Source: Chloroflexia bacterium (lineage in GTDB: Bacteria > Chloroflexota > Chloroflexia > DTKN01). Taken from it: a DNA stretch of 64,000 nt. Where the stretch lies: NCBI GenBank assembly GCA_016928715.1, contig JAFGKG010000112.1, positions 969 to 64,968 of the forward strand, given 5' to 3'. Each line of letters opens with the position of its first letter. Position 1 is the first letter of the stretch. The notes beneath the pieces were generated by a model that was not told the origin of the DNA, made no database searches, and saw nothing but the letters and a program-made list of their open reading frames with translations. The translations under genes were made by a program, and so were the position numbers. Below are positions 1 through 64,000 of the stretch, one piece after another.

Positions 1-19
1 ATCCACGCTGTTTACCTCT

Positions 20-45
20 GGGGCAACCACAAGGGTTGCCCCTAC
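20..45. repeat. REP-like hairpin GGGGCAACC-acaag-GGTTGCCCC-TAC
   Basis: A 9-bp stem at 20..28 pairs with 34..42. It is near-identical to 19680..19704. A second small hairpin (50..66) overlaps the GNAT stop codon. Confidence 0.7.
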
Positions 46-64
46 AGTGAACCCCCGCAAGGGG

Positions 65-685
65 TTATTTACGAGGCAGTTCAATAGTTATTTTTCTACC
101 CATGTAGGCCTCCCGCCGCAGGGCCAGGTCGCAGCAGATGTGGGCCTTGCTGCCAGGTGGCTGCTCGATCTCGTTGACGACGGCGTAGCCGGCCTTTTGA
201 AAGGCCCGCCGGCTGGCCAGGTTATAGTCGGCCACGTCACAGGCCCAGACGACGTCGGCGCCCTCTCGCTCAAAGGCAAAGGCGGTCAGCAGCCGGATGG
301 CCTCGGTGCCCAGGCCCCGGCCCCAGCAGTCCTTTTCCCCGATCAGCAGGTCGATCCTGCGGCAGTCCTGGTCGGGGTAGGCCCGCAGGATGCGCTCCAG
401 GTTCATCCGCTGCAGCCAGCCCTCCCCGATGGGCCGGCCGCCCAACTCGATGATGAAACAAAAGGCGCTCTGCGAGACCTGGCGATATATGGCCTGGATT
501 TCTTCCAGCGAGTAGGCGCTGACCTCGTCCCCCTCGGTGTAATAGAGCACCTCGGGATCGCTGTTCCACCTGAGGAGCAGGGGCCAGTCCGCCTCCCTCA
601 GCGGGCGGAGGGTGAGGCGCGGTCCTTGGATAGTGACGTCGTGCAATTCCAGTTCAGTCAACGCATCCCGCCTGATATCGCACAT
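65..685 (-). CDS. GNAT family N-acetyltransferase (RimJ/RimL-like)
   Basis: ORF 65..772 has a GNAT-like core (LTLRPLREADWPLLLRWNSDPEV, IGEKDCWGRGLGTEA, SRRAFQKAGY). The start is uncertain (Met at 772, 724 or 685). I chose 685 to limit overlap with the upstream ORF ending at 654. Confidence 0.8.
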   Translation of the reverse strand: MCDIRRDALTELELHDVTIQGPRLTLRPLREADWPLLLRWNSDPEVLYYTEGDEVSAYSLEEIQAIYRQVSQSAFCFIIELGGRPIGEGWLQRMNLERILRAYPDQDCRRIDLLIGEKDCWGRGLGTEAIRLLTAFAFEREGADVVWACDVADYNLASRRAFQKAGYAVVNEIEQPPGSKAHICCDLALRREAYMGRKITIELPRK

Positions 686-1505
686 AGATTGGTTGAGCCG
701 CCAGCCACGCGAGGCTTCCTCCATAACTGACCAGGAGATCCACCTGCGAAGTGATGTAGGTATTGCATCCACACACCTCCGAATGGAACAGGTTGACGAT
801 GTATCCCTCGCTCGTTTCTCTCACCTGGGTCGTCTGGATCACCGCTTGGAAATAGGTCAGATCCTTGTTGTAGAGGAAGGTATCTCTGGACTGGAGGCCG
901 CTCAACAGTTGCGCGTAAATGAGTGCTTCCTCAGGGCTCTCGATTGGTGCAAACAGATCCTGCATCACCTTCTCGCTTTCGGCCAGTACCAAGGTATCTC
1001 CCACCTGAAAGATGTGACTCACATTGCTGCGGGCTAGGCATCCAACTTGAAATAGAAAGGGGTCGTTTGGGTCCACTTTGTAGGAGTCTCTATGGCATTC
1101 GGCGGCCAGGGGGTAGGCGGGGTCCAGACCGGAATTGGCTATGGTCGGCCCGTAAAAGATGTCGCAGTTAAAGCCCTGCAGGGAGCTGTCGTCGCTGCAG
1201 GCTAGCCTTTTGTATTCCGTCGTTGTACAACCGATCTCTTGCAGTGGCGTCCGCAGGACGGACTGTTCAATTTGCGGATGGATGACGAATTCAGGCCTGC
1301 CGTCAATGGGTTGAGCGGGTATGCCGTCAGGCCATATGCGGGCGTACACGGAATAGCTGGGCGGAAGTTCCGGCTCGGCGTTGGCCGAGTACGATGGTGC
1401 CCACTCTTGGTGCCTAGTTGCGGTCTTTTGCGAACAAGCCAAGAGCACGAGTACAAGCACCGACAATGTACTGGCTGTCAAGGCGAAACAGCGGGGACTT
1501 TTCAT
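654..1505 (-). CDS. hypothetical lipoprotein (signal peptide with lipobox-like LLAC)
   Basis: 283-aa ORF with N-terminus MKSPRCFALTASTLSVLVLVLLACSQK. No family recognised. The region is visibly lower in GC than its flanks. Confidence 0.65.
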   Translation of the reverse strand: MKSPRCFALTASTLSVLVLVLLACSQKTATRHQEWAPSYSANAEPELPPSYSVYARIWPDGIPAQPIDGRPEFVIHPQIEQSVLRTPLQEIGCTTTEYKRLACSDDSSLQGFNCDIFYGPTIANSGLDPAYPLAAECHRDSYKVDPNDPFLFQVGCLARSNVSHIFQVGDTLVLAESEKVMQDLFAPIESPEEALIYAQLLSGLQSRDTFLYNKDLTYFQAVIQTTQVRETSEGYIVNLFHSEVCGCNTYITSQVDLLVSYGGSLAWLAAQPIYVRYQAGCVD

Positions 1506-1552
1506 TCTTTGACCTATGAACGATTACCGCCAACCTTCCAACGCCCTCACCG

Positions 1553-2077
1553 TCAACCGTCAACTTTCACTACCCCAACGATCAGGCTGCTCGACTCCAG
1601 GGCCCGCCAGAGCCCCGACTCGTCCCGGCGCACGGTCACCGGGCGGGGGGTGGAGGCGCCGGAGCAGGCCACGAACAGCTTGGTTTGGCCCTCTGCGGGG
1701 TCGCCGCTGTAGCGGTTGGCGCTGAAGGCGAATTGGTAGGGCGGGGCGGCCTCGTAGCCGTTCTCCGAGCTGCTGCCCTGGACGTAGGATCGGGGCATGT
1801 AGGGCTGCCTGGCCATCTGCTGCTCCAGCAACTGCCGGTCGCCGGTGCGCAACTGCCGGCCGGCGTGGTCGTGCGGGCCCTCGCCCAGGCGATCGGGGTG
1901 GGCCGCCAGGCTCAGGCAGGACCAGCCCAGCGCCTCGTCCTCGGCGTACACCAGCAGGGCCGCCACCACCATTGCCGCCCCTCCCTGCGGCGTGCGGGCG
2001 AGCTGCTGCTGCAGGGAGATGAATTCCTCCACCGTCTGTGGCAGGGCGTCGACCTGTACGGGGTCCAGTAGGGTCAT
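1553..2077 (-). CDS. hypothetical protein
   Basis: ORF 1553..2119. Normal amino-acid composition, unlike the overlapping Arg/Pro/Gly-rich frames. The probable start is the Met of MTLLDPVQ at 2077. No family recognised. Confidence 0.55.
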   Translation of the reverse strand: MTLLDPVQVDALPQTVEEFISLQQQLARTPQGGAAMVVAALLVYAEDEALGWSCLSLAAHPDRLGEGPHDHAGRQLRTGDRQLLEQQMARQPYMPRSYVQGSSSENGYEAAPPYQFAFSANRYSGDPAEGQTKLFVACSGASTPRPVTVRRDESGLWRALESSSLIVGVVKVDG

Positions 2078-2163
2078 GGGGTTTTTCCTTGTCTGATCGG
2101 TCTTGCCGCAGTATAGCACGAAGGGGCCGGCCTGGCAAGGGGGGGCGGCGCACTAAAAGTGAA

Positions 2164-2192
2164 CGGCCCACCCAAGTTTCTTGGGTGGGCCG
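2164..2192 (-). terminator. strong hairpin downstream of the DUF2807 gene (possible terminator)
   Basis: cggcccacccaag ttt cttgggtgggccg forms a 13-bp perfect inverted repeat. The U-tract on the minus strand is weak (CTTTTAG). Confidence 0.45.
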
Positions 2193-2305
2193 CTTCCCTG
2201 GAGGAGAAGGAAGAGCCTTTTCAGGCTCTGTCCATCCTACCACGCCCATGTTATGGCCAGGTTAAGAACGGGTAAAGGTTTTTTAAACCAGGCCGGCCTC
2301 GGGGC

Positions 2306-3091
2306 TCAATCGTCGAGCCTTTCCAGGTTGCCGGTGCTGGTGACGTTGGCGTCCACCCGGGGCTCGCCGGCGTAATAGAGGCTGCCGGTGCTCGTCAGGT
2401 CGGCGGTGAGTTCCTCGCTCACCCGGATGGTGGCCGAGCCGGTGCTGCTGATCTTGACCGTGGCCCGCTCGCTGTCCAGCCGCCTGGCCTCATAGTCGCC
2501 GGTGCTGCTGAGGGTCACGGTCTGCTCCTCGACCTCGCCGCCGTCGATGGAGACGTTGCCGGTGCTGTTGATGGTGACCTCCAGGCGGTTGGCCTGCAGC
2601 TTGTCCATCTCTAGGCTGCCGGTGCTGCTCAGGTTGACGACGAGGGTGTCGGCCTCCAGGTCGCCCATGGTCAGGTTGCCCGTGCTCGACAATCTGATCA
2701 TAAAGTGCTTGGACTCTAGGTCCGGGGCCTCGACGTTCCCCACGCTGGAGAGAATGATGGTGTCCAATTCCTCCACGGTGAGATAGTACTGGATGGACTT
2801 GCGGGGGCGGATATTGGCCGTCGTATCGGCGGAAATAATCAGCACGTCGTCGCGCACCTTGGTCTCGATGTAGGGCAGGATATTGTCCTCGGCCTCGATG
2901 CGCAGGCCTTCCCGTTCCCCGACCTCGATGTAGAGGGTGCCGATGGTGGCCAGTTCGACGCCGCGAAAGCTGCCGACCTCGCGGTCGCGCTCGACGACCT
3001 GGCCCGACCCACGGACGGAGTCGAGGCCGCAGTTCCAGGCCGCGAGCAAAAGCGCGCAGAGAACGATTCCACTGAAGCAGCGTTGTTTCAT
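2306..3091 (-). CDS. DUF2807 / head-GIN-domain putative adhesin-like secreted protein
   Basis: N-terminal signal peptide. Periodic beta-helix-like repeats with a recurring SSTG(N/S)(L/V) motif at least 7 times (LSSTGNLTM, LSSTGSLEM, INSTGNVSI, LSSTGDYEA, ISSTGSATI, LTSTGSLYY, VTSTGNLER). Confidence 0.75.
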   Translation of the reverse strand: MKQRCFSGIVLCALLLAAWNCGLDSVRGSGQVVERDREVGSFRGVELATIGTLYIEVGEREGLRIEAEDNILPYIETKVRDDVLIISADTTANIRPRKSIQYYLTVEELDTIILSSVGNVEAPDLESKHFMIRLSSTGNLTMGDLEADTLVVNLSSTGSLEMDKLQANRLEVTINSTGNVSIDGGEVEEQTVTLSSTGDYEARRLDSERATVKISSTGSATIRVSEELTADLTSTGSLYYAGEPRVDANVTSTGNLERLDD

Positions 3092-3111
3092 GGTGTCTCT
3101 CCTTCGCTATA

Positions 3112-3273
3112 CTAGTCGTCGCGGGCGATGATCCAGATGGCGTGGACCAGGCCGGGGATATAGCCCATCAGGGTCAGCAGGATGTTCAGCCAAAAGTGCC
3201 CGCCCAGTCCCACCTTGAAAAAGACGCCCAGCGGGGGCAGGATAATGGCAATCACGATGCGGATCAAGTCCAT
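3112..3273 (-). CDS. YqaE/Pmp3 (UPF0057) small membrane proteolipid
   Basis: The 53-aa C-terminal part of ORF 3112..3474 is MDLIRIVIAIILPPLGVFFKVGLGGHFWLNILLTLMGYIPGLVHAIWIIARDD. This is the typical two-TM Pmp3 signature. The ATG is at 3273. Confidence 0.8.
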   Translation of the reverse strand: MDLIRIVIAIILPPLGVFFKVGLGGHFWLNILLTLMGYIPGLVHAIWIIARDD

Positions 3274-3356
3274 GGTGTCCTCCTTTTCGTACTTGCCCAG
3301 GCCGGGGCCCGGGACCCGTGTCCTCATGGGATTAGATTGTCTGGATCGGCAAATTG

Positions 3357-3386
3357 TTGCAGGTAGTGGGCGGCTTGTGCTATAAT
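3357..3386 (+). promoter_or_regulatory. sigma-70-type promoter upstream of xth (TTGCAG-18-TATAAT, TGc extended -10)
   Basis: Hexamers at 3357..3362 and 3381..3386. Confidence 0.5.
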
Positions 3387-3433
3387 CAGGTTGGCGATTG
3401 TGGCAGGATGAGTTGAACTGATGGGGGACAGAA

Positions 3434-4219
3434 GTGAAGGATCGGACGATCCGCATGCTTTCCTGGAACGTCAACGGGATTCGGGCAGCGCACAGAAAGG
3501 GCTTTTTGGACTGGCTGGACCGGGCCGCCCCGGACGTACTGGCCCTGCAGGAGACCCGCGCCGAGGCCCACCAACTGCCGGCCGAATTGGCCGAACCGGC
3601 CGGCTACCACGCCTTTTGGAATCCCAGCCGCCGCAAAAAAGGGTACAGCGGCACCGGCCTGCTCTGCAGGGAGCGCCCGCTGGAGGTGCAGTTCGGCCTG
3701 GGCCGGGAGGAATTCGACCAGGAGGGCCGCACCCTCATCGCCCGCTTCCCCAGCTTTACCCTGCTCAACTGCTACTTTCCCAACGGCGGCCGGGACCACG
3801 CCCGGGTGTCCTTCAAGCTGGCCTTTTACGAGGCCTTTTTGGCCCGGTGCGAGCAACTGCGCCGGCAGGGAGAGGCGGTCGTCTTTTGCGGGGACGTCAA
3901 CACCGCCCACCAGGAGATCGACCTGGCCCGGCCCCGGCAGAACCAGAACACCACCGGCTTTTTGCCGGAGGAGCGGGCCTGGCTAGACCGGGTGTTGGAG
4001 GCCGGCTACGTCGATACCTTTCGCCACCAGCATCCGGATTTGCCCGAGCAGTACACCTGGTGGTCGATGCCCACCAACGCCCGGGCGCGCAACGTCGGCT
4101 GGCGCCTGGATTACTTTTTCATCGCCGAGGAAATGCTGCCCCGCCTGGTCGACGCCTGCATCCTGCCCGAGGTGCAGGGCAGCGACCACTGCCCGGTGGG
4201 GTTGACCCTGAGAATCTGA
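3434..4219 (+). CDS. xth: exodeoxyribonuclease III
   Basis: Motifs LSWNVNGIRA, ALQETRAE, FPNGG, NTAHQEIDL and GSDHCPV match the ExoIII/AP endonuclease family. GTG start at 3434, or the internal Met of MLSWNVNG. Confidence 0.9.
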   Translation: MKDRTIRMLSWNVNGIRAAHRKGFLDWLDRAAPDVLALQETRAEAHQLPAELAEPAGYHAFWNPSRRKKGYSGTGLLCRERPLEVQFGLGREEFDQEGRTLIARFPSFTLLNCYFPNGGRDHARVSFKLAFYEAFLARCEQLRRQGEAVVFCGDVNTAHQEIDLARPRQNQNTTGFLPEERAWLDRVLEAGYVDTFRHQHPDLPEQYTWWSMPTNARARNVGWRLDYFFIAEEMLPRLVDACILPEVQGSDHCPVGLTLRI

Positions 4220-4232
4220 GCCGAGAATCTTG

Positions 4233-5072
4233 ATGCCCCGACGCAGAAAAGCGAAACAGGCCCCCTCCGACCCGGAGGCGACCGTACAGAAAAAGACCTG
4301 GCGGACCTGGTTGCGGCGCTCTCGAGGACGTCCGGTAGAACGCGCCGACCGGGTGGGAGCGGACCTGCCGGACCAGGGCGAGATGACCCTGCTGGAGCAC
4401 CTGCAGGAACTGCGCCGGCGCCTGATCGTCTCTTTGGTGGCCGTGGGCATCGGCACGGTGGTAGGGCTCGTCTTTACAGAGCGGTTGATGTACTGGCTGC
4501 TGCGCCTCTTGGAAAGCGTGCCCGGGGTCACGCCGCAGGCCATCGAGATTCCCGAGAAATTCACCACCAGCATGCGCCTGGCGCTGACGGTGGGGGTGGC
4601 GCTGGCCATGCCGGTCATTGTCTACCAGCTCTGGAAATTCCTGCAGCCCGGCCTCTATGCCCACGAGCAGCGCTACATCGTCATCGGCCTGCCCCTGGTC
4701 AGCCTGTTTTTCGCCTCCGGGGTAGCCTTTGCCTATTACGTCGCGCTGCCGGCGGCGATCAACTTTTTGCTGCGCTTTGGCAGCGAGCAGATCCTGACCC
4801 AGCCCCGGTTGGCCACATATCTCTCCTTTGTCTCCACCCTGCTTTTCTGGAGCGGCGTCAGCTTTGAGACGCCCATCTTTATCTTTTTCCTGGCCAAGCT
4901 GGGCGTGGTGGATTGGAAAAAGCTGCTCGGTTGGTGGAAATACGCCCTGCTGGCGGCCTTTGTGCTGGGGGCGGTGATCACCCCAACGCCGGACCCGCTG
5001 AATATGAGTCTCGTCGCCCTGCCGCTCTATTTGTTGTACTGGCTGGGGATCCTGCTGGCCCGCTTTGCCTGA
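4233..5072 (+). CDS. tatC: twin-arginine translocase subunit TatC
   Basis: The conserved TatC core starts at MTLLEHLQELRRRL (Met at 4383) and has 6 predicted TM segments. A basic 50-aa N-terminal extension applies if the ATG at 4233 is used, so the start is uncertain. Confidence 0.85.
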   Translation: MPRRRKAKQAPSDPEATVQKKTWRTWLRRSRGRPVERADRVGADLPDQGEMTLLEHLQELRRRLIVSLVAVGIGTVVGLVFTERLMYWLLRLLESVPGVTPQAIEIPEKFTTSMRLALTVGVALAMPVIVYQLWKFLQPGLYAHEQRYIVIGLPLVSLFFASGVAFAYYVALPAAINFLLRFGSEQILTQPRLATYLSFVSTLLFWSGVSFETPIFIFFLAKLGVVDWKKLLGWWKYALLAAFVLGAVITPTPDPLNMSLVALPLYLLYWLGILLARFA

Positions 5073-5079
5073 GACCTCC

Positions 5080-5108
5080 TTGACAAGCCTGGGACTGTTT
5101 GCTACAAT
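5080..5108 (+). promoter_or_regulatory. promoter of Clp-REC/YbjN operon (TTGACA-17-TACAAT)
   Basis: Hexamers at 5080..5085 and 5103..5108, with an exact 17-nt spacer. It lies just after the tatC stop. Confidence 0.7.
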
Positions 5109-5206
5109 CGGTCTGGGTTGCAAGAGAGCCGTGGCGCCCAAAGGATCTGTCGAGGCGTCCCCCATTTCAGAACTGGGGTGATTCCCCACCCGTGGAGGGA
5201 AACAAG

Positions 5207-7924
5207 GTGTTACGTGGTTACAATCCCAAAGCCCAAGAGGTCTGGCAAATTGCCAAGGCGCTGGCGTTCGACGCCCAGCGATCCCTTTCCCCGAGCGATC
5301 TGTGGTGGGCCTGCCTGACCACGATCCCGGAGGAGCACCGGAAGGAGTTGGGCCTGAGCCTCTCTCCGGAGAAACAAGAGCAGTTGGAGTCGCTGCGCCA
5401 GCGCCGCATCGAGGAGCGGGTCAGCGTCGTGCCGGCCGTGACCAAACTGGACCGCAACCTGAAAGAGATGTGCCGCGAGAGCGGTTCCCCCGCGGCGACC
5501 GTCTGGCACATGCTGCTGGGTCTGCTGGAGCAGCCGGACGAGGAGTTGAACCAGGTCTGGCAGACGATGGCGGTGGACCCGGAAAATTTGCGCCGACAGG
5601 TACGGGAGCAGATCGAGCAGTCCAAGCTGCCCTCCCGGCAGGTGCCCCTGCCCCAAGAAGCGCGGCGGGTGCTCAAGATGTTTACCCAGAACCTGACCGA
5701 AGCGGCGGCGCGGGGCGACCTGACCCCGGCCTACGAGCGGGAAAAAGAGCGGGCGGCGATCATTCGCACCCTGTTGCGCAAGAAAAAGCGCAACGTCGCC
5801 CTGGTGGGGCCGGCCGGCGTGGGCAAGACCAAGCTGGTCGAGGATCTGGCCCAACGCCTGCTGCAGGGGGAAGCCCCCCAACTGGCCGACTGCGAGGTCG
5901 TCTCCCTCAGCACGACGGCCCTGCGCGCCGGGGCCTCGATGCAGGGCGAGTTGGAGAGCCGCTTTGAGCAACTGCGCCAGGTGTTCGAGGATTACGGTGA
6001 CCGGCTCATCCTCTTTATCGACGAACTGCACGTGATTGTGGGCACGGCCCTGAGCAGCCAGTCGCTGGACCTGGCCAATGCCCTGAAACCGCTGCTGACC
6101 TCGGACCGCATCCGCTGCATTGGGGCCACGACCCAGCAGGAATTCATCCAATACGTCGAGCGGGACCGCGCCCTGGCCCGGCGTTTCCAGATGGTGGCGG
6201 TGCCCGAGCCCTCCAGGGCGGCGATGGAGCGCATCCTGGAGTCCGTGCGGCCCGAGTACGAAAACCACTATGGTCTGACCTATCCGCCCGAGACGCTCAA
6301 GACGATTCTGGACCTGGGCGACGTCTATCTGCCCAACCGCTACTACCCGGACAAGGCCCTGGACCTGTTGGACGAGGCCGGCGCTTGGCTGATCATGCAC
6401 GAGGGCGCAAGTGAGGAGCCGCGGCCCGTCCCGCCCGCGGCGGTCAAGGCGGTGCTCTCCGAGATCCTGCAGATTCCCTTGGAAGATCTGGACGAAACCG
6501 TCCTGCCGCAGTTAGCGCTGCAGTTGGGCGAGCGGATCGTCGGCCAGGACAAGGCCCTGAAGCAGATCCAGGACGCGCTCATTGCCGGCAGCGGGCGGAC
6601 CATGGTTTCCTCTCGGCCGCGGGCGGCCATGGCCTTTGTCGGCCTGCAGGGCTGTGGCAAGACCTTTGCTGCCCAGATGCTCACCGACGTGCTCTGCCAC
6701 AGCCGGCCGGCCTTTTTGGAGCTGGACCTGGACCAGATCGTGCGCGGCTACTGGCACGGCGGCGGGGCCGACTTTTTGCTGGGCCCCCGCCCGCCCTACG
6801 TGGGCTGGGAGCATGGCGGCGTGCTGACCAACCACGTCCTGGTGCACCCGCAGAGTGTGATCCTGGTCCGCGGCATCGAGCGGGCCCAGTCCGACGTGCA
6901 GCACCTCTTTGCCGGCATTCTGGATCGGGGGGAGGTGGAGGACGGCCGCGGGCAGCGCGTTACCTTCCGCGGGGTCGTGCTCATTTTCGCCTTTGAGAGC
7001 AAGCTGGCCGCGGATCGTTCGATTGGCTTTCTGCAGGCCGGTCGTGGTGGGCCGGTCGAGGTCGATTCCCTCAAGCTGCGGGACGAATTGGTGGAACAGG
7101 GCCTGCAACCGGCCCTGCTGCGGCGCATCGAGCACCTTGTTCCCTTCCAGCCGCTCTCTAACGAGGCGCTGCGGGAAATCGCCCGCCGCCGGCTGGAATC
7201 GTTCCGCCAGGAACTATACGAGCGCGAGGGCAAGGCCCTGGACGTCGAGGAGGATTTCCTGCCCCACCTGATCTCGCCCCAGGTCCACACGGCCTCCGAG
7301 GCCGAGCAGCAGGTGGAACAGCACGTCATCCTGGCCGTGAACGCGCTGCGCACCTCACCCGATTGGGCCAGTTGGAAGACCATCTGCCTGGATTGGGAAC
7401 AGGGCGTGGCCGTGGAGCCGCTGGTGCCCCGCGTCCTGGTGGTGGACGATCTGCCCGATTTCTTCCAAGAGTTGGAGCAGAGCTATGCCGAGTACCGCTG
7501 GTTGTACGCCTCGGACGGCGGGCAGGCCGCCCGGATCATCGAGGAGGAAGCCCCTCACCTGGTGATCATCGATACTTGTTTCAGCACCAGCAACGAGGCC
7601 GATGTCGGCGGGTTGGCGGTGCTGAAGGAACTCAAGAAGCGCTTTCCTGCCCAGCAGATCGTGCTGGTCACGGCCCAGGGCATGGACTTTCAGACGACGC
7701 GGGAGGCCTTTCGCGTGGGCGCCTACGACTATATCTGGAAGCCGCCGCAAGAGTCCGTGCTGCGCCAGTTGATCTCGGCCCTGGTGGCCCAGGAGGAGCA
7801 GCAGCGTCGCCTGGAGGTGCAGGACCAACTGCTGCGCGCCCAGTGGGAACGCCGGGTAGAGGCGGACGAACGCAACGTACGTATTACCTATCGCAAAGGA
7901 GGTGCGCCCGAGAAAAAGAGCTGA
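5207..7924 (+). CDS. Clp/Hsp100-like double AAA+ ATPase fused to a C-terminal response-regulator receiver domain
   Basis: GTG at 5207 lies 6 nt after GGAGGGA. The N-terminus is Clp_N-like. D1 has GPAGVGKT and LFIDELH. D2 has GLQGCGKT, but the Walker B position reads VILVRGIERA. An SIGF tripeptide sits at the ClpA IGL-loop position. The C-terminal REC has VVDD, IIDT, VTAQ and WKP. Confidence 0.85.
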   Translation: MLRGYNPKAQEVWQIAKALAFDAQRSLSPSDLWWACLTTIPEEHRKELGLSLSPEKQEQLESLRQRRIEERVSVVPAVTKLDRNLKEMCRESGSPAATVWHMLLGLLEQPDEELNQVWQTMAVDPENLRRQVREQIEQSKLPSRQVPLPQEARRVLKMFTQNLTEAAARGDLTPAYEREKERAAIIRTLLRKKKRNVALVGPAGVGKTKLVEDLAQRLLQGEAPQLADCEVVSLSTTALRAGASMQGELESRFEQLRQVFEDYGDRLILFIDELHVIVGTALSSQSLDLANALKPLLTSDRIRCIGATTQQEFIQYVERDRALARRFQMVAVPEPSRAAMERILESVRPEYENHYGLTYPPETLKTILDLGDVYLPNRYYPDKALDLLDEAGAWLIMHEGASEEPRPVPPAAVKAVLSEILQIPLEDLDETVLPQLALQLGERIVGQDKALKQIQDALIAGSGRTMVSSRPRAAMAFVGLQGCGKTFAAQMLTDVLCHSRPAFLELDLDQIVRGYWHGGGADFLLGPRPPYVGWEHGGVLTNHVLVHPQSVILVRGIERAQSDVQHLFAGILDRGEVEDGRGQRVTFRGVVLIFAFESKLAADRSIGFLQAGRGGPVEVDSLKLRDELVEQGLQPALLRRIEHLVPFQPLSNEALREIARRRLESFRQELYEREGKALDVEEDFLPHLISPQVHTASEAEQQVEQHVILAVNALRTSPDWASWKTICLDWEQGVAVEPLVPRVLVVDDLPDFFQELEQSYAEYRWLYASDGGQAARIIEEEAPHLVIIDTCFSTSNEADVGGLAVLKELKKRFPAQQIVLVTAQGMDFQTTREAFRVGAYDYIWKPPQESVLRQLISALVAQEEQQRRLEVQDQLLRAQWERRVEADERNVRITYRKGGAPEKKS

Positions 7925-7982
7925 ACCGCCGGTTTGCCCACGTTCGTCTGCCCCTGAGCAGGCGCTTTTAAAGGAGAATGCC

Positions 7983-8462
7983 ATGTCCGAAGTTACGATG
8001 GATGTCCTGAAACTATACCTGGAGCGGTTTGGTTGGTCCCAATACGATGCCAAGGACGAAGAGCAGGAACAAGAGGGCATTATCTACACCGGTTGGCGGT
8101 CCTCGGAAGAGGGGCCGGTCTATCGCATGACGATCGACCCCATGGCAGAAAAGAAATGTCTCTCCTTCAAGGTCCACCAGTTGGCCAAGGCCCCCAAGGA
8201 GGAAACGTCCGCCGACCGCCTGACCGGCCTGCTGATGGTCCTGGGGTGGGTCAACTATAGCATTATCCTGGGCAAGTTTGGCTACGACCACCGCGACGGC
8301 GAGGTGCGCTTTTCCGTCGATGTGCCCATCGACGTGAACGATTTCACCTACGAACAGTTCGCCCACGCTATGATTATCGCCATCCGCACGGTGGAGGAAT
8401 GGGCTTTGAAGCTGCAGGCCTACCTGGCCGGGGAAAAAGAACTCGGGGAACTGCTGGCCTGA
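7983..8462 (+). CDS. YbjN-like (putative sensory-transduction-regulator / T3SS-chaperone-like fold) protein, paralog 1
   Basis: ATG at 7983 lies 6 nt after AAGGAG. 159 aa. The family call rests on remembered YbjN-like pattern features, so it is moderately uncertain. It is a clear paralog of the next gene. Confidence 0.6.
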   Translation: MSEVTMDVLKLYLERFGWSQYDAKDEEQEQEGIIYTGWRSSEEGPVYRMTIDPMAEKKCLSFKVHQLAKAPKEETSADRLTGLLMVLGWVNYSIILGKFGYDHRDGEVRFSVDVPIDVNDFTYEQFAHAMIIAIRTVEEWALKLQAYLAGEKELGELLA

Positions 8463-8484
8463 CCCATTGACCAAGGAGTGACCG

Positions 8485-9072
8485 ATGCCATCCAATGTCA
8501 ACCTGGAAACCCTGAGCCAATACCTGGAGCGTTTCGGCTGGAAGCACTACCAAACCGCGGACGAGCCCGCCGAGCAAGAGGGTCTCATCCGTACCGGCTG
8601 GCGCGCCTCGGAAGGGCAGACCTACAGAATGGTGATCGACCCTATGGTCGAGAAAAACTGCCTTTCCTTTCGGGTGATCCAGGTTGCCATGGCGCCTTGG
8701 GATAGTACGCCCTCCGACCGGCTGAACGGCCTGTTGACCCTGCTCAACTGGGTCAATTACCGCATCATCCTGGGCAAATTTGGCTACGATGCCAGCGATG
8801 GGGAGGTCCGCTTCTCCATCGACGTACCCATCGACGAGAACGATTTCAGCTATGCCCAGTTCGAACACACCCTCCACGTCATTATCAACTCGATGCGCGA
8901 GTGGGATCCCCAGGTGCAGGCCGTGCTGTGCGGCGAAACACCCGTCCAGGATGTGCTGGTATCCAGTGCGCGCGAGAGCGGCGCCTCGGAAGATTTTATG
9001 CGGAAACTGACCGAGGCCCTGGAGAGGCGGGGCGACTGGTACGCCGAAGGGACGCCGCTGACCGAGATCTAG
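8485..9072 (+). CDS. YbjN-like protein, paralog 2 (with C-terminal acidic extension)
   Basis: 195 aa. It aligns along its length with 7983..8462 (YLERFGW, TGWR, YRM.IDPM.EK.CLSF, DRL.GLL, NWVNY.IILGKFGYD, DGEVRFS.DVPID.NDF). Confidence 0.6.
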   Translation: MPSNVNLETLSQYLERFGWKHYQTADEPAEQEGLIRTGWRASEGQTYRMVIDPMVEKNCLSFRVIQVAMAPWDSTPSDRLNGLLTLLNWVNYRIILGKFGYDASDGEVRFSIDVPIDENDFSYAQFEHTLHVIINSMREWDPQVQAVLCGETPVQDVLVSSARESGASEDFMRKLTEALERRGDWYAEGTPLTEI

Positions 9073-9131
9073 GGCTGGATGTAGGGGGACGGGTCATTCC
9101 TTACCCGCTGCTGTAAAAGCTGCAACCACAC

Positions 9132-9166
9132 CTTCCCGGAAGCTGCAGGCTTCCGGGAAGTTTTTT
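9132..9166 (+). terminator. intrinsic terminator of Clp-REC/YbjN operon
   Basis: Perfect 12-bp stem cttcccggaagc/gcttccgggaag, a 5-nt loop, then TTTTTT (9161..9166). Confidence 0.85.
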
Positions 9167-9180
9167 CGTAGAGGTCAAGC

Positions 9181-9309
9181 AATAACTTGCCGGTTTTGAC
9201 CGGCTAAAGCCTCGACTCCGCTCCGGGAAAGCGCGATCTTTTACGGGCCTTTTAGGAGTCGAGTCTTTAGCCGGTGACGGAGAACAGGCAGCAAAACCGG
9301 CAAGTTATT
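9181..9309. repeat. 129-nt two-tier inverted repeat (long hairpin element)
   Basis: The outer 18-bp stem is perfect (9181..9198 with 9292..9309). The inner 21-bp stem has 1 mismatch (9199..9219 with 9255..9275). The right arm covers the cyclase gene stop codon. Confidence 0.8.
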
Positions 9310-12300
9310 CTTTTACAGCGTCCAACGTTCTTTGCCAGTCGTGCACGATCTGTTGATTCCAGGGATTTCCCTGTACAAAGGAGCGCCGCAGACCTGGATC
9401 TTGGATCTCGGCGGCCATCTCCTGGAGCAGTTCGTGGGCGCGCTGGAGGTAGGGCCGGGCGGCCTGGAGTCCCTGCACCTGCCGCACGATGTGAAAGTGG
9501 TGGTGGTAGAGCTGGGGGATGTCGTCGACCCGCTGGCCATACGTTTGCAAAAAAGAAACCACCTCTTGGGATATCTCCAGGGCGTCCTGAGCCCGCCCCA
9601 GTTGGAGCAGGGCCAGGGCCTCGAAGGAACGGTAATGGAATGCGTCCACCTTTTGTCCGGCGCTGGAGGCCAGTTCGCTGGCCTGCCGGAAGTGCTCTAG
9701 TGCTGGCCCAGGCTGGCCTGACGCCAGCAGCACCCGGCCGAACAAGCCCTCCGCTTCGATGATAAAGTTCCGGTTCTGCACCTCGCGCAGCAGGGCCACG
9801 CTGCGTCGAGCGGCCTCCAGGGCCGGCCCCTCCTTGTGCCGGCGCAGGTGAGCGTGGCCCAGGACAAAGTGGACCATGCCCAGCATAAAAGTGTCGCCCG
9901 AACGCTCAAAAAAGGTGCGCGCCGGCTGAACGGTCTCGATAGTTTCCTCGGCCGCTCCCAGGGCCAGCAGGGCGATGCAAACGTTGATGCGTTGGACCGC
10001 CTCGTCCCGCGGCCGGCGCAGGGCTTTATAATGCTCGACGAGCTGTCGGTAGATCTGCAGTGCCCGCTCGTATTGGGTCTCGATCGAGAGATAGATGGTG
10101 CCCAATGTCCCCAGTGCGGTCGCTTCCCCCTGTGGATCCCGGCCGCGCTGAAAGCACTGGCGGGCGCGCTGCAAGGACTCGTGCATCCGCTCGATATCAT
10201 ACTGCAGCCAGTAAGCGCGGCAGATCGTGTTCCAACAGCGGCCGGCCAGGGAATCGTCCCCGCAGCGCTCGGCCAGGACCACAGCCTCCTCAAGCCGGGA
10301 GAGGCTGTCGCAGTATTGGCCCCAATCTAATAGCATGTGGCCCTGGTGGTACAGTACGTAGGCCTGGCGCTGCTCATCACCCTGGGCCAGCCAGGCCATC
10401 TCTTGCAGCACCCGCTCCTGCTCCTCGTGCCGGCCCAGTTGCTGCAGCACCCGTTCCAGGCGCTGTAAATAGTCCCAGTGCGCCTCGGCGTTGTCCTGGG
10501 GCAGCCAGGCCCGCGCCTGGCGATAGTACTCCAGGGCCTCCCGGTTGGAAAAAGCCCGCGCGGCCCGGTTCCCCGCCCGCATCAAATAGACCCAGGCCTT
10601 TTCCCCGTTGCCGCCCAGGTGGTAGTGATGGGCCAGTAAATCGGTGACTTGATCCAGCTCGTCGACGTGAACGTCCTCCAGGTAGCGGGCCAGGGCTTGG
10701 TGTAGGGCCCGGCGCTGGGAAAAAAGCAGGCTCTCGTAGGCTACCTCGCGGGTGATAATGTGCTTGAAGAAAAAGATCCGCTCCTGGGGCTGCTCCAGCA
10801 GCAGCAGGTCCACCCGCTCCAAGGCAGCTAGCTGGGACGACAACTCTGCCTCGTCGACCTCCAGCGGGTAGATTCCCTGCAATTGGCTATAGGGCACGGT
10901 GCGCCCAATGACCGAGGCGACCTTGAGGGTCAACTGGCTGCCCTCGTCCAATTGGTCCAGGCGGGCCTGCACCACGCCCTGTACGGTCTGGGGAACCTGG
11001 AGGTGCTCCAGGTCCCCCTGCACAATACAGCTCCCGTTCTGGGGAAGCAGGCGAATGCCGGCGTCCTGCAGGGTGTTTAGTATCTCTTCGATGAAAAAGG
11101 GATTGCCCTGGGCTCGTTCCAGCAGCTTGAGCAACTCTGGAGGCAGCCGGACGTGGGCCGGCAGGTCCAATCGCAGGCGGGCCAGGGCCTGACTGCCCGC
11201 CGGTGAAAGGGCGTGCAGGCGCAGGCTCTGGCTGTGAGGGAGCCCGGCCAGTTGGCGGTAGGGAGCGGGTTGGGGCTTGTCCAGGGGGCGGTGTATGGGA
11301 AGTACGAGGACGGGATGAGAGGCGATGTTGCGGGCGATGTAGAGGAGCAGCTCCAGGGAAGGTCCGTCCATCCAGTGGATGTCCTCGAAAAGCAGCAGGG
11401 TGGGCGCGACGCCGGCCTGGTGGCGCACGATGTCCAGGATCAGTCCAGAGAGATTGCGCTTTCGTTCGGGCCCCTGCAGGTGCTCGGTAAAGGGGTTATC
11501 CGGGATGGGCAGCCCCAGAATGTCCGCCAGCAGGGGCAGGCGCACCGACAGGTCCCCCGGCATAAAGGACAGGGCGGCTTTTAGGTGCTGCACGCGTTCC
11601 TGCGCCGGTCGGTCTGGGGCCAGCTCGAACATTGTGGCGAGCAGTTGCTGGAAGGGATGGTAGGGGCTGCCCATAGTGTAGGAGAGACTGTCCGCACTAT
11701 AGAGCTGCCCCCCGCGTCCGGCCCACCATCGCGCCACCTTGCCGGCCAGGCGGCTTTTGCCCACGCCGGCCTCGCCCTCCAGCAAGATCACCTGCCCTTT
11801 TCCCGCCAGGGCCTGCTGGGCCAGCTTTTGGATCTGCGCCCATTCCTGTTCCCTGCCCACCATTTCGTCCTGGTACAACTGCTCCCAGACGAGCGGGGCG
11901 CGGTTGTCCCTCTCCATAGCCTGGAGTTCGAACGTGGGCACGGCCTCTAGCTTGCCCTTGATCACGGTCCGGCCCAGCGGCCGAAACTGGCCCCGGCCGG
12001 ACACCGCGTGCTGCAGGCGGGCGCTGACCACGATCTGGCCCCAGGTTGCCCCCTCCATCAGCCGGGAGGCCAGGTTCATCTCGTCCCCGATGGCGGTGTA
12101 GGTCCAGCGCTCCACGCTTCCCAGGGGCCCGACGAAAACAAGGCCGCTGCTGATGCCGATGCGCTGGGAGGCCACCCCTAAATCGGCTGGCCGGATGCGT
12201 TCCTGCAGGTCCAGGGCGCAGTGCAGGGCCCGTTCCCCATCGTCCTCATGGGCGTTGGGGGCGCCGAAAAGGATGAGCAGCAGGCTGCCCTTGTCCCCGA

Positions 12301-13219
12301 CCTCGACGTCGTTGAGCCGGCCGTCGTAACGCTGCACGATCGCTTGCACGGCGGCTACATAGGATTGCAGTTGCCTCCCCGCCTGCAGGTCCGGTCCCTG
12401 GAAACCGACAAAGAGGATCACCACCCGGCGGTGCTCGCCGACAAAGGCCCGACCGGCCGTCTGGATGCGCCGCAGCAGCACCGGCGGCAAAAAGGCGGCC
12501 AGTTCCGGCCGGCGCTCCGGGGGGACCAGGGTCTCGGCTGCGGCCGCAGACGCGGGTGGGGGAGCGGGGTCCCCCGCCGGTGCCCGGGCACAGCCGCCCG
12601 GCAGCGGTTGGAGCGGGACCTCCGCCGGCAGCAGCGCCTGCACCTGCCGGTCGAGTACAATCTCCCCCGGCCGGGCCCGCAGCAGCGCCTCCACTGCCGC
12701 GGCCCGGCTGGGGCCGGCCAACAGGTGCAGCAGGCCGGTCTCGACGCTGCCGAGCACGGCGGTCACTGTTTCTCCCGCGCCCAGGCCGATGCGGACCTGC
12801 AGGGGAAAGGTTCCCTGGGTGGTGTGCAGCACGGCCGTCTGGCCGACGTACTGCTGGATGGACTGGGCGCAGGCCAGCGCCCGCCGGCCAGCTGGTTCCA
12901 GTTGCTTCCCTTCGCTATCCAGGGGCATAAAGAGCGCCGTCATGGCGTCCCCGCTGAACTGGGCAGTGTCCCCGCCGTAGAGACGGCAGAGTTCGATGAT
13001 CTGGGAAAAGTGCTGGTTGAGCAGGCTGGAGAGTTCCTCGGCGCCCTGCCGGCCGGCCTGGGCCAGCGCCTCGGCCAGCGGGGTAAAGCCCGATATGTCC
13101 ACGATCAGCACGACCGCGGCAAAGCGCTGCTGCCAGCCGGGCAGCGGCCCCTTGGCGGCCTGCCGCAGCAGGTATTCGGGCAGATAGGCCAGACAGGCTC
13201 GTTCGACTCGGTCTTTCAT
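9305..13219 (-). CDS. tandem class III adenylate/guanylate cyclase - AAA (STAND-like) ATPase - TPR signalling protein
   Basis: 1304 aa. Cyclase domain 1 has VLIVDISGFTPLAE and FSGDAMTALF. Domain 2 has VILFVGFQGPD, VGDKGSLLLILFGAP and IGDEMNLASRL. The P-loop is LLEGEAGVGKSRL. The C-terminal half is rich in TPR-like repeats. Confidence 0.9.
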   Translation of the reverse strand: MKDRVERACLAYLPEYLLRQAAKGPLPGWQQRFAAVVLIVDISGFTPLAEALAQAGRQGAEELSSLLNQHFSQIIELCRLYGGDTAQFSGDAMTALFMPLDSEGKQLEPAGRRALACAQSIQQYVGQTAVLHTTQGTFPLQVRIGLGAGETVTAVLGSVETGLLHLLAGPSRAAAVEALLRARPGEIVLDRQVQALLPAEVPLQPLPGGCARAPAGDPAPPPASAAAAETLVPPERRPELAAFLPPVLLRRIQTAGRAFVGEHRRVVILFVGFQGPDLQAGRQLQSYVAAVQAIVQRYDGRLNDVEVGDKGSLLLILFGAPNAHEDDGERALHCALDLQERIRPADLGVASQRIGISSGLVFVGPLGSVERWTYTAIGDEMNLASRLMEGATWGQIVVSARLQHAVSGRGQFRPLGRTVIKGKLEAVPTFELQAMERDNRAPLVWEQLYQDEMVGREQEWAQIQKLAQQALAGKGQVILLEGEAGVGKSRLAGKVARWWAGRGGQLYSADSLSYTMGSPYHPFQQLLATMFELAPDRPAQERVQHLKAALSFMPGDLSVRLPLLADILGLPIPDNPFTEHLQGPERKRNLSGLILDIVRHQAGVAPTLLLFEDIHWMDGPSLELLLYIARNIASHPVLVLPIHRPLDKPQPAPYRQLAGLPHSQSLRLHALSPAGSQALARLRLDLPAHVRLPPELLKLLERAQGNPFFIEEILNTLQDAGIRLLPQNGSCIVQGDLEHLQVPQTVQGVVQARLDQLDEGSQLTLKVASVIGRTVPYSQLQGIYPLEVDEAELSSQLAALERVDLLLLEQPQERIFFFKHIITREVAYESLLFSQRRALHQALARYLEDVHVDELDQVTDLLAHHYHLGGNGEKAWVYLMRAGNRAARAFSNREALEYYRQARAWLPQDNAEAHWDYLQRLERVLQQLGRHEEQERVLQEMAWLAQGDEQRQAYVLYHQGHMLLDWGQYCDSLSRLEEAVVLAERCGDDSLAGRCWNTICRAYWLQYDIERMHESLQRARQCFQRGRDPQGEATALGTLGTIYLSIETQYERALQIYRQLVEHYKALRRPRDEAVQRINVCIALLALGAAEETIETVQPARTFFERSGDTFMLGMVHFVLGHAHLRRHKEGPALEAARRSVALLREVQNRNFIIEAEGLFGRVLLASGQPGPALEHFRQASELASSAGQKVDAFHYRSFEALALLQLGRAQDALEISQEVVSFLQTYGQRVDDIPQLYHHHFHIVRQVQGLQAARPYLQRAHELLQEMAAEIQDPGLRRSFVQGNPWNQQIVHDWQRTLDAVKE

Positions 13220-13225
13220 AGCGCT

Positions 13226-13254
13226 ATTGTAGAATATGCCGGGGACCTTGTCAA
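13226..13254 (-). promoter_or_regulatory. promoter of the cyclase-ATPase-TPR gene (TTGACA-17-TACAAT), predicted leaderless transcript
   Basis: On the minus strand, TTGACA is at 13254..13249 and TACAAT at 13231..13226. Six nt separate the -10 hexamer from the A of the ATG at 13219. Confidence 0.65.
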
Positions 13255-13268
13255 TGGGGCGGGCTTTT

Positions 13269-15764
13269 TTACCCCCGCTCGTAGCCCGGCCGGATATCGA
13301 CCCGCCGCAGCAGGTTGGCGTTGCTGACGACGGTGATCGAGCTGGTGGCCATGGCGATCTCGGCCAGGACCGGGTGCATCAGGCCCAGCACGGCCAGGGG
13401 GATCATGATGACGTTGTAGAAAAAGGCCCAGAACAGGTTCTGCACGATCTTGCGAAAGGTGGCCCGGGAGAGGTTCACCGCCTTGACCACCTCGGAAAGG
13501 TTGCCCCGCACCAGGGTGATGTCGGCGGCCTCGATAGCGATGTCCGTGCCGCTGCCGATGGCGATGCCCACGTCGGCCTGGGTCAGGGCCGGGGCGTCGT
13601 TGATGCCGTCGCCGACCATGCCTACGCGGCTGGCCTCCTGCTGCAGGCGGCGGATCTCCTCCACCTTGCCCTCGGGCAGCACCTCGGCCAGGACCCGCGA
13701 GATGCCGACCTGCCGGGCGATGGCCTCGGCCGTGCGGCGGTTGTCCCCGGTCAGCATGACCGTGCGCAGGCCCATGCGCTCCAGTTCGCCCACGGCGGCG
13801 ACCGCGTCCGCTTTGAGCGTGTCGGCAACGGCGATGGCGCCGAGCAGTTGGCCGGCTCGGGCGGCCAGCATGACGGTCTTGGCCTCGCCCTCCAGCCGTT
13901 CCACCTCGGCCTGGAGGGGGCCGAGGTCCAGGCCGGCCTCCTGCATAAAGCGGGGGCTGCCCACCAGCACCGGCCGGCCCTCCACCTGTGCCCGCACGCC
14001 CCGGCCGCGCTCGATCTGAAAGTCGACCGGCTCGCTCAGCTCCAGCTCCTCGGCGCGGGCGCGCTCCACTACGGCCCGGCCCAGGGGATGCTCGCTGCCC
14101 AGCTCGGCCGAGGCGGCCCAGCGCAGCAGTTCCCGTTCGGCCACCCCCAGGGGCGCCAGGTCGGTGACCTCGGGCCGGCCCTTGGTCAGGGTGCCGGTCT
14201 TGTCAAAGACGATCACCCGCAGGTCCTTCAGGGTCTGGATGGCCTCGCCGCTGCGGATGAGGATGCCGTTCTGCGCTCCGATGCCGCTGCCCACCATGAG
14301 CGCCGTGGGCGTGGCCAGCCCCAGGGCGCAGGGGCAGGCGATGACCAGCACGGCTACGGTGGCGAATATGGCCAGGGTGACCGCCCCCAGTTCCGGGTTG
14401 ACCCAGGGCAGGACCCCCGCGGCCCGCTCGGCGACGACCCCCATGGCCGAGGGAAAGATCAGCCAGGCCAGCAGGGTCAGCACGGCAATGACCACAATGA
14501 CCGGCACAAAGATGGCGGTGACGCGGTCGGCAAAGGCCTGGATGGGCACCTTGCTGCCCTGGGCCTCGTCGACCAGTTGGATGACCTGGGCCAAAAAGGT
14601 CTCCCGGCCGACACGCGCCGCCCGCACCTTGAGCAGCCCGTCCTGGTTGACGGTGGCGCCAATGACCTCCTCGCCGGGGCCTCGGTTGACGGGCATGGAC
14701 TCGCCGGTGACCATGGACTCGTCCAGGGCGCTCTCCCCCTCGACAATGATGCCGTCGGTGGGCACCTTTTCGCCGGGGCGGACGACCATGACGTCGCCCA
14801 CCTGCACCGACTCGATGGGCACCTCTTTTTCCCGGCCGTCCACCAGGATGTGGGCGGTTCTGGCCCCCAGCTCCAACAGCCGACGGATGGCCTGGGAGGC
14901 GCGGCCCTTGGCCGTGGCCTCGACGTAGCGGCCGGTCAGGTGAAAGGCCATGATCATGCCCGAGACCCCGGCATAGTTGGCGATGGCGGCCTCGCCGCCG
15001 GTCAGTGTGCCCCACAGGGCCACCGGCCCGGTCAGCAGGGAGGACAGGGTGCCCATGGCGATGAGCACGTCCATGTTGGCGTTGCCGTGGCGGAGCGAAC
15101 TCCAGGCCGAGCGGTAGGTCTGCCGGCCGGCCCAAAAGAGCACCGGCAGGGCCAGCAGCAGCATGCCGGCGTTAAAGACGGCGGCGTTGGGCCACATCAG
15201 GCCCCAGAACATCTCGGGCAGCATCCAGAGCACGATGGGCGCGGTAAAGGCCCAGGCCAGCAGCATGCGCCGGCGGGCGCGGTCCATCTTGCGCTCCTCC
15301 TCGCCGGCCTCCTCCTCGGCCACGGCCTCCATATCGACCACGTCGTAGCCGGCCTCCCGCACCGCCGCCACCAGGCCGGCCCGGTCCACCAGGCCGGGCA
15401 CGTAGGTGACGGTGGCCCGCTCGGTGGCCAAATTGACCGCTGTATCCAGGACGCCGGGCGTCTCGGTGAGCGCCTTTTCCACGTGGGCCACGCAGCTCGC
15501 GCAGGTCATGCCGGATACCGGCAGCACTACCGTCTCCTGGGAGACGTCGTAGCCGCTGTCCTGCACGGTGCGGACGAATTGGGACAGGCTGACCCGGGTG
15601 GGATCATAGTCCAGGGTGGCCCGCTCGGTGGCCAGGTTCACGGCCACCTTGTCCACGCCCTCGACCGCGCCCAGGGCCTTTTCCACGTGGGCCACGCAGC
15701 TCGCGCAGGTCATGCCCTCCACGGGCAGGGTGAGTTCTTGCTTTTTCAGTTCTTGCTTGGCCAT
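13269..15764 (-). CDS. copA: copper-translocating P1B-type ATPase with two N-terminal HMA domains
   Basis: Two GMTCASCVAHVEKAL motifs, CPCALGLATP, DKTGTLT and GDGINDAPAL. Confidence 0.95.
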   Translation of the reverse strand: MAKQELKKQELTLPVEGMTCASCVAHVEKALGAVEGVDKVAVNLATERATLDYDPTRVSLSQFVRTVQDSGYDVSQETVVLPVSGMTCASCVAHVEKALTETPGVLDTAVNLATERATVTYVPGLVDRAGLVAAVREAGYDVVDMEAVAEEEAGEEERKMDRARRRMLLAWAFTAPIVLWMLPEMFWGLMWPNAAVFNAGMLLLALPVLFWAGRQTYRSAWSSLRHGNANMDVLIAMGTLSSLLTGPVALWGTLTGGEAAIANYAGVSGMIMAFHLTGRYVEATAKGRASQAIRRLLELGARTAHILVDGREKEVPIESVQVGDVMVVRPGEKVPTDGIIVEGESALDESMVTGESMPVNRGPGEEVIGATVNQDGLLKVRAARVGRETFLAQVIQLVDEAQGSKVPIQAFADRVTAIFVPVIVVIAVLTLLAWLIFPSAMGVVAERAAGVLPWVNPELGAVTLAIFATVAVLVIACPCALGLATPTALMVGSGIGAQNGILIRSGEAIQTLKDLRVIVFDKTGTLTKGRPEVTDLAPLGVAERELLRWAASAELGSEHPLGRAVVERARAEELELSEPVDFQIERGRGVRAQVEGRPVLVGSPRFMQEAGLDLGPLQAEVERLEGEAKTVMLAARAGQLLGAIAVADTLKADAVAAVGELERMGLRTVMLTGDNRRTAEAIARQVGISRVLAEVLPEGKVEEIRRLQQEASRVGMVGDGINDAPALTQADVGIAIGSGTDIAIEAADITLVRGNLSEVVKAVNLSRATFRKIVQNLFWAFFYNVIMIPLAVLGLMHPVLAEIAMATSSITVVSNANLLRRVDIRPGYERG

Positions 15765-15796
15765 TGTACACCTCCACTGGAGAGGATTGTTTTCTG

Positions 15797-15828
15797 TATC
15801 CCCCCGGGGGGGATATGGTCCTATTATA
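15797..15828 (-). promoter_or_regulatory. copA promoter -10 (TATAAT, 15828..15823) followed by a CsoR-type G/C palindrome TATCCCCCCGGGGGGGATA (15797..15815)
   Basis: The near-perfect inverted repeat sits between the -10 hexamer and the copA RBS. It resembles known CsoR operators (TAC/TCCCC...GGGG(T/A)A). Confidence 0.55.
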
Positions 15829-15941
15829 GCAGAGGGGGTGCGGGCAAGCAGTGAGCGGGCTTACGTTCTCCCTCCCGCCAGTTGTCCCGGGACGGCTTTT
15901 GTGTTAGGATACGGTATGAGAGATTCCACTTGGAGGCCGCC

Positions 15942-17087
15942 ATGCACGTCGCCATTGATTACAGCGCCGCCGTCTGGCAGGGGGCCGGCATCGGCCGCTA
16001 CAGCCGGGCCCTGGTGGGCGCCCTGCTGCGGCTGGACCGGGAGAATCGCTACACCCTGCTCTACCCCCGGGGCTGGCCCGGCCGGCCGGCGCCCTTTTTG
16101 GGGCACCTGGCCGCCCTGCGGCGGCGCCATCCAAACCTGCGCCTGCGCCCGCTGCCCCTGAGCGACCGCTGGACGGCCATCCTCTGGCAGCGCCTGCGCC
16201 TGCCCCTGCCGGTAGAGCTGTTCTGCGGGCGCGTCGACTGCTTTTACTCGCCCGATTTCGTCCTGCCGCCCCAGATCGGCGGCCGGCGCGTGCTCACCGT
16301 GCACGACCTGGCCTTTATGGTCCACCCCGAGTGCGCCGTGCCCTCGCTGGAGTGGTACCTGCACGGCGCCGTCTCCCGCGCGCTGGAGCGGGCCGACCTG
16401 GTCCTGGCCGATTCAGAGTGCACCCGCCAGGATTTGATCCGGCTCAAGGGGGCCGACCCGCAGCGGGTGCGGGTGCTCTACCTGGGGGTGGAGGAGGACT
16501 TTCGGCCCCTGGAGGACCACGCCGCACTGGAACGGGTACGGGCACGCTACGAACTGCCGGAGCGATTCTTGTTTACCGTGGGCACCATCCAGCCGCGCAA
16601 GAACCTGCCGCGCCTGCTGCAGGCGCTGGCCTCCCTGCCCGAGGCGCTGCGGCTGCCGCTGGTCGTGGCCGGCAAGCCGGGTTGGCTCTACGAGGAGACC
16701 TTTGCAGCGGTAGAACGGTTGAGCCTGCAGTCTTGGGTGCGCTTTCTCGGCTTTACCCCCGACGAGGACCTCCCCGCCCTGCTGAACCTGGCCCTGGCCC
16801 TGGTCTACCCCTCCTTGTACGAGGGCTTTGGCCTGCCCCCCCTGGAGGCCATGGCCTGCGGCACCCCCGTGTTGACCAGCGACGCGGCCTCCCTGCCCGA
16901 GGTCGTGGGAGAGGCGGCGGTGTTGGTGGACCCACTGGACGTGGCGGGGATCGCGGCCGGCCTGCGCCGCCTAATCGAGGACGGCGCCCTGCGACAGTCG
17001 CTCCGGGCGGCCGGCCTGGAGCGGGCGCGGGGCTTTAGTTGGGAGCGCTCGGCGCGGCAGTTGCTGGAGTTTTTGGGCCAGGGTTGA
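15942..17087 (+). CDS. glycosyltransferase family 4
   Basis: ATG at 15942 after GGAGG. The GT4 C-terminal signature is PSLYEGFGLPPLEAMACGTPVLTS. Confidence 0.85.
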   Translation: MHVAIDYSAAVWQGAGIGRYSRALVGALLRLDRENRYTLLYPRGWPGRPAPFLGHLAALRRRHPNLRLRPLPLSDRWTAILWQRLRLPLPVELFCGRVDCFYSPDFVLPPQIGGRRVLTVHDLAFMVHPECAVPSLEWYLHGAVSRALERADLVLADSECTRQDLIRLKGADPQRVRVLYLGVEEDFRPLEDHAALERVRARYELPERFLFTVGTIQPRKNLPRLLQALASLPEALRLPLVVAGKPGWLYEETFAAVERLSLQSWVRFLGFTPDEDLPALLNLALALVYPSLYEGFGLPPLEAMACGTPVLTSDAASLPEVVGEAAVLVDPLDVAGIAAGLRRLIEDGALRQSLRAAGLERARGFSWERSARQLLEFLGQG

Positions 17088-19569
17088 GGGGCGTGTTTTC
17101 CTCCAGCGCTTCCTGCACCGCCGCCCCGGCGTCGATCAAGCCGCAGCCATAGAGGTTGTTGGGCGTGCCGGTGGCGTCGCCGCAGGCGCAGATGGGCCCC
17201 TCGCCCAGCAGGGAGGCCTCCGGGCTGTTGGCCTCCTCAATGTCCTCGACGGTGCAGGCGTTATCCACCGGACGGGCTTGCGCCGTGCGGCAGAGCAGGG
17301 CCTCGGTGGCGTCAATGTCGCCGACTAGGTCGGGGTTGGCCGACCAGACCAGGGCCACCACGCCGACCACGTGGGGGCCGGCCATGGAGGTGCCGTCGGC
17401 GTAGCCATAGCCGCCGCCGGGCACGCTGGAACGCACGCCCGAGCCCGGCGCGGCGATGTCGGGCTTGAGCAGATCGCCCACCGGGCCGCGGCTGCTAAAG
17501 CCGGTCAGGTTGCCGCGGTCGTCGGTCGCCGCCACGGAAAAGACGGCGTCGTAGCGGGCCGGCGGCTCCACGGCGGTGCTGCAGGCCGGCCCGTCGTTGC
17601 CGGCGCTGACGACCATCATGATCCCCGCTGCGCGCAGGGCCATCACTGCCGGCTGCAGGGTGTCGTCCTGACAGCCCTCAAAGTCGGGGCAGCCCCAGGA
17701 GTTGTTGATGACCTGCGGGCTGTAGCTTACGTCGCCGTCGCGGAAGGGGTCTCCCCCGTGGGGATAGGGCGCCAAAAAGTACTCCATGCACTCGGCGTAG
17801 GAACCGGGGTTGCCAAAGCCGCGCCGCATGTTGCGGCAGCCGATCCAGCGGGCCCCCGGGGCCACGCCGGGGCGGTTGTTCCCGCCGTCGTCGCCCAGCA
17901 CGGTGCCCATGGTGTGGGTGCCGTGGTTGTCGTCGTCAAAGGGGACGGCGGCGTCGTCCCAGGCGTCGTGCCAGTTATAGTCGTGCACGGCCTCCTGGCC
18001 GTCCCAGCCGCGATAGTGGGCCTGCAGGGCCGGGTGGGTCCAATCGTAGCCGGTGTCCTGCCCGGCCACGACGACACCCTGCCCCAGTACGCCCAATTCC
18101 CAGGCCTGATCGGCGTGGATGGCCTGCAGGTTGGACTGGACCTCGGAGGAAGGGCTGTAATCCGAGCCGTAGGAGAGGGGCTGGCGGTTGGGGTACTCGC
18201 GCACGTTGGGGTTGAGGATCACCTGGGCCACGCCGGGCCGGTCCGCAAAGCGGCCCATCATCCAGCGGTGCCCGTCCACGCGGATCATGTTGATGAGGTA
18301 ATAGGGCCGGTAGGGCAGGCCCAGCTCGTCCAGCTCCTGGCGCAGCTCGGCCTGGCTGCGCTCGGCCGTCTGGACCAGGGCCTCGTAGACGTACTGCCGG
18401 CGGGCCTGCTCGTCGGCAATGTCGGCGGCCGCGCTGAGATCGGCCCGCTCCTCCAGGATGATGAGAAAGCCGTCGTCGTAGAATCCGGGGGCGCCGACCG
18501 AGAGGTACATAGCCGCCCAGGCCGAGCACAGGACCAGCATAAAGAGGCCGGCAAAGGCCAGGCGCATGGCGGTCGTGCTCCGGGCCTCCAGCACCTGCAG
18601 CAGCTTGCGCCCGCCCCAGAGGGCCAGGCCCAGCAGAAAAGCCCCCACGGCGGCAAAGACCAGGCTGCCGATGTGGCCGAGTTCGGGAATGCCCATGGCC
18701 TCCATGTCCCGGGGGTCCATGAACAGCGCGGGGAGGGCGCGGTAGGCCCAGGCCAGCGGGAACAGGGGGTACAGTCCTCCCTCGTGGGCCCGCAGTTCGC
18801 TGAGCAGTACCGCCAGGGGCAGCAGCAGGGCCGGCCAGAGCAGCGCCCCCCAGTCGGCGTTGGGCAGGGCCGCCCCCAGGCTGAAGGCCAGGTAGAGCAC
18901 CACCGTCATCAGGCCGGCCAGCCAACGGCGGGAGAGCTGGGCCCGCAGCAGATAGAAGAGCAGACCCCAGAACAGCAGCACCTGCGGCGTCATCTGGGCC
19001 AGGGAACGAAAGACGATCTCCAGGCTGGTCAGGCGGTCTCCCAGGGCGCCGGTGCGCGGCCAGAACAGGGTCAGCAGCGCGGCCAGGCCCAGGGCCAGCA
19101 GCAGGGTGGAGGGAGCCAGGCGGTGCAGGTCCAGAACCTGGGCGACGGAGCGTTCCTCTTGGCCCAGCAGGGTGGGAAGCCAGCGGGCCAACAGCAGCAC
19201 GTAGCCGACCAGGAGCAGCAGTTGCAGCAGGGCGGCGGTGTTGGCTTGGCCGGGCAGGGCGGCGCGCACCGTTCCCTCGATCATGAGATAGCCGCCGACC
19301 GCGCCCAGGCCGGCCGCGATGGCCAGGGTCGCTCCCCAGCCGGCGCGTCCGCGGAGCAGCCAGGCCAGGCCGGCCGCGGGCAGTGCGGCCAGCAGGGCTG
19401 CTGCGGCCGGCAGCAGGGTGGCCAGGTCGCCGGGCAGATTGGGGTCCTGTTGGACATTGCCCACCAGGACCGTCCCTCCGATCAGGGTCAACACGAACCA
19501 GAGCAGCAGAGCGGCGACCACTGCAGCCTGGGCGCAGCCCCGCTCCACGCTCGTTGTCGTTTCTTCCAT
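17035..19569 (-). CDS. S8 (subtilisin-like) serine peptidase with a large N-terminal polytopic membrane domain
   Basis: Catalytic triad motifs AGQDTGYDWTHPAL, DNHGTHTMGTV and GTSMAGPHVVG. The first ~370 aa have many hydrophobic helices. ATG at 19569 after GAGGTG. The 3' end overlaps the convergent GT4 gene by 53 nt. Confidence 0.85.
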   Translation of the reverse strand: MEETTTSVERGCAQAAVVAALLLWFVLTLIGGTVLVGNVQQDPNLPGDLATLLPAAAALLAALPAAGLAWLLRGRAGWGATLAIAAGLGAVGGYLMIEGTVRAALPGQANTAALLQLLLLVGYVLLLARWLPTLLGQEERSVAQVLDLHRLAPSTLLLALGLAALLTLFWPRTGALGDRLTSLEIVFRSLAQMTPQVLLFWGLLFYLLRAQLSRRWLAGLMTVVLYLAFSLGAALPNADWGALLWPALLLPLAVLLSELRAHEGGLYPLFPLAWAYRALPALFMDPRDMEAMGIPELGHIGSLVFAAVGAFLLGLALWGGRKLLQVLEARSTTAMRLAFAGLFMLVLCSAWAAMYLSVGAPGFYDDGFLIILEERADLSAAADIADEQARRQYVYEALVQTAERSQAELRQELDELGLPYRPYYLINMIRVDGHRWMMGRFADRPGVAQVILNPNVREYPNRQPLSYGSDYSPSSEVQSNLQAIHADQAWELGVLGQGVVVAGQDTGYDWTHPALQAHYRGWDGQEAVHDYNWHDAWDDAAVPFDDDNHGTHTMGTVLGDDGGNNRPGVAPGARWIGCRNMRRGFGNPGSYAECMEYFLAPYPHGGDPFRDGDVSYSPQVINNSWGCPDFEGCQDDTLQPAVMALRAAGIMMVVSAGNDGPACSTAVEPPARYDAVFSVAATDDRGNLTGFSSRGPVGDLLKPDIAAPGSGVRSSVPGGGYGYADGTSMAGPHVVGVVALVWSANPDLVGDIDATEALLCRTAQARPVDNACTVEDIEEANSPEASLLGEGPICACGDATGTPNNLYGCGLIDAGAAVQEALEENTPLNPGPKTPATAAPSAPN

Positions 19570-19625
19570 CGTACACCTCATGCTTTTGCTGGTGGTCTGA
19601 AAATAGCCCCGTCTGGGTCATCCCT

Positions 19626-19704
19626 GTAGGGGCAAGCCCGCCCCAACAAGTTGGGGATGTGGTTGCCCTCTATCCGACCGGGCAGCCACAAGGGCTGCCC
19701 CTAC
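19626..19704. repeat. two REP-like hairpins between the S8 protease and DUF1232 genes
   Basis: The first hairpin spans 19628..19668 (aggggcaa..ccccaac aa gttgggg..ttgccct). The second pairs 19680..19687 with 19693..19700 (GGGCAGCC acaag GGCTGCCC, then C-TAC). Confidence 0.7.
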
Positions 19705-19707
19705 TCT

Positions 19708-20217
19708 TCAGGCACCCCCGCCCCCCCCGGCGCCGCGCTGACCGAAACGGCCGCGCAGCAGGGAGAACACCCGGGAACCCAGGATATTTTCGGCGCCGGC
19801 GGCCGCCTTTTGCAGTTGTTCCAGCACATCCTCCGAGCCTGACCAGTGCTCGCGCAGGATATCCTCGCCGCCCTGGCCCATCAGGTCGAGCAGGCGCAGC
19901 AGGGTAAAGGCGATGGCGGCCAGGTCGTCGATCAGGCCAGCCCCGGGAATAAAGTCGGGCACCAGGTCCAGCGGCGAGATGACGTAGAGGACTGCGGCCC
20001 CGATCTGCAGCTTTAGCGAGCGGTCGATGCGCGGATCCCGCAGCAGCCGGATCATGAGGGTGAAAAAGTCGGGGACGAGCAGGACATAGTCCCGTACCGA
20101 CTGCGGCAGTCGTTTCTCCATCAGCCAGTAATCCACCCGCTGGCGCAGGCGGGTATAAAAACTTTCGGCTTGCTCGATCTGCTGGGCTAATTCTTGCTGC
20201 TGCTCAGTTTCACTCAT
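19708..20217 (-). CDS. DUF1232 (YkvA-like) membrane protein
   Basis: Motif YVISPLDLVPDFIPGAGLIDDLAAIAF. ATG at 20217 is preceded by GGAGGAGG. Confidence 0.75.
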   Translation of the reverse strand: MSETEQQQELAQQIEQAESFYTRLRQRVDYWLMEKRLPQSVRDYVLLVPDFFTLMIRLLRDPRIDRSLKLQIGAAVLYVISPLDLVPDFIPGAGLIDDLAAIAFTLLRLLDLMGQGGEDILREHWSGSEDVLEQLQKAAAGAENILGSRVFSLLRGRFGQRGAGGGGGA

Positions 20218-20252
20218 CGTCCTCCTCCCTGGATATCGGATCATTCAAGCAA

Positions 20253-20281
20253 ATTATAGCCGGAAATGGACGATTTGGCAA
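20253..20281 (-). promoter_or_regulatory. promoter of DUF1232 gene (TTGCCA-17-TATAAT)
   Basis: Minus-strand hexamers at 20281..20276 and 20258..20253. Confidence 0.6.
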
Positions 20282-20294
20282 TTGGCCAAATTTC

Positions 20295-20323
20295 TTGCAT
20301 GACAGGGCCGCATGTAGTACAAT
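20295..20323 (+). promoter_or_regulatory. promoter of PASTA kinase gene (TTGCAT-17-TACAAT; extended GTAGTACAAT)
   Basis: Hexamers at 20295..20300 and 20318..20323. This predicts a leader of about 185 nt. Confidence 0.6.
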
Positions 20324-20516
20324 ACGTACGATTGGGCAATGTGGGTAGGACAGAGCCGCCCGCCCCGAGTACGGTTTCCTTAGTACCTTACCACCGTATT
20401 CTTGCCCAAATAACAAGGATTTCAACCACAAAGGGCACATTAGTTCTTTACAGGTCTTGACATTAAGCGGCTTTGGAAAGCTTGTCGACACCTCCGATAG
20501 GAAAAAGGATAGGGGC

Positions 20517-22298
20517 ATGGACGGACAGGTCCTGGGAAATCGATACGAACTCGAGTCGGTCGCCGGTCAGGGGGGCATGGCCCTGGTCTACCGGGCTCGT
20601 GACCGGATACTGGGCCGGCCGGTGGCCATCAAGGTGCTGCGCCCCGAATACAGCAGCAGCGAGACCTTTGTCAAACGCTTTCAGCGTGAGGCCCGCGCTG
20701 CGGCCAATCTGACCCATCCTAATATTGTCTCCGTCTATGACGTTGGCCAGGAGGGGGATCAGCACTACTTTGTGATGGAGTACATCCAGGGGCCGACCCT
20801 CAAGCAGGTGATCCGCGATCGCGCCCCCCTGCCGGTGGACATGGCCCTGCGCATCGCCGAGTCGGTCTGCGCGGCGCTCGAGTATGCCCACCGCCAGGGC
20901 ATTATCCACCGGGACATCAAGCCGCAGAACATCCTGCTGCGGGAGGATGCCGACGTGGTCAAGGTGACCGATTTTGGCATTGCCCAGAGCATCCTGGACC
21001 CCGAGACGACGGCCGAGCGGCTGGCGATGGGTACGGTCAAGTACATCAGCCCGGAGCAGGCCCGGGGTGTAGACGTGCACCCCCAATCGGACCTCTATTC
21101 TCTGGGCGTTGTGCTGTACGAAATGCTCACGGGGCGACAGCCCTTTGAGGGGGATTCGCCGGTCAGTATTGCCCTGCAGCACGTGGAGGCGGAACCGCTG
21201 CCGCCCCGTCGGCTCAACCCCGCGCTGCCCCCAAACGTGGAGGGCATTGTGCTGCGAGCCCTGGCCAAGGACCCCCGCGCCCGCTTTGACAGCGCCCGGG
21301 ATATGCGCATGGCTCTGGAATACTACCGACTGGCCGGATCCGAGATGACCGGCCTGATTCCCCAGCCCGGTGCGGTCTCTCCGAGACCGGCCCCCGCGCG
21401 GGTGCAGGCCCCGGCGGCGGTCCCCCGGCGCGTTCCACCGCCCGAACAAAAGCGGCGCGGTTTGAACTATCCCCTGGTGTTTGTCCTGCTGCTGGTCATT
21501 GCGGGCGGCATCTATGGCCTGACACGACTGGTGCCGCAGATCTGGCCCTCCAACGGCAACGGAAATGGCCCCACTCAACCCACACCGCAGCCCACAGCCA
21601 CCGTCGAGCCCACTGCTCCGCCCGAACTGCCTGTGCCCGACCTGACCGGCATGCTGCCGGCCGAGGCCCGCGCCAAGCTGGAGGAAATGGGGTTCATCTA
21701 CCAGGAGGGCAAAGCCCGCTTTGATCCCTACAGCGAGCCCGGCCACGTCGTCGACCAGGACCCGCCCTATGGGGAGTACATGCCGCAGGGCACCGTGGTG
21801 ACGGTGACCCTGTGCAGCGAGCCCGGCCTGGCTCGGATCCCCCGAGTGGTGGACATGAGCTTTGCCGGGGCGCGCCTGACCCTGGAGCAGGCCGGCTTTC
21901 GAGTGCAGAAGGAGGGTGTTGGCTGTGCCGGCGAGCCGCTCGACCAGGTGGTGCGGCAGGAACCCCGCGGCGGCATCCAGGAAATCCAGGGCATCACCAT
22001 CACCCTCTATGTGAGCATTGGCGAGGAGGCCGTGCTGCCCGAGTTGCTGCGGGTGCCCCTGAGCCAGGCCCAACAGCGGGCGCAGGAGGCCGGCCTGTCC
22101 TGGGGCTATCCCAACCCACAGACCCAGGAGGACATGCCGCCGGGTGTGGACATTGACGACCTGGGCGCGCCGGGACAGGTCATCAGCTTTGTCATCGAGT
22201 ACGACGGCCAGCGCAGGACCAGCGGCGAGCTGCAGCCCGGCGACCGGGTGCCCTGCGGCGCCTGGGTCTATGCGGCCTACTATGCCACGAAACCCTAG
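20517..22298 (+). CDS. Ser/Thr protein kinase with C-terminal PASTA repeats (PknB-like)
   Basis: Kinase motifs GQGGMALVY, AIKVL, HRDIKPQNIL, DFGIA and SPEQA. One TM segment (LVFVLLLVIAGGIYGL). About three PASTA-like repeats. ATG at 20517. Confidence 0.9.
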   Translation: MDGQVLGNRYELESVAGQGGMALVYRARDRILGRPVAIKVLRPEYSSSETFVKRFQREARAAANLTHPNIVSVYDVGQEGDQHYFVMEYIQGPTLKQVIRDRAPLPVDMALRIAESVCAALEYAHRQGIIHRDIKPQNILLREDADVVKVTDFGIAQSILDPETTAERLAMGTVKYISPEQARGVDVHPQSDLYSLGVVLYEMLTGRQPFEGDSPVSIALQHVEAEPLPPRRLNPALPPNVEGIVLRALAKDPRARFDSARDMRMALEYYRLAGSEMTGLIPQPGAVSPRPAPARVQAPAAVPRRVPPPEQKRRGLNYPLVFVLLLVIAGGIYGLTRLVPQIWPSNGNGNGPTQPTPQPTATVEPTAPPELPVPDLTGMLPAEARAKLEEMGFIYQEGKARFDPYSEPGHVVDQDPPYGEYMPQGTVVTVTLCSEPGLARIPRVVDMSFAGARLTLEQAGFRVQKEGVGCAGEPLDQVVRQEPRGGIQEIQGITITLYVSIGEEAVLPELLRVPLSQAQQRAQEAGLSWGYPNPQTQEDMPPGVDIDDLGAPGQVISFVIEYDGQRRTSGELQPGDRVPCGAWVYAAYYATKP

Positions 22299-22485
22299 TA
22301 CAGTGTCAGATAAATTCTGTCATTCTGAGGAGGAGCAGTTGTGCAGCAACTGCGACGACGAAGAATCTCCTGGATGGCAAAAAGATGCGGCTTATTGTTA
22401 TTGTCCGTGAGATTCTTCACTTCGCCGCCTGCGGCGGCTCGTTCAGAATGACAGGTGCCTCAAAACCTATCTGACAGTGTACTAG
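22295..22485. repeat. 191-nt nested inverted-repeat (MITE/REP-like) element
   Basis: The termini are ctagtacagtgtcagata and tatctgacagtgtactag. The middle tier is tcattctga / tcagaatga. The inner tier is gaagaatctc (22360..22369) / gagattcttc (22409..22418). Each arm also carries a local palindrome. Confidence 0.8.
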
Positions 22486-22506
22486 TGAACGTTCCGAGGA
22501 GGGACG

Positions 22507-24003
22507 GTGCGGCGTCGGATGATCTGGCAGCGGATTGAGGCAGGCTCCTGGTCGGCCTGGCTGCTGGGGACGGTGCTGATCCTGCTGGTGGGCACCGCCG
22601 CCGGCCTGTCCGTCGTACGCTACGGCCTGCTGGCGCCTCTGCTCACGCTGTCCGGCCTGGTCCTGGCCCTGGCCGCGGCGCTGCACCCGTGCAGTGGCCT
22701 GTGGCTGGCCGGCGCTATCGCCATCCTGCTGCCCTTTGGCGTGCTGCCGATCAAGCTGGGGGCAACGCCCTCCCTTCTGGAGCTAACCCTGTTGGGCCTG
22801 CTGCTGGGTTGGGTATTGCCGCCTCTGCTTCGCGACGACCGCCGCTGGCATTTCTCCTGGCCGGATGGGCTGCTCTGGGCCTTTATGGCCCTGACCTGCT
22901 TTTCGCTGCTGCAGGGGTGGGGCCGGGGCCTCGACGCCAGCCTGCTGCACCACTATTTCAAGCTGCTGTTAGCCCTGCTGACCTTTTTCGGCGCCCGCCA
23001 GGTGCTGCGTCGGCCCGAGGACGTGCGGTGTTTTCTGCGCGTCCTGCTGTTGGCGGCCGGTCTGGCGTCCCTGTTGGGCTTGGCCCTCTATGCGCTACCC
23101 GATTCCCTGGCTCTGGAGGCCTTGACCCGCCTGGGACCCCTGGGCTACCCAACGGAGGGCCGGGTGCTGCGCTATGTCGAGGACGACCCGACCGGGCTGG
23201 AGCGGGCCATCGGCACCAGCGTGGACCCCAACAGCTTTGGCGGCATGCTGGCGCTGGCCGCGGCGGTGGCCGCGGGGGAACTGCTCTTGGGCCGGCCCTG
23301 GCGCGACCTGTTCGGCTCTCGGCGCAGCCGCCAGGAGAGGACCCGGCCGGTCCTGCCCCCTTGGCTGCTGCTGGCGATCCTGGGCCTGCTCCTGCTCTGC
23401 CTCTTTTTGACCCATTCGCGGGCCGCTCTGGGAGGATTTGCCGCCGGCGCGCTCTTTTTGGCCGCGGCGCGCTACCGCCGCCTGTGGTGGGTCGCCCTGG
23501 TCGGCGGGCTGGCCCTGGCCGTGCTGGTGGTGGGCCTGGGCAAGGGCGGGGCCGTGGTCGAACGCTTTCGTCAGGGCATCCGTTTTGAGGACCAGGCCAA
23601 TCAGATGCGTCTGGACGAGTATGCCAACGCCGCCGAGATCCTCCGGCGCTACCCGCTGCTGGGCGTGGGGCTGGGCCAGTCTCCGGATGTGGATCTGCAT
23701 ACGGGTGTCTCTAGCCTCTACCTGACGGTGGTCGAGCACATGGGGCTGCTGGGGTTGGCCGTCTTTTTGCTCTGCGTGGGGGCGGCCGTCTTCCAGGCCC
23801 TGCGTCTGTGTGGGGAGCGCGCTGCTGTGGAGGCTTCGGCAGCGCAACTGGCCTCCGGCCACCGCTTGGCCCTGCTGGCCGGCATCGCGGCAGCACTGGC
23901 CATCGGGCTGTTGGACCACTACTTTTTCAACCTGGAATTTCCCCATATGGCCGTGCTTTTCTGGTCCGTGCTGGGGGCGGCGACGGCTCCAGACCACCGC
24001 TGA
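22507..24003 (+). CDS. O-antigen ligase / Wzy_C family polytopic membrane protein
   Basis: About 12 TM helices. Wzy_C-like segment LLLCLFLTHSRAALGGFAAGALFLAAA. The start is GTG 22507 or ATG 22519. Confidence 0.7.
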   Translation: MRRRMIWQRIEAGSWSAWLLGTVLILLVGTAAGLSVVRYGLLAPLLTLSGLVLALAAALHPCSGLWLAGAIAILLPFGVLPIKLGATPSLLELTLLGLLLGWVLPPLLRDDRRWHFSWPDGLLWAFMALTCFSLLQGWGRGLDASLLHHYFKLLLALLTFFGARQVLRRPEDVRCFLRVLLLAAGLASLLGLALYALPDSLALEALTRLGPLGYPTEGRVLRYVEDDPTGLERAIGTSVDPNSFGGMLALAAAVAAGELLLGRPWRDLFGSRRSRQERTRPVLPPWLLLAILGLLLLCLFLTHSRAALGGFAAGALFLAAARYRRLWWVALVGGLALAVLVVGLGKGGAVVERFRQGIRFEDQANQMRLDEYANAAEILRRYPLLGVGLGQSPDVDLHTGVSSLYLTVVEHMGLLGLAVFLLCVGAAVFQALRLCGERAAVEASAAQLASGHRLALLAGIAAALAIGLLDHYFFNLEFPHMAVLFWSVLGAATAPDHR

Positions 24004-24034
24004 ACCTAGTCGTCATTTATTCGGAACCTTCCGT

Positions 24035-24063
24035 TTGACGTCTCTATCGGGGCGGGTTATAAT
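24035..24063 (+). promoter_or_regulatory. promoter of gmhA (TTGACG-17-TATAAT)
   Basis: Hexamers at 24035..24040 and 24058..24063. Confidence 0.65.
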
Positions 24064-24096
24064 CGGCCCAAGCAATCAACCAGGAGGCCTGTCTTG

Positions 24097-24675
24097 ATGG
24101 ATTTGCAACGCTTGATCGAAGAGGGTTTTCAGTCCAGCATCGCCCTGAAACAGCGGGTGCTGGCCGAGCAGGGCCTGCGGATCGCGGCGTTGGCCGAGCG
24201 CTGGGTCGAGTGCCTGCGGCGCGGCAACAAGATCCTGCTCTGCGGCAATGGCGGCAGCGCCGCCGATGCCCAGCACCTGGCGGCCGAGTTGGTCAACCGG
24301 CTGCTATTGGAGCGGCCGGCCCTGCCAGCCATCGCCCTGACCACGGACACCTCTATCCTGACCTCCACGGCCAACGACCGGGACTTTGGCCAGGTCTTTG
24401 CCCGGCAGGTGCAGGCTTTGGGCCGGGCCGGCGATATGCTCTTTTTGCTCAGCACCAGCGGACGCTCGCCTAACCTGCTGCGCGCGGTTGAGGCGGCCCG
24501 GGAGCGAGATTTGGAGGTACTGGCCCTGTTGGGCGGGGATGGCGGCCCCCTGTTGTCCCTCTGCGACCTGGCCCTGGTGGTGCCGGCGGTGCTCTCGCCC
24601 CGGGTGCAGGAGGTGCACATCCTAGTGGGGCACGTGCTGTGCCAGGTGGTTGAAGAGGCTTTGTTTGGGGAGTAA
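24097..24675 (+). CDS. gmhA: SIS-domain D-sedoheptulose-7-phosphate isomerase
   Basis: Motifs LLCGNGGSAADAQHLAAELVNR and LSTSGRSPN. AGGAGG lies 9 nt upstream of ATG 24097. Confidence 0.8.
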   Translation: MDLQRLIEEGFQSSIALKQRVLAEQGLRIAALAERWVECLRRGNKILLCGNGGSAADAQHLAAELVNRLLLERPALPAIALTTDTSILTSTANDRDFGQVFARQVQALGRAGDMLFLLSTSGRSPNLLRAVEAARERDLEVLALLGGDGGPLLSLCDLALVVPAVLSPRVQEVHILVGHVLCQVVEEALFGE

Positions 24676-24682
24676 GCCTATC

Positions 24683-24711
24683 TTGCACGAATTCTCCTCT
24701 TGGGGTATAAT
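24683..24711 (+). promoter_or_regulatory. distal promoter upstream of CODH/ACS cluster (TTGCAC-17-TATAAT)
   Basis: Hexamers at 24683..24688 and 24706..24711. Confidence 0.6.
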
Positions 24712-24813
24712 GCCCCTGGGCAGTTAGGGTTCGTTCGTTGTTTTGGACCCGCCCCCGCCCTGCCCAATCCGGAGTGTTTTGCCCCCCCGTACGGCCTTGC
24801 GGATCGGCGCAAT

Positions 24814-24842
24814 TTGCCCCGGTAGGGCTTTTGTGGTAAAAT
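24814..24842 (+). promoter_or_regulatory. proximal promoter upstream of CODH/ACS cluster (TTGCCC-17-TAAAAT, TGg extended -10)
   Basis: Hexamers at 24814..24819 and 24837..24842. Confidence 0.55.
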
Positions 24843-25049
24843 GACGCGCGGTGTCTACTTTCCACAGGCGGAATATCAATGACCCAGGCACAAAGGTGTG
24901 ACCATGCAGCAAGTCCGAGAGCGGGCCACGGCGCGGGGCGATGCCCTGGTCGTCGGCTTTTTTTGTACCCGCAATTTGGCGGGCGGAAGGATTGCCGCAG
25001 GCTTGGAATCGTCCATTTTTCAGGACCGATGTAGAAGGAGGTTGGCTCA

Positions 25050-25379
25050 ATGGAAAGTGTGTTAAAAGTCCCCAATCTGTACGCGGATCACCATGTATTA
25101 AAAGTTCGGGAAATCCTGGGCCAGATTGCCGGGGTCGAAGAGGTGTACGCCAGCGCGGCCTTTAAAAAGGTCCGCGTCTCTTTCGACCCTGGAGAGACCT
25201 CGGCCGAGGCGTTGGAGCAGGCGCTGGAGCAGGCCGGTTACGGGAGCGGGGAGCATATCTACTGTGTCGACCCGCCGGCTTCCAAAGAGGATGGATCCTT
25301 TTGGCATACGGCCCGGCCGCGGGAGACGGATACAAACGCCCTGGATATCGAGATGTCGGGCGACTTTCGCAAGTACTAG
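25050..25379 (+). CDS. HMA-fold (ferredoxin-like) small protein lacking the CxxC metal site
   Basis: 109 aa with RBS GAAGGAGG upstream. The pattern LKVPNLYADHHVLKVREILGQIAGVEEVYASAAFKKVRVSFDP......LEQALEQAGY follows the HMA beta-alpha-beta-beta-alpha-beta layout. GMxCxxC is replaced by NLYADHH. Confidence 0.6.
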   Translation: MESVLKVPNLYADHHVLKVREILGQIAGVEEVYASAAFKKVRVSFDPGETSAEALEQALEQAGYGSGEHIYCVDPPASKEDGSFWHTARPRETDTNALDIEMSGDFRKY

Positions 25380-25519
25380 GGCCTCAGGCCAGGGTTGGGA
25401 AAGGCAGTCGCTTGATTTAGCCCCAGGCTGCCTACTCCCATTGGCGATTGAGGCACTGCCCAGTGGATCATTGTCTAGCCGTTGATCAGAGCTGCACCCA
25501 AGCAGAATGAGGTGAAAAC

Positions 25520-27499
25520 ATGGCAAAAATAAAGAGTATCGACCCTGCCGTCAGCGAGATGCTGGAGCAGGCTGAAAAAGAGGGGCTGTCCACGGCGTTC
25601 AGCCGAGCGGAGGACATGAAACCTTGCCCCATCGGGCACGTGGGCCGCTGCTGCAAGCACTGCCACATGGGCCCCTGCCGCCTGATGAAACCGGGCCAGA
25701 CCGGTGTTTGTGGCGCCACCATCGAGACGGTGACGGCCCGCAACCTGGTGCGGATGATCGCCGGCGGCGCTTCGGCCCACTCGGACCACGGGCGCGACTT
25801 GGCCCTGACCCTGTTGGCCGTGGCCGAGGGCGAGGCCCCGGACTATCGCATCCGTGACAAGGGCAAGCTGCTGCTGATGGCCGAGTACCTGGGCGTTCCC
25901 ATCAAGGGGCGCGAGATCCTCGAGATCGCCCAAGACGTCGGCAGCAAGGCCCTGTCGCAGTTTGGCCAGCAGACGGGTGAACTTCTCAGTGTGCAGCGCG
26001 CGCCCAAGCCGCGCCAGGAGATCTGGCGCCGCCTGGGGATGGTCCCCCGCGGCATTGACCGCGAGGTGGTCGAGGTCATGCACCGCACCCACGTGGGCAA
26101 CGACCAGGATCACGAGAGCCTGCTCAAGGCCGGTCTGCGCTGTGCTTTGGCCGATGGCTGGGGCGGCTCCATGCTGGCCACCGACCTGACCGATGTCCTC
26201 TTTGGTACGCCCAGTCCGCTGTCCGCCCGCTCCAACCTAGGCATCCTCTCCGATGACGAGGTCAATCTCATCGTCCACGGCCACGAGCCGACCCTTTCCG
26301 AGATGATTGCAGTGGCCTGTATGGATCCCGAGATGATCGAGTACGCCAAGAGCAAGGGCGCCAAGGGCATCAACCTGGCCGGTATCTGCTGCACGGCCAA
26401 CGAGGTGCTGATGCGCCAGGGCGTGGGCACGATTGGCAATTTTCTCAGCCAAGAGTTGGCCGTAATGACCGGCGCGATCGAATTGATGGTGGTGGACATC
26501 CAGTGCATCATGGAAGCCCTGTCCCCCCTGTGCGAGCGCTACCACACCTCCCTGGTGACCACCTCGCCCAAGGTCCACATCCACGGGGCGACGCACATTG
26601 GCTTTGACGAGCACCGCGCTCTGGACATTGCCAAACAGATTGTGCGCATGGCCTGCGACAACTATCCCAAGCGGGGCAAAACGCACATTCCCCAGTTCCA
26701 GACCGAGCTGGTGGCCGGTTTCTCCCACGAGTACCTCAACTACTTGATGGGCGGCTACTACCGTGGCTCCTTCCGTCCGCTGAACGATGCCATCATGACC
26801 GGGCGACTGCGCGGCGTGGCCGGCGTGGTTGGCTGCAACAACCCGCGCACCAGCAGCCACGACGCAGCCCACGATTACGTCACGCGCGAATTCATCAAGA
26901 ACGATATCCTGGTCGTGCAGACCGGCTGCGGGGCCATCTCCGCGGCCAAGTTTGGCCTGCTCGCGCCGGAGGCGGCGATGGAACTGGCCGGCCCCGGCCT
27001 GCGCGAGATCTGCGAGACCCTGGGCATCCCGCCCGTGCTGCACCTGGGGTCCTGTGTGGACAACAGCCGGATCCTCACCACCCTGGCCCAGATGGCCAAT
27101 GAGGGTGGCCTGGGTACGGACATCAGCGACATCCCGGGGGTGGGCCTGGCGCCGGAGTGGATGAGCGAGAAGGCTATTTCCATTGGCTGCTACTTTGTCG
27201 CCTCCGGTGTCTATACCATTATGGGGGGCAAGAGCCCGGTAGAGGCCAGTGAAGTCGTAAGCGAGTACATCAGCAAGGTGTGGGAAGAGCAGTTGGGTGG
27301 CAAGTACGAGTTTATCGAGGAACCCGAGGAAATGGTGGCCCGCTCTTTGGCCCATATCGATGCCAAGCGACAGGCCCTGGGTTTGCCCGACTATGACCCC
27401 ACTCGCTATGGCGCCAGCGGCGACGGCATGCTGCTGCGCTACCTGGAAGCGGTGGAAAAGGGCGAGCCGGCCAGCCTCTACAGCACCAAAGGGCTGTAG
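25520..27499 (+). CDS. cooS: anaerobic carbon-monoxide dehydrogenase catalytic subunit
   Basis: N-terminal Cys cluster CPIGHVGRCCKHCHMGPCRL....GVCGA. The length and remaining conserved Cys/His pattern are typical of Ni,Fe-CODH. Confidence 0.95.
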   Translation: MAKIKSIDPAVSEMLEQAEKEGLSTAFSRAEDMKPCPIGHVGRCCKHCHMGPCRLMKPGQTGVCGATIETVTARNLVRMIAGGASAHSDHGRDLALTLLAVAEGEAPDYRIRDKGKLLLMAEYLGVPIKGREILEIAQDVGSKALSQFGQQTGELLSVQRAPKPRQEIWRRLGMVPRGIDREVVEVMHRTHVGNDQDHESLLKAGLRCALADGWGGSMLATDLTDVLFGTPSPLSARSNLGILSDDEVNLIVHGHEPTLSEMIAVACMDPEMIEYAKSKGAKGINLAGICCTANEVLMRQGVGTIGNFLSQELAVMTGAIELMVVDIQCIMEALSPLCERYHTSLVTTSPKVHIHGATHIGFDEHRALDIAKQIVRMACDNYPKRGKTHIPQFQTELVAGFSHEYLNYLMGGYYRGSFRPLNDAIMTGRLRGVAGVVGCNNPRTSSHDAAHDYVTREFIKNDILVVQTGCGAISAAKFGLLAPEAAMELAGPGLREICETLGIPPVLHLGSCVDNSRILTTLAQMANEGGLGTDISDIPGVGLAPEWMSEKAISIGCYFVASGVYTIMGGKSPVEASEVVSEYISKVWEEQLGGKYEFIEEPEEMVARSLAHIDAKRQALGLPDYDPTRYGASGDGMLLRYLEAVEKGEPASLYSTKGL

Positions 27500-27532
27500 T
27501 CGGTCCAGATAGAACTAGAAGGAGGAGATTCA

Positions 27533-29791
27533 ATGTCCCGTTATATCTCGACGGCAGTGATCCGTGGGGCCAATGCCATTGTCAAAGAGGCCGAAGGTAT
27601 GCTGGCCCAGGCGATCGCCGAATATGGACCGGATACGCCGGTGGCCTTTACCAATACCGCGTACTACCTTCCGGTGACCTTTGGTCTGACCGGCATGCAG
27701 GTAGAAAATCTGGGGGATATGGCCGAGGTGCTGCAGTACGCCCGCAGTATGCTGTACGCCCTGCCCAAGGAACAAACCTGGCTGCCCTACCTGGGCGAAG
27801 CCCTGGACAGCGGCATCGCTACCCTTTTGGCCGAGGAGGTCATTATGGGGATCCGCTTTGTGCGCGGGGAGCAGCCGGAAAAGATCCCCGGCCTCGAGCT
27901 GGTCGGCACCAGCGCGCCGGCGGAGAGCGGCTATGCCAACGGCCCCATCGACGATATCCAGCTGCGCGCCTGGGGCATCCAGTTGGTGGACGGGCGCATG
28001 CCCGGCTTTGCCGCCATCGCCGGTGCGGCCAAGTCCAACGAGGTCGCCGTAGAGATCGTGCGCCAGTTGCAGCAGCGCAATATCCTGGTCTTTTTGTGCG
28101 GCAACGTCAATGGCCGCAGCATCATCCACCAGTTGATCGAGGAAGGCGTCGAGATGGGCTACGATACCTACATCGTGCCTTTTGGCACCGATACCATCTC
28201 GGCCATCTATCCGCTGGGGTTTGCGACCCGCTCTGCCCTGACCTTTGGCGGCAAAAAGGGCGGCCAGGCCCGCGAGATCCTGCTCTACAACAAGTACCGC
28301 GTCTTTGCCTTCGTCCTGGCCCTGGGCGAAGTAGACGACCTCAAGTACGCCACCGCCGCCGGGGCCATCTCTTACGGCTTTCCCACCATCGCCGATACGA
28401 TCATTCCCCAGGTGCTGCCCACCGGCATCACCCAGTACGAGCACGTCATCTCGATGCCCTTTGACGACATCGAGGGCAAGGATGACATCGAACGGGCCAA
28501 AAGGATGGTCCAGAAGGCCATCGAGGTCCGCGGCGTCAAGCTCAAGATCACCGATGTGCCCATCCCGGTGCCCTACGGCTCGGCCTTTGAGGGCGAGCGC
28601 GTGCGTCGGGCCGATATGCGCATCGAGTTTGGCGGCAAGAACGCGCGCTGCTTCGAGTACCTGTACATGGTCGATTTGGAGGATGTGGAGGACGGCAAGG
28701 TCGAGATCGTCGGCCCCGGTTTTGAAGAGATCGAGGACGGCGGCTATATGGACATGGGCATCGTCGTGGAGGTGGCCGGCCGCAAGATGCAGACCGACTT
28801 TGAGCCGGTCCTGGAGCGCCAGATGCACTACTTTATCAACGGCGCTTCGGGCATCCAGCACATCGGGCAGCGCGACATTACCTGGATTCGCCTGTCCAAG
28901 GCCGCCTACGAAAAGGGCTTTAACCTGGAGCACTTTGGCAAGATCCTGCACGCCCGCTTCCACGCCGACTTTGGGGCCATTGTGGACAAGGTCCAGGTGA
29001 CCCTCTATACCAAGCCCGAGTTGGTCGAGGAATGGCTGGAAAAGGCGCGCGAGGCATACGACTATCGCAACCGCCGCCTGGCCGACCTAACCGACGAGGC
29101 CGTGGAAGAGTTTTACTCCTGCACCCTCTGCCAGAGCTTTGCGCCCAACCACGTCTGCGTGGTCTCGCCGGAACGGCTGGGCCTCTGTGGGGCCTATAAC
29201 TGGCTGGACTGCAAGGCCTCCTTCCAGATCAACCCCACCGGTCCCAATCAGCCCATCCTGAAGGGCCGCTGCCTGGACCCGATCAAGGGCTACTATGACA
29301 GGGTCAACGAGTTCGTCCAGCAGGCCTCCCACGGCTCGGTGGAAGAGGTCAGCATGTACTCGATCATCGAGAACCCCATGACCGCCTGTGGCTGCTTTGA
29401 GTGTATCGCCATGCTCATCCCCGAGGCCAATGGGGTCATGGTCGTCTCACGCGAGGATCCCAGCATGACCCCGGCCGGGATGACCTTTTCCACGCTGGCC
29501 GGCGTGGCCGGCGGCGGACTGCAGACCCCCGGCGTGATGGGCGTGGGCAAGTACTACCTGCTCAGCAAAAAGTTCATCTCTGCCGACGGCGGGTTCAAGC
29601 GCATCGTCTGGATGTCCTCGGTCCTCAAAGAGATGATGGCCGATGAGCTCAAAGAGATAGCCATCCGTGAGGGCGATCCCGACCTGATCGACAAGATCGC
29701 CGACGAGCGTTACGCCACCACGGTGGAGGAACTGCTGGGCTATCTGGAGGAAAAGGAACACCCGGCTTTGGCGATGGATGCGATCTTTTAG
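27533..29791 (+). CDS. acsB: acetyl-CoA synthase (CO-methylating acetyl-CoA synthase, alpha/AcsB)
   Basis: A-cluster motifs CTLCQSFAPNHVCVVSPERLGLCGA and ACGCFECI. 752 aa bacterial-type protein with a CODH-interacting N-terminal domain. Confidence 0.95.
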   Translation: MSRYISTAVIRGANAIVKEAEGMLAQAIAEYGPDTPVAFTNTAYYLPVTFGLTGMQVENLGDMAEVLQYARSMLYALPKEQTWLPYLGEALDSGIATLLAEEVIMGIRFVRGEQPEKIPGLELVGTSAPAESGYANGPIDDIQLRAWGIQLVDGRMPGFAAIAGAAKSNEVAVEIVRQLQQRNILVFLCGNVNGRSIIHQLIEEGVEMGYDTYIVPFGTDTISAIYPLGFATRSALTFGGKKGGQAREILLYNKYRVFAFVLALGEVDDLKYATAAGAISYGFPTIADTIIPQVLPTGITQYEHVISMPFDDIEGKDDIERAKRMVQKAIEVRGVKLKITDVPIPVPYGSAFEGERVRRADMRIEFGGKNARCFEYLYMVDLEDVEDGKVEIVGPGFEEIEDGGYMDMGIVVEVAGRKMQTDFEPVLERQMHYFINGASGIQHIGQRDITWIRLSKAAYEKGFNLEHFGKILHARFHADFGAIVDKVQVTLYTKPELVEEWLEKAREAYDYRNRRLADLTDEAVEEFYSCTLCQSFAPNHVCVVSPERLGLCGAYNWLDCKASFQINPTGPNQPILKGRCLDPIKGYYDRVNEFVQQASHGSVEEVSMYSIIENPMTACGCFECIAMLIPEANGVMVVSREDPSMTPAGMTFSTLAGVAGGGLQTPGVMGVGKYYLLSKKFISADGGFKRIVWMSSVLKEMMADELKEIAIREGDPDLIDKIADERYATTVEELLGYLEEKEHPALAMDAIF

Positions 29792-29809
29792 TTTTGGCTC
29801 GATTTGGGT

Positions 29810-29834
29810 GGCCCCGGTCTGTTTGGCCGGGGCC
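29810..29834 (+). terminator. hairpin after acsB (possible partial terminator/processing site)
   Basis: ggccccgg (29810..29817) pairs with ccggggcc (29827..29834). A T-run (tttttt) follows about 10 nt downstream, so this is not a textbook terminator. Confidence 0.35.
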
Positions 29835-29887
29835 GCCTTGTGCATTTTTTGTGTGCGGCCACGAGTCCGGCGGGTTTTGGGGCCCAC

Positions 29888-29916
29888 TTGCCTAAACCAC
29901 AGTTTCAGGGTAAAAT
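29888..29916 (+). promoter_or_regulatory. internal promoter for CBS-acsD-acsC (TTGCCT-17-TAAAAT)
   Basis: Hexamers at 29888..29893 and 29911..29916. Confidence 0.55.
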
Positions 29917-29953
29917 AGACAAGGTTTGTAGGAGCCGAAACAAGGAGAAGGCC

Positions 29954-30379
29954 ATGAGCTACCTGGACAAGACTACCGTGCGCGAGGTGATGCACCGGGG
30001 CGTCATTACCTGTGCTCCCGATACCGCCTTGAAAGAAGTGGCCCGCATTATGAACGCCACCGACGTACATGCCCTGGTGGTGGTCAATGAGCGCGATGAG
30101 GCCCAGGGCGTTGTGTCCCACATGGACCTGCTGGGCGCGTTTGGGCAGGATCTCTATGCGCTGCAAGCGGAGCACGTGATGAGCCGGGCCGTCTTTAGCG
30201 TAACGCCGGACACCCCACTGTCGGCGGCGGTGGCGCTCATGTTGGAGAACCGGGTGCACCGGCTCTTGGTGGTCCGCGAGGATGGCGAGGTCAAGGTCCC
30301 TCTTGGTATCGTCTCTACGACCGACGTAATTGATGCGATGTGGGGCCGGCCCTGGTTATGGGAGCGACCCAAGGAATAA
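29954..30379 (+). CDS. CBS-pair domain protein
   Basis: 141 aa. ATG at 29954 after AAGGAGAAGG. Two CBS repeats (VREVMHRGVITCAPDTALKEVARIM and AEHVMSRAVFSVTPDTPLSAAVALM). Confidence 0.8.
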   Translation: MSYLDKTTVREVMHRGVITCAPDTALKEVARIMNATDVHALVVVNERDEAQGVVSHMDLLGAFGQDLYALQAEHVMSRAVFSVTPDTPLSAAVALMLENRVHRLLVVREDGEVKVPLGIVSTTDVIDAMWGRPWLWERPKE

Positions 30380-30417
30380 ATGGCATTAGTTGAGCATAGA
30401 ATAAGGAGGGCAATGTT

Positions 30418-31386
30418 ATGCCAGTCGAAATCCCCAAAGAATCCTGGTCGACGAGTGTGATCGAGGTGACGTTGGGCGCAACGCCGGAACAAGGCGGTAC
30501 CCGTGGACGTACGGTCACGGTGGGGGGGGAAGGCACCCTGCCCTTCCTTCACTACGAGGGAGCGATGCCCCGTCGCCCGGTGGTCGCCGTCGAAGTGTTG
30601 GACAAACGTCCGGAGGATTGGTCCCCTCTGCTGATGGAAGACTGGGGGGATGTGCTGGATGACCCGGTGGCCTGGGCGGCCAAGGGCGTGGAGTTGGGGG
30701 CCGAGTTGGTCTGCCTGAACCTGGAAAGCACGAATCCCGATGGGGATGGCCGTTCCCCGCAAGAGGCGGCGGAGACGGTCAAGGCTGTCCTGGCCGGGGT
30801 GGAGGTTCCCCTGATCGTGTTGGGCCCCGGGCAGCCGGAGGCTGACAACGCGGTGCTCTCGGCGGTGGCTGAGGCAGCCGCCGGCGAGCGCCTGGTCCTG
30901 GGCCTGTGCGAGGACAAGAACTACCGCACCATCGCTGCCGCCGCTATGGGCTATGGCCACCTGGTGATCGCTTGCTCTCCTATTGATGTGAACCTGGCCA
31001 AGCAGTTGAATATCCTGATCAGCGATATGGGATTGCCGCTGGAGAACATTCTCATCGATCCTACCACGGGCGGCCTGGGCTATGGTCTGGAGTATACCTA
31101 CTCGGTGATGGAGCGGCTGCGCATCGCCGCGCTGACCGGGGATCGCATGACCATGCTGCCCTTTATCTGCATCGCCGGCTATGAATCCTGGCGCCAGAAA
31201 GAGTCCAAGGTGGACGAGGGTGTCCCCGAGGCCTGGGGCGATTTCCGCCAACGGGCCATCACTTGGGAACTGCACACGGCCATGTCCCTTCTGCTCGCCG
31301 GTGCGGATATCCTGTTGCTGCGGCACCCCGAGTCCATCCAGCGGACAGTCCGGACGATTGATCAATTGATGGAAAAGGAGGCCTAG
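30418..31386 (+). CDS. acsD: corrinoid iron-sulfur protein small subunit
   Basis: The N-terminus MPVEIPKESWSTSVIEVTLGAT....TVTVGGE.TLPFLHYEG and the TIM-barrel-like body are typical of AcsD/CdhD. It sits directly upstream of acsC. Confidence 0.85.
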   Translation: MPVEIPKESWSTSVIEVTLGATPEQGGTRGRTVTVGGEGTLPFLHYEGAMPRRPVVAVEVLDKRPEDWSPLLMEDWGDVLDDPVAWAAKGVELGAELVCLNLESTNPDGDGRSPQEAAETVKAVLAGVEVPLIVLGPGQPEADNAVLSAVAEAAAGERLVLGLCEDKNYRTIAAAAMGYGHLVIACSPIDVNLAKQLNILISDMGLPLENILIDPTTGGLGYGLEYTYSVMERLRIAALTGDRMTMLPFICIAGYESWRQKESKVDEGVPEAWGDFRQRAITWELHTAMSLLLAGADILLLRHPESIQRTVRTIDQLMEKEA

Positions 31387-31388
31387 CC

Positions 31389-32738
31389 ATGGCATTGACT
31401 GGTTTGCAGATCTATAAATTGCTGCCCAAGACAAACTGCAAGGAATGTGGCTTCCCCACTTGTCTGGCCTTTGCCATGAAGCTGGCCAGCAAGCAGGCCG
31501 AACTCGACTCCTGTCCCTACGTCTCGGACGAGGCCCGGGAGACTTTGGCCGCCGCGGCCGCGCCGCCCATCCGCCTGGTCGCGTTGGGCGAGGACGAGTA
31601 CAAGGTTGAGGTGGGCAACGAGACGGTCATGTTCCGCCACGAAAAGACCTTTTTCCACGAGAGCGGCCTCTTTTTGCGGGTCAAGGATAACGAGGACGCC
31701 GCTGAGGTCGAGGCCAAGGTCAAGGCGGCGATGGACTATACGGTCGAGCGCGTCGGCTTGATCCTGCAGCTCAACGGTGTGGCCGTGGAGAATGCCTCCG
31801 GGGACGCCGGGACCTTTGCCCAATGCGTGCGGCTGGTCCGCGGACTGACCGAGAAGCCGCTTATCCTGATGGGCGAGAGCCCCGAGGCCCTGCGGGCAGC
31901 CCTGGAGCAAGAGGGCGGCAAGCAGCCCTTGCTCTATGCCGCCACGGTGGACAATTGGGAGGAAATGGCGGCTCTGGCCAAAGAGGCCGGCGTGCCGCTG
32001 GCCGTTCGGGCCGACGACCTGGATACTCTGGCCGCGCTGACCGAAAAGATCAAGGGCGCCGGGGTCGAGGATATGGTCCTGGATCCGGGGGCGCGGGATA
32101 TGTTGGGCTCGCTGCACATGCTGACCCACCTGCGCCGGCTGGCCCTGAAAAAGAATCTCCGCGCCCTGGGCTATCCCGTCATTACCTTCCCCGCGGAGGG
32201 CGCCGAGGACGAGGTCGAGGAGTCGCTCATCGGCGTCGAGCACGTGGCCAAGTACGCCAGCCTGGTGGTGCTGGACCACTTTTCGCCGGCCATTGTCTAT
32301 CCGCTGCTGACCCTGCGGCTGAACATCTATACCGACCCGCAGAAACCGATCCAGGTCAGCCCGGGCCTGTACGAGATTGGCACGCCCGACGAGAACTCTT
32401 GCCTGATGGTGACCACCAACTTTTCGCTGACCTACTTTAGCGTGGCCGGCGAGATCGAGGGTAGCGGCCGGCCGGGCTGGCTGCTCATCACCGAGGCCGA
32501 GGGCATGAGCGTGCTCACGGCCTGGGCCGCGGGCAAGTTTGATGCCGAGCGCATCGCCAAGGCCGTCAAGCAGTACGACGTCGCTTCCAAGGTCGCCCAC
32601 AAGAAACTGGTCCTGCCGGGCTACGTCTCGACCCTGCTGGGCGAGGTTGAGGATGCGCTGCCGGACTGGGAGATCATGGTCGGGCCGCGAGAGTCGGTGG
32701 ACATTCCAAACTATATAAAGAACGTTTGGGCCGCCTGA
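31389..32738 (+). CDS. acsC: corrinoid iron-sulfur protein large subunit
   Basis: N-terminal 4Fe-4S motif LPKTNCKECGFPTCLAFAMKLA.......CPYV. Length matches AcsC/CdhE. Confidence 0.9.
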   Translation: MALTGLQIYKLLPKTNCKECGFPTCLAFAMKLASKQAELDSCPYVSDEARETLAAAAAPPIRLVALGEDEYKVEVGNETVMFRHEKTFFHESGLFLRVKDNEDAAEVEAKVKAAMDYTVERVGLILQLNGVAVENASGDAGTFAQCVRLVRGLTEKPLILMGESPEALRAALEQEGGKQPLLYAATVDNWEEMAALAKEAGVPLAVRADDLDTLAALTEKIKGAGVEDMVLDPGARDMLGSLHMLTHLRRLALKKNLRALGYPVITFPAEGAEDEVEESLIGVEHVAKYASLVVLDHFSPAIVYPLLTLRLNIYTDPQKPIQVSPGLYEIGTPDENSCLMVTTNFSLTYFSVAGEIEGSGRPGWLLITEAEGMSVLTAWAAGKFDAERIAKAVKQYDVASKVAHKKLVLPGYVSTLLGEVEDALPDWEIMVGPRESVDIPNYIKNVWAA

Positions 32739-32843
32739 TCCTTAAACAATATCCGCTTGTTGCACGTTTAATCCTAGAGACGTGTATTCGGGGTGCCGGG
32801 AACGGTCGCGCCACCCCGGCAGAATGCGCAAAGGAGGATTCTC

Positions 32844-33101
32844 GTGGAGAATAAGCGTCTGTATCGTTCGAGCAGGGAGCAGATGATTGCCGGCGTTTGT
32901 GCCGGATTGGCCGAGTACTTTGCTATCGATCCGACCCTGGTGCGGTTGATTTTCGTGATCTTGGCCTTGATGGGCGGCCCTGGCATCTTGATTTATATCG
33001 TGCTGTGGATCGTGATGCCCGAGGGCCCAACGGCTGTGGGGGAGGTGTCCCCGACCGTCGCGCCTGAGGCCAAGGTGGAACCATCCGAGATTGAGGACTA
33101 G
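32844..33101 (+). CDS. PspC-domain membrane protein
   Basis: GTG at 32844 lies 6 nt after AGGAGG. Motif RSSREQMIAGVCAGLAEYFAIDPTLVRLIFVILAL. Confidence 0.8.
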   Translation: MENKRLYRSSREQMIAGVCAGLAEYFAIDPTLVRLIFVILALMGGPGILIYIVLWIVMPEGPTAVGEVSPTVAPEAKVEPSEIED

Positions 33102-33171
33102 TCTCGCCTGGCGTCAAGCAGGCCTCAAAGGGACTGCTTTATGTCAGGACAGCGAAAGAGGCGCGGCCGGC

Positions 33172-34230
33172 ATGCGGTCCGCGCCGCTTTTGCTTCCGCT
33201 CCCGGTGGAGTGCTGCTCTGTGCCCGACCTGGCCGTGCTCGTCGTCAGTTGGAACGTCCGTGAGCTCTTGGCCGGCTGCCTGCGCTCCGTGCAGGCCTCG
33301 CTGGCTGGTGCCGGTCTGTCCGCTCGCCTGCTGGTTGTGGACAATGCTTCCTGCGACGGCAGTGCGGCGATGGTGCGCCAAACATTCCCCGAGGTGCAGG
33401 TGCTGGCCCTGGAGGAAAATCGGGGGTTTGCCGGCGGCAGTAACGCCGGCCTGGCGGAATTGGGGCTATTTACCCCGCCTCGGTCGGCGGAGATCGGGAC
33501 GCCGCTCTCTGGGGGGGCTGTGGGAGAGGATGCTTGTCCCCCCTACGTGCTCTTGCTCAACCCCGATGTGGAGGTGCCGCCCGGGGCTATTGCCACCATG
33601 CGCTCCTACCTGGCGGCACACCCCCAGGTGGGGTTGGTCGGGCCGCAACTGCGCTATCCGGATGGCCGGCCGCAGTCCTCGCGGCGGCGCTTTCCCCGCC
33701 CGGGCACCCTCTTTTGGGAAAGCACTCCCCTGGAGCGACTCTGGCCGCGCAACCCCTGGGTCCGGCACTACCGTTTGGAGGATCGTCCGTCCGAAATCCC
33801 CCAGGAGGTGGACTGGCTGGTGGGGGCCTGCCTGCTGCTGCGGACGGAGGCGCTGAGACAGGTCGGGTCGCTGGACGAGGGATTTTTTCTGTACTTTGAG
33901 GAGCTTGAATGGTGTCAAAGGATCCAGCAGGCCGGCTGGCGGGTGGTCTACCTGCCGCAGGTCGAGGTCGTCCACTACGAAGGCCGTTCCAGTGAACAGG
34001 TGCCCCTGCAGCGGCAGCTCTATTTCGAACGGAGCAAGCTGCGCTATGCCCGGCTGCGCTTTGGGCCGGCCTGGGCCGGTCTGTTGCGTGGCTTTCTGTT
34101 GACTATGTACGCTTGGCAGTGGCTGCTGGAGGCCGGCAAGTGGCTGCTGGGCCACAGGCGGGCGCTGCGAGCGCAGCGTATGCAGGTCTATGGGCGGATT
34201 CTGCGGACGGGCTTGCGGGGAAAAGTTTGA
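33172..34230 (+). CDS. glycosyltransferase family 2
   Basis: Motifs VLVVSWNVRELL, VVDNASCDGSAAMV, ENRGFAGGSNAG and LLLNPDVEV. The start Met is at 33172 within ORF 33091..34230. Confidence 0.85.
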   Translation: MRSAPLLLPLPVECCSVPDLAVLVVSWNVRELLAGCLRSVQASLAGAGLSARLLVVDNASCDGSAAMVRQTFPEVQVLALEENRGFAGGSNAGLAELGLFTPPRSAEIGTPLSGGAVGEDACPPYVLLLNPDVEVPPGAIATMRSYLAAHPQVGLVGPQLRYPDGRPQSSRRRFPRPGTLFWESTPLERLWPRNPWVRHYRLEDRPSEIPQEVDWLVGACLLLRTEALRQVGSLDEGFFLYFEELEWCQRIQQAGWRVVYLPQVEVVHYEGRSSEQVPLQRQLYFERSKLRYARLRFGPAWAGLLRGFLLTMYAWQWLLEAGKWLLGHRRALRAQRMQVYGRILRTGLRGKV

Positions 34231-34237
34231 GTGGGGG

Positions 34238-35020
34238 TCAAGCGGAAGGCCATTCTTGCTGCTTCTGCAGCAAGTGCCGCACGGTGTGCAGGCGATAGTA
34301 TCCCATGGCCGCGCAGAGAAATAGGCCCAAGGGTCCATCCCGCCAACCCTGTAGTTGGATGTAACGCCGGTAGAATTCCTTCCAGGGCTGCGTCAGCAGG
34401 CTGTGCGGACGAGCGCGCTGGCCCTGCTGCAGGAACATCTCGGCCTCCAGCCGGGCATAACGCCGCTGCTTGCGCTGGAACTCTTCCAGGGTGTCGATGT
34501 TATAGTGCCAAAAGTGCTCCTGCAAATAGCCCGCTTGGCCCTGTAGCTGGACTACCTCGTGCACGCGCTGGTGCTCCGGATAGTGGGCCCGCTCCCGCCA
34601 GAGCAGGCGCAGTTGGTGGTCGGGATACCAGCCGCCGTGACCGACCCGCCGGCCAAAGAAATAATTGTAGCGGGGAATCCAATAGCCCACAAAGGCCTCG
34701 CTGTCCGCAGGGTCGGGGGCTTGCTGGATGGCGGTGGTGATCTCCCGGCACAGCTCGGGTTGAGCTACTTCGTCGGCGTCCAGAAAGAACACCCACGGCT
34801 GGCGGCAGAGGGCCAGGCAGTCGTTGCGTAGCTGGGCAAAGGAGACAAAGGTCACCCATTCGATGCGGGCGCCCCGCTGCTGACAGATCTCGGCTGTGCG
34901 GTCGCTGCTGTCTGGAGCTAGCGCGACCACGATTTCGTCGGCCAGTCCGCTCACGCTGTCGAGGCAGCCGGCGATGTAGCGCTCCTCGTTCTTGGCCGGA
35001 ATGGCCACACTCAGTCCCAT
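34238..35020 (-). CDS. glycosyltransferase family 2
   Basis: Motifs SVAIPAKNEERYIAGCLDSV and VFFLDADEV. It overlaps the upstream GT2 gene by 10 nt, which suggests an operon. Confidence 0.8.
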   Translation of the reverse strand: MGLSVAIPAKNEERYIAGCLDSVSGLADEIVVALAPDSSDRTAEICQQRGARIEWVTFVSFAQLRNDCLALCRQPWVFFLDADEVAQPELCREITTAIQQAPDPADSEAFVGYWIPRYNYFFGRRVGHGGWYPDHQLRLLWRERAHYPEHQRVHEVVQLQGQAGYLQEHFWHYNIDTLEEFQRKQRRYARLEAEMFLQQGQRARPHSLLTQPWKEFYRRYIQLQGWRDGPLGLFLCAAMGYYRLHTVRHLLQKQQEWPSA

Positions 35021-35973
35021 GGGCCTTGCTCCTTACATTCCTCCTTTTTCCGTCCCAGATCGTGCACCTGCTGGTAGGCGGCTAGGCGTTCGGCCAGTGC
35101 CGCGGCTCCTAGTTGGCCCCGCTGCAGTGCCCGCCGATCCTGCCAGGCCCGGCGGGCCAGCCCCAGGTGGGTGATCAGGCGATGGGCCCAGCAAAAGGCC
35201 GGCGAGTAGTAGCGCCGGAAAAAGCGCCAGCGGCTGCGGTGCAGTTCGATGAACATGCGGTTGGGTATCTGGCGGGTGCTCTGCCCGCCGTGGTGTACCA
35301 CCTGGGCACCCGGTACGTGATAGACCTGCCAGCCGGCCTGCTTGAGCCGATAGCAGAGGTCCACCTCCTCCACATAGATGAAATAGCCCTCGTCCAAGAG
35401 CCCCACCTGGTCCAGCGCCGAACTGCGCAGCAGCAGGCAGGCCCCCAGGGGATGGTCGATGGGAAAGGGCCGCTGCCCGCGCATTTGCGGGTAGTAGCGC
35501 CCGTTCAGGCGGGAATGGTAGATCCGACCGTGCAGGGGAAAGAAATCCAAAAAGCCCATGAGCAGGGTGGGGAAGGTAAAGGCGTTCTCCTGTAAGGAGC
35601 CGTCCGGGTTGAGCAGGCGAGGGCCGGCCGCGCCGACGCGGGGATGTCTCTGCATAAAGTCGACTAGTGTCTCCAGCGCGCCGGGGCGGACGGTGCTGTC
35701 GGGATTGAGCAGTAGGGCATAGTCCGTGCCGGCGGGCAGGGCCCGCAGACCCTGGTTCGTGGCCGCGGCAAACCCCCGGTTCTCGGTGTTGGCGATCACC
35801 CTGACGAGAGGAAAATTGCTCCGCACCATGGCGGCGCTGCCGTCGGAGGAGGCATTGTCCACGACCACAATATGCAGGGGCAGGGAGCAGCGCTGCAGTG
35901 AGAGCAGGCAGTCTCGCAGCAGGTCAGCGGTGTTGTAGCTGACAACGATGACACCCAGCACGGGGTCCGGCAT
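35011..35973 (-). CDS. glycosyltransferase family 2
   Basis: ATG at 35973. Motifs VIVVSYNTADLL, VVDNASSDGSAAMV, ENRGFAAATNQG and LLLNPDSTV. Confidence 0.85.
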   Translation of the reverse strand: MPDPVLGVIVVSYNTADLLRDCLLSLQRCSLPLHIVVVDNASSDGSAAMVRSNFPLVRVIANTENRGFAAATNQGLRALPAGTDYALLLNPDSTVRPGALETLVDFMQRHPRVGAAGPRLLNPDGSLQENAFTFPTLLMGFLDFFPLHGRIYHSRLNGRYYPQMRGQRPFPIDHPLGACLLLRSSALDQVGLLDEGYFIYVEEVDLCYRLKQAGWQVYHVPGAQVVHHGGQSTRQIPNRMFIELHRSRWRFFRRYYSPAFCWAHRLITHLGLARRAWQDRRALQRGQLGAAALAERLAAYQQVHDLGRKKEECKEQGPWD

Positions 35974-36016
35974 GGCTTGGCTCCAGGACAGATTCGTCCG
36001 ATAGATGCCTGTCGGC

Positions 36017-36045
36017 ATTCTATATGGAATCGGGCTTACTGTCAA
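36017..36045 (-). promoter_or_regulatory. promoter of GT2 operon (TTGACA-17-TAGAAT)
   Basis: Minus-strand hexamers at 36045..36040 and 36022..36017. Confidence 0.6.
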
Positions 36046-36068
36046 TCTTGTTGCAAAGTTGCCCCTGT

Positions 36069-36097
36069 TTGCGTCTTGCGCCGGGATATAGTACAAT
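36069..36097 (+). promoter_or_regulatory. promoter of udk (TTGCGT-17-TACAAT; ATAGTACAAT)
   Basis: Hexamers at 36069..36074 and 36092..36097. Confidence 0.55.
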
Positions 36098-36194
36098 GCG
36101 GGCAGCCAGGGGAATTGATCGGTTATACGCCTGCCTTTTCATTGTGTGCCAATTAACGTCCCTGGTCGGAGTGCTGGGTAGCAGGAGGAGCCGG

Positions 36195-36839
36195 ATGAAA
36201 CCAGTGATTGTAGGAGTGGCCGGGGGCAGCGGCTCGGGCAAAACGACAGTGTCCAACGCCATCCTGGAGCGGGTGGGGGCGGAACGCATCGCCTATATCC
36301 AGCACGATGCCTATTACCGGGATCTGTCGCACCTGCCCTTTGAGGAGCGGGCCCGGGTCAACTTTGACCATCCCGATGCTCTGGAGAACGAACTGCTGAT
36401 CGACCACCTGCAGCAGCTTGCGGCCAATCAGTCGGTGGCTGTCCCGATCTATGATTTTACGAGCCATACCCGTCGGGCCGAGACCCATTGTATCCGGCCG
36501 CACCGGGTCATCCTGGTGGAAGGGATCCTGATCTTTGCGGACAAGCTCTTGCGCGAGATGATGGATATCAAGATCTATGTGGACACAGATCCCGACATTC
36601 GTTTTATTCGCCGCTTGCAGCGGGACATGGCCGAGCGGGGCCGCAGCCTGCAGTCGGTGATCCAGCAGTATCTGGGCACGGTGCGGCCAATGCATCTAGA
36701 GTTCGTCGAGCCGAGCAAGCGTTATGCCGACGTCATTATCCCCGAAGGCGGCTTTAACACCATTGCCATTGATATGGTCGTGGCGCGCGTGGAATCGATG
36801 TTGGAAGAGTCGGGTCCGAACCTGCTGCGCAATATATAA
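36195..36839 (+). CDS. udk: uridine kinase
   Basis: ATG at 36195 after GGAGGAG. The P-loop is VGVAGGSGSGKTTV. The protein is typical Udk-like throughout. Confidence 0.9.
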   Translation: MKPVIVGVAGGSGSGKTTVSNAILERVGAERIAYIQHDAYYRDLSHLPFEERARVNFDHPDALENELLIDHLQQLAANQSVAVPIYDFTSHTRRAETHCIRPHRVILVEGILIFADKLLREMMDIKIYVDTDPDIRFIRRLQRDMAERGRSLQSVIQQYLGTVRPMHLEFVEPSKRYADVIIPEGGFNTIAIDMVVARVESMLEESGPNLLRNI

Positions 36840-36895
36840 CCCGGAAAGTTCGGCCCAGCCGCTTTTCGAACGGCTGCGTGAATTTGGAGGTGGGT

Positions 36896-37991
36896 ATGTC
36901 GGAAGTGCAGGTTTTATTGGAGGAACTGCAGCCTCGCCTGGAAATGATCCGGAGGCATCTTTGACCTGCCGGGCAAGGAAGAAGAGTTCGCCCAACTGGA
37001 ACAGCGTTCGCTGGGCCCAGATTTCTGGCAAGAGCCCCAGCAGGCCCAGGAGGATATGCGCCGCCTGACCCGCTTGCGGGAACAGCTTGACCATTGGCAC
37101 TCCCTGGAGCGACAGCGCGCCGAACTCCAAGAGTTGCTCGAACTGGCCGAACTGGACGAGGAGCAGTCCATGGTGGCCGAGATAGAAAGGGAGGCGCGGC
37201 AATTGCTGCGGGCGGTGGAGCGGTTGGAGTTCCGGCTCATGATGGGCGGTCGCTACGACGACCACGATGCCCTGCTTTCCATCCACGCCGGTGCCGGTGG
37301 CACCGAAGCGCAGGACTGGACCGAGATGTTGCTGCGTATGTACCTGCGTTGGGCCGAGCAGCGTGATTTCAAGGCCGAGATCATCGAGATGTTGCATGGG
37401 GAGGAAGCGGGCATCAAGACGGTGACGATCGAGTTGGTTGGGGAGTACGCCTATGGCTATGCCCGGGCCGAGGCGGGCGTACACCGCCTGGTGCGGCTTT
37501 CCCCCTTTGACGCCGCCCATCGTCGGCACACCTCCTTTGCCCTGGTGGAGGTCGTTCCCGTGCTGGACGACGAGATCGAGATCGAAATCTTGGCCGAGGA
37601 TATACGCATTGATGTATTTCGGGCCCAGGGGCATGGGGGGCAGGGGGTCAATACCACCGACAGCGCCGTGCGCATTACCCATCTGCCGACAGGAATAGTG
37701 GCCGTCTGCCAGAATGAACGCTCGCAACTGCGCAACAAAGAGATCGCCATGCGGGTATTACGCTCGCGCTTGTACGAGTTGGAACTGCACAAGCAGGAGG
37801 AGGAACTGGACCGGGTCAAAGGAGAGCACATCTCGGCCGGCTGGGGCAATCAAATTCGTTCCTACGTGCTGCATCCCTACAGTATGGTCAAGGACCTGCG
37901 CACCGGCTATGAAACCAGCAATACCACGGCCGTGCTGGACGGCGACCTGGATGACTTTGTCGAGGCCTATTTGCGCTGGCGTATGCAGTAG
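36896..37991 (+). CDS. prfB: peptide chain release factor 2 (requires programmed +1 frameshift at 36959..36965)
   Basis: Frame 0 reads MSEVQVLLEELQPRLEMIRRHL then TGA (36962..36964). The +1 frame continues DLPGKEEEFAQLEQRS...MRRLTRLREQ and joins ORF 37056..37991. SPF (RLSPFD) and GGQ (GHGGQGVN) motifs are present. Confidence 0.92.
36951..36965 (+). promoter_or_regulatory. prfB: prfB programmed +1 frameshift site (internal SD-like GGAGG + CTT TGA C)
   Basis: The sequence is ggaggcat CTT TGA C. This is the same architecture as the canonical bacterial RF2 autoregulatory site. Confidence 0.9.
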
Positions 37992-38036
37992 CCGCCTTTG
38001 CCCTGCCGGGTTCATCGGGGAACGCGTTCTTTTGGG

Positions 38037-39095
38037 TTACTCGTCAATGACCTTTTCGTCGATGAGGGTCTGTTCCACATAGCCGCCGTGGGGGTTGAAG
38101 CAGAAATACTGCGAGAGCAGTTCGAACTCGAGGTCCACTTCGGCCCGGCCGGCGCGATTTTTCTCCACGCTGAACACGACCCAACTTTTCCAGCGCTCCG
38201 CTTCCTGCATGTTGAAGGTGATGTGCTTTTTGGCCACAATTTTCCATTTTTGGTTAATGATCAGGGCAATGTCGCACTCATAGTCCAGGGCCGAGCTGCC
38301 ACGCAGATGGCGCAGGTGCAGGCGCTTGGCCTTGAGCCCCTCGCGGTCAGAGGCCACAATGGCGATGACGACCGTGCCCAGGTCCAGGGCAATGTTCTTG
38401 AGCCCTTCCACGATGATGGTGACCTTTTCGGCCTCGTTCTCGGTGCGATAGGGCAGGGCGATCTTTTGCAAATAGTCCACCACGACCAGGACGGGAACGC
38501 CAGGATTCTCCTCCTGGAATTTTTGCACCATGGCCTCGATCACCGGCAGGGTGGTCTTTTGGGGGCTGGCCTTGAGCAGATAAAGTTTGTGCAGGTAGAG
38601 TTGGACCTTTTCAAAGACCTGGTTGGCGTTGGGCATCGACTTGAGCACGTCAAAGAAACCCGCCTTGGGATGCTGTCGGCGGTAATCGAGGATGGTCCGA
38701 TGCAGGTCTCGCAGACGGATGCCCCGCTGCATGCCGTCCTTGGTCGGATCGATGCTCTCCATACAGATGAGCCGGCTGAGCATGTGCTCTTCGTCATGCT
38801 CATAAGAGAGGTACAGGACAACGGCCGGGGTATAGGCGGCGATGTTGCGTCCAACTTGGAGGCACCAGATAGTTTTGCCCATGCCCTGGGCTCCGCCCAG
38901 CAGGACGAGCTCGCCCTGCTTGAAGCCTCCGCTGATAATGTCGTCCAATTCGCGAAAACCGGTGGGCAGGGGGGTATAGGCCTCCAATTCGCCACTGGCT
39001 ACCTTGCGGTCGGTTTCGACCATAATTTCCCGCAGCGAGCGGGGCAAGGGTACGTCTTTTAAGAGGTCGCCATCCAAGGGGGTGGTGTCTTTCAT
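38037..39095 (-). CDS. DnaB_C-only RecA-superfamily ATPase (DnaB-helicase C-terminal domain protein lacking the DnaB N-domain)
   Basis: 352 aa. Motifs LPTGFRELDD, Walker A GGAQGMGKT, Walker B VLVVVDYLQKI, RGSSALDYECDIALII and VEKNRAGR. The ATG (39095..39093) overlaps the upstream stop by 4 nt (ATGA). GC is lower than the flanks by eye. Confidence 0.8.
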   Translation of the reverse strand: MKDTTPLDGDLLKDVPLPRSLREIMVETDRKVASGELEAYTPLPTGFRELDDIISGGFKQGELVLLGGAQGMGKTIWCLQVGRNIAAYTPAVVLYLSYEHDEEHMLSRLICMESIDPTKDGMQRGIRLRDLHRTILDYRRQHPKAGFFDVLKSMPNANQVFEKVQLYLHKLYLLKASPQKTTLPVIEAMVQKFQEENPGVPVLVVVDYLQKIALPYRTENEAEKVTIIVEGLKNIALDLGTVVIAIVASDREGLKAKRLHLRHLRGSSALDYECDIALIINQKWKIVAKKHITFNMQEAERWKSWVVFSVEKNRAGRAEVDLEFELLSQYFCFNPHGGYVEQTLIDEKVIDE

Positions 39096-41590
39096 TCCAC
39101 GCTCTCCTCCACCTGGGTTGTTTTGCGCTGCAGTCTCTGCAGTACATAGCCCCAGAGTGGCCAACGCAGTTTCTGCCAGGCCTGTTGGACCTGGACAATC
39201 TCCTTGACCGATGTATGGGTCTGTCCAAAGCGCTCCTTCACGTACTGGGTGGTGATCAGGGCGATGGCGGGGCGCTGTTCTGGGAGGGCATCGGCCAGTT
39301 GCCAGGCGTATTCATAGGGGGTGGACTGTCTTTGCGGACCCAGCCCGACCAGGGTGGCCCAGCGGCACATGCGCTCATAGACCACCGCGACCGGGTTGAG
39401 CCGGCGCAGCCCGCGACCGGCCCACAGCAATAGGACCCCCAGACCGACCAGCACTAGGAGCAGGATCGTCATAGGTGCTATTACGCCGGGCCGGGTGAGG
39501 ATGGGCTCCGCTTCCTCGATGTCAATCTCGCCGTCCAGGGGGATGTCGATGTCCTCGAGGCGGTCCTCGGGGTCAAAGGGCTCGTCGTCCATTTCGATGT
39601 TGGGCGTGCGCGGGGGAGCATCCCCCGAGCTGGGGGGCCGTTCCCGGCGGGAGGGCAGCGAGGTATAGTCGGCCGGGGTGGGCTCAAAGCGCTGCCAGCC
39701 ATAGTTGTTAAAATAGACCTCGGTCCAGGTATGGGCGGCGGCGACGGGCACGATGTAGGCGTCGAGTTCGCTGTCGTATTCGCCGGAGGCATAGCCGCGA
39801 ACCAGCCGGGCGGCAATGCCCTGGGTCCGCAGCAGCACGGTCATTGCCGAGCCAAAATAATCGCAGTAGCCGGCCTGGCTGTCAAAGAGGAAATAGTCGA
39901 CGGCGTCGCGGCCCTCTGGGGGGGCGGTGATACTCTCGCGGTAGGTCAGTTCGGTACGCAGATAGGTCTGGATGGCTTCGGCGGCGTCATAGGGGTTGAC
40001 CAGGCCCAACTGCACCAGTCCGCCGCTGGGATAGACCGAGAGGATTTCCTGACCCCTTTTCTGGATCACGGCGACGACAGGGCCCTCGTCCGAGTCCCGC
40101 CGGATGCGCAACTCCTCCAGACCGCTGTTGTCCGGCAAGCTCTGCTCCCAGAGTAGATCGTCCGTGGGATCATCGACCATGTGGGTGGCGACGATCCTGT
40201 CGGCCAGCTCGCGGATCCGGCTGGGGATTTGTGGCAGCGCCAAGTAGCGCCGGAGGACCCAATCGGGATAGTCGAGTTCGGACCGCCGCAGCGAGGCCTT
40301 GTCCACGGTCGTGAACCAAGAACTCACCTTATAGGGGCGGTTTTCCTGGAGGGCCTGGCGGCTGCGGATGCTGACAATATCGGCAAAGCCGGCCTCTTCC
40401 ACCGGGCTGCCCAACTCGACGGTGGCCGGCAGGGTCATACTCATCGGCTCGGCGATGGCAAAGATCATGTTGCCGCCCTGCAGCAGGGGGACGATGGTAT
40501 GGTCGACGCGAACCCGCTTGAGTACGTCGGGATTGAGGATCTGGCCGGGTGGCAGCGTCCAGCTCGGTCCGTTTTCAGCCGTGTTGAGCCAGCCGCGGCC
40601 ATCGTATTGATCAAAGACAATGCCGCGCAGATATTCGTTGCGATCGGTTAGGACGAGCATGGCATAGCCCTCGGGCGTGACCCGCCCGCCGGCCAGTTCA
40701 AAGCTGGAGCTATAGGCCCCAATCCGTCCTTCGCCGATGGTGCCCACCTCGCTAAAGAGTCGCTCCCAGGTGCCCCGGACCTCCCGCCACGGTTCCAGGA
40801 ATCGATCCCAGAAGGAAGCCGTTTCGGCACTGCCAGTGCTGGTGGGCAACAGGGCGCTGCCGAGCACCAGGACGAGGCTGAGGGCGACCCCGACCCAAAA
40901 AATCCGGCCGGACATTTCGCGGGGATAGTGTACATTCTCGCGCTGCCATTCCTGTTCCTGTCGCTTCCAGAGATAATAGACCAAAAAGATCAGGCTGAGG
41001 AGGGCAAAGTATTGGAAGTAACGGGGGGAAACGTCGGGCCCGTAGACCAGGTTCAACAGCAGCACTAGTCCGGGCAGGCCAATGCTCATCCAGGGCCAGT
41101 GCGAGCGAAAGGCAAACCAGGCGCTCAAAAAGGCTACGACCCAGCAGATCAGGGCCAGGACGATGATAAAGAGGGTAATATCGTCGCCATATTCGCCTTG
41201 GAAAAAGTTGCGGCCCAGAATGATGACGCGGATGAGCAGTTCGATGGCCCGATCCCGCCAGGTGTCTAGGTTGGGATGGAGGTAGTAGACGATCTGGCTG
41301 CTGCCGGTGATGTGCACGTTCTGCAGGCCGCTGCTGAGTTCTATGATCCAGGCCAGCCCGCCGGCGAGGCCCAGGGAGTGGGCCAGCCAACGGGGGAGCC
41401 AACGCAGCCGGGCCAATACAAAGCCGGCCAGCACGCCGACTAGGGCCGTTGCGGGCAGCATGGCGCTCAGGGCCAGGCGCAGGGAGATGACCCAGCGCCC
41501 ATTCTGCAAAGAGCCCGCCACGGTCAGCAGCAGCAAGAGAATCAATAATAACGAGAGCCAGCCTTCTGGCAGTTCCCACCATTTAGGCAT
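39092..41590 (-). CDS. transglutaminase-like (TgpA-type) polytopic membrane protein
   Basis: ATG at 41590 after GGGGAGGA. The N-terminal part has about 6 or more TM helices. The transglutaminase core is QAGYCDYFGSAMTVLLR...AHTWTEVYF...WQRFEPT. A C-terminal TM segment and tail follow. Confidence 0.85.
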   Translation of the reverse strand: MPKWWELPEGWLSLLLILLLLLTVAGSLQNGRWVISLRLALSAMLPATALVGVLAGFVLARLRWLPRWLAHSLGLAGGLAWIIELSSGLQNVHITGSSQIVYYLHPNLDTWRDRAIELLIRVIILGRNFFQGEYGDDITLFIIVLALICWVVAFLSAWFAFRSHWPWMSIGLPGLVLLLNLVYGPDVSPRYFQYFALLSLIFLVYYLWKRQEQEWQRENVHYPREMSGRIFWVGVALSLVLVLGSALLPTSTGSAETASFWDRFLEPWREVRGTWERLFSEVGTIGEGRIGAYSSSFELAGGRVTPEGYAMLVLTDRNEYLRGIVFDQYDGRGWLNTAENGPSWTLPPGQILNPDVLKRVRVDHTIVPLLQGGNMIFAIAEPMSMTLPATVELGSPVEEAGFADIVSIRSRQALQENRPYKVSSWFTTVDKASLRRSELDYPDWVLRRYLALPQIPSRIRELADRIVATHMVDDPTDDLLWEQSLPDNSGLEELRIRRDSDEGPVVAVIQKRGQEILSVYPSGGLVQLGLVNPYDAAEAIQTYLRTELTYRESITAPPEGRDAVDYFLFDSQAGYCDYFGSAMTVLLRTQGIAARLVRGYASGEYDSELDAYIVPVAAAHTWTEVYFNNYGWQRFEPTPADYTSLPSRRERPPSSGDAPPRTPNIEMDDEPFDPEDRLEDIDIPLDGEIDIEEAEPILTRPGVIAPMTILLLVLVGLGVLLLWAGRGLRRLNPVAVVYERMCRWATLVGLGPQRQSTPYEYAWQLADALPEQRPAIALITTQYVKERFGQTHTSVKEIVQVQQAWQKLRWPLWGYVLQRLQRKTTQVEESVE

Positions 41591-41636
41591 GTTATATCCT
41601 CCCCAGAGGGGGTCTTGTCCGTATCTTGACCCTTCT

Positions 41637-41665
41637 ATTATACGCTTTCTGCGCCCGTTTGGCAA
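41637..41665 (-). promoter_or_regulatory. promoter of transglutaminase/DnaB_C operon (TTGCCA-17-TATAAT)
   Basis: Minus-strand hexamers at 41665..41660 and 41642..41637. Confidence 0.65.
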
Positions 41666-41700
41666 GAAGGAAGCGTCAGCTGGGCGTCAGCTATTGCGAG

Positions 41701-41729
41701 TTGCACGCGGGATGGGGCTGTAGTACAAT
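41701..41729 (+). promoter_or_regulatory. promoter of GT4/methyltransferase operon (TTGCAC-17-TACAAT; GTAGTACAAT)
   Basis: Hexamers at 41701..41706 and 41724..41729. Confidence 0.65.
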
Positions 41730-41755
41730 GCGGACGGCACAATTGGAGATCGGGC

Positions 41756-42991
41756 ATGCATATCGCGATTTTTGGTCTGGGCTGTGTGACGCGGACTTTT
41801 GAGCAGTGGCCGGAGCGGGTGTTGGGCGAGCGGCTGCTGCAGCAGGGCCACAACGTCGTCGCTTACGGCTATCACGATCCGGCCTCCCCCCATTTCGCGG
41901 CCCGGGAGGAAGAGATTGCCGGCATCCGGGTGCGGCGGCTCCCGCCGCGCTTTTGGCCGGCCCGCGCGCTGCATCGGGCCATGGCCGCCGAGATCAAGCC
42001 CGACGTGGCCCACATTCTGCATCCCCGCAACGTCCTGGCCTTCTCCGCCGTGCGTCTGCTGCGGCGTTGGCGAGTCCCCCTGGTCTATACCTGGCTGGGG
42101 CCCTTCCACGATGCCTTTTTGGTGCGGGACCGCGAATCGCCCTATGACGAGTCCCCCCGCTATGAGCAACTGATCTATGACCGCTCTAGCCTGCTGCGCC
42201 GCCTCCTCCAGGATGGCCGGCTGCGCAGCCACCTGCGCAACTATATGCTGCACTGGCCTTTGACCCAGGCCGACCTGTACCTGCCCTGCTCGCAGCACGA
42301 GGCCGACGTCCTGGTGCGTATGGGCATGCCGGCCGAGCGCATGCGCGTCGTGCCCCTCTGGATCGAGGCGGAGTCGTTGAGCCAATTCCCCCAGCGACCG
42401 CCGGAGCAGTCCTTCAGCCGGCCTTTGATCCTCTACATTGGTCAGATTACCCGGCGCAAGGGCCCGGACCTGCTGGTGCAGGCCATGCCCGAAGTGCTGG
42501 AGCGCTATCCCCAGGCCAGTTTTGTTTTCGTCTCGCACAATCCTGCCGGTATCGCCCGCCTGCGGCTCCAGGCGGAGAGCCTGGGCGTGATGGACCGGCT
42601 CTACTTTGTGGGCCAGGTTTCGGAGGAGGAAAAGGTGGCGCTGCTGCGGGACTGTGACGTCTATGTGCTGCCCTCGCGCTACGAGGGCTTTGGGCTGCCC
42701 CTGCTGGAGGCCATGGCCTGTGGGACGCCTCTGATCAGCAGCGACATTCCGGTGGTCAACGAGATCGTCCGGCATGGCGAGAACGGCTGGTTGATCCCCC
42801 GCGATGACAGCGCGGCCCTGGCGGGGGCGATCCTGCGCATTGTCGGGGATGGGGAACTGCGGGCACGGCTGGCGGCGGGCGGGGCGCGCGCTCTGGGAGA
42901 ACGTTACGATGGGGCCTCTCTGGTGCAGCGGGTGCTGCAGGCCTATCGGGAGGCGATCGCCCTGGCCCAGGAGAGGGTCGAGCGTGGATGA
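41756..42991 (+). CDS. glycosyltransferase family 4
   Basis: Motifs ILYIGQITRRKGPDLL and LPSRYEGFGLPLLEAMACGTPLISSD. Confidence 0.85.
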   Translation: MHIAIFGLGCVTRTFEQWPERVLGERLLQQGHNVVAYGYHDPASPHFAAREEEIAGIRVRRLPPRFWPARALHRAMAAEIKPDVAHILHPRNVLAFSAVRLLRRWRVPLVYTWLGPFHDAFLVRDRESPYDESPRYEQLIYDRSSLLRRLLQDGRLRSHLRNYMLHWPLTQADLYLPCSQHEADVLVRMGMPAERMRVVPLWIEAESLSQFPQRPPEQSFSRPLILYIGQITRRKGPDLLVQAMPEVLERYPQASFVFVSHNPAGIARLRLQAESLGVMDRLYFVGQVSEEEKVALLRDCDVYVLPSRYEGFGLPLLEAMACGTPLISSDIPVVNEIVRHGENGWLIPRDDSAALAGAILRIVGDGELRARLAAGGARALGERYDGASLVQRVLQAYREAIALAQERVERG

Positions 42992-43631
42992 GCAAGCTTA
43001 TTTCGCGGCGCAGGAGCGCAAGTCACTGCGCAAGCTGAACTGGGAGTACGTCCGGCTGCTGCGCCTGGCCGGCCTGCAGGATTTCCCGGCCCAGCGTGTA
43101 CTGGATGCGGGCTGTGGGGCTGGCCCGGGACTGCGCTTTTTCTCCGCTCGCGGCGTGCAGGTCTGTGGCCTGGACCGTTCCGACTATGCCCTGCGGCGAG
43201 CCGGTGAGTTGGCGCCGTCGGCGCACCTGGTGTTGGGCGACCTGCAGCGTACGCTGCCTTTCTTCCGGCGGGCCTTTGACCTGGTGCTGCTGGGCGATGT
43301 CTTTGAGCACATTGAGGACGGGGATGGACTCTTGAGAGAGTGCCTGCGCGTTCTCCGCCCGGGAGGAGCGCTGCTCCTGCGCACCGTCAACCGTTGGGAT
43401 GTGCGTCGTTACTGGCAGGGCGAGTGCTGGTCGGGGGTGGCCGATCCCACCCACGTCCACTTGTATAGCCCACCGGAATTAAGACAGGCCCTGCGCGAGG
43501 CCGGTTTTGTGCGGGTGCGTGTGCGCACCGGTATCAAGCCGCTGTACTGGCTGCCGCTGCGCTGGCAGATCGGCATTCCCTGGCCGCCCTGGGTTGGTAA
43601 CGGCCTCCTGGCGGCAGGCCTTAAGCGTTGA
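42984..43631 (+). CDS. class I SAM-dependent methyltransferase
   Basis: GTG at 42984 overlaps the GT4 stop. Motif I is VLDAGCGAGPGLRFF. Also LVLLGDVFEHI and LRPGGALLL. Confidence 0.8.
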   Translation: MDEQAYFAAQERKSLRKLNWEYVRLLRLAGLQDFPAQRVLDAGCGAGPGLRFFSARGVQVCGLDRSDYALRRAGELAPSAHLVLGDLQRTLPFFRRAFDLVLLGDVFEHIEDGDGLLRECLRVLRPGGALLLRTVNRWDVRRYWQGECWSGVADPTHVHLYSPPELRQALREAGFVRVRVRTGIKPLYWLPLRWQIGIPWPPWVGNGLLAAGLKR

Positions 43632-43641
43632 GGTGTAATCG

Positions 43642-44418
43642 GTGGAGCCACAACAGATCGTAGACCAATATGCCCAAGAGATCCCGCCCGATTTCAAACC
43701 GGATTATTTTCGCCTGCATCGCCGTCGTTACGTGGCCTTGCTAGAGGCCATGGCCTCGGTGCCGCCGGGCAGCCACGTCTTGGAGATCGGCTGCAACCCG
43801 GGACAGTTTACCGAACTGTTGGTGCGGGCCGGCTATCGGGTTTGGGGCGTGGATCTGCATCCGGAGGACCGGGCCGAATTGTGGAGTCGGCTGGGGGTAG
43901 AAGTGCGCCGGGTCAACCTGGAGCAGGACTATATGCCCTATGCCAACGCTTCTTTTGCGGCGGTCGTCTTTTCCGAGGTTATGGAACACATGGCCTGGTC
44001 GCCGCTGCCGGCCCTGCGCGAGATCCGGCGCATCTTGATGCCAGGGGGGCTGTTGGTGTTGAGTGTGCCCAATGCCCGCTATTTGCGGGAGCGGGCCTTG
44101 CTCGCCGGCCGCTTGCTGCTATGGCGCAGCCTGGAAGCGCCGGCCGAGTTTCGTCACCGCATGCACCTGCGCGGGGAAGAGACCTACACCATTCACCACC
44201 ATCTCTACACGGCCTCGGAAGTGCACTGGCTGCTGCAGGAGGCCGGCTTTTCTTCCAGCCAGGCGCGCTACATCGCCGCTCGGGAGGGGGTGGGCGTTTC
44301 CTGGTCGCGGCTGCTGCGCCGGCCCTGGCGGGCGCTGCCCAAGGCGATCCTCTGGGGTCTTACCTCGTTGATCCCGCCGCTTCGCTCCATGCTTTTGGCC
44401 ACGGCCCGCGCCGGCTGA
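43642..44418 (+). CDS. class I SAM-dependent methyltransferase
   Basis: Motifs VLEIGCNPGQFTELL, AVVFSEVMEHM and LMPGGLLVLSVPN. Confidence 0.8.
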   Translation: MEPQQIVDQYAQEIPPDFKPDYFRLHRRRYVALLEAMASVPPGSHVLEIGCNPGQFTELLVRAGYRVWGVDLHPEDRAELWSRLGVEVRRVNLEQDYMPYANASFAAVVFSEVMEHMAWSPLPALREIRRILMPGGLLVLSVPNARYLRERALLAGRLLLWRSLEAPAEFRHRMHLRGEETYTIHHHLYTASEVHWLLQEAGFSSSQARYIAAREGVGVSWSRLLRRPWRALPKAILWGLTSLIPPLRSMLLATARAG

Positions 44419-44428
44419 ACCGGCTGAC

Positions 44429-44580
44429 GGGGGCGCCCGCCATTTTTGTCGGGCGAGGCATTTCCGCCGAGTACTTGGCTCCAGTTGGAAGCGAAAAACA
44501 GGCGGGATAGGCCCGCCAAGCATCGTTTTTGGGCGGGAAATGCCTCGCCCCTTCAAGGGCCTCAAAAATGGCGCGCCCCG
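44429..44580. repeat. 152-nt long imperfect palindrome between methyltransferase operon and dnaX promoter
   Basis: Outer arms are 44429..44448 and 44563..44580, with a 2-nt bulge. Inner arms are 44451..44468 and 44532..44550, with a 1-nt bulge. The apical hairpin is ggcggg atagg cccgcc (44501..44517). Confidence 0.75.
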
Positions 44581-44591
44581 CCTAACGGCGC

Positions 44592-44620
44592 TTGCGTGTC
44601 CGGCCGGGGTGTAGTACAAT
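44592..44620 (+). promoter_or_regulatory. promoter of dnaX operon (TTGCGT-17-TACAAT; GTAGTACAAT)
   Basis: Hexamers at 44592..44597 and 44615..44620. Confidence 0.6.
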
Positions 44621-44697
44621 AGGACCACACGTAGAATCAGCCACAACCTCTGGTCCAGGTGAAATGCAAAAGCCCGTAGGCGGGAGGAAGAGACGGC

Positions 44698-46428
44698 ATG
44701 GCCGGACAGGTCCTTTATCGAAAGTGGCGGCCCCAACGGTTTGAAGAGATCGTGGGACAAGACCACGTTACCCGTACGCTGCAGCGAGCGCTCACTTTGC
44801 AGCGCGTTGCCCACGCCTATCTCTTTACCGGACCTCGCGGCACCGGCAAGACCACCACTGCGCGGATACTGGCCAAGGCGGTGAACTGCACCAGCGAGGG
44901 GGATCGGCCTTGCAACACCTGCGCCTCCTGCCTCAGCTTTAACCAGAATCAGGCCATCGATCTGATCGAGATCGACGCCGCCTCCAACCGGGGCATCGAC
45001 GAGATTCGAGACCTGCGGGAACGGGTCAGGTTTGCCCCGGCCCAGGCCCGCTACAAGGTCTATGTCATCGACGAAGTCCACATGCTGACGACCGAGGCTT
45101 TTAACGCCCTGCTCAAGACGCTGGAGGAACCCCCCGGTCACGTCATCTTTATCCTGGCCACCACCGAGTCACATCGCATTCCGGCCACGGTGCACTCGCG
45201 CTGCCAACGCTTCGACTTTCGGCGGCTGCGGGTAGCGGACATTGTCCAGCGGCTGGAGCGCATCGTGGAGGCCGAGGGACTGCAAGTCACCCGGCCGGCC
45301 CTGGAGGCCATCGCCCGTCAGGCCACCGGCAGCATGCGGGATGCCGAGAGCCTGCTCGACCAAATGCTGGTCTATGGCCAGGAGCAGACCCTGGACCTGG
45401 AGCAGGTCCAGGCGATCCTGGGGATGCGCGGTAGCGAGCAGGTGGCGAATCTGGCCCAGGCCCTGATCGACAACGACCTGCCGGTGGCCCTGCAGTTGCT
45501 GCAGGGTCTGGTCGACGACGGCGTGGACCTGCGCCAGTTCAACCGGGAGCTGGTGACCTATCTGCGGGGCCTGCTTTTTTTGGCGGTGACCCGGGAGGGC
45601 TCTGATCTGCTGGAGGTTACCCAAGAGACCCGCGAACGGATGCGTACCCAGACCCAGCAGGCCCATGTGGGCCGGCTGACCGTCTGGCTGCGGCGTTTTA
45701 GCGAGTTGGACAACGAGCTCAAGGCCGGCTGGTATGGCCAACTCCCCCTGGAATTGGCCCTCGTCGAGGCATTGATGCCGGCAAGCGTTCCCCCGTCGCA
45801 GCCGACCGGCCGTTCGGGTGGCAAAAAACTGCGCCCCGCCGGGCGCCGTCAAGCGGCTTCCTCTTCCGAGGCAGCGGCCCCCTCTCCTGCGCCGGCGGCC
45901 CCCTCCGCTGCGCCGGCCAGCCCCTCTACGAGTGTCGAGAAGGCGCCGTCCCACAGCGCGCTCAAGCTGGTTCCAAGCGACGAGAGGGAGGCCCACTCCC
46001 AGGACAACGGCAGCGCCGCGGTCGCTCCGGGGGAACTGAGCCTGGCCCAGTTGCTGCAGGTTTGGCCCCGGGTGGTGGAGCGCATCCGGCCTCTGGATCC
46101 TTCTGTGCAGGCGCTGCTGCACGATTCCTATTGCCAGCCCATTGACGTGGATGGACAGATCATTGTCCTGGGATTTCGCTACTCCTTTCACAAGAGTAAA
46201 ATTGAAGAGACCCGCAACCGCCGTATTGTCGAGCACGCCCTGCGCAAGCTCTTGCGGGGCGACTATGGCGTCCGCTGCGTGCTCAACGATGCCAGCGCCG
46301 GCGGCCGCAAACGGCAACAGGCGAGCGAACGCGAACAGGCCCAGCAGGATCCCCGCATCAAGGCCGCAGCGAATATCTTTAACGCCCGTATTGTGGAGGT
46401 CCAATCCAACGGTGAGACCGGTTCGTAA
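44698..46428 (+). CDS. dnaX: DNA polymerase III subunit gamma/tau
   Basis: Motifs YRKWRPQRFEEIVGQ, HAYLFTGPRGTGKTT, zinc module CNTCASC and YVIDEVHMLT. Confidence 0.95.
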   Translation: MAGQVLYRKWRPQRFEEIVGQDHVTRTLQRALTLQRVAHAYLFTGPRGTGKTTTARILAKAVNCTSEGDRPCNTCASCLSFNQNQAIDLIEIDAASNRGIDEIRDLRERVRFAPAQARYKVYVIDEVHMLTTEAFNALLKTLEEPPGHVIFILATTESHRIPATVHSRCQRFDFRRLRVADIVQRLERIVEAEGLQVTRPALEAIARQATGSMRDAESLLDQMLVYGQEQTLDLEQVQAILGMRGSEQVANLAQALIDNDLPVALQLLQGLVDDGVDLRQFNRELVTYLRGLLFLAVTREGSDLLEVTQETRERMRTQTQQAHVGRLTVWLRRFSELDNELKAGWYGQLPLELALVEALMPASVPPSQPTGRSGGKKLRPAGRRQAASSSEAAAPSPAPAAPSAAPASPSTSVEKAPSHSALKLVPSDEREAHSQDNGSAAVAPGELSLAQLLQVWPRVVERIRPLDPSVQALLHDSYCQPIDVDGQIIVLGFRYSFHKSKIEETRNRRIVEHALRKLLRGDYGVRCVLNDASAGGRKRQQASEREQAQQDPRIKAAANIFNARIVEVQSNGETGS

Positions 46429-46508
46429 TCCTTGCCGCTCGAAAAGCAGCCCTAAAAGGCTACGTTGCGGCTGAGTGGAGTACTAACAAATCAAGATCGG
46501 AGGAGATT

Positions 46509-46814
46509 ATGCGCGTCAACCAGAATATGATCCGGCAGGTACAGCAGAGAATTCTCCAGGCCCAGGAGGAACTGGCCAAACAGACCGTTGAGGTGACCGT
46601 GGGCGGAGGGGCCGTCCGTGTGATCATGAACGGACAGCAGGAAATTGTCGAGATCCACATCGAACCCGATGTCGTCGACCCCGAGGACGTGGAGATGCTG
46701 CAGGATCTCATCATCGCCGCCGTCAATGAGGCGGTGGAGCGTTCCCGTGACCTGGCCCAGGATAGTATGGGCTCCCTTCTGGGCGGGATGGGTTTGCCGC
46801 CGGGTCTGTTCTAG
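46509..46814 (+). CDS. ybaB: YbaB/EbfC nucleoid-associated protein
   Basis: 101 aa, with conserved position between dnaX and recR. Motif GGGAVRVIMNGQQEIVEIHIEPDVVDPEDVEMLQDLIIAAVNEA. Confidence 0.9.
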   Translation: MRVNQNMIRQVQQRILQAQEELAKQTVEVTVGGGAVRVIMNGQQEIVEIHIEPDVVDPEDVEMLQDLIIAAVNEAVERSRDLAQDSMGSLLGGMGLPPGLF

Positions 46815-46835
46815 GCCGGCCGTCGGAGGATTATC

Positions 46836-47450
46836 TTGCGCAGCGAGATTGAGCGCTACTTGCCCCGGGTGGTGGCCCGCCTGGTGGAGGAATTGATCAA
46901 ATTGCCCGGCATCGGTCCTAAAAGTGCTTCCCGCCTGGCCTATTACCTGCTGCACGCTCCTGAGGAACAGGTCCGCGATCTGGCTGAATCCCTGCTAGAG
47001 ATGAAGGAACGGATAGTCCTCTGTTCCCGCTGTTTCAACATCACCGAGCAGGATCCCTGCCCAATCTGCGCCGACGAGAATCGGGACCAGTCCCGCATCT
47101 GCGTGGTCGAGCAGCCCCTGGATGTCATTGCCCTGGAACGGACCGATCGCTACCGTGGGCTCTACCATGTCCTGCATGGCGCCCTCTCCCCCGTGGAGGG
47201 CATCGGTCCGGAGGATCTGCACATTGGCGAGTTGTTCACCCGGGTGCGTCTGCAGCCGGTGGAGGAGATTATCCTGGCCACGAATCCCAACCTGGAGGGC
47301 GATGCCACCGCCATGTACCTTTCCCAGCAGTTGATCCCGCTGGGGGTTCGGGTCACCCGTCTGGCGCATGGATTGCCCATGGGGGGGGACCTGGAATACG
47401 CCGACGAGATCACTCTGAGCCGGGCCCTGGAGGGCCGGCGGGAGATGTAA
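46836..47450 (+). CDS. recR: recombination protein RecR
   Basis: TTG start lies 5 nt after GGAGGA. Motifs LPGIGPKSA, zinc finger CSRCFNITEQDPCPIC, and a Toprim region. Confidence 0.93.
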   Translation: MRSEIERYLPRVVARLVEELIKLPGIGPKSASRLAYYLLHAPEEQVRDLAESLLEMKERIVLCSRCFNITEQDPCPICADENRDQSRICVVEQPLDVIALERTDRYRGLYHVLHGALSPVEGIGPEDLHIGELFTRVRLQPVEEIILATNPNLEGDATAMYLSQQLIPLGVRVTRLAHGLPMGGDLEYADEITLSRALEGRREM

Positions 47451-47460
47451 GGAGCGCGCT

Positions 47461-47829
47461 ATGGACAAGATCGAGCAAGCCTTGACCGCTGTAATGGACA
47501 GTGTGCCGGACGCCACCCTGGTGGCCCTGCTGGGCCTGGATGGTGTCAATGTACAGATGAACCGGGACGAGGGCTGGCAGGCCCTGGACCCCCAGATGAT
47601 CGAGGTCGAAATAGCCGCTCTGGCCGAGGCTGTACAGCGGACCTCGCTCCGGCTGGGCCCCGAGGCCAGCCCGCAGTTCTTTGTGAGCACGACCCGGGCT
47701 AACCTGATGGGACTGATGCTGGACCCGGACTATGTGCTGGTTCTGGCTATGAATCCCACGGGCAGCCTGGACCGGGCTCAACAGGCTCTGGCCCAGGCCC
47801 GGGAGACGTTGCAGCACTTGAATCCCTGA
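47461..47829 (+). CDS. roadblock/LC7 (MglB-like) domain protein
   Basis: 122 aa. The pattern VPDATLVALLGLDGVNV....LMGLMLDPDYVLVLAMNP is typical of the Robl/LC7 fold. Family call by eye. Confidence 0.55.
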   Translation: MDKIEQALTAVMDSVPDATLVALLGLDGVNVQMNRDEGWQALDPQMIEVEIAALAEAVQRTSLRLGPEASPQFFVSTTRANLMGLMLDPDYVLVLAMNPTGSLDRAQQALAQARETLQHLNP

Positions 47830-47919
47830 CCCTATTGTAGAGCCGGGGGGGGGGCTCACCGGATCTGGTCAAGCCCCCAGGCTTTAAGCTTTCCCAAAGA
47901 GTGGGTTCGGTCCTGAACC

Positions 47920-48831
47920 ATGAAGCGTGCAGAGGAACCTTTTCCCAGCGAGTGGCTCGAACTTGGCGTCCAGGCCGAACCGGAACGTGTGGAGGCCATC
48001 GCCGAGGTGCTGGGCCACTATGGCTACCAGGGAGGCGTGGTGATCGAGGAGTCCTACCGGCCGGCCCCGGACGGGCTTGGACTGGAGCGGGATCCCAGCG
48101 GTCCTGTGCTGGTGCGCACCTACCTTCCCCACAATGCCGCCGGTGAGCAGGGTCTGCGGGATATTCAGAGCGCGCTGGATCGCTTGGGACAACCGTTCCC
48201 ACCCCAAGTGCGGATATTGGCCGCGCAGGACTGGGCGCATTTCTGGAAGGTGCATTTTGACGTGCTTCGGGTGGGCCGGCGGTTTGTCATTGTGCCGGCC
48301 TGGCGCGATTTCGAACCCCAGCCCGGGGACCTCGTCATCACCCTGGACCCCGGTCTGGCCTTTGGCACCGGTCTGCATCCCACGACGCAGCTCTGCCTGA
48401 AAGGGCTCGAGCGCTATGTACAACCGGGCGGCAGTGTCCTGGACCTGGGCACGGGATCCGGCATTCTGGCCATCGCTGCCGCCCGCCTGGGCGGCGGTTC
48501 CGTCCTGTCTCTGGACAACGACCCCCTGGCCGTGATCGCCGCTCGGGAAAATGTCGAACTCAACCAGGTAGAGTCCCAGGTCCAGGTAGAGCAGGGCACG
48601 CTGGAGGCCGGCCGGGGTCGCTTTGAGCTGATTTTGGCCAATATCCTGGCCCCGACCATTCAGGAACTGGCGCCCCTTTTGGCGGCGTCCTTGCCGACCG
48701 GGGGGATACTCATCGCCTCCGGTATATTTGAGGAACAGGCTGAGGCTGTTTGTCATACGTTGGACCAGCATGGCCTGCGCTTGCTGGAAACGCTCACGCA
48801 GGATGGCTGGGTCGCTTTGGTCTTTTGCTGA
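47920..48831 (+). CDS. prmA: ribosomal protein L11 methyltransferase
   Basis: Motifs LDPGLAFGTGLHPTTQLCL, VLDLGTGSGILAIAAARLG and LANILA. Confidence 0.9.
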   Translation: MKRAEEPFPSEWLELGVQAEPERVEAIAEVLGHYGYQGGVVIEESYRPAPDGLGLERDPSGPVLVRTYLPHNAAGEQGLRDIQSALDRLGQPFPPQVRILAAQDWAHFWKVHFDVLRVGRRFVIVPAWRDFEPQPGDLVITLDPGLAFGTGLHPTTQLCLKGLERYVQPGGSVLDLGTGSGILAIAAARLGGGSVLSLDNDPLAVIAARENVELNQVESQVQVEQGTLEAGRGRFELILANILAPTIQELAPLLAASLPTGGILIASGIFEEQAEAVCHTLDQHGLRLLETLTQDGWVALVFC

Positions 48832-48841
48832 GGAGGTGCGG

Positions 48842-49609
48842 ATGCATCGCTTTTTCCTCCCCCCCAAGGCCTTTTCCTCCCAAGAGGTTTCCCTCAACGA
48901 GCCGGGCTTGAACCACCGCCTGCGCAACGTGCTGCGGATGCAGGTTGGGGACGAGGTGATTTTTCTGGATAACTCGGGTTGGGAGTTTCACACGGTGCTC
49001 CGGCAGGTCGGTGTCGAGCAGATCATCGCCGAGATCCAATACAAAAGCCTCTGTCACAGTGAGCCACGCACCAAGGTCTCCCTATACCAGGCCCTGATCA
49101 AGGGCGATCGCTTTGAGTGGGTTCTGCAAAAGGGCACCGAGCTTGGCGTCAGTGCGTTTTTCCCCCTCCTATGCGAACGCAGCATCGTCGGTGACGCCCG
49201 GCAGATATCGGAACGCAAACTGGAGCGTTGGCGGCGGATCATCCAGTCCGCCGCCGAACAGTCCCGCCGCGGCCGGCTGCCCCACCTGGAGCCGCTTACA
49301 CTCTTTGCGGCGGCCTGCGAGCAGGTCCGGCGCTCCAGTGGGTTGGCCCTGATCCCTTGGGGAAAAGCGGACACCCCACTGGGCGAGGTGCTGCAGGCGG
49401 AGCAGGAGCACCGACCCTTTAACGTCTCGATCTTGATCGGTCCGGAGGGCGGCTTTAGCCCGGAGGAGATCCGGACGGCCCAGGACTATGACCTGATCCC
49501 GGTCAGCCTGGGCCCGCGCATCCTGCGGGCAGAGACGGCCGGCCTGGTCGCTACCGTACTGGTGCTGTACCAATATGGGGATATGGCTGCCCCCCCTATC
49601 CAGGAGTAA
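48842..49609 (+). CDS. rsmE: 16S rRNA (uracil1498-N3)-methyltransferase
   Basis: ATG at 48842 after AGGAGG. Motifs MHRFFL, RVLRMQVGDEV and the C-terminal SPOUT knot GPEGGFSPEEI....SLGPRILRAETA. Confidence 0.88.
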   Translation: MHRFFLPPKAFSSQEVSLNEPGLNHRLRNVLRMQVGDEVIFLDNSGWEFHTVLRQVGVEQIIAEIQYKSLCHSEPRTKVSLYQALIKGDRFEWVLQKGTELGVSAFFPLLCERSIVGDARQISERKLERWRRIIQSAAEQSRRGRLPHLEPLTLFAAACEQVRRSSGLALIPWGKADTPLGEVLQAEQEHRPFNVSILIGPEGGFSPEEIRTAQDYDLIPVSLGPRILRAETAGLVATVLVLYQYGDMAAPPIQE

Positions 49610-49630
49610 AATGCCTCCGGATTGCTGCTG

Positions 49631-51211
49631 CTATCCCTTGTGCAGGAGCAGGCGGATGGCATGGGCTACGCCGGCCTGTAGGGTACTGCGGGTGTCGATC
49701 CCTGATAGGTCAACCCCTAGGTTCACCACCGTTTGAGCCACTTCGGGCTTGATTCCAACCAGGATCGGCCGTACGCCCAGCAGGGATGCGGCCTGCATGG
49801 CCTGTAGCAGGGTGTTGGCCACCGCGGTGTCCACGACGGACAGGCCGGTAATGTCCAGGATCACGATTTGGGCGTGATATTGCCGAATCCCGGCCAGCAG
49901 AGCCTCCGTGACCAGATGGGCCCGTTCGGTATCAATACTACCCACGAGGGGCATGACCACTACCCCCTGCAACACAGGAACCACCGGGACGGACATTTGC
50001 CGTATGGTCTCTAGCAGGCGCCCCTGCTCTGCACTCTGCCGGCGCAGTTGCTCATAGGCCTCGGAAAGCTCCAGGGTCCGCTCCTGTACCTTGGCCTCAA
50101 TGGCATCGTGGGAGGATTGTACCCGTGCGGCCATTTCATTGAATGTGTCGGCCAGCACGGCAAACTCGTCTTCTGTACGGATATCGATACGATGGCCGAG
50201 TTCCCCGGTTCCCAGCAGTTCGGCCCCCTCTTGGAGTACGTGCAGATGTTTCAGGTTCTGGCGTGCCATCAGCAGGCCTACCCCTGCGGCGACCACCACC
50301 GAGACGGCCAACAAGCCGGCGAACACGAACGTGATCTGGCGCAGTCCGTGCATGGCCTCCCGTACCGGCTGCTCCAGGATCACGATCCAGTCGGTCCGCT
50401 CCAAAGAGGCCCAACTTCCCAGCACTTGCCCGGTCCTTTCCGGGTTGATTCCTGGATAGAAGGGTACCTCCTGCTGGCCCGTCAGGGAGGCCTGCACGCC
50501 GGGCACGTGGCTCAGGCTCTTTTCCTGCAGGACCACGCGAGTGTCGGACCAGTGCACGCGCAGGACGCCCTCCTGGTCGACGATGTAGGCATAGGACTCG
50601 GGGCTCAAGGACAGGTTGGAGATGATCTCTTGGATTTCGCGCGTATCGAGCTCTACGACTAGCACGCCGCCGAGTGCCTCATTGATGCGGATGGGGACCG
50701 AAATTGTCGCTAGGGGCAGTGAGGCCAGGGCTGGGTCCGGGGAAAGGTGGATGGGGCTGATATAGTAGGGCTGCCCTGTCAGCAGGCTGGTGTATTCTGG
50801 GGCATCAGCCCGGCTGGTGTACAGGTTCGGATTCACGAATCGCTTGTAAGAGGACTGCAGGATCTCGTTCCCCTGGCCATCCAACAGCCAGACCTCCAAA
50901 AAGCCCTCCCATTCGAGCAGTTCGCGGGCCCCATAGACGGCCTCGGGCCTTTCCATTCCCTGAATCAGAATGCCTTTGTCATAATCGCTGATAAAGGCTT
51001 CCATACGGCCCGTCGCACTGGAAAGATAGGCGTCGATGGCCAGGGCGGCCCGATCCACGGCCTGCTGCTGGGCAGAACGGATCGCCTGTTGTTGGTTGTT
51101 GTAGCTGATGTAAAAAAGAGGGATACCCCCGAGCAACAGTTGCACCAGGGCCAAAATGACCAGGATCAGTGACAAACGCCTTGTTATACGATGTCGGGGT
51201 TTTGCAGGCAT
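49631..51211 (-). CDS. membrane sensor: Cache-like extracytoplasmic domain - HAMP - STAS domain
   Basis: An N-terminal TM, a periplasmic Cache-like region of about 250 aa, a second TM, then HAMP (EDEFAVLADTFNEMA). The C-terminal STAS-like module is VPVLQGVVVMPLVGSIDTERA....ILDITGLSVVDTAVA. Confidence 0.8.
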   Translation of the reverse strand: MPAKPRHRITRRLSLILVILALVQLLLGGIPLFYISYNNQQQAIRSAQQQAVDRAALAIDAYLSSATGRMEAFISDYDKGILIQGMERPEAVYGARELLEWEGFLEVWLLDGQGNEILQSSYKRFVNPNLYTSRADAPEYTSLLTGQPYYISPIHLSPDPALASLPLATISVPIRINEALGGVLVVELDTREIQEIISNLSLSPESYAYIVDQEGVLRVHWSDTRVVLQEKSLSHVPGVQASLTGQQEVPFYPGINPERTGQVLGSWASLERTDWIVILEQPVREAMHGLRQITFVFAGLLAVSVVVAAGVGLLMARQNLKHLHVLQEGAELLGTGELGHRIDIRTEDEFAVLADTFNEMAARVQSSHDAIEAKVQERTLELSEAYEQLRRQSAEQGRLLETIRQMSVPVVPVLQGVVVMPLVGSIDTERAHLVTEALLAGIRQYHAQIVILDITGLSVVDTAVANTLLQAMQAASLLGVRPILVGIKPEVAQTVVNLGVDLSGIDTRSTLQAGVAHAIRLLLHKG

Positions 51212-51258
51212 AACACTCAGGCCCTCCTCTGCAGGTAGGCGTGCACACTGCCAGCTTT

Positions 51259-51287
51259 ATCTTACCACGGTGCCCGCTAAAAGTCAA
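51259..51287 (-). promoter_or_regulatory. promoter of Cache-HAMP-STAS gene (TTGACT-17-TAAGAT)
   Basis: Minus-strand hexamers at 51287..51282 and 51264..51259. Confidence 0.5.
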
Positions 51288-51299
51288 CAGACGTTTCGC

Positions 51300-52487
51300 C
51301 TATCCCAGTGCCTGCTCCAGGTCGGCGATGATGTCGCCGGCCTCCTCAATGCCCACCGACAGGCGCAGTAGACCTTCGCTGATGCCCCAGGCTGCCCGCT
51401 GTTCTGGCGAGAGTCCGCGGTGTGAGCTGCAGGCCGGATGCAGCATCAGGCTGTGGATGCAGCCCAGGCTCGTCCCGGGCAGGATCAAGCGCAGGCGGTT
51501 CATCAACCCGATGGCCGCCTCTGCGGTTCTCGCCGCCAGCTCAAAGGCAAGCATGCCCCCAAAAGCGCCGGGACGCAGGAGCCGGGCCGCTAGCTGGTGT
51601 TGGGGGTGACTGGACAATCCGGGATAGTATACCCGCTCCACCCGGGGATGCTTCTCCAGCCAGTCCGCTACCCGAGCGGCATTCTGGCAGTGCTGCCGCA
51701 TGCGCAGGGCCAGGGTCTTGAGCCCCCGGTGGGCCAGCCAGGCCTCGTTGGGACCCGGGACCGCCCCCAGCACCTGGGCCAGGGAACGCAGCGGCGGCAG
51801 CAGTTCTTTGCCGCTCACCACGACGCCGCCCAGGACATCATCGTGGCCGGCCAGGTACTTGGTCAGGCTGTGCACCACGTAATCCGCCCCCAGTTCCAGG
51901 GGCCGCAGTAGGTAAGGGCTGGCAAAGGTGTTGTCCACCACCACTCTGGTTCCTACCCGCCGGGCCGCCTCGACCAAAGCCGGCAGGTCCGCCACCTTGA
52001 GCAGGGGGTTCGATAGCGTCTCTAGCAGTAGCAGGCGCGGTCGTTCCTGCTCCAGCGCTGCGACAACTTGCTCCGTCCGCTCGACTTCGACAAAGCGGCT
52101 GCGTAGGCCCAAGGCCGGCAGGACCTGCTGCAGCAGCGTGTGCGTGACCCCGTACAGGTCCTGGGCCGCGATAATGTGGTCCCCCCGCTCGAGTCCGCAG
52201 GCCAGCAGCGCCGCGTGGATGGCCGCCATCCCAGAGGCAAAGGCCACCGCCCCTCCGCCGGCCTCCAGCACGGCCATGGCCTGTTCCAGGGCTGCGGTGG
52301 TGGGATTGCCGTTGCGGGAATAGGCATAGCCGTCCCGCTGCCCGGCCAGTACCTGGTGTAACCGCTCCACGTCGTCGTAGAGATAGACCACGCTGTGGTG
52401 AATGGGCCCGACAGCGGGCTCGTAATCGGGCCGGGGCCCCCGCTCCCCGGCGTGGACGGACTGGGTGAAAATGCTCTGCTCGTGCAT
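51300..52487 (-). CDS. Cys/Met-metabolism PLP-dependent enzyme (cystathionine gamma-synthase / gamma-lyase / O-acylhomoserine sulfhydrylase family)
   Basis: PLP-lysine motif VVHSLTKYLAGHDDVLGG. The family-typical N-terminus is HAGE....GP....PI and YSR..NPT. Confidence 0.88.
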   Translation of the reverse strand: MHEQSIFTQSVHAGERGPRPDYEPAVGPIHHSVVYLYDDVERLHQVLAGQRDGYAYSRNGNPTTAALEQAMAVLEAGGGAVAFASGMAAIHAALLACGLERGDHIIAAQDLYGVTHTLLQQVLPALGLRSRFVEVERTEQVVAALEQERPRLLLLETLSNPLLKVADLPALVEAARRVGTRVVVDNTFASPYLLRPLELGADYVVHSLTKYLAGHDDVLGGVVVSGKELLPPLRSLAQVLGAVPGPNEAWLAHRGLKTLALRMRQHCQNAARVADWLEKHPRVERVYYPGLSSHPQHQLAARLLRPGAFGGMLAFELAARTAEAAIGLMNRLRLILPGTSLGCIHSLMLHPACSSHRGLSPEQRAAWGISEGLLRLSVGIEEAGDIIADLEQALG

Positions 52488-52516
52488 GGTGACCTCCTGG
52501 ATAAAAGCCTATCCAA

Positions 52517-52546
52517 ATTATACCGTCCCGCATTCTTTTTGTCCAA
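52517..52546 (-). promoter_or_regulatory. promoter of PLP-enzyme gene (TTGGAC-18-TATAAT)
   Basis: Minus-strand hexamers at 52546..52541 and 52522..52517. Confidence 0.55.
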
Positions 52547-52550
52547 CCCT

Positions 52551-52579
52551 TTGACTTGTAGTGAAATTTGTGGTACAAT
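52551..52579 (+). promoter_or_regulatory. promoter of repeat lipoprotein gene (TTGACT-17-TACAAT)
   Basis: Hexamers at 52551..52556 and 52574..52579. It is back-to-back with the divergent promoter 4 bp away. Confidence 0.65.
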
Positions 52580-52604
52580 AAGTACGTAATGGAAGGAGGA
52601 AAGG

Positions 52605-53261
52605 ATGAAAAAGTTTAGACTGTTACCCTTTGCCGTCGTCCTACTGGTGTTTGGATTGACGGCCTGTACCCCGTTTACCTCGGCCCCGACGGCTACGCCG
52701 CAGCCTACCTATACGCCGCAGCCTACCTATACGCCTGTACCCACGCATACGGTCGAGCCTACGGCTGTACCTACCTACACGCCCCAGTCCACCTATACGC
52801 CCCAGCCCACCTATACGCCCCAGCCCACCTATACGCCCCAGCCCACCGCACCGACCGAGACTCCCGCACCGACCGAGACCCCCGAGCCGACCTCGCCTCC
52901 GCAGCCTACCGCTCCGCCGCCACCGCCGCCTACCGCCGTCCCGCCCACCTCACCGCCCGATCCCTGTGCCGGCATTCCCGCCGACGTGAGCGGGTCCATC
53001 AGCCCCCGCTGCGCCCCGGCCGGCACGTCGTTTTCCCTCAGCGTCTGGGGATTCAAGCCCAACGAGGAGGTGGGCTTTTGGCTGACCGATCCCAACGGCA
53101 ATATTGTGGGGACTGTGGACACCGTCAACATTGGCCCGGATGGGCGCGTGGACGATATCCCCTTTAGTAGCACTGGCTTTATGCAGGGCATCTATTACTG
53201 GGTCTTTGAGGGCGTCGCGTCGGGGCACCAGTCCATCGTGTATTTCAAGATTATTCCCTAG
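52605..53261 (+). CDS. lipoprotein with Pro/Thr-rich tandem-repeat linker and C-terminal beta-rich domain
   Basis: Lipobox LVFGLTAC. Repeats are (PQPTYT)n then (APTETP)n. RBS GGAAGGAGG. The C-terminal ~95 aa are unassigned. Confidence 0.75.
   Translation: MKKFRLLPFAVVLLVFGLTACTPFTSAPTATPQPTYTPQPTYTPVPTHTVEPTAVPTYTPQSTYTPQPTYTPQPTYTPQPTAPTETPAPTETPEPTSPPQPTAPPPPPPTAVPPTSPPDPCAGIPADVSGSISPRCAPAGTSFSLSVWGFKPNEEVGFWLTDPNGNIVGTVDTVNIGPDGRVDDIPFSSTGFMQGIYYWVFEGVASGHQSIVYFKIIP
52698..52883 (+). repeat. in-frame 18-nt tandem repeats encoding (PQPTYT)n and (APTETP)n
   Basis: ccgcagcctacctatacg occurs twice (52698..52733). ccccag(t/c)ccacctatacg occurs three and a fraction times (52782..52847). gcaccgaccgagac(t/c)ccc occurs twice (52848..52883). 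Confidence 0.85.
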
Positions 53262-53327
53262 CCTGGTGCAGACAGGACTGACCGCGCCCGTTGGAACCTA
53301 TTCAGGTTGAGATAAAAGGTTAAATCG

Positions 53328-55418
53328 TTGCCCGCAGAACAACTCTCCCCAGGACAGCGGGCCCTGGTCCAGGCGCCCCTGGACGTTGGCCAAACGGTGT
53401 TTCTGAGCGGGCCGGCCGGGGCCGGCAAGAGTTCCGTCCTGGCCGCCCGCCTCGTCTATCTGCTGGAACAGGACGTCCCCGCCTATGCCATCCTGGTACT
53501 GCTGCCCGACCGGCCGACCCGGGAGCGCCTGCGCCAGGCCCTGCGGGACGTCCCCCTGGGCCCATACGGCGATCTCTCCCTGCACACTTATTACAGCCTG
53601 GCCCAGCGGCTGGTGGCGCTGTTCTGGCCGCTGGTCGCCCGCCAGGCCGGTTTTGCCCATCCCGAACGCCCCCCCACGTTCATGACCTACGAGCTGGCCC
53701 AATACCACCTGCAGCGCGTCGTCGCGCCCCTATTGGAAGAGGGCTATTTCGAGGGCCTGCACCTGCACCCCCAGCGGCTGCTCTCCCAACTGCTGGACAA
53801 TCTCAACAAGGCCGCTCTCAACAACTATCCCCTGGGCGAGGTCGCCGCACGCCTGAGCGAGAGCTGGATCGGCCCCCCGGAACGGCTGACCGCCTTTCAG
53901 CAGGCTCAGGACTGTATCGAACGCTTCCGTGCCGACTGCCTGCAGCGCGGCCTGTTGGACCTTTCCCTCACCCTGCAGGTCTTTCAGCAGCTGCTGGAGC
54001 GCCCCCCCTTTTGGGACTATTTCGGCGAGCGCTACCGCCACCTGCTGGTGGACAATCTGGAGGAAAGCGTCCCCGCCATGCAGGACTTTTGCGGGCGTAT
54101 GCTGCCGTACTGTGAATCGGGCCTGCTGGTCTATAACGAGGCCGGAGGCTATCGCATCCTGCTGGGGGCCGAGTCCGAAGGGGCGCTGGCCCTGCGCCGG
54201 GCCTGCAGTGTACAGCGGCGCCTGGAGGCCCCGCCCAGGCCGGCCGAACGCCTGGCCCAGGTGGTGGCCATCCGCCTGGGCCAGGAGAGCGGCGCCCTGC
54301 CGGATGCCGGTGGCGCCCTGCTGGGTCTGATCCAGCGGCGCTACCGCAGCGACGTGATCCAGGCCGTGGCCGGGGAACTGGCCCGCTTGGTGCACCGGGA
54401 GCAAGTGCCCCCGCAAGAGATCGCTGTCGTGGCGCCCTACCTGGACGGGGTGCTGCGCTTTGCCCTGGGCCAGGCCTGCACCCGCCTGGAGGTGCCGCTG
54501 CACATTCTGCGGCGCTACCGCCGGCCGGCCGAGGAGCCCGCGGTCCGCGCTTTGCTTACCCTGGCCGCACTGCTCCAGCCCTCCTGGCGTGTTTTCTCCC
54601 ATCCCTATGACGTGGCCGAGGCCCTGGGCCAGGCCTTGCCCCAACTCGACCCCGTGCGCGCCGCCCTGCTGGGCTATTGGGTCTATGATCCCGTCGAATC
54701 CACCCTGCGCCCGCCGCAGGAGTTGAGCGAGCCGGCCCGCCGGCGGCTGGGTCCCACGCTGCAGGCCTACGAGCAGCATTTCTGGCCGCGCTGGCAGCAA
54801 GTCCAGCAGGCCGACACCCTGCCCTGGGAACACCTCCTGGCACACCTGCTGGCCCGCCTCCTGGATCGGGCCGTGCAGAGGCCCGACGTCTCCGTGGCCT
54901 GCGGCGAGCTGATCGAATCGGCCCGCCGCTTCCGGCGCATCTTTCCCCTCCTGCATGAGGATGAGGCGGAACGGGAGGTGGGCCGGCACTACCTGCACAT
55001 GCTGCAGGCCGGCCTGGTCACCGCCCAGTACCTACTGCCCCAGCCCGAGGCCCCCGCCGTGTGGGTGGCCCCGGCCCACTCCTACCTGCTGGCCGGCCGG
55101 CCCGTGCGGCGGCAGTTCTGGATGGACATTGGCTCCGTCGATTGGTGGGAGCCGCCCCAGCAGCCTCTGACCAATCCCTATGTGCTCTCGCGGCACTGGC
55201 CCCCACAGCAGCCCTGGAACGACGCCGCCGACTATGCCCGGCGCCAGGTCACCCTGACGCGGGTCGTGCGCGGGCTCACCCGGCGCTGTCAGGAGGGCAT
55301 TGTGCTCTGCCACAGCGATCTGGGCACGGCCGGCCAGGTGCAGGATGGCCCCCTGCTGCGGGCACTGCAGCCGGCGCTGCGGGCCTGGGAGGAGGCGCAC
55401 AATGTTCCAACCCCGTGA
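53328..55418 (+). CDS. UvrD/AddB-like helicase-fold protein with degenerate motif II (likely ATPase-impaired)
   Basis: TTG start. Walker A is LSGPAGAGKSS. The motif II position reads LLVDNLEESV instead of DExQD. The tail is UvrD_C-like (LTRVVRGLTRRCQEGIVLCHS). No nuclease motif is visible. Confidence 0.65.
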   Translation: MPAEQLSPGQRALVQAPLDVGQTVFLSGPAGAGKSSVLAARLVYLLEQDVPAYAILVLLPDRPTRERLRQALRDVPLGPYGDLSLHTYYSLAQRLVALFWPLVARQAGFAHPERPPTFMTYELAQYHLQRVVAPLLEEGYFEGLHLHPQRLLSQLLDNLNKAALNNYPLGEVAARLSESWIGPPERLTAFQQAQDCIERFRADCLQRGLLDLSLTLQVFQQLLERPPFWDYFGERYRHLLVDNLEESVPAMQDFCGRMLPYCESGLLVYNEAGGYRILLGAESEGALALRRACSVQRRLEAPPRPAERLAQVVAIRLGQESGALPDAGGALLGLIQRRYRSDVIQAVAGELARLVHREQVPPQEIAVVAPYLDGVLRFALGQACTRLEVPLHILRRYRRPAEEPAVRALLTLAALLQPSWRVFSHPYDVAEALGQALPQLDPVRAALLGYWVYDPVESTLRPPQELSEPARRRLGPTLQAYEQHFWPRWQQVQQADTLPWEHLLAHLLARLLDRAVQRPDVSVACGELIESARRFRRIFPLLHEDEAEREVGRHYLHMLQAGLVTAQYLLPQPEAPAVWVAPAHSYLLAGRPVRRQFWMDIGSVDWWEPPQQPLTNPYVLSRHWPPQQPWNDAADYARRQVTLTRVVRGLTRRCQEGIVLCHSDLGTAGQVQDGPLLRALQPALRAWEEAHNVPTP

Positions 55419-57660
55419 GGCCCAATCCCGGGTGCTGGACTACCAGGGCGGCTTTTTGGCGGTCTCGGCCGTGCCGGGCAGTGGCAAGACGGTTACCTTG
55501 GCGGCGTTGGCCGCACGCCTGCTGCCCGAACTGCCCGATGACGGCGCCGTTCTGGTCGTCACCTATATGAACTCGGCTGTGGACAATCTGCGCCACCGCA
55601 TCGATATGCAGCGGCGCGCCGGGGGGGTCCAGCAGGGGCGCTACGAGGTGCGCACTCTGCACAGCCTGGCCCGCGATATCCTGCTGCAGCAGCCTGGCCT
55701 GGCCGGCGTGGTCAGCGGGTTCCCCGTGCTCGACGAGCGCCTGAGCGGCGAACTGCGCGATCGGGCCACCGAGCTCTGGCTGCAGCGGCACCCCGACTTT
55801 TGGGCGGACCTGTTGGGCGAGGAGGACGGCGCCTCCCAGCGGCGGTTTTGGCAGCAGCGCCTGCTCGAGATCGCCGGTGCGGCCATCAAGCTGGCCAAGA
55901 ACCGCCGCTGGCGGCCCCGGGATCTCCTGGCCCGCCTGGAGGAGGCCGGCCGCTTCCATTTGGACCTGCCCCGTCTGGCCGCCGAGATCTATGCCCTCTA
56001 CCAATCCTTCGTAGAGAACAGCGGGGGGCTCGACTTTGACGACCTGGTCTGGCGGGCGGTGGACCTGCTGGAGTATGATCCCGATCTGCTGGAGCGCCTG
56101 CGGCGGCGCTGGCCCTACATCCTGGAGGACGAGGCCCAGGACAGCGTGCCGCTGCAGGAGGAACTGCTGGGCCGGCTGGCCGGTCCCCAGGGCAACTGGG
56201 TCCGGGTGGGCGATCCGAATCAGGCCATCACCAGCACCTTTACCGCGGCCCATCCCCGCTTTTTCCGCGCCTTTATGCAGCGGGAGGATGTCCAGACCAT
56301 TACCATGGAAGAGACCGGCCGCTGCGCTCCGCCCATTATGGTCCTGGCCAACCACCTGGTCGAGTGGACCTGCCGGCAGCACCCCCTGCCCGAGGTACGC
56401 CGGCGGGCCTTTCGCCTGCAGTACCTGCGCCCCGTCCCCCCGGGGGACGCCCAGGCCAACCCCCCGACGGAGGAGAGCCGCGTCGCCATCCGTGCCCGCG
56501 GCTACGAGCACCGCGAGCGGCAGGAACTGCCCCGCCTGGTCGAACTGCTGGAAAGCTACCGGCGGCGTTTTCCCCAGCGCACCCTGGCCGTGCTGGTTCC
56601 CACCAACGAGGTGGGCTATCGCCTGGTCGAACTCTTGCGCGAGCGGGACATCCCCCACGACGAGCTTTTGGAGAGCTCGGCCCAGGCCCGTGGGCTGGCC
56701 GGTACGCTGGCCGCGCTGCTGGCCTTTGCCGCCGAGCCCCTGAGCCGGGAAGCACTGGAGGCCAGCTTTCGGGCGCTGGTGGAGCAGGAATGGCTGGTCC
56801 TGCCCCCGGGCCAGGGCCAGCGCGAGCGGCTGGCCCTCCTGCTGCGCAGCCGCCTGGCCCCGGAGGTGCTGTTGTATCCGCAGGAAGGTCAGGAGCCCCT
56901 GCAGGCCCTGCCGGCCGGCCGGGCCAGGCCCCAGGATCTGGAGATCCTCGATCCCATGTTTGCCCTGCTGCGCCGGACCCTGCAGGCCGCCCCCCTGCCC
57001 ATCGACCAGTTCGTGCTGGTGCTGGCGGCGGAACTCTTTGGCCGGCCGGCCGACCTGGCCACCGTCCAGCAGGTGGCCGCCTACCTGCGCCTCCTGGCCC
57101 AGCAGGAACCCACCCTGCGCCTGCCCGACCTAGCCGGGGAGCTGCAGCGCATCGCCCAGGGCCGGCGCCGCTTTATCGGGCTGTCCGAGGACGACCTGGG
57201 CTTTGAGCCCCAGGCCGGCCGCGTCACCGTGGCTACCCAGCACCGGGCCAAGGGGCTGGAGTGGGACCTGGTCTGCCTGGCCGGCATCGACCGCTACTGG
57301 GTGCCCCACGACCTGGAGCAGGCCTTCCAGGGGAGCTACGAGCAGGTCGGCGGCAATCCCACCGCCATCGTGCAGGCCCAACTGCGCGCCCTCATGGGCG
57401 ATGCGGCGGCCAGCGCCGACCCCGTCGAGGCCACCCGCGAGGCCAACCTGGAGACCATCGCCGAGCGCCTGCGGCTGCTCTACGTCGGCCTCACCCGCGC
57501 CCGCCGGCACCTCTACGTCAGTTGGAGCCGGGTGGTGGAGGTCTATGGGCGGGACCGCGAGCAGGAGCCGACGCCGGTGCTGCTCGAGTTGGCCCGCTTT
57601 AACCGAACGGCTCCCGCAGACCCCGCACCACCGGCAGCATCCGCCCCTGCAGAAGGATAA
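55402..57660 (+). CDS. UvrD/PcrA-family ATP-dependent DNA helicase
   Basis: ATG at 55402 after GGGAGGAGG. It overlaps the upstream gene by 17 nt. Motifs AVPGSGKT, ILEDEAQDS, VGDPNQAI, TQHRAKGLEWDLV and LYVGLTRARRHLYVSW. Confidence 0.85.
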   Translation: MFQPREAQSRVLDYQGGFLAVSAVPGSGKTVTLAALAARLLPELPDDGAVLVVTYMNSAVDNLRHRIDMQRRAGGVQQGRYEVRTLHSLARDILLQQPGLAGVVSGFPVLDERLSGELRDRATELWLQRHPDFWADLLGEEDGASQRRFWQQRLLEIAGAAIKLAKNRRWRPRDLLARLEEAGRFHLDLPRLAAEIYALYQSFVENSGGLDFDDLVWRAVDLLEYDPDLLERLRRRWPYILEDEAQDSVPLQEELLGRLAGPQGNWVRVGDPNQAITSTFTAAHPRFFRAFMQREDVQTITMEETGRCAPPIMVLANHLVEWTCRQHPLPEVRRRAFRLQYLRPVPPGDAQANPPTEESRVAIRARGYEHRERQELPRLVELLESYRRRFPQRTLAVLVPTNEVGYRLVELLRERDIPHDELLESSAQARGLAGTLAALLAFAAEPLSREALEASFRALVEQEWLVLPPGQGQRERLALLLRSRLAPEVLLYPQEGQEPLQALPAGRARPQDLEILDPMFALLRRTLQAAPLPIDQFVLVLAAELFGRPADLATVQQVAAYLRLLAQQEPTLRLPDLAGELQRIAQGRRRFIGLSEDDLGFEPQAGRVTVATQHRAKGLEWDLVCLAGIDRYWVPHDLEQAFQGSYEQVGGNPTAIVQAQLRALMGDAAASADPVEATREANLETIAERLRLLYVGLTRARRHLYVSWSRVVEVYGRDREQEPTPVLLELARFNRTAPADPAPPAASAPAEG

Positions 57661-57665
57661 AGTCC

Positions 57666-58331
57666 ATGACTTCTCTGGAATTGACGTCGGAACTGTTGGC
57701 CTCGCTGGTGGATCACCTCTACCAGGAGGGCCAGGACGCTTTTCGCCAGGGCCATTTACGCGAATCCATGATCTGGTACGCCCAATGCCTGGAGATGCTC
57801 AAGGAATTGGGCGATCACAAGGGCATGATCTCGACCGTCCTCTACTATGCCGGCACGATCTATCGTCTCTCGGTCGAGCACTCGCAGGCGCTCGGCTTTT
57901 TTGAGGCCGTTCTCCGCCTCGAACAAGGGCAGGAGATCCAGGAGAGCACGGCCGATACACTCCGCTTGGTCGGGGAAGGCCTGGCCGAGATCGGATATGT
58001 CGAGAGGGCCAGGCCGGTCCTGTTCCAGGCGATCGAGATGTACCAGGCCCTGGATTTGCCGGAGAAAGGCGACCGCGCTCGTGAGCGTATGGATCGGCTG
58101 GGGACGGAAAGCGGGGCAGAACGGCCGGCGCTCGTTCTGAACGAACAAGCGCTCGAGTTCGCCATCCGGGTGGGGGAGGAGCCGGTGACGGGATTGGCCG
58201 TCGAGGTGGATGCTACGGTCAGTTGGCGGGCGCTGGGCGGATTGACGCGTTCGGTGGCCATCGGGCGAATACATCCCTGGAATGTGATTTGGGACAATCC
58301 TTTCTCCCTTGACGCTATACCCTCACTATAG
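57666..58331 (+). CDS. TPR-like repeat protein with unassigned C-terminal domain
   Basis: The start is 6 nt after the helicase stop. The N-terminal ~130 aa have a TPR-like helical-repeat pattern (AFRQGHLRESMIWYAQCLEM, YYAGTIYRLSVEHSQALGFFEAVL, LAEIGYVERARPVLFQAIEMYQ). Confidence 0.6.
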   Translation: MTSLELTSELLASLVDHLYQEGQDAFRQGHLRESMIWYAQCLEMLKELGDHKGMISTVLYYAGTIYRLSVEHSQALGFFEAVLRLEQGQEIQESTADTLRLVGEGLAEIGYVERARPVLFQAIEMYQALDLPEKGDRARERMDRLGTESGAERPALVLNEQALEFAIRVGEEPVTGLAVEVDATVSWRALGGLTRSVAIGRIHPWNVIWDNPFSLDAIPSL

Positions 58332-58337
58332 TATACT
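58309..58337 (+). promoter_or_regulatory. promoter of secreted glycosidase-like gene (TTGACG-17-TATACT)
   Basis: Hexamers at 58309..58314 and 58332..58337, inside the 3' end of the TPR gene. Confidence 0.55.
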
Positions 58338-58424
58338 ATCGGTAGACGCTTAGTGCACGATTTCGCAACTTCGTGCCGGGTTATTCCGCTGAATCTGTGG
58401 GCGCAGTTCCGCCGGGGAGAAACC

Positions 58425-59675
58425 GTGTCGAGCAAAAATCTCCTCAAGCCCTTGTTTTGCCTCCTTTCCATTCTCCTGTTTGCCATTCCAGGTTACGCAA
58501 CCCCTCAAGCGGAAACAGCTTCTCTCCCACCTCTGCCAACGGTATGGCAGATCATTTGGTCAGACCAGGTGTCAGTTCAAGAAGCCCAACGCTTAAAGTC
58601 AATGGGTTTTGACGCCTTGTTCAAGTGCGTCGCCTGTCGCCCCGCTTATCCCCAGACCCCGATTTGGGCGGCGGGCGAGTGGCGCCTAGTTGAAAGTGTA
58701 GAAGGTCAATATGACTGGAGCGATATGCGCCGCTGTCTGGATGCCGCGCTTCAGGCGAATATGTGGGTCATTCCTGAAATTGTAATCAACATTCCGCCGG
58801 ATTGGTTTGTGCAACGCTTTCCCGATTCTCTTCTCCAAGATAGTCGCGGGATCACCCTGACAAACCCCGATGAAACCGGCGCACCCTACCTGTTGAGTCC
58901 CTGGTTTATCGCGACAGGTGCGGCAGACGCTTACCTCGTACCCTATGTCAACTCATTTCTCGACCTTGTCTCTCCATATCCCAACGTCGCCGGCATCATG
59001 ATGGGAAACTTTAAACTGAACACGCTGCCTTGGGGCCTCGGCCCCAGCGATAGTGACCAGTTCACCTATTGGCCGATCTGGGATCAGGCGGCCCAAGCGA
59101 GTTATCGAGCAAGATTTGGGACGTTGCCCATTTCGACTTGGGACGACTACCAGGCCTTGGAGAACGCGGCCCAAGCGAATTTCCGCGACTGGCTCACCTC
59201 GGCGGTCAGGGAGAATTTGCAAAATCGTTATCTGCCTTGGGTGGCAAGTTTTCCAGGCTGGAAAGTGATCAATGCCTCCATCTGGAATGGAAACGAGGTG
59301 AGAGAAAGCATCTTTACGACCACTACCCCGGAGATGACTGCGGCCAAACAAACCGCCATCAAGCAGAGTGGAGTTGCGGGCATCGTGATCAACGATGATA
59401 ACCTGGGGGATTGTGGACTGGCAGGTCGACAACAAGAGGACATTGACCTGGCTGCAAGCAATGGCTTCAAGCTTGTCGGAGAACGGGTTCCGGGACTACC
59501 AGCTTGTGATTGGTCTGCCGTCTACACTATGTGGATTGGGTTTAATCCTCGCCCCGATGGCTTTGTCAATATTGCCGAGCCGGATGCGAGCTGGATCGGG
59601 CAATATCGGACCCTGTACGGAACAGCATCCGAGCCTTTATCGCTCAGGGTCTATGTCCCCCTTGTTCAAAAGTAG
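58425..59675 (+). CDS. secreted TIM-barrel glycoside-hydrolase-like protein (function tentative)
   Basis: GTG at 58425 after GGGGAG. The signal peptide is LLKPLFCLLSILLFAIPGYATPQAE. A GH42/GH35-like N-terminal pattern (EGQYDWSDMRRCLDAALQANMWVIPEI) was recognised only by eye. Lower GC than the flanks. Confidence 0.6.
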   Translation: MSSKNLLKPLFCLLSILLFAIPGYATPQAETASLPPLPTVWQIIWSDQVSVQEAQRLKSMGFDALFKCVACRPAYPQTPIWAAGEWRLVESVEGQYDWSDMRRCLDAALQANMWVIPEIVINIPPDWFVQRFPDSLLQDSRGITLTNPDETGAPYLLSPWFIATGAADAYLVPYVNSFLDLVSPYPNVAGIMMGNFKLNTLPWGLGPSDSDQFTYWPIWDQAAQASYRARFGTLPISTWDDYQALENAAQANFRDWLTSAVRENLQNRYLPWVASFPGWKVINASIWNGNEVRESIFTTTTPEMTAAKQTAIKQSGVAGIVINDDNLGDCGLAGRQQEDIDLAASNGFKLVGERVPGLPACDWSAVYTMWIGFNPRPDGFVNIAEPDASWIGQYRTLYGTASEPLSLRVYVPLVQK

Positions 59676-59695
59676 GCAAAAAGCGCGGGTGACGC

Positions 59696-59724
59696 TTGCA
59701 CAGAGCCCCGGCTCAAGGTATAAT
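59696..59724 (+). promoter_or_regulatory. promoter of P2-type ATPase gene (TTGCAC-17-TATAAT)
   Basis: Hexamers at 59696..59701 and 59719..59724. Confidence 0.65.
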
Positions 59725-59765
59725 AGCCCCAATGAGCCCAAGTCAGGCCTGAAACGGAGGAACCG

Positions 59766-62636
59766 ATGGAGCAAGCCCCAGACACCCGCATGGATGCCTA
59801 CGCCCTCAGCGCCGAGGACGTGGCCTCGGAACTATCGACCAACCTGGAGCAGGGACTGAGCAACGAGCAGGCCCAGGCCCTGCTGGCCCAGGTCGGCCCC
59901 AACGAACTTCCGCAGGAGGCCCCCACCCCGCTGTGGAAACGCTTCCTGGACCAATTCAAGAGCTTTCTCATCATCATCCTGCTCGTCGCAGCCCTGATCT
60001 CGGTCGGCGTGGCCATCTGGGGTCCCGAGAGCGGCGGCGAGGAGTTTATCGACGCCGGGGCCATTTTTGCCATCGTCCTGCTCAACGCGGTCATGGGCGT
60101 GGTCCAGGAGAGCCGCGCCGAGAACGCCCTGCGGGCGCTGCACCAAATGGCCGCGCCCAACGCCCAGGTCATTCGCGATGGCACCGCCCAGATGGTGCCG
60201 GCCCGCGAGCTGGTCCCCGGCGACCTGGTGATTCTAGAGGCCGGCAACTATGTCCCCGCCGACATACGCTTGGTGGAGAGCGCCAACCTGCGCATCGAGG
60301 AGGCTGCCCTGACCGGCGAATCCGTGCCGGTGGAAAAACGCGCCGCCGAGGTCTTTGATGACAATGTGCCGCTGGGCGACCGCGTCAACTGCGCTTTTAT
60401 GGGCACGGTGGTCAGCTATGGCCGCGGCCGGGGGGTCGTCGTCAGCACCGGGCAGCGCACCCAGTTGGGCCTCATTGCCGAGATGCTGCGCTCCTACGAG
60501 GCCGAGCCCACCCCGCTGCAGGTCAAGCTGGACCAGTTGGGGCGCTGGCTGGGTATTGCCTCCCTGGCCATCTGCGGTGTGGTCTTTGCTGTGGGGCTGA
60601 TGCGGCCGAGCGAGCTGCCCTTCAACGAGCGCCTGCTGGAAATGTTCATGATCGCGGTCAGTTTGGCTATCGCCGCGGTGCCGGAAGGGCTGCCGGCCGT
60701 CGTCACCGTCTGCCTGGCCCTGGGCACCCAGCGCATGCTGCGGCAGCACGCCCTGATCCGCAATCTGCCGGCCGTGGAAACACTGGGTTCAGCCACCGTC
60801 ATCTGTTCGGACAAGACCGGCACCCTGACCCAGAACGAGATGACCGTGGTCAAGCTCTACGCCGGCCACAATACCTACAGCGTCGAGGGCCGGGGCTACC
60901 AACCCTGGGGCCAGATCCACATAGAACAAAAAGAGTGCGACATGGCGCGCAACCCGGCCCTGCACGGATTGCTGCTCTGCGGCCTGCTCTGTAACGACGC
61001 CCGCCTGGAGCCGCACGAGGAGCAGGACCACGAACGCTACTACCGCATGATCGGCGACCCGACCGAGGGCGCCCTGGTCGTGCTGGCGGCCAAGGCCCAA
61101 CTCTGGCGCCCCGAGGTGGAAGAGCGCCTTCCCCGCCTGGACGAGGTCCCCTTTGACTCGACGCGCAAGCGCATGACGACCGTCCACCGCTGGACGGCCA
61201 ATGGCTCCGGCGAGCCTCTGCCCTTTGCCGAGGGTGTCCCCTACATGGCTTTTACCAAGGGTGCGCCCGACCTCCTGCTGGAGCGCTGCAATCGCATCGT
61301 CAGCGAGGGGCACATTCGCACCCTCAGCCAGGAGGACCGCCGGACGATCAGCGCGACCATGGACGGCATGGCCGGCGATGCCCTGCGCGTGTTGGCTCTG
61401 GCCTGCCGGCCGCTGGACGAGCTTCCCGCGGACGCCGACGAGGGCTTGGAGAACGATCTGGTCTTTTTGGGGCTGTCCGGTATGATTGACCCGCCCCGCC
61501 TCGAGGTCAGGCCGGCCATCCAAAAGGCCCGCCACGCCGGGATCAAGACCATCATGATCACCGGCGACCACAAGCGCACGGCCATGGCCATCGCCAACGA
61601 CCTGCACATGTTTACTCCCGGCCTCAAGGGCCTCACCGGGGCCGAGTTGGAGGAGATGGACCAGGACGAGTTCCGCCAAGTGGCCCAGATTGTGGACGTC
61701 TATGCCAGGGTCTCGCCCGAGCACAAGGTGCGCATCGTCGACGCCCTCAAGGAAAGGGGGCACATTGTGGCCATGACCGGCGACGGGGTCAACGATGCCC
61801 CCGCCCTCAAGAGGGCCGACATCGGTGTGGCCATGGGCATTACCGGCACCGATGTGGCCAAAGAGGCCGCCGACATGGTCCTGACCGACGACAACTATGC
61901 ATCTATCGTCTCGGCCGTGGAAGAGGGTCGGGTGATCTTTGCCAATATTCGCAAGTTTGTCTACTATTTGCTCTCCTGCAACGTCGGCGAGATCCTGATC
62001 ATCTTTTTGGCCACCCTCATGACCCGCTTTCCCGCGCTGCCGCTCCAGCCCATCCACCTGCTGATGATCAACCTGGTCACCGACGGCTTTCCAGCCCTGG
62101 CCCTGGGCATGGAGCCGGCCGAGCCCGGCGTGATGGATCGCCCCCCGCGCTCGCCCAAGGAGCCTATCATCAACCGCGAGATGTGGTGGGGCACCCTCCT
62201 GCAGAGCGTGCTGATCTGTATCTCCACCCTGGTCGCCTTTGCGGTGGGCCTGGAGTGGTTCGAGGGCGAGATCGAGCACGCCCAGACCTTTGCCTTTGCC
62301 ACCCTGGTGGTGACCGAGCTGCTGCGCGCCTTTACCACTCGCTCCGAGCGCGCGCCGATCTGGCGCCTGGGCCTGTTGACCAACCGCACCATGCTCTGGG
62401 CGGTGGGCAGCTCCCTGCTCGTCCTGCTGGCCATCATCTATGTACCCTTCCTGGACCCTATCTTTAACACCGTGCCGCTGACGCTCAAGGAATGGGAACT
62501 GCTCATCCCCCTGACGCTGCTGCCGGCCGTGGGCGCCGAACTCCGCAAGGTCTTTATGCGCTGGCGGGATAAACGTACCCAATCCGAGGGCGCCGTCGGC
62601 GAACTGGGCATCGATCTCGAGGAGGACGAGATCTAG
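59766..62636 (+). CDS. P2-type cation-transporting ATPase (Ca2+-ATPase, PacL/SERCA-like)
   Basis: Motifs [37 protein letters not shown] and [21 protein letters not shown]. Ten TM-type architecture. Confidence 0.92.
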
Positions 62637-62664
62637 AACCATACCCACCGTAAGACCGTGTTGC

Positions 62665-62686
62665 TGTCCCGGCAGGGGCGACGCAT
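62665..62686 (+). terminator. hairpin after the P2-type ATPase gene
   Basis: ggggcgacgca/tgcgtcgcccc is a perfect 22-nt palindrome followed by TCTTAT, which is a weak U-tract. Confidence 0.5.
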
Positions 62687-62749
62687 GCGTCGCCCCTCTT
62701 ATGCAGCACCTCCGGCCAGAGCCGGACGAGGCATTTTGGAGAGCCTGCG

Positions 62750-63997
62750 ATGACGGCCCCGCGCGGACCCGGAAAGAAATGGCTGAACCTGGCCCTGCTG
62801 GCCGCTGCCTGCCTCTACGTCCTGTTCACCCTGGGCTCCCTGCTGGGCCGGGGCCTCTTTGAGACCGTGGGCGGGGATTACCGGGCCTTTCGCTCCTCAG
62901 CCCAGATTGCCACCCAGGTGGGCTTTGCCCAGGTCTATGACCTGGATCTCCAAGAGCAGTACCAGCGCGCCCTCTACGATGCCTATGCCCGTATCCCCGT
63001 TCTCTACATGACCGTACCCGCGCCGCTTTTGCCCCCATTTATCCTGATCTTTGTGCCCCTGCTGCTCTTGCCGCCGCTGCCCGGCCTGATCGCCTGGACG
63101 GTCCTGCAGGTGCTCCTGCTGTGGCTCTACCTCCGACGGTTCCTCGGAGCCCTGGAGGGTTTCGAGGAGCGGGGGGTTTTCGCCCTGCTCCTCTGCTCCT
63201 TTCCCTTGTTCTGGAACCTGCTCTTTGGACAGATCAACCTTTTTCTGCTCATCTTTGTGGGGGAATTCCTGCTGGCCTATCTGCGCGGGCGCGAAATCGT
63301 CAGCGGCCTCTGGCTGGGCGGCCTGCTGCTCAAGCCCCAGGCGCTGATCCTGCTGCTGCCGGGGCTGCTGCTGCGGCGGAGCTTCAAGGCCTTGGCCGGC
63401 TTTGGTCTGGCCGGCCTGGCCGTCTTGGGCCTTTCGCTGCTGCTGGGCGGCCCGGAGGGCCTGATCGCCCTGGGTCGGCTGATCCTGGGCTATGCCGAGG
63501 GGCTGCAGACGAACGTCCCCCAATTTATGGTCAATTGGCGCGCCCTGGCCCTCAACCTGGGCGAGTTGATCCCGGCCCCCATAGCCTGGGGTGTGGCTAT
63601 CGCCGGCATGCTGCTGACGGCCGGGGTGGCGCTGGCCTTCTGGCTGCGCCCCCGGCAGTCCTCTCCGACACAGTTCGGCCTGGTCCTGCTGGGCACCTAC
63701 GCCGCCACCTGCGCCGTCACCTGGCACTCGCACATCCAGATGACCCTGCCCCTGGTCGTGCTGCTGCTCTTTTTGGAATCCAGGGGCCAGGTGGATCGGC
63801 GCTTGCTGATCGCCTGGGCCCTCGTCCCGGCCGCGGTCTATTTTGCGGCCCTGCTGCCTCTGCCGGCCATCCCCCAGCGCTTGACCGGATTTAGCATGTT
63901 AGTCCTGAACCTCTACCTCGTGTACCGGGCGGCCCGGCAGCTCTGGAGCGCTGAACCAGAGCGCGGTGCCGGCCTGGCCGAGGGTTGGACCTATTGA
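62750..63997 (+). CDS. polytopic membrane protein, DUF2029/GT87-like (GT-C fold) putative glycosyltransferase
   Basis: 415 aa with about 10 TM helices. An N-terminal loop motif GGDYRAFRSSAQIA...VYD resembles DUF2029. Family call by eye. Confidence 0.55.
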   Translation: MTAPRGPGKKWLNLALLAAACLYVLFTLGSLLGRGLFETVGGDYRAFRSSAQIATQVGFAQVYDLDLQEQYQRALYDAYARIPVLYMTVPAPLLPPFILIFVPLLLLPPLPGLIAWTVLQVLLLWLYLRRFLGALEGFEERGVFALLLCSFPLFWNLLFGQINLFLLIFVGEFLLAYLRGREIVSGLWLGGLLLKPQALILLLPGLLLRRSFKALAGFGLAGLAVLGLSLLLGGPEGLIALGRLILGYAEGLQTNVPQFMVNWRALALNLGELIPAPIAWGVAIAGMLLTAGVALAFWLRPRQSSPTQFGLVLLGTYAATCAVTWHSHIQMTLPLVVLLLFLESRGQVDRRLLIAWALVPAAVYFAALLPLPAIPQRLTGFSMLVLNLYLVYRAARQLWSAEPERGAGLAEGWTY

Positions 63998-64000
63998 GGG

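Follow-up and report, generated by a model that had tools for sequence, protein, structure and literature searches.

Our analysis of a 64,000-nucleotide stretch of DNA (the window) identified a gene for a 905-aa Clp/Hsp100-type double AAA+ protein that ends in a receiver domain (REC). An earlier note on this DNA had proposed this fusion, and Pfam matches, sequence motifs and an AlphaFold2 model all confirmed it. The protein, Clp-REC, belongs to a family that is real and under selection. It is best read as an unfoldase, possibly ClpP-coupled, whose activity would be gated by aspartyl phosphorylation. One of its two ATPase rings appears to be a conserved pseudo-ATPase, and proteins of the YbjN family are encoded next to it.

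The clp-REC transcription unit

The clp-REC reading frame is open and uninterrupted over 5099..7924 of the forward strand. Three observations place the actual start at GTG 5207, as had been assumed before: a GGAGGG Shine–Dalgarno sequence lies 7 nt upstream, homologs share the start M-x-x-G-Y-D at the same position, and the alternative TTG 5099 falls inside a sigma70-like promoter. Positions 5080–9170 are a single transcription unit, of Armatimonadota type, for the predicted Clp/Hsp100 machine and its partner proteins, with the following features:

5080..5108, + strand: sigma70-like promoter (TTGACA, 17-nt spacer, TACAAT, extended −10 TG)
5207..7924, + strand: clp-REC, GTG start, 905 aa; double AAA+ Clp/Hsp100-type protein with C-terminal receiver
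7983..8462, + strand: ybjN-1, 159 aa; PF10722 at 26.2 bits (cut-off 22), AAGGAG Shine–Dalgarno sequence upstream
8485..9072, + strand: ybjN-2, 195 aa; PF10722 at 37.7 bits, charged linker and conserved C-terminus PLTEI
9132..9170, + strand: intrinsic terminator, 13-pair stem (8 G-C) followed by a T-run, closing the three-gene unit

The promoter, called by consensus match only, sits between the tatC stop codon (5072) and the clp-REC start. It matches the consensus at 11 of 12 positions and is the sole such site in 4900–9400, where 0.6 would be expected by chance. In the window, tatC and xthA are the neighbors of the unit.

Occurrence of the Clp-REC family

The collinear architecture was found in 36 homolog clusters (P0002–P0037; 40–72% identity, query coverage of at least 95%), which come from independent JGI, ENA, NCBI and Logan assemblies; counts given as n/37 refer to this family. 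All named homologs are from Armatimonadota, as are all GTDB species-representative genomes with the D2+REC arrangement. At 50% identity, full-length Clp-REC had only 4 representatives among 1.84 billion proteins. The earlier note had asked whether the fusion might be an assembly artefact and had suggested a survey of other genomes; our survey showed that the fusion is real and recurrent. We found no description of such a system in the searchable literature, in line with the earlier impression of an undescribed architecture.

A further uncultured lineage (P0198, loci L091/L092) also encodes a collinear Clp-REC fusion of 905 aa, which is 31% identical to the window protein. As in the window, a YbjN-like gene is nearby, here upstream and two genes away. 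This protein differs in its canonical D2 (Walker B DE, sensor-1 N, GAR sensor-2) and its D1 pore VYRG, and hence looks like a non-degenerate form of the fusion.

Domain architecture and predicted fold

From the N-terminus, Clp-REC consists of a Clp_N-like N-domain, D1, D2, an [IL]GF loop, a diverged D2-small domain, REC and a helix–hairpin tail:

5207..5626, + strand: N-domain, aa 1–140, helical, Clp_N-like
5684..6529, + strand: D1 AAA+ module with lid, aa 160–441; Walker A 201–208, Walker B 270–275 and Arg pair 325/326 intact
5933..5947, + strand: D1 pore loop ASMQG, aa 243–247; in the ClpA alignment Met245 takes the position of ClpA Tyr259
6548..7144, + strand: D2 large domain, aa 448–646, predicted pseudo-ATPase; P-loop 479–486 and pore-loop Tyr531 kept
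6869..6874, + strand: degenerate D2 Walker B, Arg555-Gly556 replacing Asp-Glu
7019..7030, + strand: SIGF loop, aa 605–608, aligned on the ClpA IGL ClpP-docking loop
7160..7399, + strand: diverged D2-small, aa 652–731, an alpha/beta small domain in the AlphaFold2 model
7430..7750, + strand: REC, aa 742–848; D747, D748, phospho-acceptor D789 (codon 7571–7573), T822 and K845
7751..7921, + strand: C-terminal extension, conserved; its long helix reaches aa 877 and is followed by a beta-hairpin at 881–896

Six elements had been listed earlier, of which Pfam recovered D1, D2 and REC. The matches were AAA (aa 198–327, E 3e-14) with AAA_lid_9 (aa 340–403), AAA_2 (aa 471–642, E 5e-22) and Response_reg (aa 743–856, E 6e-13, 49.3 bits against a cut-off of 30.2). 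Two tandem AAA+ modules (AAA and AAA_lid_9, then AAA_2) with the Clp fold place Clp-REC among the class I, double-ring Clp/Hsp100 ATPases. Clp_N was marginal, with one repeat at aa 88–134 scoring 20.4 bits against a cut-off of 20.7; D2-small was recognized in the model, with no Pfam match to ClpB_D2-small in Clp-REC. The motifs lie at aa 201–208 (GPAGVGKT), 270–275 (FIDELH), 479–486 (GLQGCGKT), 554–558 (VRGIE) and 605–608 (SIGF) in the AAA+ modules, and at 745–748 (VVDD), 787–790 (IIDT), 821–824 (VTAQ) and 844–847 (WKPP) in REC.

The N-domain was modeled as eight helices (block pLDDT 80–93). The family alignment shows no variation at its residues A16, K17, A20, R25 and D31, and its local alignment to the ClpA N-domain is weak. 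A long M-domain is missing, as had been noted: phmmer alignment to ClpA (1ksf) revealed no insertion of M-domain size, the model has short helices only between D1 and D2 with lid helices at 337–441, and Pfam gave no UVR match in Clp-REC. Foldseek ranked ClpC-ClpP, ClpC1P1P2 and ClpAP highest, with target TM-scores of about 0.8 over about 575 residues. Clp-REC thus probably forms a stacked double ring like ClpA or ClpC.

A catalytically intact D1 module and a degenerate D2 module

In D1, the catalytic residues K207, D272, E273, R325 and R326 are each found in 37/37 members, and identity to distant members is 64%. The earlier description of D1 as intact thus held for the catalytic motifs but missed that the pore-loop Tyr is replaced by Met. 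Across the family this position is V in 16 members, M and Y in six each, A and L in three each and another residue in three; V, M, A or L thus replaces Tyr in 28/37.

For D2, an intact P-loop and a Walker B reading RG had been described correctly. The phmmer alignment sets ILVRGIERA on LLLDEIEKA of ClpA (1ksf), and the substituting residues are themselves conserved (R 36/37, G 35/37); REC-less relatives and canonical references have D-E at this place, apart from one relative with E-E. Further losses had been overlooked. The sensor-1 Asn position (597) is Glu or Asp in 37/37 members, the sensor-2 motif GAR is absent from D2-small, where the window protein reads HTASEAEQ at 694–701 in the family alignment, and the Arg-finger position varies across the family. 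Of the catalytic elements of a competent D2, the P-loop alone is kept (Lys in 36/37); the substrate-contacting pore-loop Tyr is also retained (36/37). The D2 pore segment (65% identity) is, together with D1 (64%), the best-conserved part of Clp-REC. Loss of sensor-1, sensor-2 and, across the family, the Arg finger in addition to Walker B marks D2 as a conserved pseudo-ATPase ring, and from these sequence features ATP hydrolysis would be limited to the D1 ring. Since the P-loop is kept, D2 is probably still able to bind nucleotide and to serve as a structural ring. The replaced D1 pore-loop Tyr does not fit easily with a plain unfoldase: in most members the Tyr is missing from the ring predicted to be active and present in the one that would not hydrolyze ATP, so that processive translocation is not assured.

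The SIGF tripeptide had been placed at the position of the ClpA IGL loop, and the alignment bears this out, with RSIGFLQ set on the ClpA segment KSIGLIH, which is the IGL loop. G and F are each kept in 35/37 members and also in REC-less relatives. With pLDDT below 50 at residues 605–612, Clp-REC carries an [ILV]-G-[FL] tripeptide, the mark of ClpP partners of the ClpA/ClpC/ClpX type, in a flexible loop of its last AAA+ module. Genes for clpP or a proteasome were not found in the window, nor was clpP found in the five related loci with genes listed by Pfam family. The [IL]GF loop might be a relic of its ancestry.

Receiver domain and C-terminal tail

REC had been called complete, and all residues for phospho-acceptance are indeed kept. 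D747 is found in 37/37 members, D748 in 36/37, D789 in 35/37, T or S at 822 in 37/37 and K or R at 845 in 36/37, with Arg instead of Lys in eight members; one cluster (P0032) has lost the acceptor Asp. The AlphaFold2 model shows five strands and five helices at 742–848, the (beta-alpha)5 fold expected of a PF00072 receiver, and the nearest receivers are of the NtrC1/NtrX type. The family alignment and the model both contain the tail, whose helix shows 44% identity. A histidine kinase domain was not found among 39 further window ORFs scanned against Pfam, in agreement with the earlier reading of the window, and also not in the five related loci with genes listed by Pfam family.

YbjN-family partners

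Both downstream genes encode members of the YbjN family (PF10722). These co-transcribed genes (7983–9072) and the conserved C-terminal helix and hairpin of Clp-REC had escaped the earlier note. A YbjN-family gene adjoins clp-REC in 11 of the 12 loci examined, with two co-transcribed copies in the window. It is present in L001–L006, L008, L009, L012 and L013, and as a fragment beside a frameshifted gene in L011; in L010, none lies within 6 kb. Partner YbjN proteins are 48–60% identical to the window copies where the ATPases are 41–48% identical.

The YbjN-2 model (pLDDT 88) has DR_1245, ExsC, CesT and SycE as its best structural matches, which confirms a fold of the type III secretion chaperone kind. 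Behind a variable linker, the partner C-terminus L-x-E-[VI] is conserved, and a similar -E-[VI] end is found in YbjN-like genes beside REC-less relatives in L007 (Armatimonadota) and L088 (Thiocystis). YbjN-1 lacks linker and C-terminal motif, as do YbjN copies in the close relatives P0131, P0136 and P0148. Proteins of the YbjN/type III secretion chaperone superfamily are regarded as peptide-binding chaperones (PMC9503650, PMC5398634, PMC3575483), and overproduced E. coli YbjN is reported to stabilize an unstable temperature-sensitive protein (PMC3181261; reference 178 of PMC9503650). In the literature searched, no paper names YbjN together with ClpA, and co-mentions of YbjN and Clp report no functional link. 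By analogy, the YbjN proteins are most likely a dedicated partner in the manner of an SspB-style adaptor; alternatively, they are the regulated client itself.

Proposed mechanism and alternative explanations

We propose, with about even confidence, that Clp-REC is an unfoldase driven by D1, regulated by phosphorylation and probably coupled to ClpP, and that the YbjN proteins are an adaptor or client dedicated to it. The D1 ring would burn ATP above a structural, nucleotide-binding D2 ring, which retains the substrate-contacting pore Tyr as well as the [IL]GF loop, by which ClpA, ClpC and ClpX dock on ClpP. A histidine kinase encoded elsewhere would phosphorylate REC on Asp789, and REC with its helix–hairpin tail might then switch ring assembly or activity, putting unfolding or degradation under direct two-component control. 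YbjN, with the dimeric type III secretion chaperone fold and, in the long copy, a flexible charged linker and L-x-E-[VI], might hold an extended client segment and tether the client to the ATPase. A motor driven by D1 only should be a weak unfoldase, which would fit clients that arrive partly unfolded from a YbjN-type chaperone. A conserved, receiver-fused unfolding machine with a small chaperone-like YbjN protein beside it suggests that a phosphorylation signal directly controls unfolding or degradation.

We may speculate further, although we consider it somewhat unlikely, that some members of the enigmatic YbjN/type III secretion chaperone-like superfamily serve a clade of Clp unfoldases as dedicated adaptors in the style of SspB, with the C-terminal L-x-E-[VI] as their tether. 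In Armatimonadota, this pairing would have evolved into a two-component-to-proteolysis device in which a cis-fused receiver gates a split motor: D1 burns ATP without a gripping Tyr, and D2 grips and docks ClpP but cannot burn ATP.

Clp-REC might instead be a ClpP-independent, phospho-controlled remodeling ATPase whose D1 strips clients from YbjN or loads them, similar to type III secretion ATPases that dissociate chaperone–effector complexes, with a GF loop that is vestigial or otherwise used. A catalytically dead D2 and a D1 that has mostly lost its pore-loop Tyr would be ill adapted to processive unfolding, YbjN shares the fold of type III secretion chaperones, and no clpP gene accompanies clp-REC in the window or in those related loci whose genes were listed. 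We nevertheless consider this reading somewhat unlikely, given that G and F of a flexible loop at the exact ClpA IGL position persist in 35/37 members and in REC-less relatives, that ClpP-docking ClpC and ClpA are the best structural matches, and that the region of the D2 pore Tyr is most conserved, which speaks for the passage of substrate through the lower ring. It is unlikely that YbjN is a regulated substrate, or an inhibitor or anti-adaptor, with L-x-E-[VI] as an ssrA-like degron or plug. As a substrate, its destruction would be decided by REC phosphorylation, releasing or silencing whatever YbjN holds. The extreme C-terminus conserved behind a variable linker, the tail-less second copy in the clade of the window and the reported stabilizing effect of overproduced E. 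coli YbjN (PMC3181261; PMC9503650) are in agreement with this. However, an SspB-type tether accounts just as well for a folded domain followed by a linker and a terminal peptide; the evidence does not separate tether from degron, and this alternative is otherwise compatible with our main explanation.

A role in conflict or anti-phage defense is very improbable. REC-less Clp+YbjN pairs (L088, L089) do lie near STAND/WD40, trypsin, HSP70 and HipA-type genes, and there was a weak, partial match to the Dodola DolB model. PADLOC, however, gave partial AAA-core matches only (DolB, 45.6 bits over 76 residues) with no full-length PADLOC-DB system match, and none for either YbjN copy; furthermore, the neighbors of the REC-fused family are housekeeping genes that vary between loci (tatC and xthA in the window; HSP20, ETF and a Mg-chelatase-like ATPase in other loci). 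Finally, degenerate D2 motifs in a window from a single assembly could suggest a decaying pseudogene, or a Clp ATPase artificially joined to an unrelated response regulator. The chance of this is negligible: more than 35 clusters, drawn from JGI, ENA, NCBI and Logan assemblies, share the collinear fusion, and the substitutions themselves are conserved (R555 36/37, G556 35/37, E/D597 37/37). Both findings refute it, and the uninterrupted frame has its own promoter, Shine–Dalgarno sequence and terminator.

If the phospho-regulated unfoldase proposed here is correct, Clp-REC would be the first case of a two-component receiver built into a Clp/Hsp100 machine. A kinase signal would then reach unfolding or degradation with neither a transcription step nor a separate adaptor, the role of RssB and CpdR, in between. 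It would also provide a natural experiment on ring specialization in double-ring AAA+ motors and supply YbjN, long an orphan family, with a concrete biochemical partner that can be tested. For Armatimonadota, a phylum in which experimental biology is scarce, it would be a proteostasis regulator specific to the lineage. Pairs of Clp and YbjN genes recur and extend to REC-less relatives in other phyla.

Comparison with known systems

Among solved structures, E. coli ClpA (1ksf, 6w1z) matches Clp-REC best by sequence (E 1.6e-87, aligned 139–683), and ClpAP chains match the model at target TM-scores of 0.73–0.82. Both proteins have two AAA+ modules without M-domain and, at equivalent positions in D2, a flexible [IL]G[FL] loop; the N-domain of Clp-REC resembles the Clp_N type of ClpA, at a marginal score. 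ClpA relies mainly on D2 as its motor, and clpS, the gene for a small dedicated adaptor, adjoins clpA. Clp-REC, in contrast, has lost D2 Walker B, sensor-1 and sensor-2, has SMQ for KYR in the D1 pore, carries an extra receiver and tail, and has a partner of YbjN fold rather than ClpS. It is not a ClpA equivalog (TIGR02639 363.9 against a cut-off of 993.15; PRK11034 294.6 against 1350). A ClpB/Hsp104 disaggregase was rejected (TIGR03346 346 against 1232; no M-domain insertion, GF loop present), as was ClpV/TssH (TIGR03345 373 against 885; type VI secretion genes absent from the window and related loci with listed genes).

Structurally, ClpC/ClpC1 with MecA-type adaptors (9rai, 9gi1, 8xoo, 9if4) come closest, and they dock ClpP via a GF loop. 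Their activity and assembly depend on adaptors. Clp-REC has no M-domain or UVR motif and an inactive D2, and control apparently comes from the fused receiver, not from M-domain contacts. The short UVR-like M-domain of the ClpC class is absent, leaving only the lid helices at 337–441, and Clp-REC was not assigned to that class.

For the receiver, NtrC1, DctD and NtrX (1ny5, 1zy2, 5m7n) offer a precedent in which a receiver in the same polypeptide controls AAA+ ring assembly via the helix after alpha5; a long conserved helix likewise follows the Clp-REC receiver in the AlphaFold2 model. These proteins differ in their N-terminal receiver, a single sigma54-activator AAA+ module with GAFTGA loop and transcription as output. 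Clp-REC gave no significant Sigma54_activat match, and NtrC-type NCBIfam matches covered the receiver only, which excludes an NtrC-family sigma54 activator.

In SspB, a ClpXP adaptor, a flexible linker joins a dimeric substrate-binding domain to a short, conserved peptide at the C-terminus, which serves as the tether to the unfoldase. The layout of YbjN-2 is the same, in an unrelated fold, and binding of its tail to the ATPase is putative. By Pfam and fold, the window partners are members of the YbjN/class I type III secretion chaperones (DR_1245, 4h5b; AmyR, ExsC, CesT, SycE), a superfamily known to bind extended peptides of partner proteins (PMC9503650, PMC3575483, PMC5398634). Their subfamily differs by the linker and L-x-E-[VI] tail, and the window contains no secretion system. 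RssB and CpdR are free response regulators that act as ClpXP adaptors, with receiver phosphorylation deciding on client processing (PMC7226468, PMC8119881). Whereas these separate proteins deliver substrates to ClpX, the receiver of Clp-REC is fused to the unfoldase itself, with YbjN as the candidate adaptor.

The clp-REC gene and its domains

The reading frame that holds clp-REC, the gene for a double-AAA+ Clp/Hsp100-type protein with a C-terminal receiver (REC), spans 5099-7924 (+). The GTG at 5207, the start used in the earlier note, lies 7 nt downstream of a GGAGGG Shine-Dalgarno sequence, and the homologues all start at the equivalent 'M-x-x-G-Y-D'. The longer product of 941 aa from TTG 5099 is hence ruled out, as this codon is also located inside a predicted promoter. 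Immediately 3' of clp-REC we found two YbjN-family genes that the earlier note did not mention, both scoring over the PF10722 threshold. With the promoter and a terminator at its ends, the region thus forms a three-gene unit:

5080-5108 (+), predicted near-consensus promoter (TTGACA, 17-nt spacer, TACAAT, extended -10 TG; consensus match)
5207-7924 (+), clp-REC, 905 aa
7983-8462 (+), ybjN-1, 159 aa, strong Shine-Dalgarno sequence, PF10722
8485-9072 (+), ybjN-2, 195 aa, strong Shine-Dalgarno sequence, PF10722
9132-9160 (+), strong predicted terminator (consensus match)

Domain boundaries were taken from Pfam and from an AlphaFold2 monomer model built on a 66-sequence alignment (mean pLDDT 83.5).

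Domains of clp-REC (residues)
1-140, N-domain (AlphaFold2)
160-335 with lid 337-441, first AAA+ module, D1 (AlphaFold2)
198-327, AAA (Pfam)
340-403, AAA_lid_9 (Pfam)
448-646, second AAA+ module, D2, with the SIGF loop disordered at 605-612, pLDDT <50 (AlphaFold2)
471-642, AAA_2 (Pfam)
652-731, D2-small domain, alpha/beta (AlphaFold2)
742-848, REC (AlphaFold2)
743-856, Response_reg (Pfam, E 6e-13, 49 bits against a cut-off of 30)
to 877, long helix, and 881-896, beta-hairpin, of the C-terminal extension (AlphaFold2)

The motifs quoted in the earlier note were all found at their positions. Of the domains it had named for a profile scan, AAA, AAA_2 and Response_reg were recovered, Clp_N stayed slightly below threshold (20.4 vs 20.7), and ClpB_D2-small gave no Pfam match in the 905-aa product; the D2-small domain is represented by the alpha/beta domain of the model. 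The best-ranked Foldseek matches of this model were ClpC-ClpP, ClpC1P1P2 and ClpAP chains.

Judged by its sequence, clp-REC is Clp/Hsp100-like and falls outside every named subfamily. The ClpA, ClpB, ClpC and ClpV equivalogs do not apply, because curated scores, M-domain test and D2 catalytic-motif test all fail. NCBIfam scores were 373 bits for ClpV1 (cut-off 885), 364 for ClpA (993) and 346 for ClpB (1232). ClpV had the best E-value; its score is nevertheless far under the cut-off and a type VI secretion context is missing, so we rejected this identity.

A conserved D1 and a degenerate D2

In alignment with E. coli ClpA, D1 is collinear and contains no M-domain insertion; the earlier note, too, had seen no long coiled-coil M-domain. 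Its Walker A Lys, Walker B Asp-Glu and Arg pair are each present in 37/37 family members, and D1 is the best-conserved domain, with 64% identity to distant members. The D1 pore loop reads SMQ vs KYR in ClpA; the position of ClpA-Tyr259 carries V/M/A/L in 28/37 and Tyr in just 6/37.

In D2, 'ILVRGIERA' aligns on the ClpA Walker B 'LLLDEIEKA'. The noted replacement of DE by RG is a family trait (Arg in 36/37, Gly in 35/37). Sensor-1 Asn is Glu or Asp in all 37, the sensor-2 'GAR' motif is missing, and the Arg-finger position varies across the family, being Arg in the window protein. Retained are the P-loop (G484 37/37, K485 36/37) and the pore-loop Tyr531 (36/37), whose surroundings, 'RPPYVGWERGG-LTNHV', belong to the most conserved segments (65%). 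From these residues, D2 is a conserved pseudo-ATPase; as the substitutions themselves are conserved, we regard it as a selected state, not decay.

The SIGF motif does occupy the proposed ClpP-docking position, with 'RSIGFLQ' aligning on 'KSIGLIH', the IGL loop of ClpA. Its G and F are each kept in 35/37 proteins. The extreme C-terminal end of the ATPase is not conserved.

The receiver and its tail

The complete receiver claimed at the C-terminus is borne out by its Pfam score and by the phospho-site residues D747, D748, D789, T822 and K/R845, which the family retains. At the sequence level it is competent as a phospho-acceptor. About 45 conserved residues follow it. The beta3-alpha3 loop (residues 783-802, nt 7553-7612) is some 5 residues longer than usual and carries a family-invariant His784 and Cys791 and a near-invariant Asp799 by the acceptor Asp789. 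In Ca. Thermosaccharophagus tengchongensis (L014, 5944-6501), a stand-alone 185-aa ORF is 48% identical to receiver plus tail (residues 738-901) and may be a split or free form of this regulatory module.

A rare family in Armatimonadota

A search of 5.8 billion proteins matched clp-REC with 36 further clusters (P0002-P0037) of 879-916 aa, with 40-72% identity over at least 95% of the query; all except one contain PF00072. They derive from JGI, ENA, NCBI and Logan assemblies, and their named sources are all Armatimonadota (Fimbriimonadales, 'bacterium HR15', Armatimonadetes bacterium). Among GTDB genomes, sampled at one per species, only Armatimonadota MAGs (L008-L013) showed the D2+REC arrangement, Ca. 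Fervidibacter sinensis being one of them. When 1.84 billion representatives at 50% identity were searched with a profile, just four full-length proteins, fragments and P0198, a distant but collinear relative, were recovered. The family is hence rare and limited to one lineage; its public annotation is purely automatic ('ClpA / ActR-RegA family response regulator', 'AAA family ATPase'). The survey suggested in the earlier note thus yielded a small conserved Armatimonadota family with a YbjN gene as recurrent neighbor.

YbjN as the recurrent partner

Among the roughly one dozen loci on which the pairing statistics rest, a YbjN gene adjoins the Clp-REC gene in 11/12. Complete copies occur at L001, L002/L003, L004, L005 (upstream), L006, L008, L009, L012, L013 and in the window; L011 has a YbjN fragment beside a frameshifted gene, and L010 is the only one of the 12 with no YbjN gene within 6 kb. 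At the same loci, identity is higher for the partner (48-60%) than for the ATPase (41-48%). Its family comprises 74 clusters, the named ones all from Armatimonadota. In the window's clade, a long and a tail-less copy consistently share one contig (P0124/P0136, P0125/P0131). In the long form, a variable charged linker (about 40 aa) joins a conserved core (about 150 aa) to an extreme C-terminus that is again conserved, [PD]-L-[TEKH]-E-[VIL]-COOH, and reads PLTEI in ybjN-2. By structure prediction the partner has the fold of type III secretion chaperones.

The pairing extends beyond the family. In L007 (Armatimonadota, 10733-11293) and L088 (Thiocystis minor, 7738-8292), a YbjN-like gene is placed two genes downstream of a REC-less relative that is about 800 aa long and has a canonical D2; these partners end in -MEV and -PEI. 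On a 3.8-Mb contig (L090, region 10499-14134) YbjN/TY-Chap1 genes lie directly upstream of a canonical Clp ATPase. YbjN/TY-Chap genes by REC-less Clp ATPases in several lineages hint at a general Clp-YbjN partnership. As the tail motif also occurs on partners of REC-less Clp proteins, its receptor should be in the shared N-D1-D2 body, not in the receiver. P0198, a 905-aa Clp-REC fusion with a D1 pore VYRG and a YbjN-like ORF two genes upstream, retains DE, N and GAR, and hence an intact D2; receiver fusion therefore need not go together with D2 degeneration. Both clp-REC and the P0198 gene have a DUF6935 gene in their vicinity, at about 3 kb (1553-2119, (-)) and about 1.7 kb (L091, 12431-12997) respectively; this could reflect chance or a common ancestry of the region.

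Neighborhood and other genes of the window

Neighbors of Clp-REC genes differ by locus: the window has tatC and xthA, L006 has HSP20, and L002 and L005 each have a Mg-chelatase/ComM-like ATPase. In L004 (Fimbriimonadales, GCA_026003115.1, 9540-12924), genes for a Pup-ligase-like protein, a UBact tag and two proteasome subunits come directly after the Clp-REC/YbjN pair. Upstream of the L002 pair are Prok-E2/ThiF (E1-like) genes and a tricorn-like protease. These two loci may point to a proteostasis theme, in an inconsistent pattern.

Downstream of the operon, the convergent gene at 9305-13219 (-) codes for 1304 aa in which two adenylate/guanylate cyclase domains are combined with an AAA_16 (STAND-like) NTPase and TPR repeats; the protein has weak matches to Pycsar cyclase models, and its gene is not conserved beside the operon elsewhere. 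Between the end of this gene and the operon terminator lies a very stable nested hairpin of about 145 nt (9174-9316, minimum free energy -74.1 kcal/mol, z-score -7.0), present once in the window; neither it nor any other part of 5000-9400 matched Rfam.

Further window genes unlinked to the operon encode a PASTA-domain Ser/Thr protein kinase (20457-22298, (+)) and a dCache-HAMP-STAS sensor lacking a kinase domain (49631-51211, (-)). The carbonyl branch of the Wood-Ljungdahl pathway is represented at 25520-32738 by a CO dehydrogenase / acetyl-CoA synthase cluster (Prismane/CODH, ACS beta subunit, CBS protein, two CdhD-type subunits). Going by the relatives of clp-REC and of the YbjN proteins, the genome that carries this cluster appears to belong to Armatimonadota. 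prfB (ORF 37056-37991) shows the classical programmed +1 frameshift site of release factor 2 at 36951-36965 (GGAGG-cat-CTT-TGA-C); in the ORF downstream of it the PCRF match begins only at profile position 29.

Discussion

The clp-REC fusion is a solid observation, and we consider the following functional model plausible. The protein would form a ClpA/C-like stacked hexamer with D1 as the sole motor and D2 as a nucleotide-binding structural ring, in which tyrosines would line the channel and the GF loops face ClpP. NSF, whose D2 ring does not hydrolyse, offers a precedent for an inactive ring, and ClpA variants in which D1 alone is active process low-stability substrates only. YbjN might act as an SspB-like adaptor in which a linker connects a dimeric peptide-binding domain to a tethering peptide. 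Such an adaptor would deliver clients held extended, suiting a weak D1-only motor.

Several rivals must be weighed against this model. In the Pfam scans, which covered 39 further ORFs of the window, ClpP and proteasome genes were absent, as were, in line with the earlier note, histidine kinases; five related loci with listed genes likewise had no linked kinase or clpP. Clp-REC could alternatively remodel YbjN-client complexes, loading or unloading them independently of ClpP, a reading to be set beside the conserved G and F of the ClpP-type loop. Proteasome/UBact as a general partner was rejected, since it was seen in L004 alone of the loci whose genes were listed, and the extreme end of the ATPase is not conserved. 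Another alternative is YbjN as a regulated substrate or as an inhibitor. A defence-system reading is poorly supported, PADLOC giving no convincing match. An assembly artefact or pseudogene was rejected, as collinear homologues in independent assemblies and the conserved substitutions contradict it.

In the functional model, Asp789 would be phosphorylated by an unlinked kinase, and receiver, helix and hairpin would gate assembly or activity. NtrC1-type receiver-AAA+ control provides the analogy, and the nearest relatives of the receiver are of exactly that type. Full-text literature searches found no functional YbjN-Clp link and no account of a receiver-fused Clp ATPase, in line with the earlier impression of an undescribed architecture; the only receivers they returned, RssB and CpdR, act in trans (PMC7226468, PMC8119881). 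We may liken clp-REC to ClpA or ClpC working with ClpP, combined with the logic of RssB or CpdR in one polypeptide (PMC7226468, PMC8119881).

Follow-up and report, generated by a model that had tools for sequence, protein, structure and literature searches.

A YbjN-family gene conserved beside a receiver-carrying Clp-type ATPase and duplicated in tandem in one lineage

We found that genes of a YbjN subfamily and genes for a Clp-type AAA+ ATPase with a fused receiver (REC) domain, hereafter Clp-REC, form a real and conserved pair, and that the YbjN protein is most likely the dedicated helper of this ATPase. The window, i.e., the whole stretch of 64,000 nucleotides that was analysed, carries Clp-REC followed by two YbjN genes, a short one (YbjN_S, or S) and a long one (YbjN_L, or L), all on the + strand, as are all other features of the window given below. 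The original prediction had made its case depend on the co-occurrence of such genes with Clp-REC homologs in other genomes, and this was strongly borne out in both search directions. When we searched from YbjN, a full Clp-REC gene was adjacent in L002, L003, L006, L011, L021-L026 and the P0004 contig. When we searched from the ATPase alone, using its D2 and REC part, a YbjN gene adjoined it in 21 of the 22 informative metagenome loci, a count that includes L049, where a REC-less paralogue accompanies a divergent YbjN; in L043, neither the 1.3 kb upstream of Clp-REC nor the 2.3 kb downstream of it holds a YbjN gene. The linkage spans at least eight bacterial lineages, and the identity across loci ranges from 40 to 72%, which excludes a sampling artefact of a single clone. 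Clp-REC itself was found only in metagenome-assembled genomes and metagenome contigs, with every named member belonging to Armatimonadota.

The two genes occur in either order, and no third conserved gene was found near them, as the flanks vary across loci (TatC, EamA, HSP20, a YifB/ComM-like gene, CHAT-TPR, DUF4340 with an ABC transporter, and ETF). In L026, the two genes overlap by 4 bp at the stop and start codons. Clp paralogues without a REC domain are also paired with YbjN, namely, in L017, L018, L020 and L049. On the other hand, other YbjN relatives have no Clp gene beside them and lie among unrelated genes (L001, L004, L005, L007, L008, L010, L012 and L013), and the YbjN loci without Clp have no alternative neighbour in common. 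Neither ClpP nor ClpS was detected in the window or in 50 loci by tblastn with E. coli queries. Likewise, no histidine kinase gene was seen in the window or beside the module in most loci; L055 has a hybrid kinase gene about 700 nt upstream of its YbjN gene. Secretion-system families were also missing from the window and from the neighbour tables, where the Clp-like ATPase is the sole conserved neighbour. The suggestion that the module has no described function agrees with what we found, since the literature searched (YbjN with AAA+, TY-Chap, Clp plus receiver, and UBact) held nothing on a YbjN/Clp-REC pairing, and the PADLOC defence-system models matched neither S nor L and gave only generic AAA+ matches for the ATPase.

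The gene layout in the window was predicted accurately. YbjN_S (7983..8462) and YbjN_L (8485..9072) are two adjacent ORFs of 159 and 195 aa, each with an ATG start and an AGGAG-type ribosome-binding site upstream; S follows the Clp-REC stop codon (TGA at 7922-7924) by 58 nt, and L follows S by 22 nt, exactly as described. A consensus promoter and an intrinsic terminator were said to bracket the unit, and both are present at the positions given for them. The former is a sigma-70-type promoter (5080..5108; TTGACA-17 nt-TACAAT with a TG extension) that has 11 of 12 consensus matches and is the sole promoter-like site in 4800-9400 by consensus match. The latter (9132..9166) has a 13-bp GC-rich stem (9132-9160), a 3-nt loop and a run of six T, and the 66-nt segment around it (9110-9175) folds with a minimum free energy of -26.2 kcal/mol and a z-score of -2.9. 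No other strong terminator-like site was found on the + strand between the three genes, with one weak 6-bp stem lying inside the ATPase gene. Promoter, terminator and spacing are thus consistent with co-transcription of the three genes as the single transcription unit that had been proposed.

S and L were said to be paralogs with half or more of their residues identical, and BLASTP gives 92 identities in 157 positions (59%) with an E-value of 8e-70, far above chance. The shared sequence blocks quoted in support of this are present, except that the short copy has G as the first residue of the block NWVNY. S consists of the core of the fold only, without linker or tail. In L, the core occupies aa 1-148 and is followed by two further helices (aa 154-187) and a C-terminal tail modelled with low confidence. 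S retains all 18 invariant residues of our subfamily alignment (A1). As to the proposed three-gene system, the linkage of Clp-REC with YbjN stands, but the conserved unit consists of two genes, Clp-REC and one YbjN gene. Most relatives have one YbjN gene. Besides the window, only three members of its clade were seen to have the tandem pair, namely, the P0004/P0016 contig, L022/L023 and the P0003/P0028 contig; L021, which belongs to that clade too, has a single YbjN gene. Hence the S and L pair is a tandem duplication specific to the lineage of the window. Neither the neighbour-joining tree nor the identity matrix splits the S and L orthologues cleanly into two groups, and in one relative S and L on the same contig are 72% identical, which indicates that the duplication either arose more than once or has been obscured by gene conversion. 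Synonymous sites are saturated between S and L at about 60% protein identity.

Assignment of the two proteins to the YbjN family and to the fold of type III secretion chaperones, which had been proposed earlier, is now established for S and L by Pfam and for L by AlphaFold and Foldseek. Both match the YbjN profile PF10722, S with 26.3 bits and L with 37.7 bits against a gathering score of 22. The AlphaFold model of L (pLDDT 89.6, pTM 0.83) has DR_1245 (4h5b, E-value 9e-6) as its top Foldseek match, followed by ExsC, CesT, SchA, VecA, SycE, SycN-YscB, SicP and Spa15 with probabilities of 0.9-1.0; this fold comparison was run on the L model, and S is taken in through its 59% identity to L. Pfam gave no match to the CesT profile for S or L, and at 14.1 bits TY-Chap1 was well under its cut-off of 27. 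No NCBIfam model matched either YbjN protein, and a YbjN profile search against solved structures returned nothing meaningful by sequence (best E-value 0.19). The subfamily is small, with 35 clusters at an E-value of at most 1e-30 among 1,079 superfamily matches. No Rosetta-stone fusion of YbjN with Clp was found; the fusions that we saw are WD40-YbjN, TraG-D_C-YbjN and YbjN-kinase. PF10722 historically bore the label 'putative sensory transduction regulator' in Pfam. S and L share the family profile and the predicted fold with YbjN, AmyR and DR_1245, and members of the family are small and cytosolic. However, none of these three is reported to have the C-terminal helices, the linker, the L-x-E-[V/I] tail or the fixed AAA+ neighbour that are found here. 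YbjN proteins of solved structure form dimers and bind a partner protein, which is DdrB for DR_1245; both AmyR and DR_1245 are known to dimerise (PMC5398634, PMC3575483).

The Clp-REC gene (5207..7924) encodes 905 aa from a GTG codon at 5207. The listed ORF begins at TTG 5099, which overlaps the promoter, and orthologue alignments together with a GGAGGG Shine-Dalgarno sequence make GTG 5207 the probable start. The protein comprises a Clp_N-like helical N-domain, two AAA+ domains (D1 and D2), the receiver, and a C-terminal helix with a beta-hairpin; Pfam detects AAA, AAA_lid_9, AAA_2 and Response_reg above their cut-offs. Pfam Clp_N, at 20.4 bits, falls just below its cut-off of 20.7 and covers one repeat only, and the AlphaFold model of the whole protein (pLDDT 79.7) places eight helices in aa 1-140, a prediction consistent with two four-helix repeats. 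The best solved relative is ClpA, to which Clp-REC aligns in one contiguous stretch from end to end (E-value 1.6e-87) with no M-domain, and against ClpB and ClpC two separate stretches align. However, Clp-REC scores far below the NCBIfam equivalog cut-offs for ClpA (364 against 993), ClpB (346 against 1232) and ClpV (373 against 885).

In D1, the motifs Walker A (GPAGVGKT, aa 201-208) and Walker B (LFIDELH, aa 269-275), which span 5807..6031, are both intact, and K207, T208, D272 and E273 are invariant among 23 orthologues. Between the two motifs, the D1 pore loop is SMQG in place of the KYRG of ClpA, and its aromatic residue is not conserved. D2 (6641..6880) keeps its Walker A motif (GLQGCGKT) and its pore loop (PPYVGWE) but has lost Walker B, with VILVRGIE in place of LLLDEIE of ClpA; every Clp-REC orthologue has RG or RH instead of DE. 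In the 23 sequences, R555 and Y531 of D2 are invariant and G556 is at least 90% conserved. At the position of the IGL loop of ClpA (KSIGLIH), the aligned Clp-REC sequence SIGFLQ (7019..7036) has a hydrophobic-Gly-Phe loop, whose G607 and F608 are invariant in the orthologues; residues 602-616 are disordered in the model (pLDDT < 50). By its position and conservation, this [I/L]GF loop may dock ClpP. The receiver (7424..7756; Response_reg 49.3 bits against a cut-off of 30.2) is canonical, with the acidic pair D747/D748, the phospho-acceptor D789 (7571-7573), T822 and K845. Conservation is complete for D747 and D748 and at least 90% for D789 and T822, and K845 was checked in the window sequence alone. 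The C-terminal helix and beta-hairpin (aa 851-897) are conserved, and the extreme C-termini are variable, with APEKKS in the window and no GQYL or HbYX motif. Clp-REC resembles ClpA in having no M-domain and a candidate ClpP loop at the same place, and differs from it by the fused receiver, the RG/RH residues in the D2 Walker B motif, and a D1 pore loop without tyrosine.

A second feature that links the two genes is the C terminus of the YbjN proteins. L ends in GTPLTEI-COOH (9049..9069), an instance of the motif L-x-E-[V/I]-COOH that is found in complete YbjN genes adjoining a full Clp-REC gene. Almost every YbjN protein encoded next to Clp-REC ends in this motif after a charged, variable linker, with one variant ending in DEI, and the motif is absent from S. 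It is found in some 15 lineages where a Clp-REC gene is adjacent and in 2 of the 13 lineages without one (absent in the other 11), an association with a Fisher p-value of 4e-6 that is based on approximate lineage counts grouped by hand and ignores kinship. The correlation is confounded by shared ancestry. In the Fimbriimonadales, L005 and L007/L008 have neither the tail nor a neighbouring ATPase gene, and the related L026 has both, while the tail is present in L001 and L004, which have no adjacent Clp-REC. Furthermore, the tail-bearing YbjN of L048 lies beside a 661-aa Clp without a REC domain; thus, should the tail serve as a tether, it would probably dock somewhere other than on the receiver domain. 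The REC-less Clp paralogue in L049 is paired with a divergent YbjN that ends in MEV. Binding of the tail to the receiver, in the way that peptides of CheZ and FliM bind CheY, was considered and down-weighted, since the Clp proteins of L048 and L049 lack that domain.

We tentatively favour the reading that YbjN is a tethered adaptor or cofactor of a phospho-gated, ClpP-coupled unfoldase, while granting that this falls somewhat short of being probable. A YbjN dimer, probably an S/L heterodimer in the lineage of the window, would hold a client, or the ATPase itself, by an extended segment, as members of the YbjN/chaperone fold described in the literature are dimers that bind extended peptides. 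The charged, flexible linker of L and its L-x-E-[V/I]-COOH end would then tether the dimer to the ATPase in the manner of SspB on ClpX. Judging from their motifs, D1 would be the only ring to hydrolyse ATP, and D2, with its nucleotide-binding and pore-loop motifs kept and Walker B lost, would probably serve as a structural ring. The position and conservation of the [I/L]GF loop suggest that it would pass the unfolded chain to ClpP, and a kinase encoded elsewhere may switch the machine on or off by phosphorylating the fused receiver. However, a D1 pore loop without the usual aromatic residue is odd for a ring that pulls substrate, and counts against this mechanism. So do the scarcity of ClpP, ClpS and histidine kinase genes around the module, the tails in L001 and L004, and the Clp-REC of L043, which has no YbjN gene nearby.

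Known systems offer partial precedents for such an adaptor. In SspB, a flexible linker joins the folded binding domain to a short conserved peptide at the C terminus, which docks on ClpX, and L, with a folded, probably dimeric domain, a linker and a conserved C-terminal peptide, may be analogous in architecture. Tethering adaptors of this kind are SspB for ClpXP, MecA for ClpCP and ClpS for ClpAP, each of which works with a ClpP-coupled unfoldase, but the YbjN proteins have no sequence or fold kinship with them and carry another motif. Class I type III secretion chaperones (SicP/InvC, CesT and SycN-YscB) have the same fold as L and pair a chaperone with a hexameric ATPase, and SycN-YscB, in which two paralogous chains make up one heterodimeric chaperone, is a precedent for S and L. 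Akeda and Galan in 2005 reportedly showed that the secretion ATPase strips and unfolds the client held by the chaperone. In contrast to these chaperones, the ATPase here is a double-ring Clp/Hsp100 machine rather than an F1-like SctN, and no secretion genes accompany it. Receiver domains have been coupled to Clp-dependent proteolysis before, as in CpdR. The same holds for RssB (PMC10844676). However, in both of these the receiver belongs to a separate adaptor, whereas in Clp-REC it is fused to the unfoldase itself.

Alternatively, YbjN may be a regulator that binds Clp-REC, for example at its receiver or at its C-terminal helix and beta-hairpin, and keeps it inactive or active until a signal arrives, whether by inhibition, as an anti-adaptor or by partner switching; we consider this unlikely though worth serious attention. 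ExsC and CesT switch partners with ExsD/ExsE and CsrA, respectively, and the closest structural matches of L include proteins of the same fold in such complexes (ExsC-ExsE and CesT-CsrA). The ATPase, as the sole conserved neighbour, is also the sole obvious partner, its C-terminal helix and beta-hairpin are of the kind that such chaperones wrap, and the old Pfam label points to a regulatory role as well. On the other hand, a linker and tail of the tethering type are more typical of delivery adaptors, and the association holds for the Clp paralogues without a REC domain too. Nevertheless, no evidence here separates the regulator from the adaptor.

We regard it as quite unlikely that YbjN is instead a chaperone for the assembly or stability of the ATPase, or its preferred substrate with L-x-E-[V/I]-COOH as a degron. 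Placed at a free C terminus, on a tail that is modelled with low confidence and probably flexible, the conserved motif does resemble a C-terminal degron, tight coupling of the genes suggests matched amounts of the proteins, and MecA is at once an adaptor and a substrate of ClpCP. Moreover, YbjN is mentioned as a possible protein stabiliser in the title of Chen et al. 2006, as listed in PMC9503650. However, a mere substrate is not expected to keep its gene next to that of the protease through swaps of gene order and across at least eight lineages, and S, which lacks the motif, has been kept with every invariant residue.

One locus raised a further alternative, namely, that Clp-REC replaces Mpa/ARC in a UBact-proteasome or another ubiquitin-like system, with YbjN as a receptor for a disordered tag or for tagged clients, which a YbjN dimer would pass on to a phospho-gated Clp ring. 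Pup operons have the ATPase Mpa in the corresponding position. In L026, the genes for Clp-REC, YbjN, a Pup-ligase homologue, UBact and two proteasome subunits follow one another in this order on one strand, with gaps of -4 to about 120 nt. L056/L057 also have Prok-E2 and ThiF genes 6 kb upstream, a Prok-JAB gene is found downstream of the YbjN gene in both L048 and L016, and L035 has a ThiF operon with a divergent Clp and YbjN/CesT-like pair. However, proteasome genes are found within 10 kb in only one of the at least eight Clp-REC lineages and nowhere in the 64-kb window, and Clp-REC has neither a GQYL/HbYX C terminus nor the coiled-coil/OB N-domain of Mpa, carrying a ClpP-type loop instead, which makes this reading very improbable. 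As L026 is the only such locus, we rejected a proteasome link as a general feature of the pair. Finally, that Clp-REC and YbjN are co-transcribed passengers with no common function is scarcely credible, because, although some YbjN relatives do stand alone among unrelated genes, a YbjN gene adjoins the ATPase gene in 21 of the 22 loci selected by the ATPase, in both orders and between unrelated flanks, and the tail motif tracks the ATPase.

If the adaptor reading is true, a partnership between chaperone and unfolding ATPase, as in type III secretion, would also exist in the cytosol with a Clp/Hsp100 machine, and a new fold would be added to those of the Clp adaptors. Clp-REC is in itself unusual, with its fused receiver, a second ring that is predicted to be uniformly hydrolysis-dead, and a ClpP-type loop; two-component signalling would then act directly on the motor of a protease rather than on an adaptor of the RssB or CpdR type. 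Since this is a small family in little-studied bacteria, its impact would be mechanistic rather than broad. The role of the widespread YbjN proteins has been unclear since pleiotropic phenotypes were described in E. coli and Erwinia; the subfamily described here offers a concrete partner, a Clp-type unfoldase, and a motif that can be deleted.

The two YbjN-like genes of the window lie on the forward strand directly downstream of the gene for Clp-REC, a ClpA-like ATPase with a fused receiver (REC) domain, and comprise a short paralogue, YbjN_S (7983..8462, 159 aa), and a long one, YbjN_L (8485..9072, 195 aa). The Clp-REC stop codon was read at 7922-7924 (+ strand), the intergenic gaps are 58 nt (Clp-REC to YbjN_S) and 22 nt (YbjN_S to YbjN_L), and AGGAG-type ribosome-binding sites precede both YbjN start codons. 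A consensus scan detected a sole promoter-like site within 4800-9400, a TG-extended TTGACA-17-TACAAT on the + strand at 5080-5108 (11/12 match), and the + strand past the genes holds a single strong terminator-like site, a 13-bp stem followed by T6 at 9132-9166. The ORFs, gaps, paralogy, promoter and terminator described in the original prediction are all present in the sequence. The mechanically called Clp-REC ORF begins at TTG 5099, within the promoter, while orthologue alignments and a GGAGGG box place the probable true start at GTG 5207, giving 905 aa. Directly past the terminator, a 143-nt nested inverted repeat (9174-9316) is predicted to fold as a single extended hairpin (the 155-nt segment 9168-9322 has an MFE of -74.1 kcal/mol, z -7.0 versus shuffles); no second copy of its 17-nt outer-arm core was found in the window, nor any Rfam family match. 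The repeat overlaps the stop codon of a convergent gene (9305-13219, - strand), whose 1304-aa product, judged by eye, looks like a large signalling protein with many domains (cyclase / AAA-type NTPase / TPR kind), and which is not kept beside the module in other loci.

YbjN_S and YbjN_L share 59% identity across 157 residues (E 8e-70), confirming the paralogy first judged by eye. Both score above the gathering score of the Pfam YbjN model (26.3 and 37.7 bits, respectively, against 22 bits); no NCBIfam model matched either protein, and a sequence search of solved structures with their family returned no match. The AlphaFold model of YbjN_L, obtained with 24 homologues as input (pLDDT 89.6, pTM 0.83), contains two additional helices (aa 154-187) and a low-confidence, probably disordered C-terminal tail. 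Searching the PDB with this model using Foldseek gave DR_1245 as the top match (E 9e-6), followed by ExsC, CesT, SchA, VecA, SycE, the SycN-YscB heterodimer, SicP, Spa15 and P. aeruginosa BacA. Therefore, the YbjN and type III secretion chaperone fold, originally a matter of recognition, is now a result, and both proteins are members of the YbjN family. Although they have this fold in common with class I secretion chaperones, they fall outside that functional class, having no secretion system, effector or CesT profile match. AmyR and DR_1245 form dimers in their published structures, and DdrB is a protein partner to which DR_1245 binds (PMC5398634, PMC3575483). In a 50% identity library, YbjN-like domains are fused to WD40 propellers, a TraG-D_C domain and a Ser/Thr kinase (proteins P0194, P0203, P0193 and P0241), and no fusion to a Clp ATPase was among those found.

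Clp-REC aligns with ClpA in one stretch (E 1.6e-87) but with ClpB and ClpC in two, and so has no M-domain; its scores are far under the NCBIfam cut-offs for ClpA, ClpB and ClpV. In orthologue alignments (residue numbers refer to the 905-aa protein), Walker A and B of the first AAA+ module (D1) are invariant, and the D1 pore loop reads SMQG, VHG or AHG, versus KYRG in ClpA. The second module (D2) retains Walker A (GxxxxGKT) and the pore loop (PPY[V/I]GWE), and its Walker B has RG or RH in place of DE, with R555 invariant. An [I/L]GF loop, in which G607 and F608 are invariant and which is disordered in the AlphaFold model, occupies the position of the ClpP-docking IGL loop of ClpA. In the receiver, D747 and D748 are invariant and conservation of D789 and T822 is at least 90%; the window sequence also has K845. 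The model further shows an N-domain of eight helices, consistent with Clp_N, and a long helix plus a beta-hairpin after the receiver. Clp-REC differs from ClpA in three defining respects, namely, a D2 predicted to be hydrolysis-dead, the pore loop of D1 and the fusion to a receiver. About 37 clusters have the full architecture and are called, where named, 'ClpA/response regulator', 'ClpA', 'AAA family ATPase' or 'hypothetical protein'. Our literature search found no paper on a Clp-receiver fusion, nor on YbjN with an AAA+ partner.

Starting from YbjN, full-length Clp-REC directly adjoins it in relatives' loci L002, L003, L006, L011 and L021-L026 and on the contig of cluster P0004, while ten lineages have no Clp in the available flanks (L001, L004, L005, L007-L010, L012, L013 and L016), with no common neighbour across the eight of these loci whose neighbours were compared. 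Starting from the ATPase, by scanning metagenome contigs with an alignment of the D2 and REC part only, we found 24 loci: 21 with an adjoining YbjN gene (among them L049, with a REC-less paralogue and a divergent YbjN), one without (L043), and two too short to judge. Co-occurrence in other genomes, whose absence was to count against the original prediction, is found from both starting points, and from the ATPase in 21 of 22 judgeable loci. The ATPases are 40% to 72% identical to the window protein, and the association covers at least eight lineages; because many metagenome loci are near-duplicates, the 40 loci amount to about eight independent lineages. YbjN and Clp-REC occur in either order, with unrelated flanking genes (TatC in the window; EamA, HSP20, YifB/ComM-like, CHAT-TPR and ETF elsewhere), and a 4-bp overlap joins the ATPase stop to the YbjN start in L026. 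The association reaches more distant REC-less Clp-like genes in L017, L018 and L020 (both D2 motifs degenerate there) and in L049 (an 811-aa Clp paralogue with a 170-aa YbjN-like gene). Judged from gene neighbourhoods, this is the pattern expected of proteins working together, and the idea that the two are unrelated passengers, against which the two-way adjacency speaks, is hard to credit.

Several neighbourhoods show further features. In L024/L025 (9711-13593), YbjN and Clp-REC are flanked by the end of a large TPR-CHAT gene and by a 69-aa ORF that duplicates the CHAT protein's final 60 residues (69-83% identity), an arrangement suggestive of cassette insertion of the two genes. In L051 (2975-5515; also L052 and L031), an inserted gene separates Clp-REC from YbjN; its 846-aa product has, by eye, hydrophobic and apparently membrane-spanning stretches and matched no Pfam family. 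Clp-REC and YbjN directly adjoin each other in the near-identical L035, L046 and L050. A divergently transcribed YifB/ComM-like Mg-chelatase-family AAA+ gene (L054 6447-7985; L056/L057 6401-7999; also L002, L044 and L045) stays put in several HR15-type lineages whether YbjN or Clp-REC comes first, and in L021, a close relative of the window, an HSP20 small heat-shock gene (6373-6819) precedes Clp-REC by about 400 nt in the same orientation.

A word-indexed search returned 74 clusters of the YbjN subfamily at 90% identity, whose named members are mostly Armatimonadota (Fimbriimonadales, bacterium HR15); a genome scan added a Ca. Fervidibacter MAG, and a few loci belong to MAGs of Chloroflexota, Verrucomicrobiota and Microthrixaceae. 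When 1.84 billion representatives were searched exhaustively with a profile, 35 clusters passed E <= 1e-30, 96 passed <= 1e-10 and 1,079 passed <= 1e-3; the subfamily is a small, sharply conserved part of a large superfamily. Eighteen residues are invariant over 24 diverse members, all 18 being retained in YbjN_S. YbjN is single-copy in 20/20 loci of the reference-genome scan; the pair is restricted to the window and three relatives within the same clade (the P0004/P0016 contig, L022/L023 and the P0003/P0028 contig), always in the order ATPase-YbjN_S-YbjN_L, and L021, also of this clade, has YbjN_L alone. A neighbour-joining tree puts every copy of both within this clade. Armatimonadota MAGs are the nearest named relatives of both proteins. 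The duplication is therefore lineage-specific; with core identities of 56-72% the two groups are not cleanly separated, and either gene conversion has blurred it or it arose more than once. Of the three-gene system originally proposed, the Clp-REC/YbjN adjacency is conserved, whereas the pair is confined to this clade.

Long YbjN forms carry a variable, strongly charged stretch near the C-terminus and finish with L-x-E-[V/I]-COOH (for example PLTEI, PLTEV, PLEEV, DDLTEV, DDLREV, DDLKEV, DDLHEV); YbjN_S entirely lacks both linker and tail. The ending is found on all complete YbjN proteins beside full Clp-REC, with one variant, DEI, but among 13 lineages without an adjoining Clp-REC only in L001 and L004. 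Within Fimbriimonadales, tail and ATPase neighbour are both missing from L005 and L007/L008 and both present in the related L026. Tail versus adjacency (15/0 vs 2/11) gave p = 4e-6 in a crude Fisher test, with lineages grouped by hand and shared ancestry ignored. In the ClpX adaptor SspB, a flexible linker joins the folded binding domain to a short, conserved peptide at the C-terminus. As long YbjN has this layout in common with SspB, a tethering role is favoured. The tail receptor is probably not the receiver domain, because L048 pairs a REC-less 661-aa Clp with a tail-bearing YbjN, and in L049 the partner of a REC-less paralogue is a YbjN whose last residues are MEV. In L055, a separate 234-aa REC ORF follows the 661-aa Clp form at once, so this gene (8001-10692) is simply split, one base past the stop codon ending residue 661. 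L055 also has a Uma2-family gene between YbjN and Clp and a hybrid histidine kinase gene about 700 nt upstream of YbjN, and the 661-aa truncation recurs in clusters P0112 and P0115.

Genes for protein tagging occur at some loci. In L026 (6246-12924; Fimbriimonadales MAG GCA_026003115.1), genes for a Pup-ligase homologue, UBact and two proteasome subunits come after Clp-REC and YbjN on one strand, neighbouring genes being -4 to about 120 nt apart, an order seen in one lineage only; in Pup operons, this position is held by the ATPase Mpa. L035 (13537-20401, - strand) has a second, divergent set on an apparent mobile element, in the order ThiF/E1-like, Clp split into D1 and D2 genes with Walker B intact, PARP-like, a 241-aa YbjN/CesT-like protein and a HerA/DUF87 ATPase. 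In two distant lineages (L048 10462-13598, L016 823-3403), a 485-aa protein without a match to known families comes after YbjN, with a Prok-JAB protein next in line; the Clp upstream of YbjN in L048 is the receiver-less form.

The analysis establishes the fold, the paralogy, the adjacency conserved from both starting points, the tail with its correlation to the ATPase, the ATPase motifs and an operon-like layout. YbjN is very probably a dedicated physical partner of Clp-REC. How it would act is far more tentative, the following steps having, taken jointly, somewhat less than an even chance. A YbjN dimer, here perhaps YbjN_S/YbjN_L with a single tail, would bind an extended segment of a client or of the ATPase, to which the L-x-E-[V/I] tail would tether it; D1 would be the power source, the hydrolysis-dead D2 a structural ring contacting ClpP, and receiver phosphorylation by an unlinked kinase would gate the machine. 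It is unlikely that YbjN is instead a regulator or partner-switch, and somewhat less likely again that it is an assembly chaperone, or a substrate with a C-terminal degron; that the module belongs to a tagging or proteasome pathway is quite improbable. The adaptor mechanism most closely resembles a Clp protease with a tethered adaptor, for which role the YbjN fold and the L-x-E-[V/I] motif would be new.

What the first reader, a model, noticed from the sequence alone, without database searches (positions are those of the whole stretch)
38037..41665. Translationally coupled transglutaminase membrane protein and DnaB_C-only ATPase
Seen: a TgpA-like protein (N-terminal multi-TM region, Cys-His core GYCDYF/AHTWTEVY, C-terminal TM) ends with a TGA that overlaps the ATG of a 352-aa RecA-superfamily ATPase (ATGA at 39092..39095). 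That ATPase has all DnaB C-terminal motor motifs but lacks the DnaB N-terminal domain and linker, so it is too short to be a replicative helicase. A consensus promoter (41637..41665) drives the pair. The ATPase gene looks lower in GC than its neighbours. The usual TgpA partners (MoxR ATPase, DUF58) are absent. Inference: this is an unusual two-gene module pairing a membrane cysteine-protease/transglutaminase fold with a hexameric-motor-like ATPase. It could be an envelope, stress or defence function. No described system with this pairing comes to mind.
Basis: partly seen in the sequence, partly recalled or inferred. Interest (0 to 1): 0.65.

Follow-up and report, generated by a model that had tools for sequence, protein, structure and literature searches.

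The report
Membrane transglutaminase coupled to DnaB-like ATPase
A membrane-anchored transglutaminase-like enzyme gene and a small ring-ATPase gene related to the motor half of the replication helicase are read as one unit in this bacterium and its close relatives, but the two gene families mostly occur apart elsewhere, so this is a lineage-specific operon and not a new widespread system.

Summary
A TgpA-type membrane transglutaminase gene (39092..41590, 832 aa) overlaps by ATGA a 352-aa DnaB C-terminal-domain ATPase gene (38037..39095). An 11/12 sigma-70-like promoter lies upstream.

Corrections:
- The ATPase keeps the DnaB linker helix.
- The true transglutaminase start is the ATG at 41590.
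- MoxR and DUF58 genes exist elsewhere in the genome.
- The lower GC matches neighbouring housekeeping genes.

The ATPase is not the replicative helicase. A full-length, intein-containing dnaB lies on another contig.

The pair, including the ATGA overlap and its ribosome-binding site, is kept in all family-level relatives examined, even where the flanks differ. In the sister clade, one genome has MoxR-DUF58-TgpA-ATPase. A congener has the two genes on separate contigs.

Beyond that the families are independent. The ATPase family occurs in 49 of 401 sampled Chloroflexota. There it sits beside Tad pilus genes (five families) or in an ftsH housekeeping array. More distant TgpA relatives stand alone or with MoxR-DUF58.

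No defence signal was found.

Best reading (about 0.4): a lineage-specific envelope operon in which a cytoplasmic ring ATPase is co-expressed with TgpA. A physical partnership is unproven.

The parts
41637..41665 (-). Sigma-70-like promoter (TTGCCA, 17 nt spacer, TATAAT)
   Evidence: Consensus scan gives 11 of 12 matches; sequence read.
41597..41604 (-). Ribosome-binding site GGGGAGGA of the transglutaminase gene
   Evidence: Lies 6-7 nt upstream of ATG 41590.
39092..41590 (-). TgpA-family membrane transglutaminase-like gene, 832 aa from ATG 41590 (the open frame extends to TTG 41665)
   Evidence: Pfam Transglut_core, DUF4129 and TgpA_N, all above cut-off. Orthologues at 47-63% identity.
39485..40846 (-). 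Predicted extracytoplasmic domain of 454 aa (residues 249-702) containing the transglutaminase core
   Evidence: Hydropathy and the positive-inside rule: K+R 42 against D+E 74, flanked by TM segments 230-248 and 703-721. This is inference.
39854..39871 (-). Catalytic Cys motif GYCDYF
   Evidence: Conserved in all relatives whose sequence covers this region (one row is interrupted by a 100-N run) and in the sister-clade protein.
39713..39736 (-). Catalytic His motif AHTWTEVY
   Evidence: The AH.W.E core is conserved in all relatives.
39674..39688 (-). Third catalytic position, FEPTP (Glu in place of the usual Asp)
   Evidence: The alignment shows Glu conserved in this lineage and in the sister clade.
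39173..39379 (-). DUF4129 domain in the predicted cytoplasmic C-terminal tail
   Evidence: Pfam 38.3 bits, cut-off 24.8. Topology inferred.
39104..39110 (-). Ribosome-binding site GGAGGAG of the ATPase gene, inside the 3' end of the transglutaminase gene
   Evidence: GGAGG is conserved at this place in 8 of 8 relatives.
39092..39095 (-). ATGA stop/start overlap (translational coupling)
   Evidence: The same 4-nt overlap is present in 8 of 8 relatives.
38037..39095 (-). ATPase gene of 352 aa: DnaB linker helix plus C-terminal RecA-type motor domain
   Evidence: Pfam DnaB_C at 94 bits. Best sequence and fold matches are DnaB and the G40P ATPase domain.
38988..39047 (-). Linker-helix-like segment (residues 17-36)
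   Evidence: Aligned to DnaB residues about 160-180. Predicted helices at 21-34 and 36-40.
38871..38894 (-). Walker A motif GAQGMGKT (residues 68-75)
   Evidence: G68, Q70, G71, G73, K74 and T75 are invariant in 64 family members.
38463..38486 (-). Walker B motif VVVDYLQK (residues 204-211)
   Evidence: D207, Y208, L209, Q210 and K211 are invariant.
38334..38348 (-). DREGL loop, aligned with the central-channel (DNA-binding) loop of DnaB
   Evidence: R251, G253 and L254 are invariant. Aligned to 'SREVE' of Aquifex DnaB.
38271..38309 (-). HLRGSSALDYECD, the arginine-finger / H4 motif region
   Evidence: H263-R265-G266, S268-E273 and D275 are invariant. Aligned to 'DLRESGQIEQDAD' of DnaB.
38040..38096 (-). 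Conserved acidic C-terminal tail NPHGGYVEQTLIDEKVIDE, which has no counterpart in DnaB
   Evidence: P335, G337, V340, L344 and D346 are invariant across the family.

Best explanation
Shown:
- This is a two-gene operon with one promoter, a 4-nt stop/start overlap and an internal ribosome-binding site.
- Gene 1 encodes a TgpA-family polytopic membrane protein.
- Gene 2 encodes a soluble RecA-type ATPase built from the DnaB linker helix plus the DnaB motor domain. Its Walker A, Walker B, catalytic Glu and arginine finger are all invariant, so it very probably forms an ATP-hydrolysing ring.
- Gene 2 is not the replicative helicase. It is this lineage's copy of a Chloroflexota-specific family of DnaB C-terminal-domain-only ATPases.
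- The pairing arose in the common ancestor of one Chloroflexia family and perhaps its sister clade, next to or within a MoxR-DUF58-TgpA operon. It has been kept there with translational coupling.

Inferred:
- The papain-fold Cys-His-Glu domain of gene 1 faces outward and its DUF4129 tail faces the cytoplasm.
- Both proteins act at the cell envelope. The transglutaminase-like domain would cross-link or cleave an extracytoplasmic protein substrate.
- The ring ATPase would be a cytoplasmic ATP-dependent regulator or energiser of membrane-embedded envelope machines. That would include the Tad pilus, beside whose genes its relatives sit in other lineages.
- In this operon the ATPase would occupy the position that MoxR-DUF58 holds in canonical TgpA operons. 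It possibly docks on the cytoplasmic DUF4129 tail.
- The partnership is lineage-specific, not a universal module.
For: Anatomy:
- Gene structure and domains.
- Topology.

Not the replicative helicase:
- A genuine dnaB scores 337 bits, has its N-terminal domain and carries a mini-intein.
- The ATPase scores 89 bits against the 385-bit cut-off of the DnaB equivalog model.
- On the tree the DnaB C-terminal domain is very distant, with a branch length of about 10.

Active ring ATPase:
- The catalytic residues are invariant in 64 members.
- The best fold matches are DnaB and G40P motor domains, with E about 3e-12.

Pair conserved:
- 8 of 8 relatives keep the ATGA overlap and GGAGG.
- The ATPase is 78-82% identical in these relatives and the transglutaminase 47-53%.
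- Flanking genes differ among the relatives.
- All 9 genomes of the family have this ATPase type.
- Eight contig lengths are shared between the two hit lists.

Sister clade:
- One genome carries MoxR, DUF58, TgpA (28% identity), the ATPase and a methyltransferase on one strand.
- The two clades group together with SH-aLRT support 96.

Envelope link of the ATPase family:
- Tad genes (TadE/G, RcpC, TadZ, CpaF, Flp, prepilin peptidase) lie directly beside it in four families.
- Tad genes lie 4-6 genes away in 9 of 13 loci of a fifth family.
- 47 of 49 genomes with the ATPase have RcpC, against 169 of 352 without it.
- The in-genome paralog is followed 3 nt later by a 950-aa membrane TPR protein, and this pair also occurs in a second genome.
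- In archaea, both KaiC-family ATPases and transglutaminase-family surface peptidases are linked to type IV pilus loci (PMC4858521).
Against: - The pairing is narrow. A congener of the sister-clade genome has the two genes on different contigs.
- TgpA relatives at 28-29% identity stand alone or with MoxR-DUF58, and have no ATPase beside them.
- 43 of the 49 surveyed ATPase loci have no transglutaminase beside them.
- In the two families where the ATPase is a core gene, it sits in a housekeeping array of tilS, ftsH, M20 peptidase, the ATPase, then ppa or a HAD hydrolase.
- No Tad gene lies within 8 kb of the pair in this lineage. In this genome the Tad genes are on other contigs.
- The RcpC association is inflated by shared ancestry, because two families supply most of the positive genomes.
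- The central-channel loop R-E-G of DnaB is invariant, which fits a nucleic-acid substrate at least as well.
- No physical interaction was tested.
- The C-terminal 100 residues of the model are unreliable, with pLDDT about 30.
Confidence: 0.4

Rival explanations
1. This is an operon of convenience. The two genes are co-transcribed in this lineage only because of inherited gene order. The transglutaminase works with the unlinked MoxR and DUF58 proteins as in other bacteria. The ATPase has an independent job, the same job as in lineages where it sits far from any transglutaminase.
For: - Both families mostly occur apart.
- Within one genus the genes are adjacent in one genome and on separate contigs in another.
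- MoxR and DUF58 genes are present elsewhere in this genome.
- A TgpA-like gene was found in all 26 genomes checked, whereas the ATPase is in only 49 of 401. TgpA therefore does not need this ATPase in general.
Against: - The 4-nt overlap and the internal ribosome-binding site are kept in 8 of 8 relatives, although the transglutaminase has diverged to about 50% identity and the flanks have been rearranged.
- The local MoxR-DUF58 pair seen in the sister clade has been lost, while the ATPase was retained.
Confidence: 0.33
2. The ATPase is a nucleic-acid translocase. It would be a minimal DnaB-like hexameric ssDNA helicase used in repair, recombination or DNA uptake, possibly coupled to Tad pili as competence pili. 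Its position after the transglutaminase gene would then be irrelevant to its function.
For: - All DnaB motor motifs are invariant, including the central-channel loop R251-E252-G253 and the arginine finger.
- DnaB and G40P are the closest folds.
- Some relatives carry a faint DnaB N-terminal-domain hit.
- Neighbours in other lineages include a DnaJ/ExoX-like_C protein, a SLOG/DprA-like protein and an MrfA-type DEAD/MZB helicase.
- From general knowledge, helicases of this superfamily that lack the N-terminal domain do exist (RSF1010 RepA).
Against: - No DNA-metabolism gene is consistently adjacent.
- The most frequent specific neighbours are membrane or surface-structure genes.
- The gamma-phosphate sensor Gln of DnaB aligns with Ala.
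- The family has an extra conserved acidic tail that DnaB lacks.
Confidence: 0.2
3. The pair is an anti-phage defence or conflict system, with a membrane protease-like effector and an NTPase sensor.
For: There is only a general resemblance: an NTPase next to a papain-fold protein, and a GT4-conflict Pfam hit on the neighbouring glycosyltransferase.
Against: - Neither protein has a PADLOC hit.
- The flanks are housekeeping genes (prfB, udk, dnaX).
- The pair is inherited vertically in all genomes of the family.
- The ATPase is highly conserved at about 80% identity, unlike fast-turnover defence genes.
Confidence: 0.03

Closest known systems
DnaB replicative helicase (and the phage SPP1 G40P ATPase domain)
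   Same: - Linker helix plus RecA-type C-terminal domain.
- Walker A and B, catalytic Glu, the R-E-G channel loop and the arginine-finger motif are all present.
- These are the best sequence and fold matches.
   Different: - No N-terminal primase-binding domain.
- Scores 89 bits against the 385-bit equivalog cut-off.
- The sensor Gln is replaced by Ala.
- It has an extra conserved acidic C-terminal tail.
- A genuine DnaB is encoded elsewhere in the genome.
- It is very distant from DnaB on the tree.
TgpA of Pseudomonas aeruginosa and MoxR-DUF58-transglutaminase operons (for example the aaa-atp, duf58, tgm genes of the bifidobacterial PFNA cluster, PMC8430577)
   Same: - Multi-TM N-terminus (TgpA_N), a Transglut_core domain with Cys and His, and a DUF4129 tail.
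- The sister clade still has MoxR-DUF58-TgpA in one row.
   Different: - No MoxR or DUF58 gene lies at this locus or within 8 kb in any close relative.
- A DnaB-like ATPase is coupled to it instead.
- The third catalytic residue is Glu, not Asp.
ArlH/FlaH and other KaiC-family ATPases of archaeal type IV pilus and archaellum loci (PMC5019145, PMC4858521)
   Same: - A single-domain RecA-superfamily ATPase without a helicase N-domain.
- Encoded beside type IV-filament (Tad) genes in several lineages.
- The archaeal loci are also linked to transglutaminase-family surface peptidases.
   Different: - The KaiC Pfam model matches only the Walker A region, residues 44-107.
- DnaB is the closest fold, not KaiC.
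- The similarity to ArlH/FlaH is therefore one of role only, and no homology closer than the shared superfamily was found.
- In this genome the gene is not next to Tad genes.
RSF1010 RepA-type helicases (AAA_25)
   Same: Hexameric DnaB-superfamily motor without an N-terminal domain. The AAA_25 model hits at 46.8 bits.
   Different: The gene is chromosomal and vertically inherited, with no replicon or mobile-element context. The comparison with RepA itself rests on general knowledge and was not tested here.

Membership tests
DnaB replicative helicase (TIGR00665 equivalog) | N-terminal helical (primase-binding) domain | tested here: not met
   The protein is 352 aa. Pfam gives no DnaB N-terminal hit. 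Alignments to DnaB start at DnaB residue about 160.
DnaB replicative helicase (TIGR00665 equivalog) | Score above the curated equivalog cut-off | tested here: not met
   89.4 bits against a cut-off of 385.
DnaB replicative helicase (TIGR00665 equivalog) | It is the genome's only DnaB homologue | tested here: not met
   A full-length dnaB lies on C59 (337 bits, N-terminal domain, mini-intein). A second DnaB_C-only paralog lies on C147.
DnaB_C domain superfamily (PF03796) | RecA-type core with Walker A and B, catalytic Glu and arginine finger | tested here: met
   94 bits against a cut-off of 27. The motifs are invariant in 64 members. Fold matches to DnaB and G40P.
DnaB_C domain superfamily (PF03796) | Hexameric ring, ATP hydrolysis, translocation on ssDNA | not testable with these tools
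   This needs biochemistry. No multimer prediction was available.
TgpA-family membrane transglutaminase | TgpA_N multi-TM region plus Transglut_core plus DUF4129, each above its Pfam cut-off | tested here: met
   32.6/30, 78.9/23 and 38.3/24.8 bits. Five or more hydrophobic segments.
TgpA-family membrane transglutaminase | Cys-His-Asp catalytic triad | tested here: inconclusive
   Cys (GYCDYF) and His (AHTW) are conserved. The third position is Glu (FEPT) in this lineage and its sister clade. Activity was not tested.
MoxR-DUF58-TgpA operon | MoxR (AAA_3) and DUF58 genes directly upstream of the transglutaminase gene | tested here: not met
   There are none at the locus or within 8 kb in 10 loci from close relatives. 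They are present elsewhere in the genome. The feature is met in the sister-clade genome G223.
KaiC / ArlH (FlaH) family | Full-length match to the KaiC ATPase model, with KaiC as the closest fold | tested here: not met
   PF06745 matches only residues 44-107. All top 50 fold hits are DnaB-family proteins.
Tad (type IVc) pilus locus component | Encoded within or beside a Tad gene cluster | tested here: not met
   This holds for relatives in five families but not here. The Tad genes of this genome are on contigs C183 and C191.
Known anti-phage defence systems (PADLOC) | Match to a defence-system protein model | tested here: not met
   No hits for either protein at E <= 0.01.

The most novel reading that the evidence does not exclude
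A DnaB-derived ring ATPase family is an unrecognised cytoplasmic partner of membrane-embedded envelope machines in Chloroflexota. These machines would include Tad pili in some lineages and the TgpA transglutaminase in this one. The family would play the part that KaiC-like ArlH plays in archaeal type IV filaments. In this lineage it would have replaced MoxR-DUF58 as the ATP-dependent partner of TgpA, docking on the cytoplasmic DUF4129 tail.
Probability: 0.15. Interest if true: 0.7.

Novelty: new variant of a known kind. Interest (0 to 1): 0.38.

Why it matters
TgpA-type transglutaminases and their MoxR-DUF58 partners are widespread, and the role of the operon is still unknown. From general knowledge, TgpA is reported as essential in Pseudomonas.

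This lineage may have swapped the MoxR-DUF58 pair for a different ATPase. If so, it would give a simpler two-component case for asking what the cytoplasmic ATPase does for the outward-facing enzyme.

The DnaB C-terminal-domain-only family is also of interest in its own right:
- It has thousands of members in metagenomes.
- It is routinely mis-annotated as 'replicative DNA helicase'.
- It has no assigned function.

Knowing that it is not the helicase corrects genome annotation. Knowing that it tends to sit beside Tad pilus and membrane-protein genes gives a testable lead.

Tried and rejected
- **Defence system:** rejected. There are no PADLOC hits, the context is housekeeping, and inheritance is vertical.
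- **Divergent sole replicative helicase:** rejected.
- **Horizontal origin inferred from low GC:** rejected. prfB and udk next door have the same GC, and the gene is the vertically inherited copy in all 9 family genomes.
- **Phyletic co-occurrence with DUF4129 and Transglut_core:** uninformative. Both are nearly ubiquitous in the phylum (343 of 401 genomes, and 26 of 26).
- **Second paralog's partner as a transglutaminase or C39 peptidase:** no. It has only TM segments and TPR repeats.
- **Cluster of about 500-aa membrane proteins beside the ATPase in three families:** no Pfam hit.
- **Structure model:** only residues 10-250 are usable, so nothing was concluded from the C-terminal part.
- **Literature searches for the pairing:** found nothing.
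- **Not run:** The search of protein representatives and the metagenome scan. They would add numbers but no genomic context.

Full report
**What is in the sequence**

On the minus strand, an ORF of 857 aa (39092..41665, TTG start) is followed by an ORF that, read from the ATG at 39095, gives 352 aa (38037..39095).

- The stop of the first ORF and the start of the second share ATGA at 39092..39095. A GGAGGAG lies 9 nt upstream, inside the first gene.
- A promoter-like TTGCCA-17-TATAAT (11 of 12) lies at 41665..41637.
- The -35 hexamer overlaps the TTG at 41665. An ATG at 41590 is preceded by GGGGAGGA. The first protein is therefore most likely 832 aa.
- The ATPase gene has GC 0.56-0.58 and the transglutaminase gene 0.61-0.67. 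The adjacent prfB and udk are equally low, so the dip says nothing about origin.

**The two proteins**

Protein 1 matches Transglut_core, DUF4129 and part of TgpA_N above the Pfam cut-offs.

- Hydropathy and charge place the 454-aa acidic domain that contains the Cys/His core outside the membrane.
- The same analysis places the 111-aa DUF4129 tail in the cytoplasm (inference).
- Cys (GYCDYF) and His (AHTW) are conserved. The third catalytic position is Glu (FEPT) in this lineage and its sister clade.

Protein 2 matches DnaB_C over residues 43-325 (94 bits).

- It reaches only 89 bits against the 385-bit cut-off of the DnaB equivalog model.
- HMMER alignments to solved DnaB structures begin at DnaB residue about 160.
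- The AlphaFold model has two helices (21-34 and 36-40) before the RecA core.
- Walker A, the catalytic Glu, Walker B, the R-E-G loop and the arginine-finger block are invariant in 64 family members. The R-E-G loop aligns with the DnaB central-channel loop.
- A C-terminal acidic tail with no DnaB counterpart is also invariant.
- Foldseek finds only DnaB-family motor domains at the top: G40P, then Geobacillus, Vibrio and E. coli DnaB, with E about 3e-12.
- The model is unreliable beyond residue 250.

**Not the replicative helicase**

The genome holds three DnaB_C matches.

- The one on contig C59 scores 337 bits. It is a full-length DnaB with its N-terminal domain and a mini-intein at the classic site.
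- The third match, on C147, is a second DnaB_C-only paralog, 48% identical to the window's protein.

**How far the pairing goes**

Within the lineage:
- Eight species-level relatives, all Chloroflexia MAGs, carry the ATPase at 78-82% identity. The transglutaminase sits directly upstream at 47-53% identity.
- All eight keep the 4-nt ATGA overlap and the GGAGG. One apparent disruption is only a 100-N gap in the record.
- prfB and udk lie downstream in most of these relatives but not all. The GT4-methyltransferase genes lie upstream only in the two closest. The pair has therefore survived rearrangements on both sides.
- In a class-wide sample, all 9 genomes of the family have this ATPase type. 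Seven of them have it as their only copy.
- Eight contig lengths are shared between the ATPase and transglutaminase hit lists from metagenomes.

In the sister clade:
- On a tree, this clade groups with a second family, whose ATPases are 54-56% identical, with SH-aLRT support 96.
- One genome of that family has MoxR, DUF58, a TgpA-like protein (868 aa, 28% identity), the ATPase and a methyltransferase on one strand.
- A congener keeps ATPase-methyltransferase-...-ClpX with unrelated genes upstream. Its TgpA-like gene is on another contig.

Beyond these two families:
- More distant TgpA relatives (28-29% identity) stand alone or in a MoxR-DUF58-TgpA row, never with the ATPase.
- In this genome MoxR and DUF58 genes exist, with four tblastn hits each, but none is near the pair.

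**The ATPase family at large**

The family is large. More than 3700 hits were found, often annotated 'replicative DNA helicase'. It is patchy: 49 of 401 sampled Chloroflexota genomes have it.

A survey of 49 loci (gene calling, clustering and Pfam) shows several recurrent contexts:
1. In two families where it is a core gene, it sits in a co-directional housekeeping array of tilS, ftsH, (M20 peptidase), the ATPase, then a J-domain protein, a HAD hydrolase or ppa.
2. In four other families it is the immediate neighbour of a Tad pilus locus. Pfam confirmed TadE/G, RcpC/CpaB, a TadZ-like protein and CpaF. A Flp-like pilin and a prepilin-peptidase-like gene were recognised by sequence only.
3. In one of the core families, TadG/TadE-like genes lie 4-6 genes away in 9 of 13 loci.
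4. In three Anaerolineae genomes it is divergent from AMMECR1, a Peptidase_C39_2-TPR protein, an epimerase and a Glycos_transf_4 gene.
5. The paralog in this genome is followed 3 nt later by a 950-aa TM-TPR protein. This pair is also seen in a second genome.

RcpC occurs in 47 of the 49 genomes with the ATPase, against 169 of the 352 without it. Two families supply most of the positives, so this is weak evidence.

This genome has Tad genes on contigs C183 and C191, not near either ATPase copy.

A published census of archaeal type IV pili reports links of those loci to KaiC-family ATPases, MoxR/vWA pairs and transglutaminase-family surface peptidases (PMC4858521). This is an analogy, not a test.

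**Interpretation**

The descriptive part is solid. This is a promoter-driven, translationally coupled operon of a TgpA-family membrane enzyme and a non-replicative DnaB-motor-like ring ATPase, conserved in one family-level lineage.

The functional part is inference. The recurrent membrane and surface-structure neighbours of the ATPase family favour an envelope role. So does the position of the ATPase behind a TgpA gene that elsewhere follows MoxR-DUF58. In that role the ATPase would act from the cytoplasm on a membrane machine, here TgpA.

Three observations count against an obligate partnership:
- the narrow distribution of the pairing;
- its loss within a genus;
- the near-ubiquity of TgpA-like genes whether or not the ATPase is present.

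The invariant DnaB channel loop keeps a nucleic-acid-translocase role open. Defence has no support.

**Novelty and limits**

I found no paper describing the pairing. Earlier notes of this scan had seen the same pair in another genome, and the Tad link of the family. I re-derived both from my own data.

The case is a new variant of the TgpA operon theme involving an uncharacterised ATPase family. It is of moderate interest.

Limits:
- No multimer prediction was available.
- There is no biochemistry.
- The genome is a fragmented MAG (226 contigs, 89% complete, 5% contamination).

Noticed in passing
L015 4642..6675 (genome contig C59:26641-28674): The genuine dnaB carries a mini-intein of about 150 aa at the classic site (LRDSG|CLAGD...ILHN|SIEQDAD).
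   Followed up: partly
L014 6948..10874 (genome contig C147): A second DnaB_C-only paralog (356 aa, 48% identical) is followed 3 nt later by a 950-aa TM+TPR protein. It is divergent from a GT4/GT4/LPG_synthase_TM/GT2 cluster. The same pair occurs in genome G190 (L062). On the tree this paralog is sister to the Anaerolineae-type members.
   Followed up: partly
genomes of families f12 and f35: The single TgpA-like gene lies about 30-55 kb from the ATPase gene on the same contig in 13 of 14 genomes checked. This may be a conserved chromosomal region or a remnant of older linkage.
   Followed up: no
P0224, P0229, P0272; L090 7364..9016: Some relatives of the ATPase family, 41-43% identical to a Tad-adjacent member, are about 550 aa long and carry a faint DnaB N-terminal-domain hit. 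The family may therefore descend from a full-length DnaB-like protein.
   Followed up: no
L038 8719..9171 and seven other f12 loci: A 145-165-aa protein with a DnaJ domain and an ExoX-like C-terminal motif directly follows the ATPase gene in 8 of 13 loci of one family.
   Followed up: partly
genome contigs C91:12008-15702 and C168:19194-22428: Two MoxR-DUF58 pairs in this genome each have their own DUF4129 protein nearby. DUF4129 therefore seems to be the part that travels with MoxR-DUF58.
   Followed up: no
L058 7868..9319, L049 6972..8516, L057 11041..12573: A polytopic membrane protein of about 500 aa with no Pfam match lies directly beside the ATPase gene in three families that also have Tad genes there. 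This genome has a homologue on C107:23440-24942.
   Followed up: partly
window 36896..37991: prfB lies convergent to the ATPase gene, with only 45 nt between the stops.
   Followed up: no
L011 6721..6820: A 100-N run in the public record interrupts the transglutaminase gene of one relative and mimics a disruption.
   Followed up: yes
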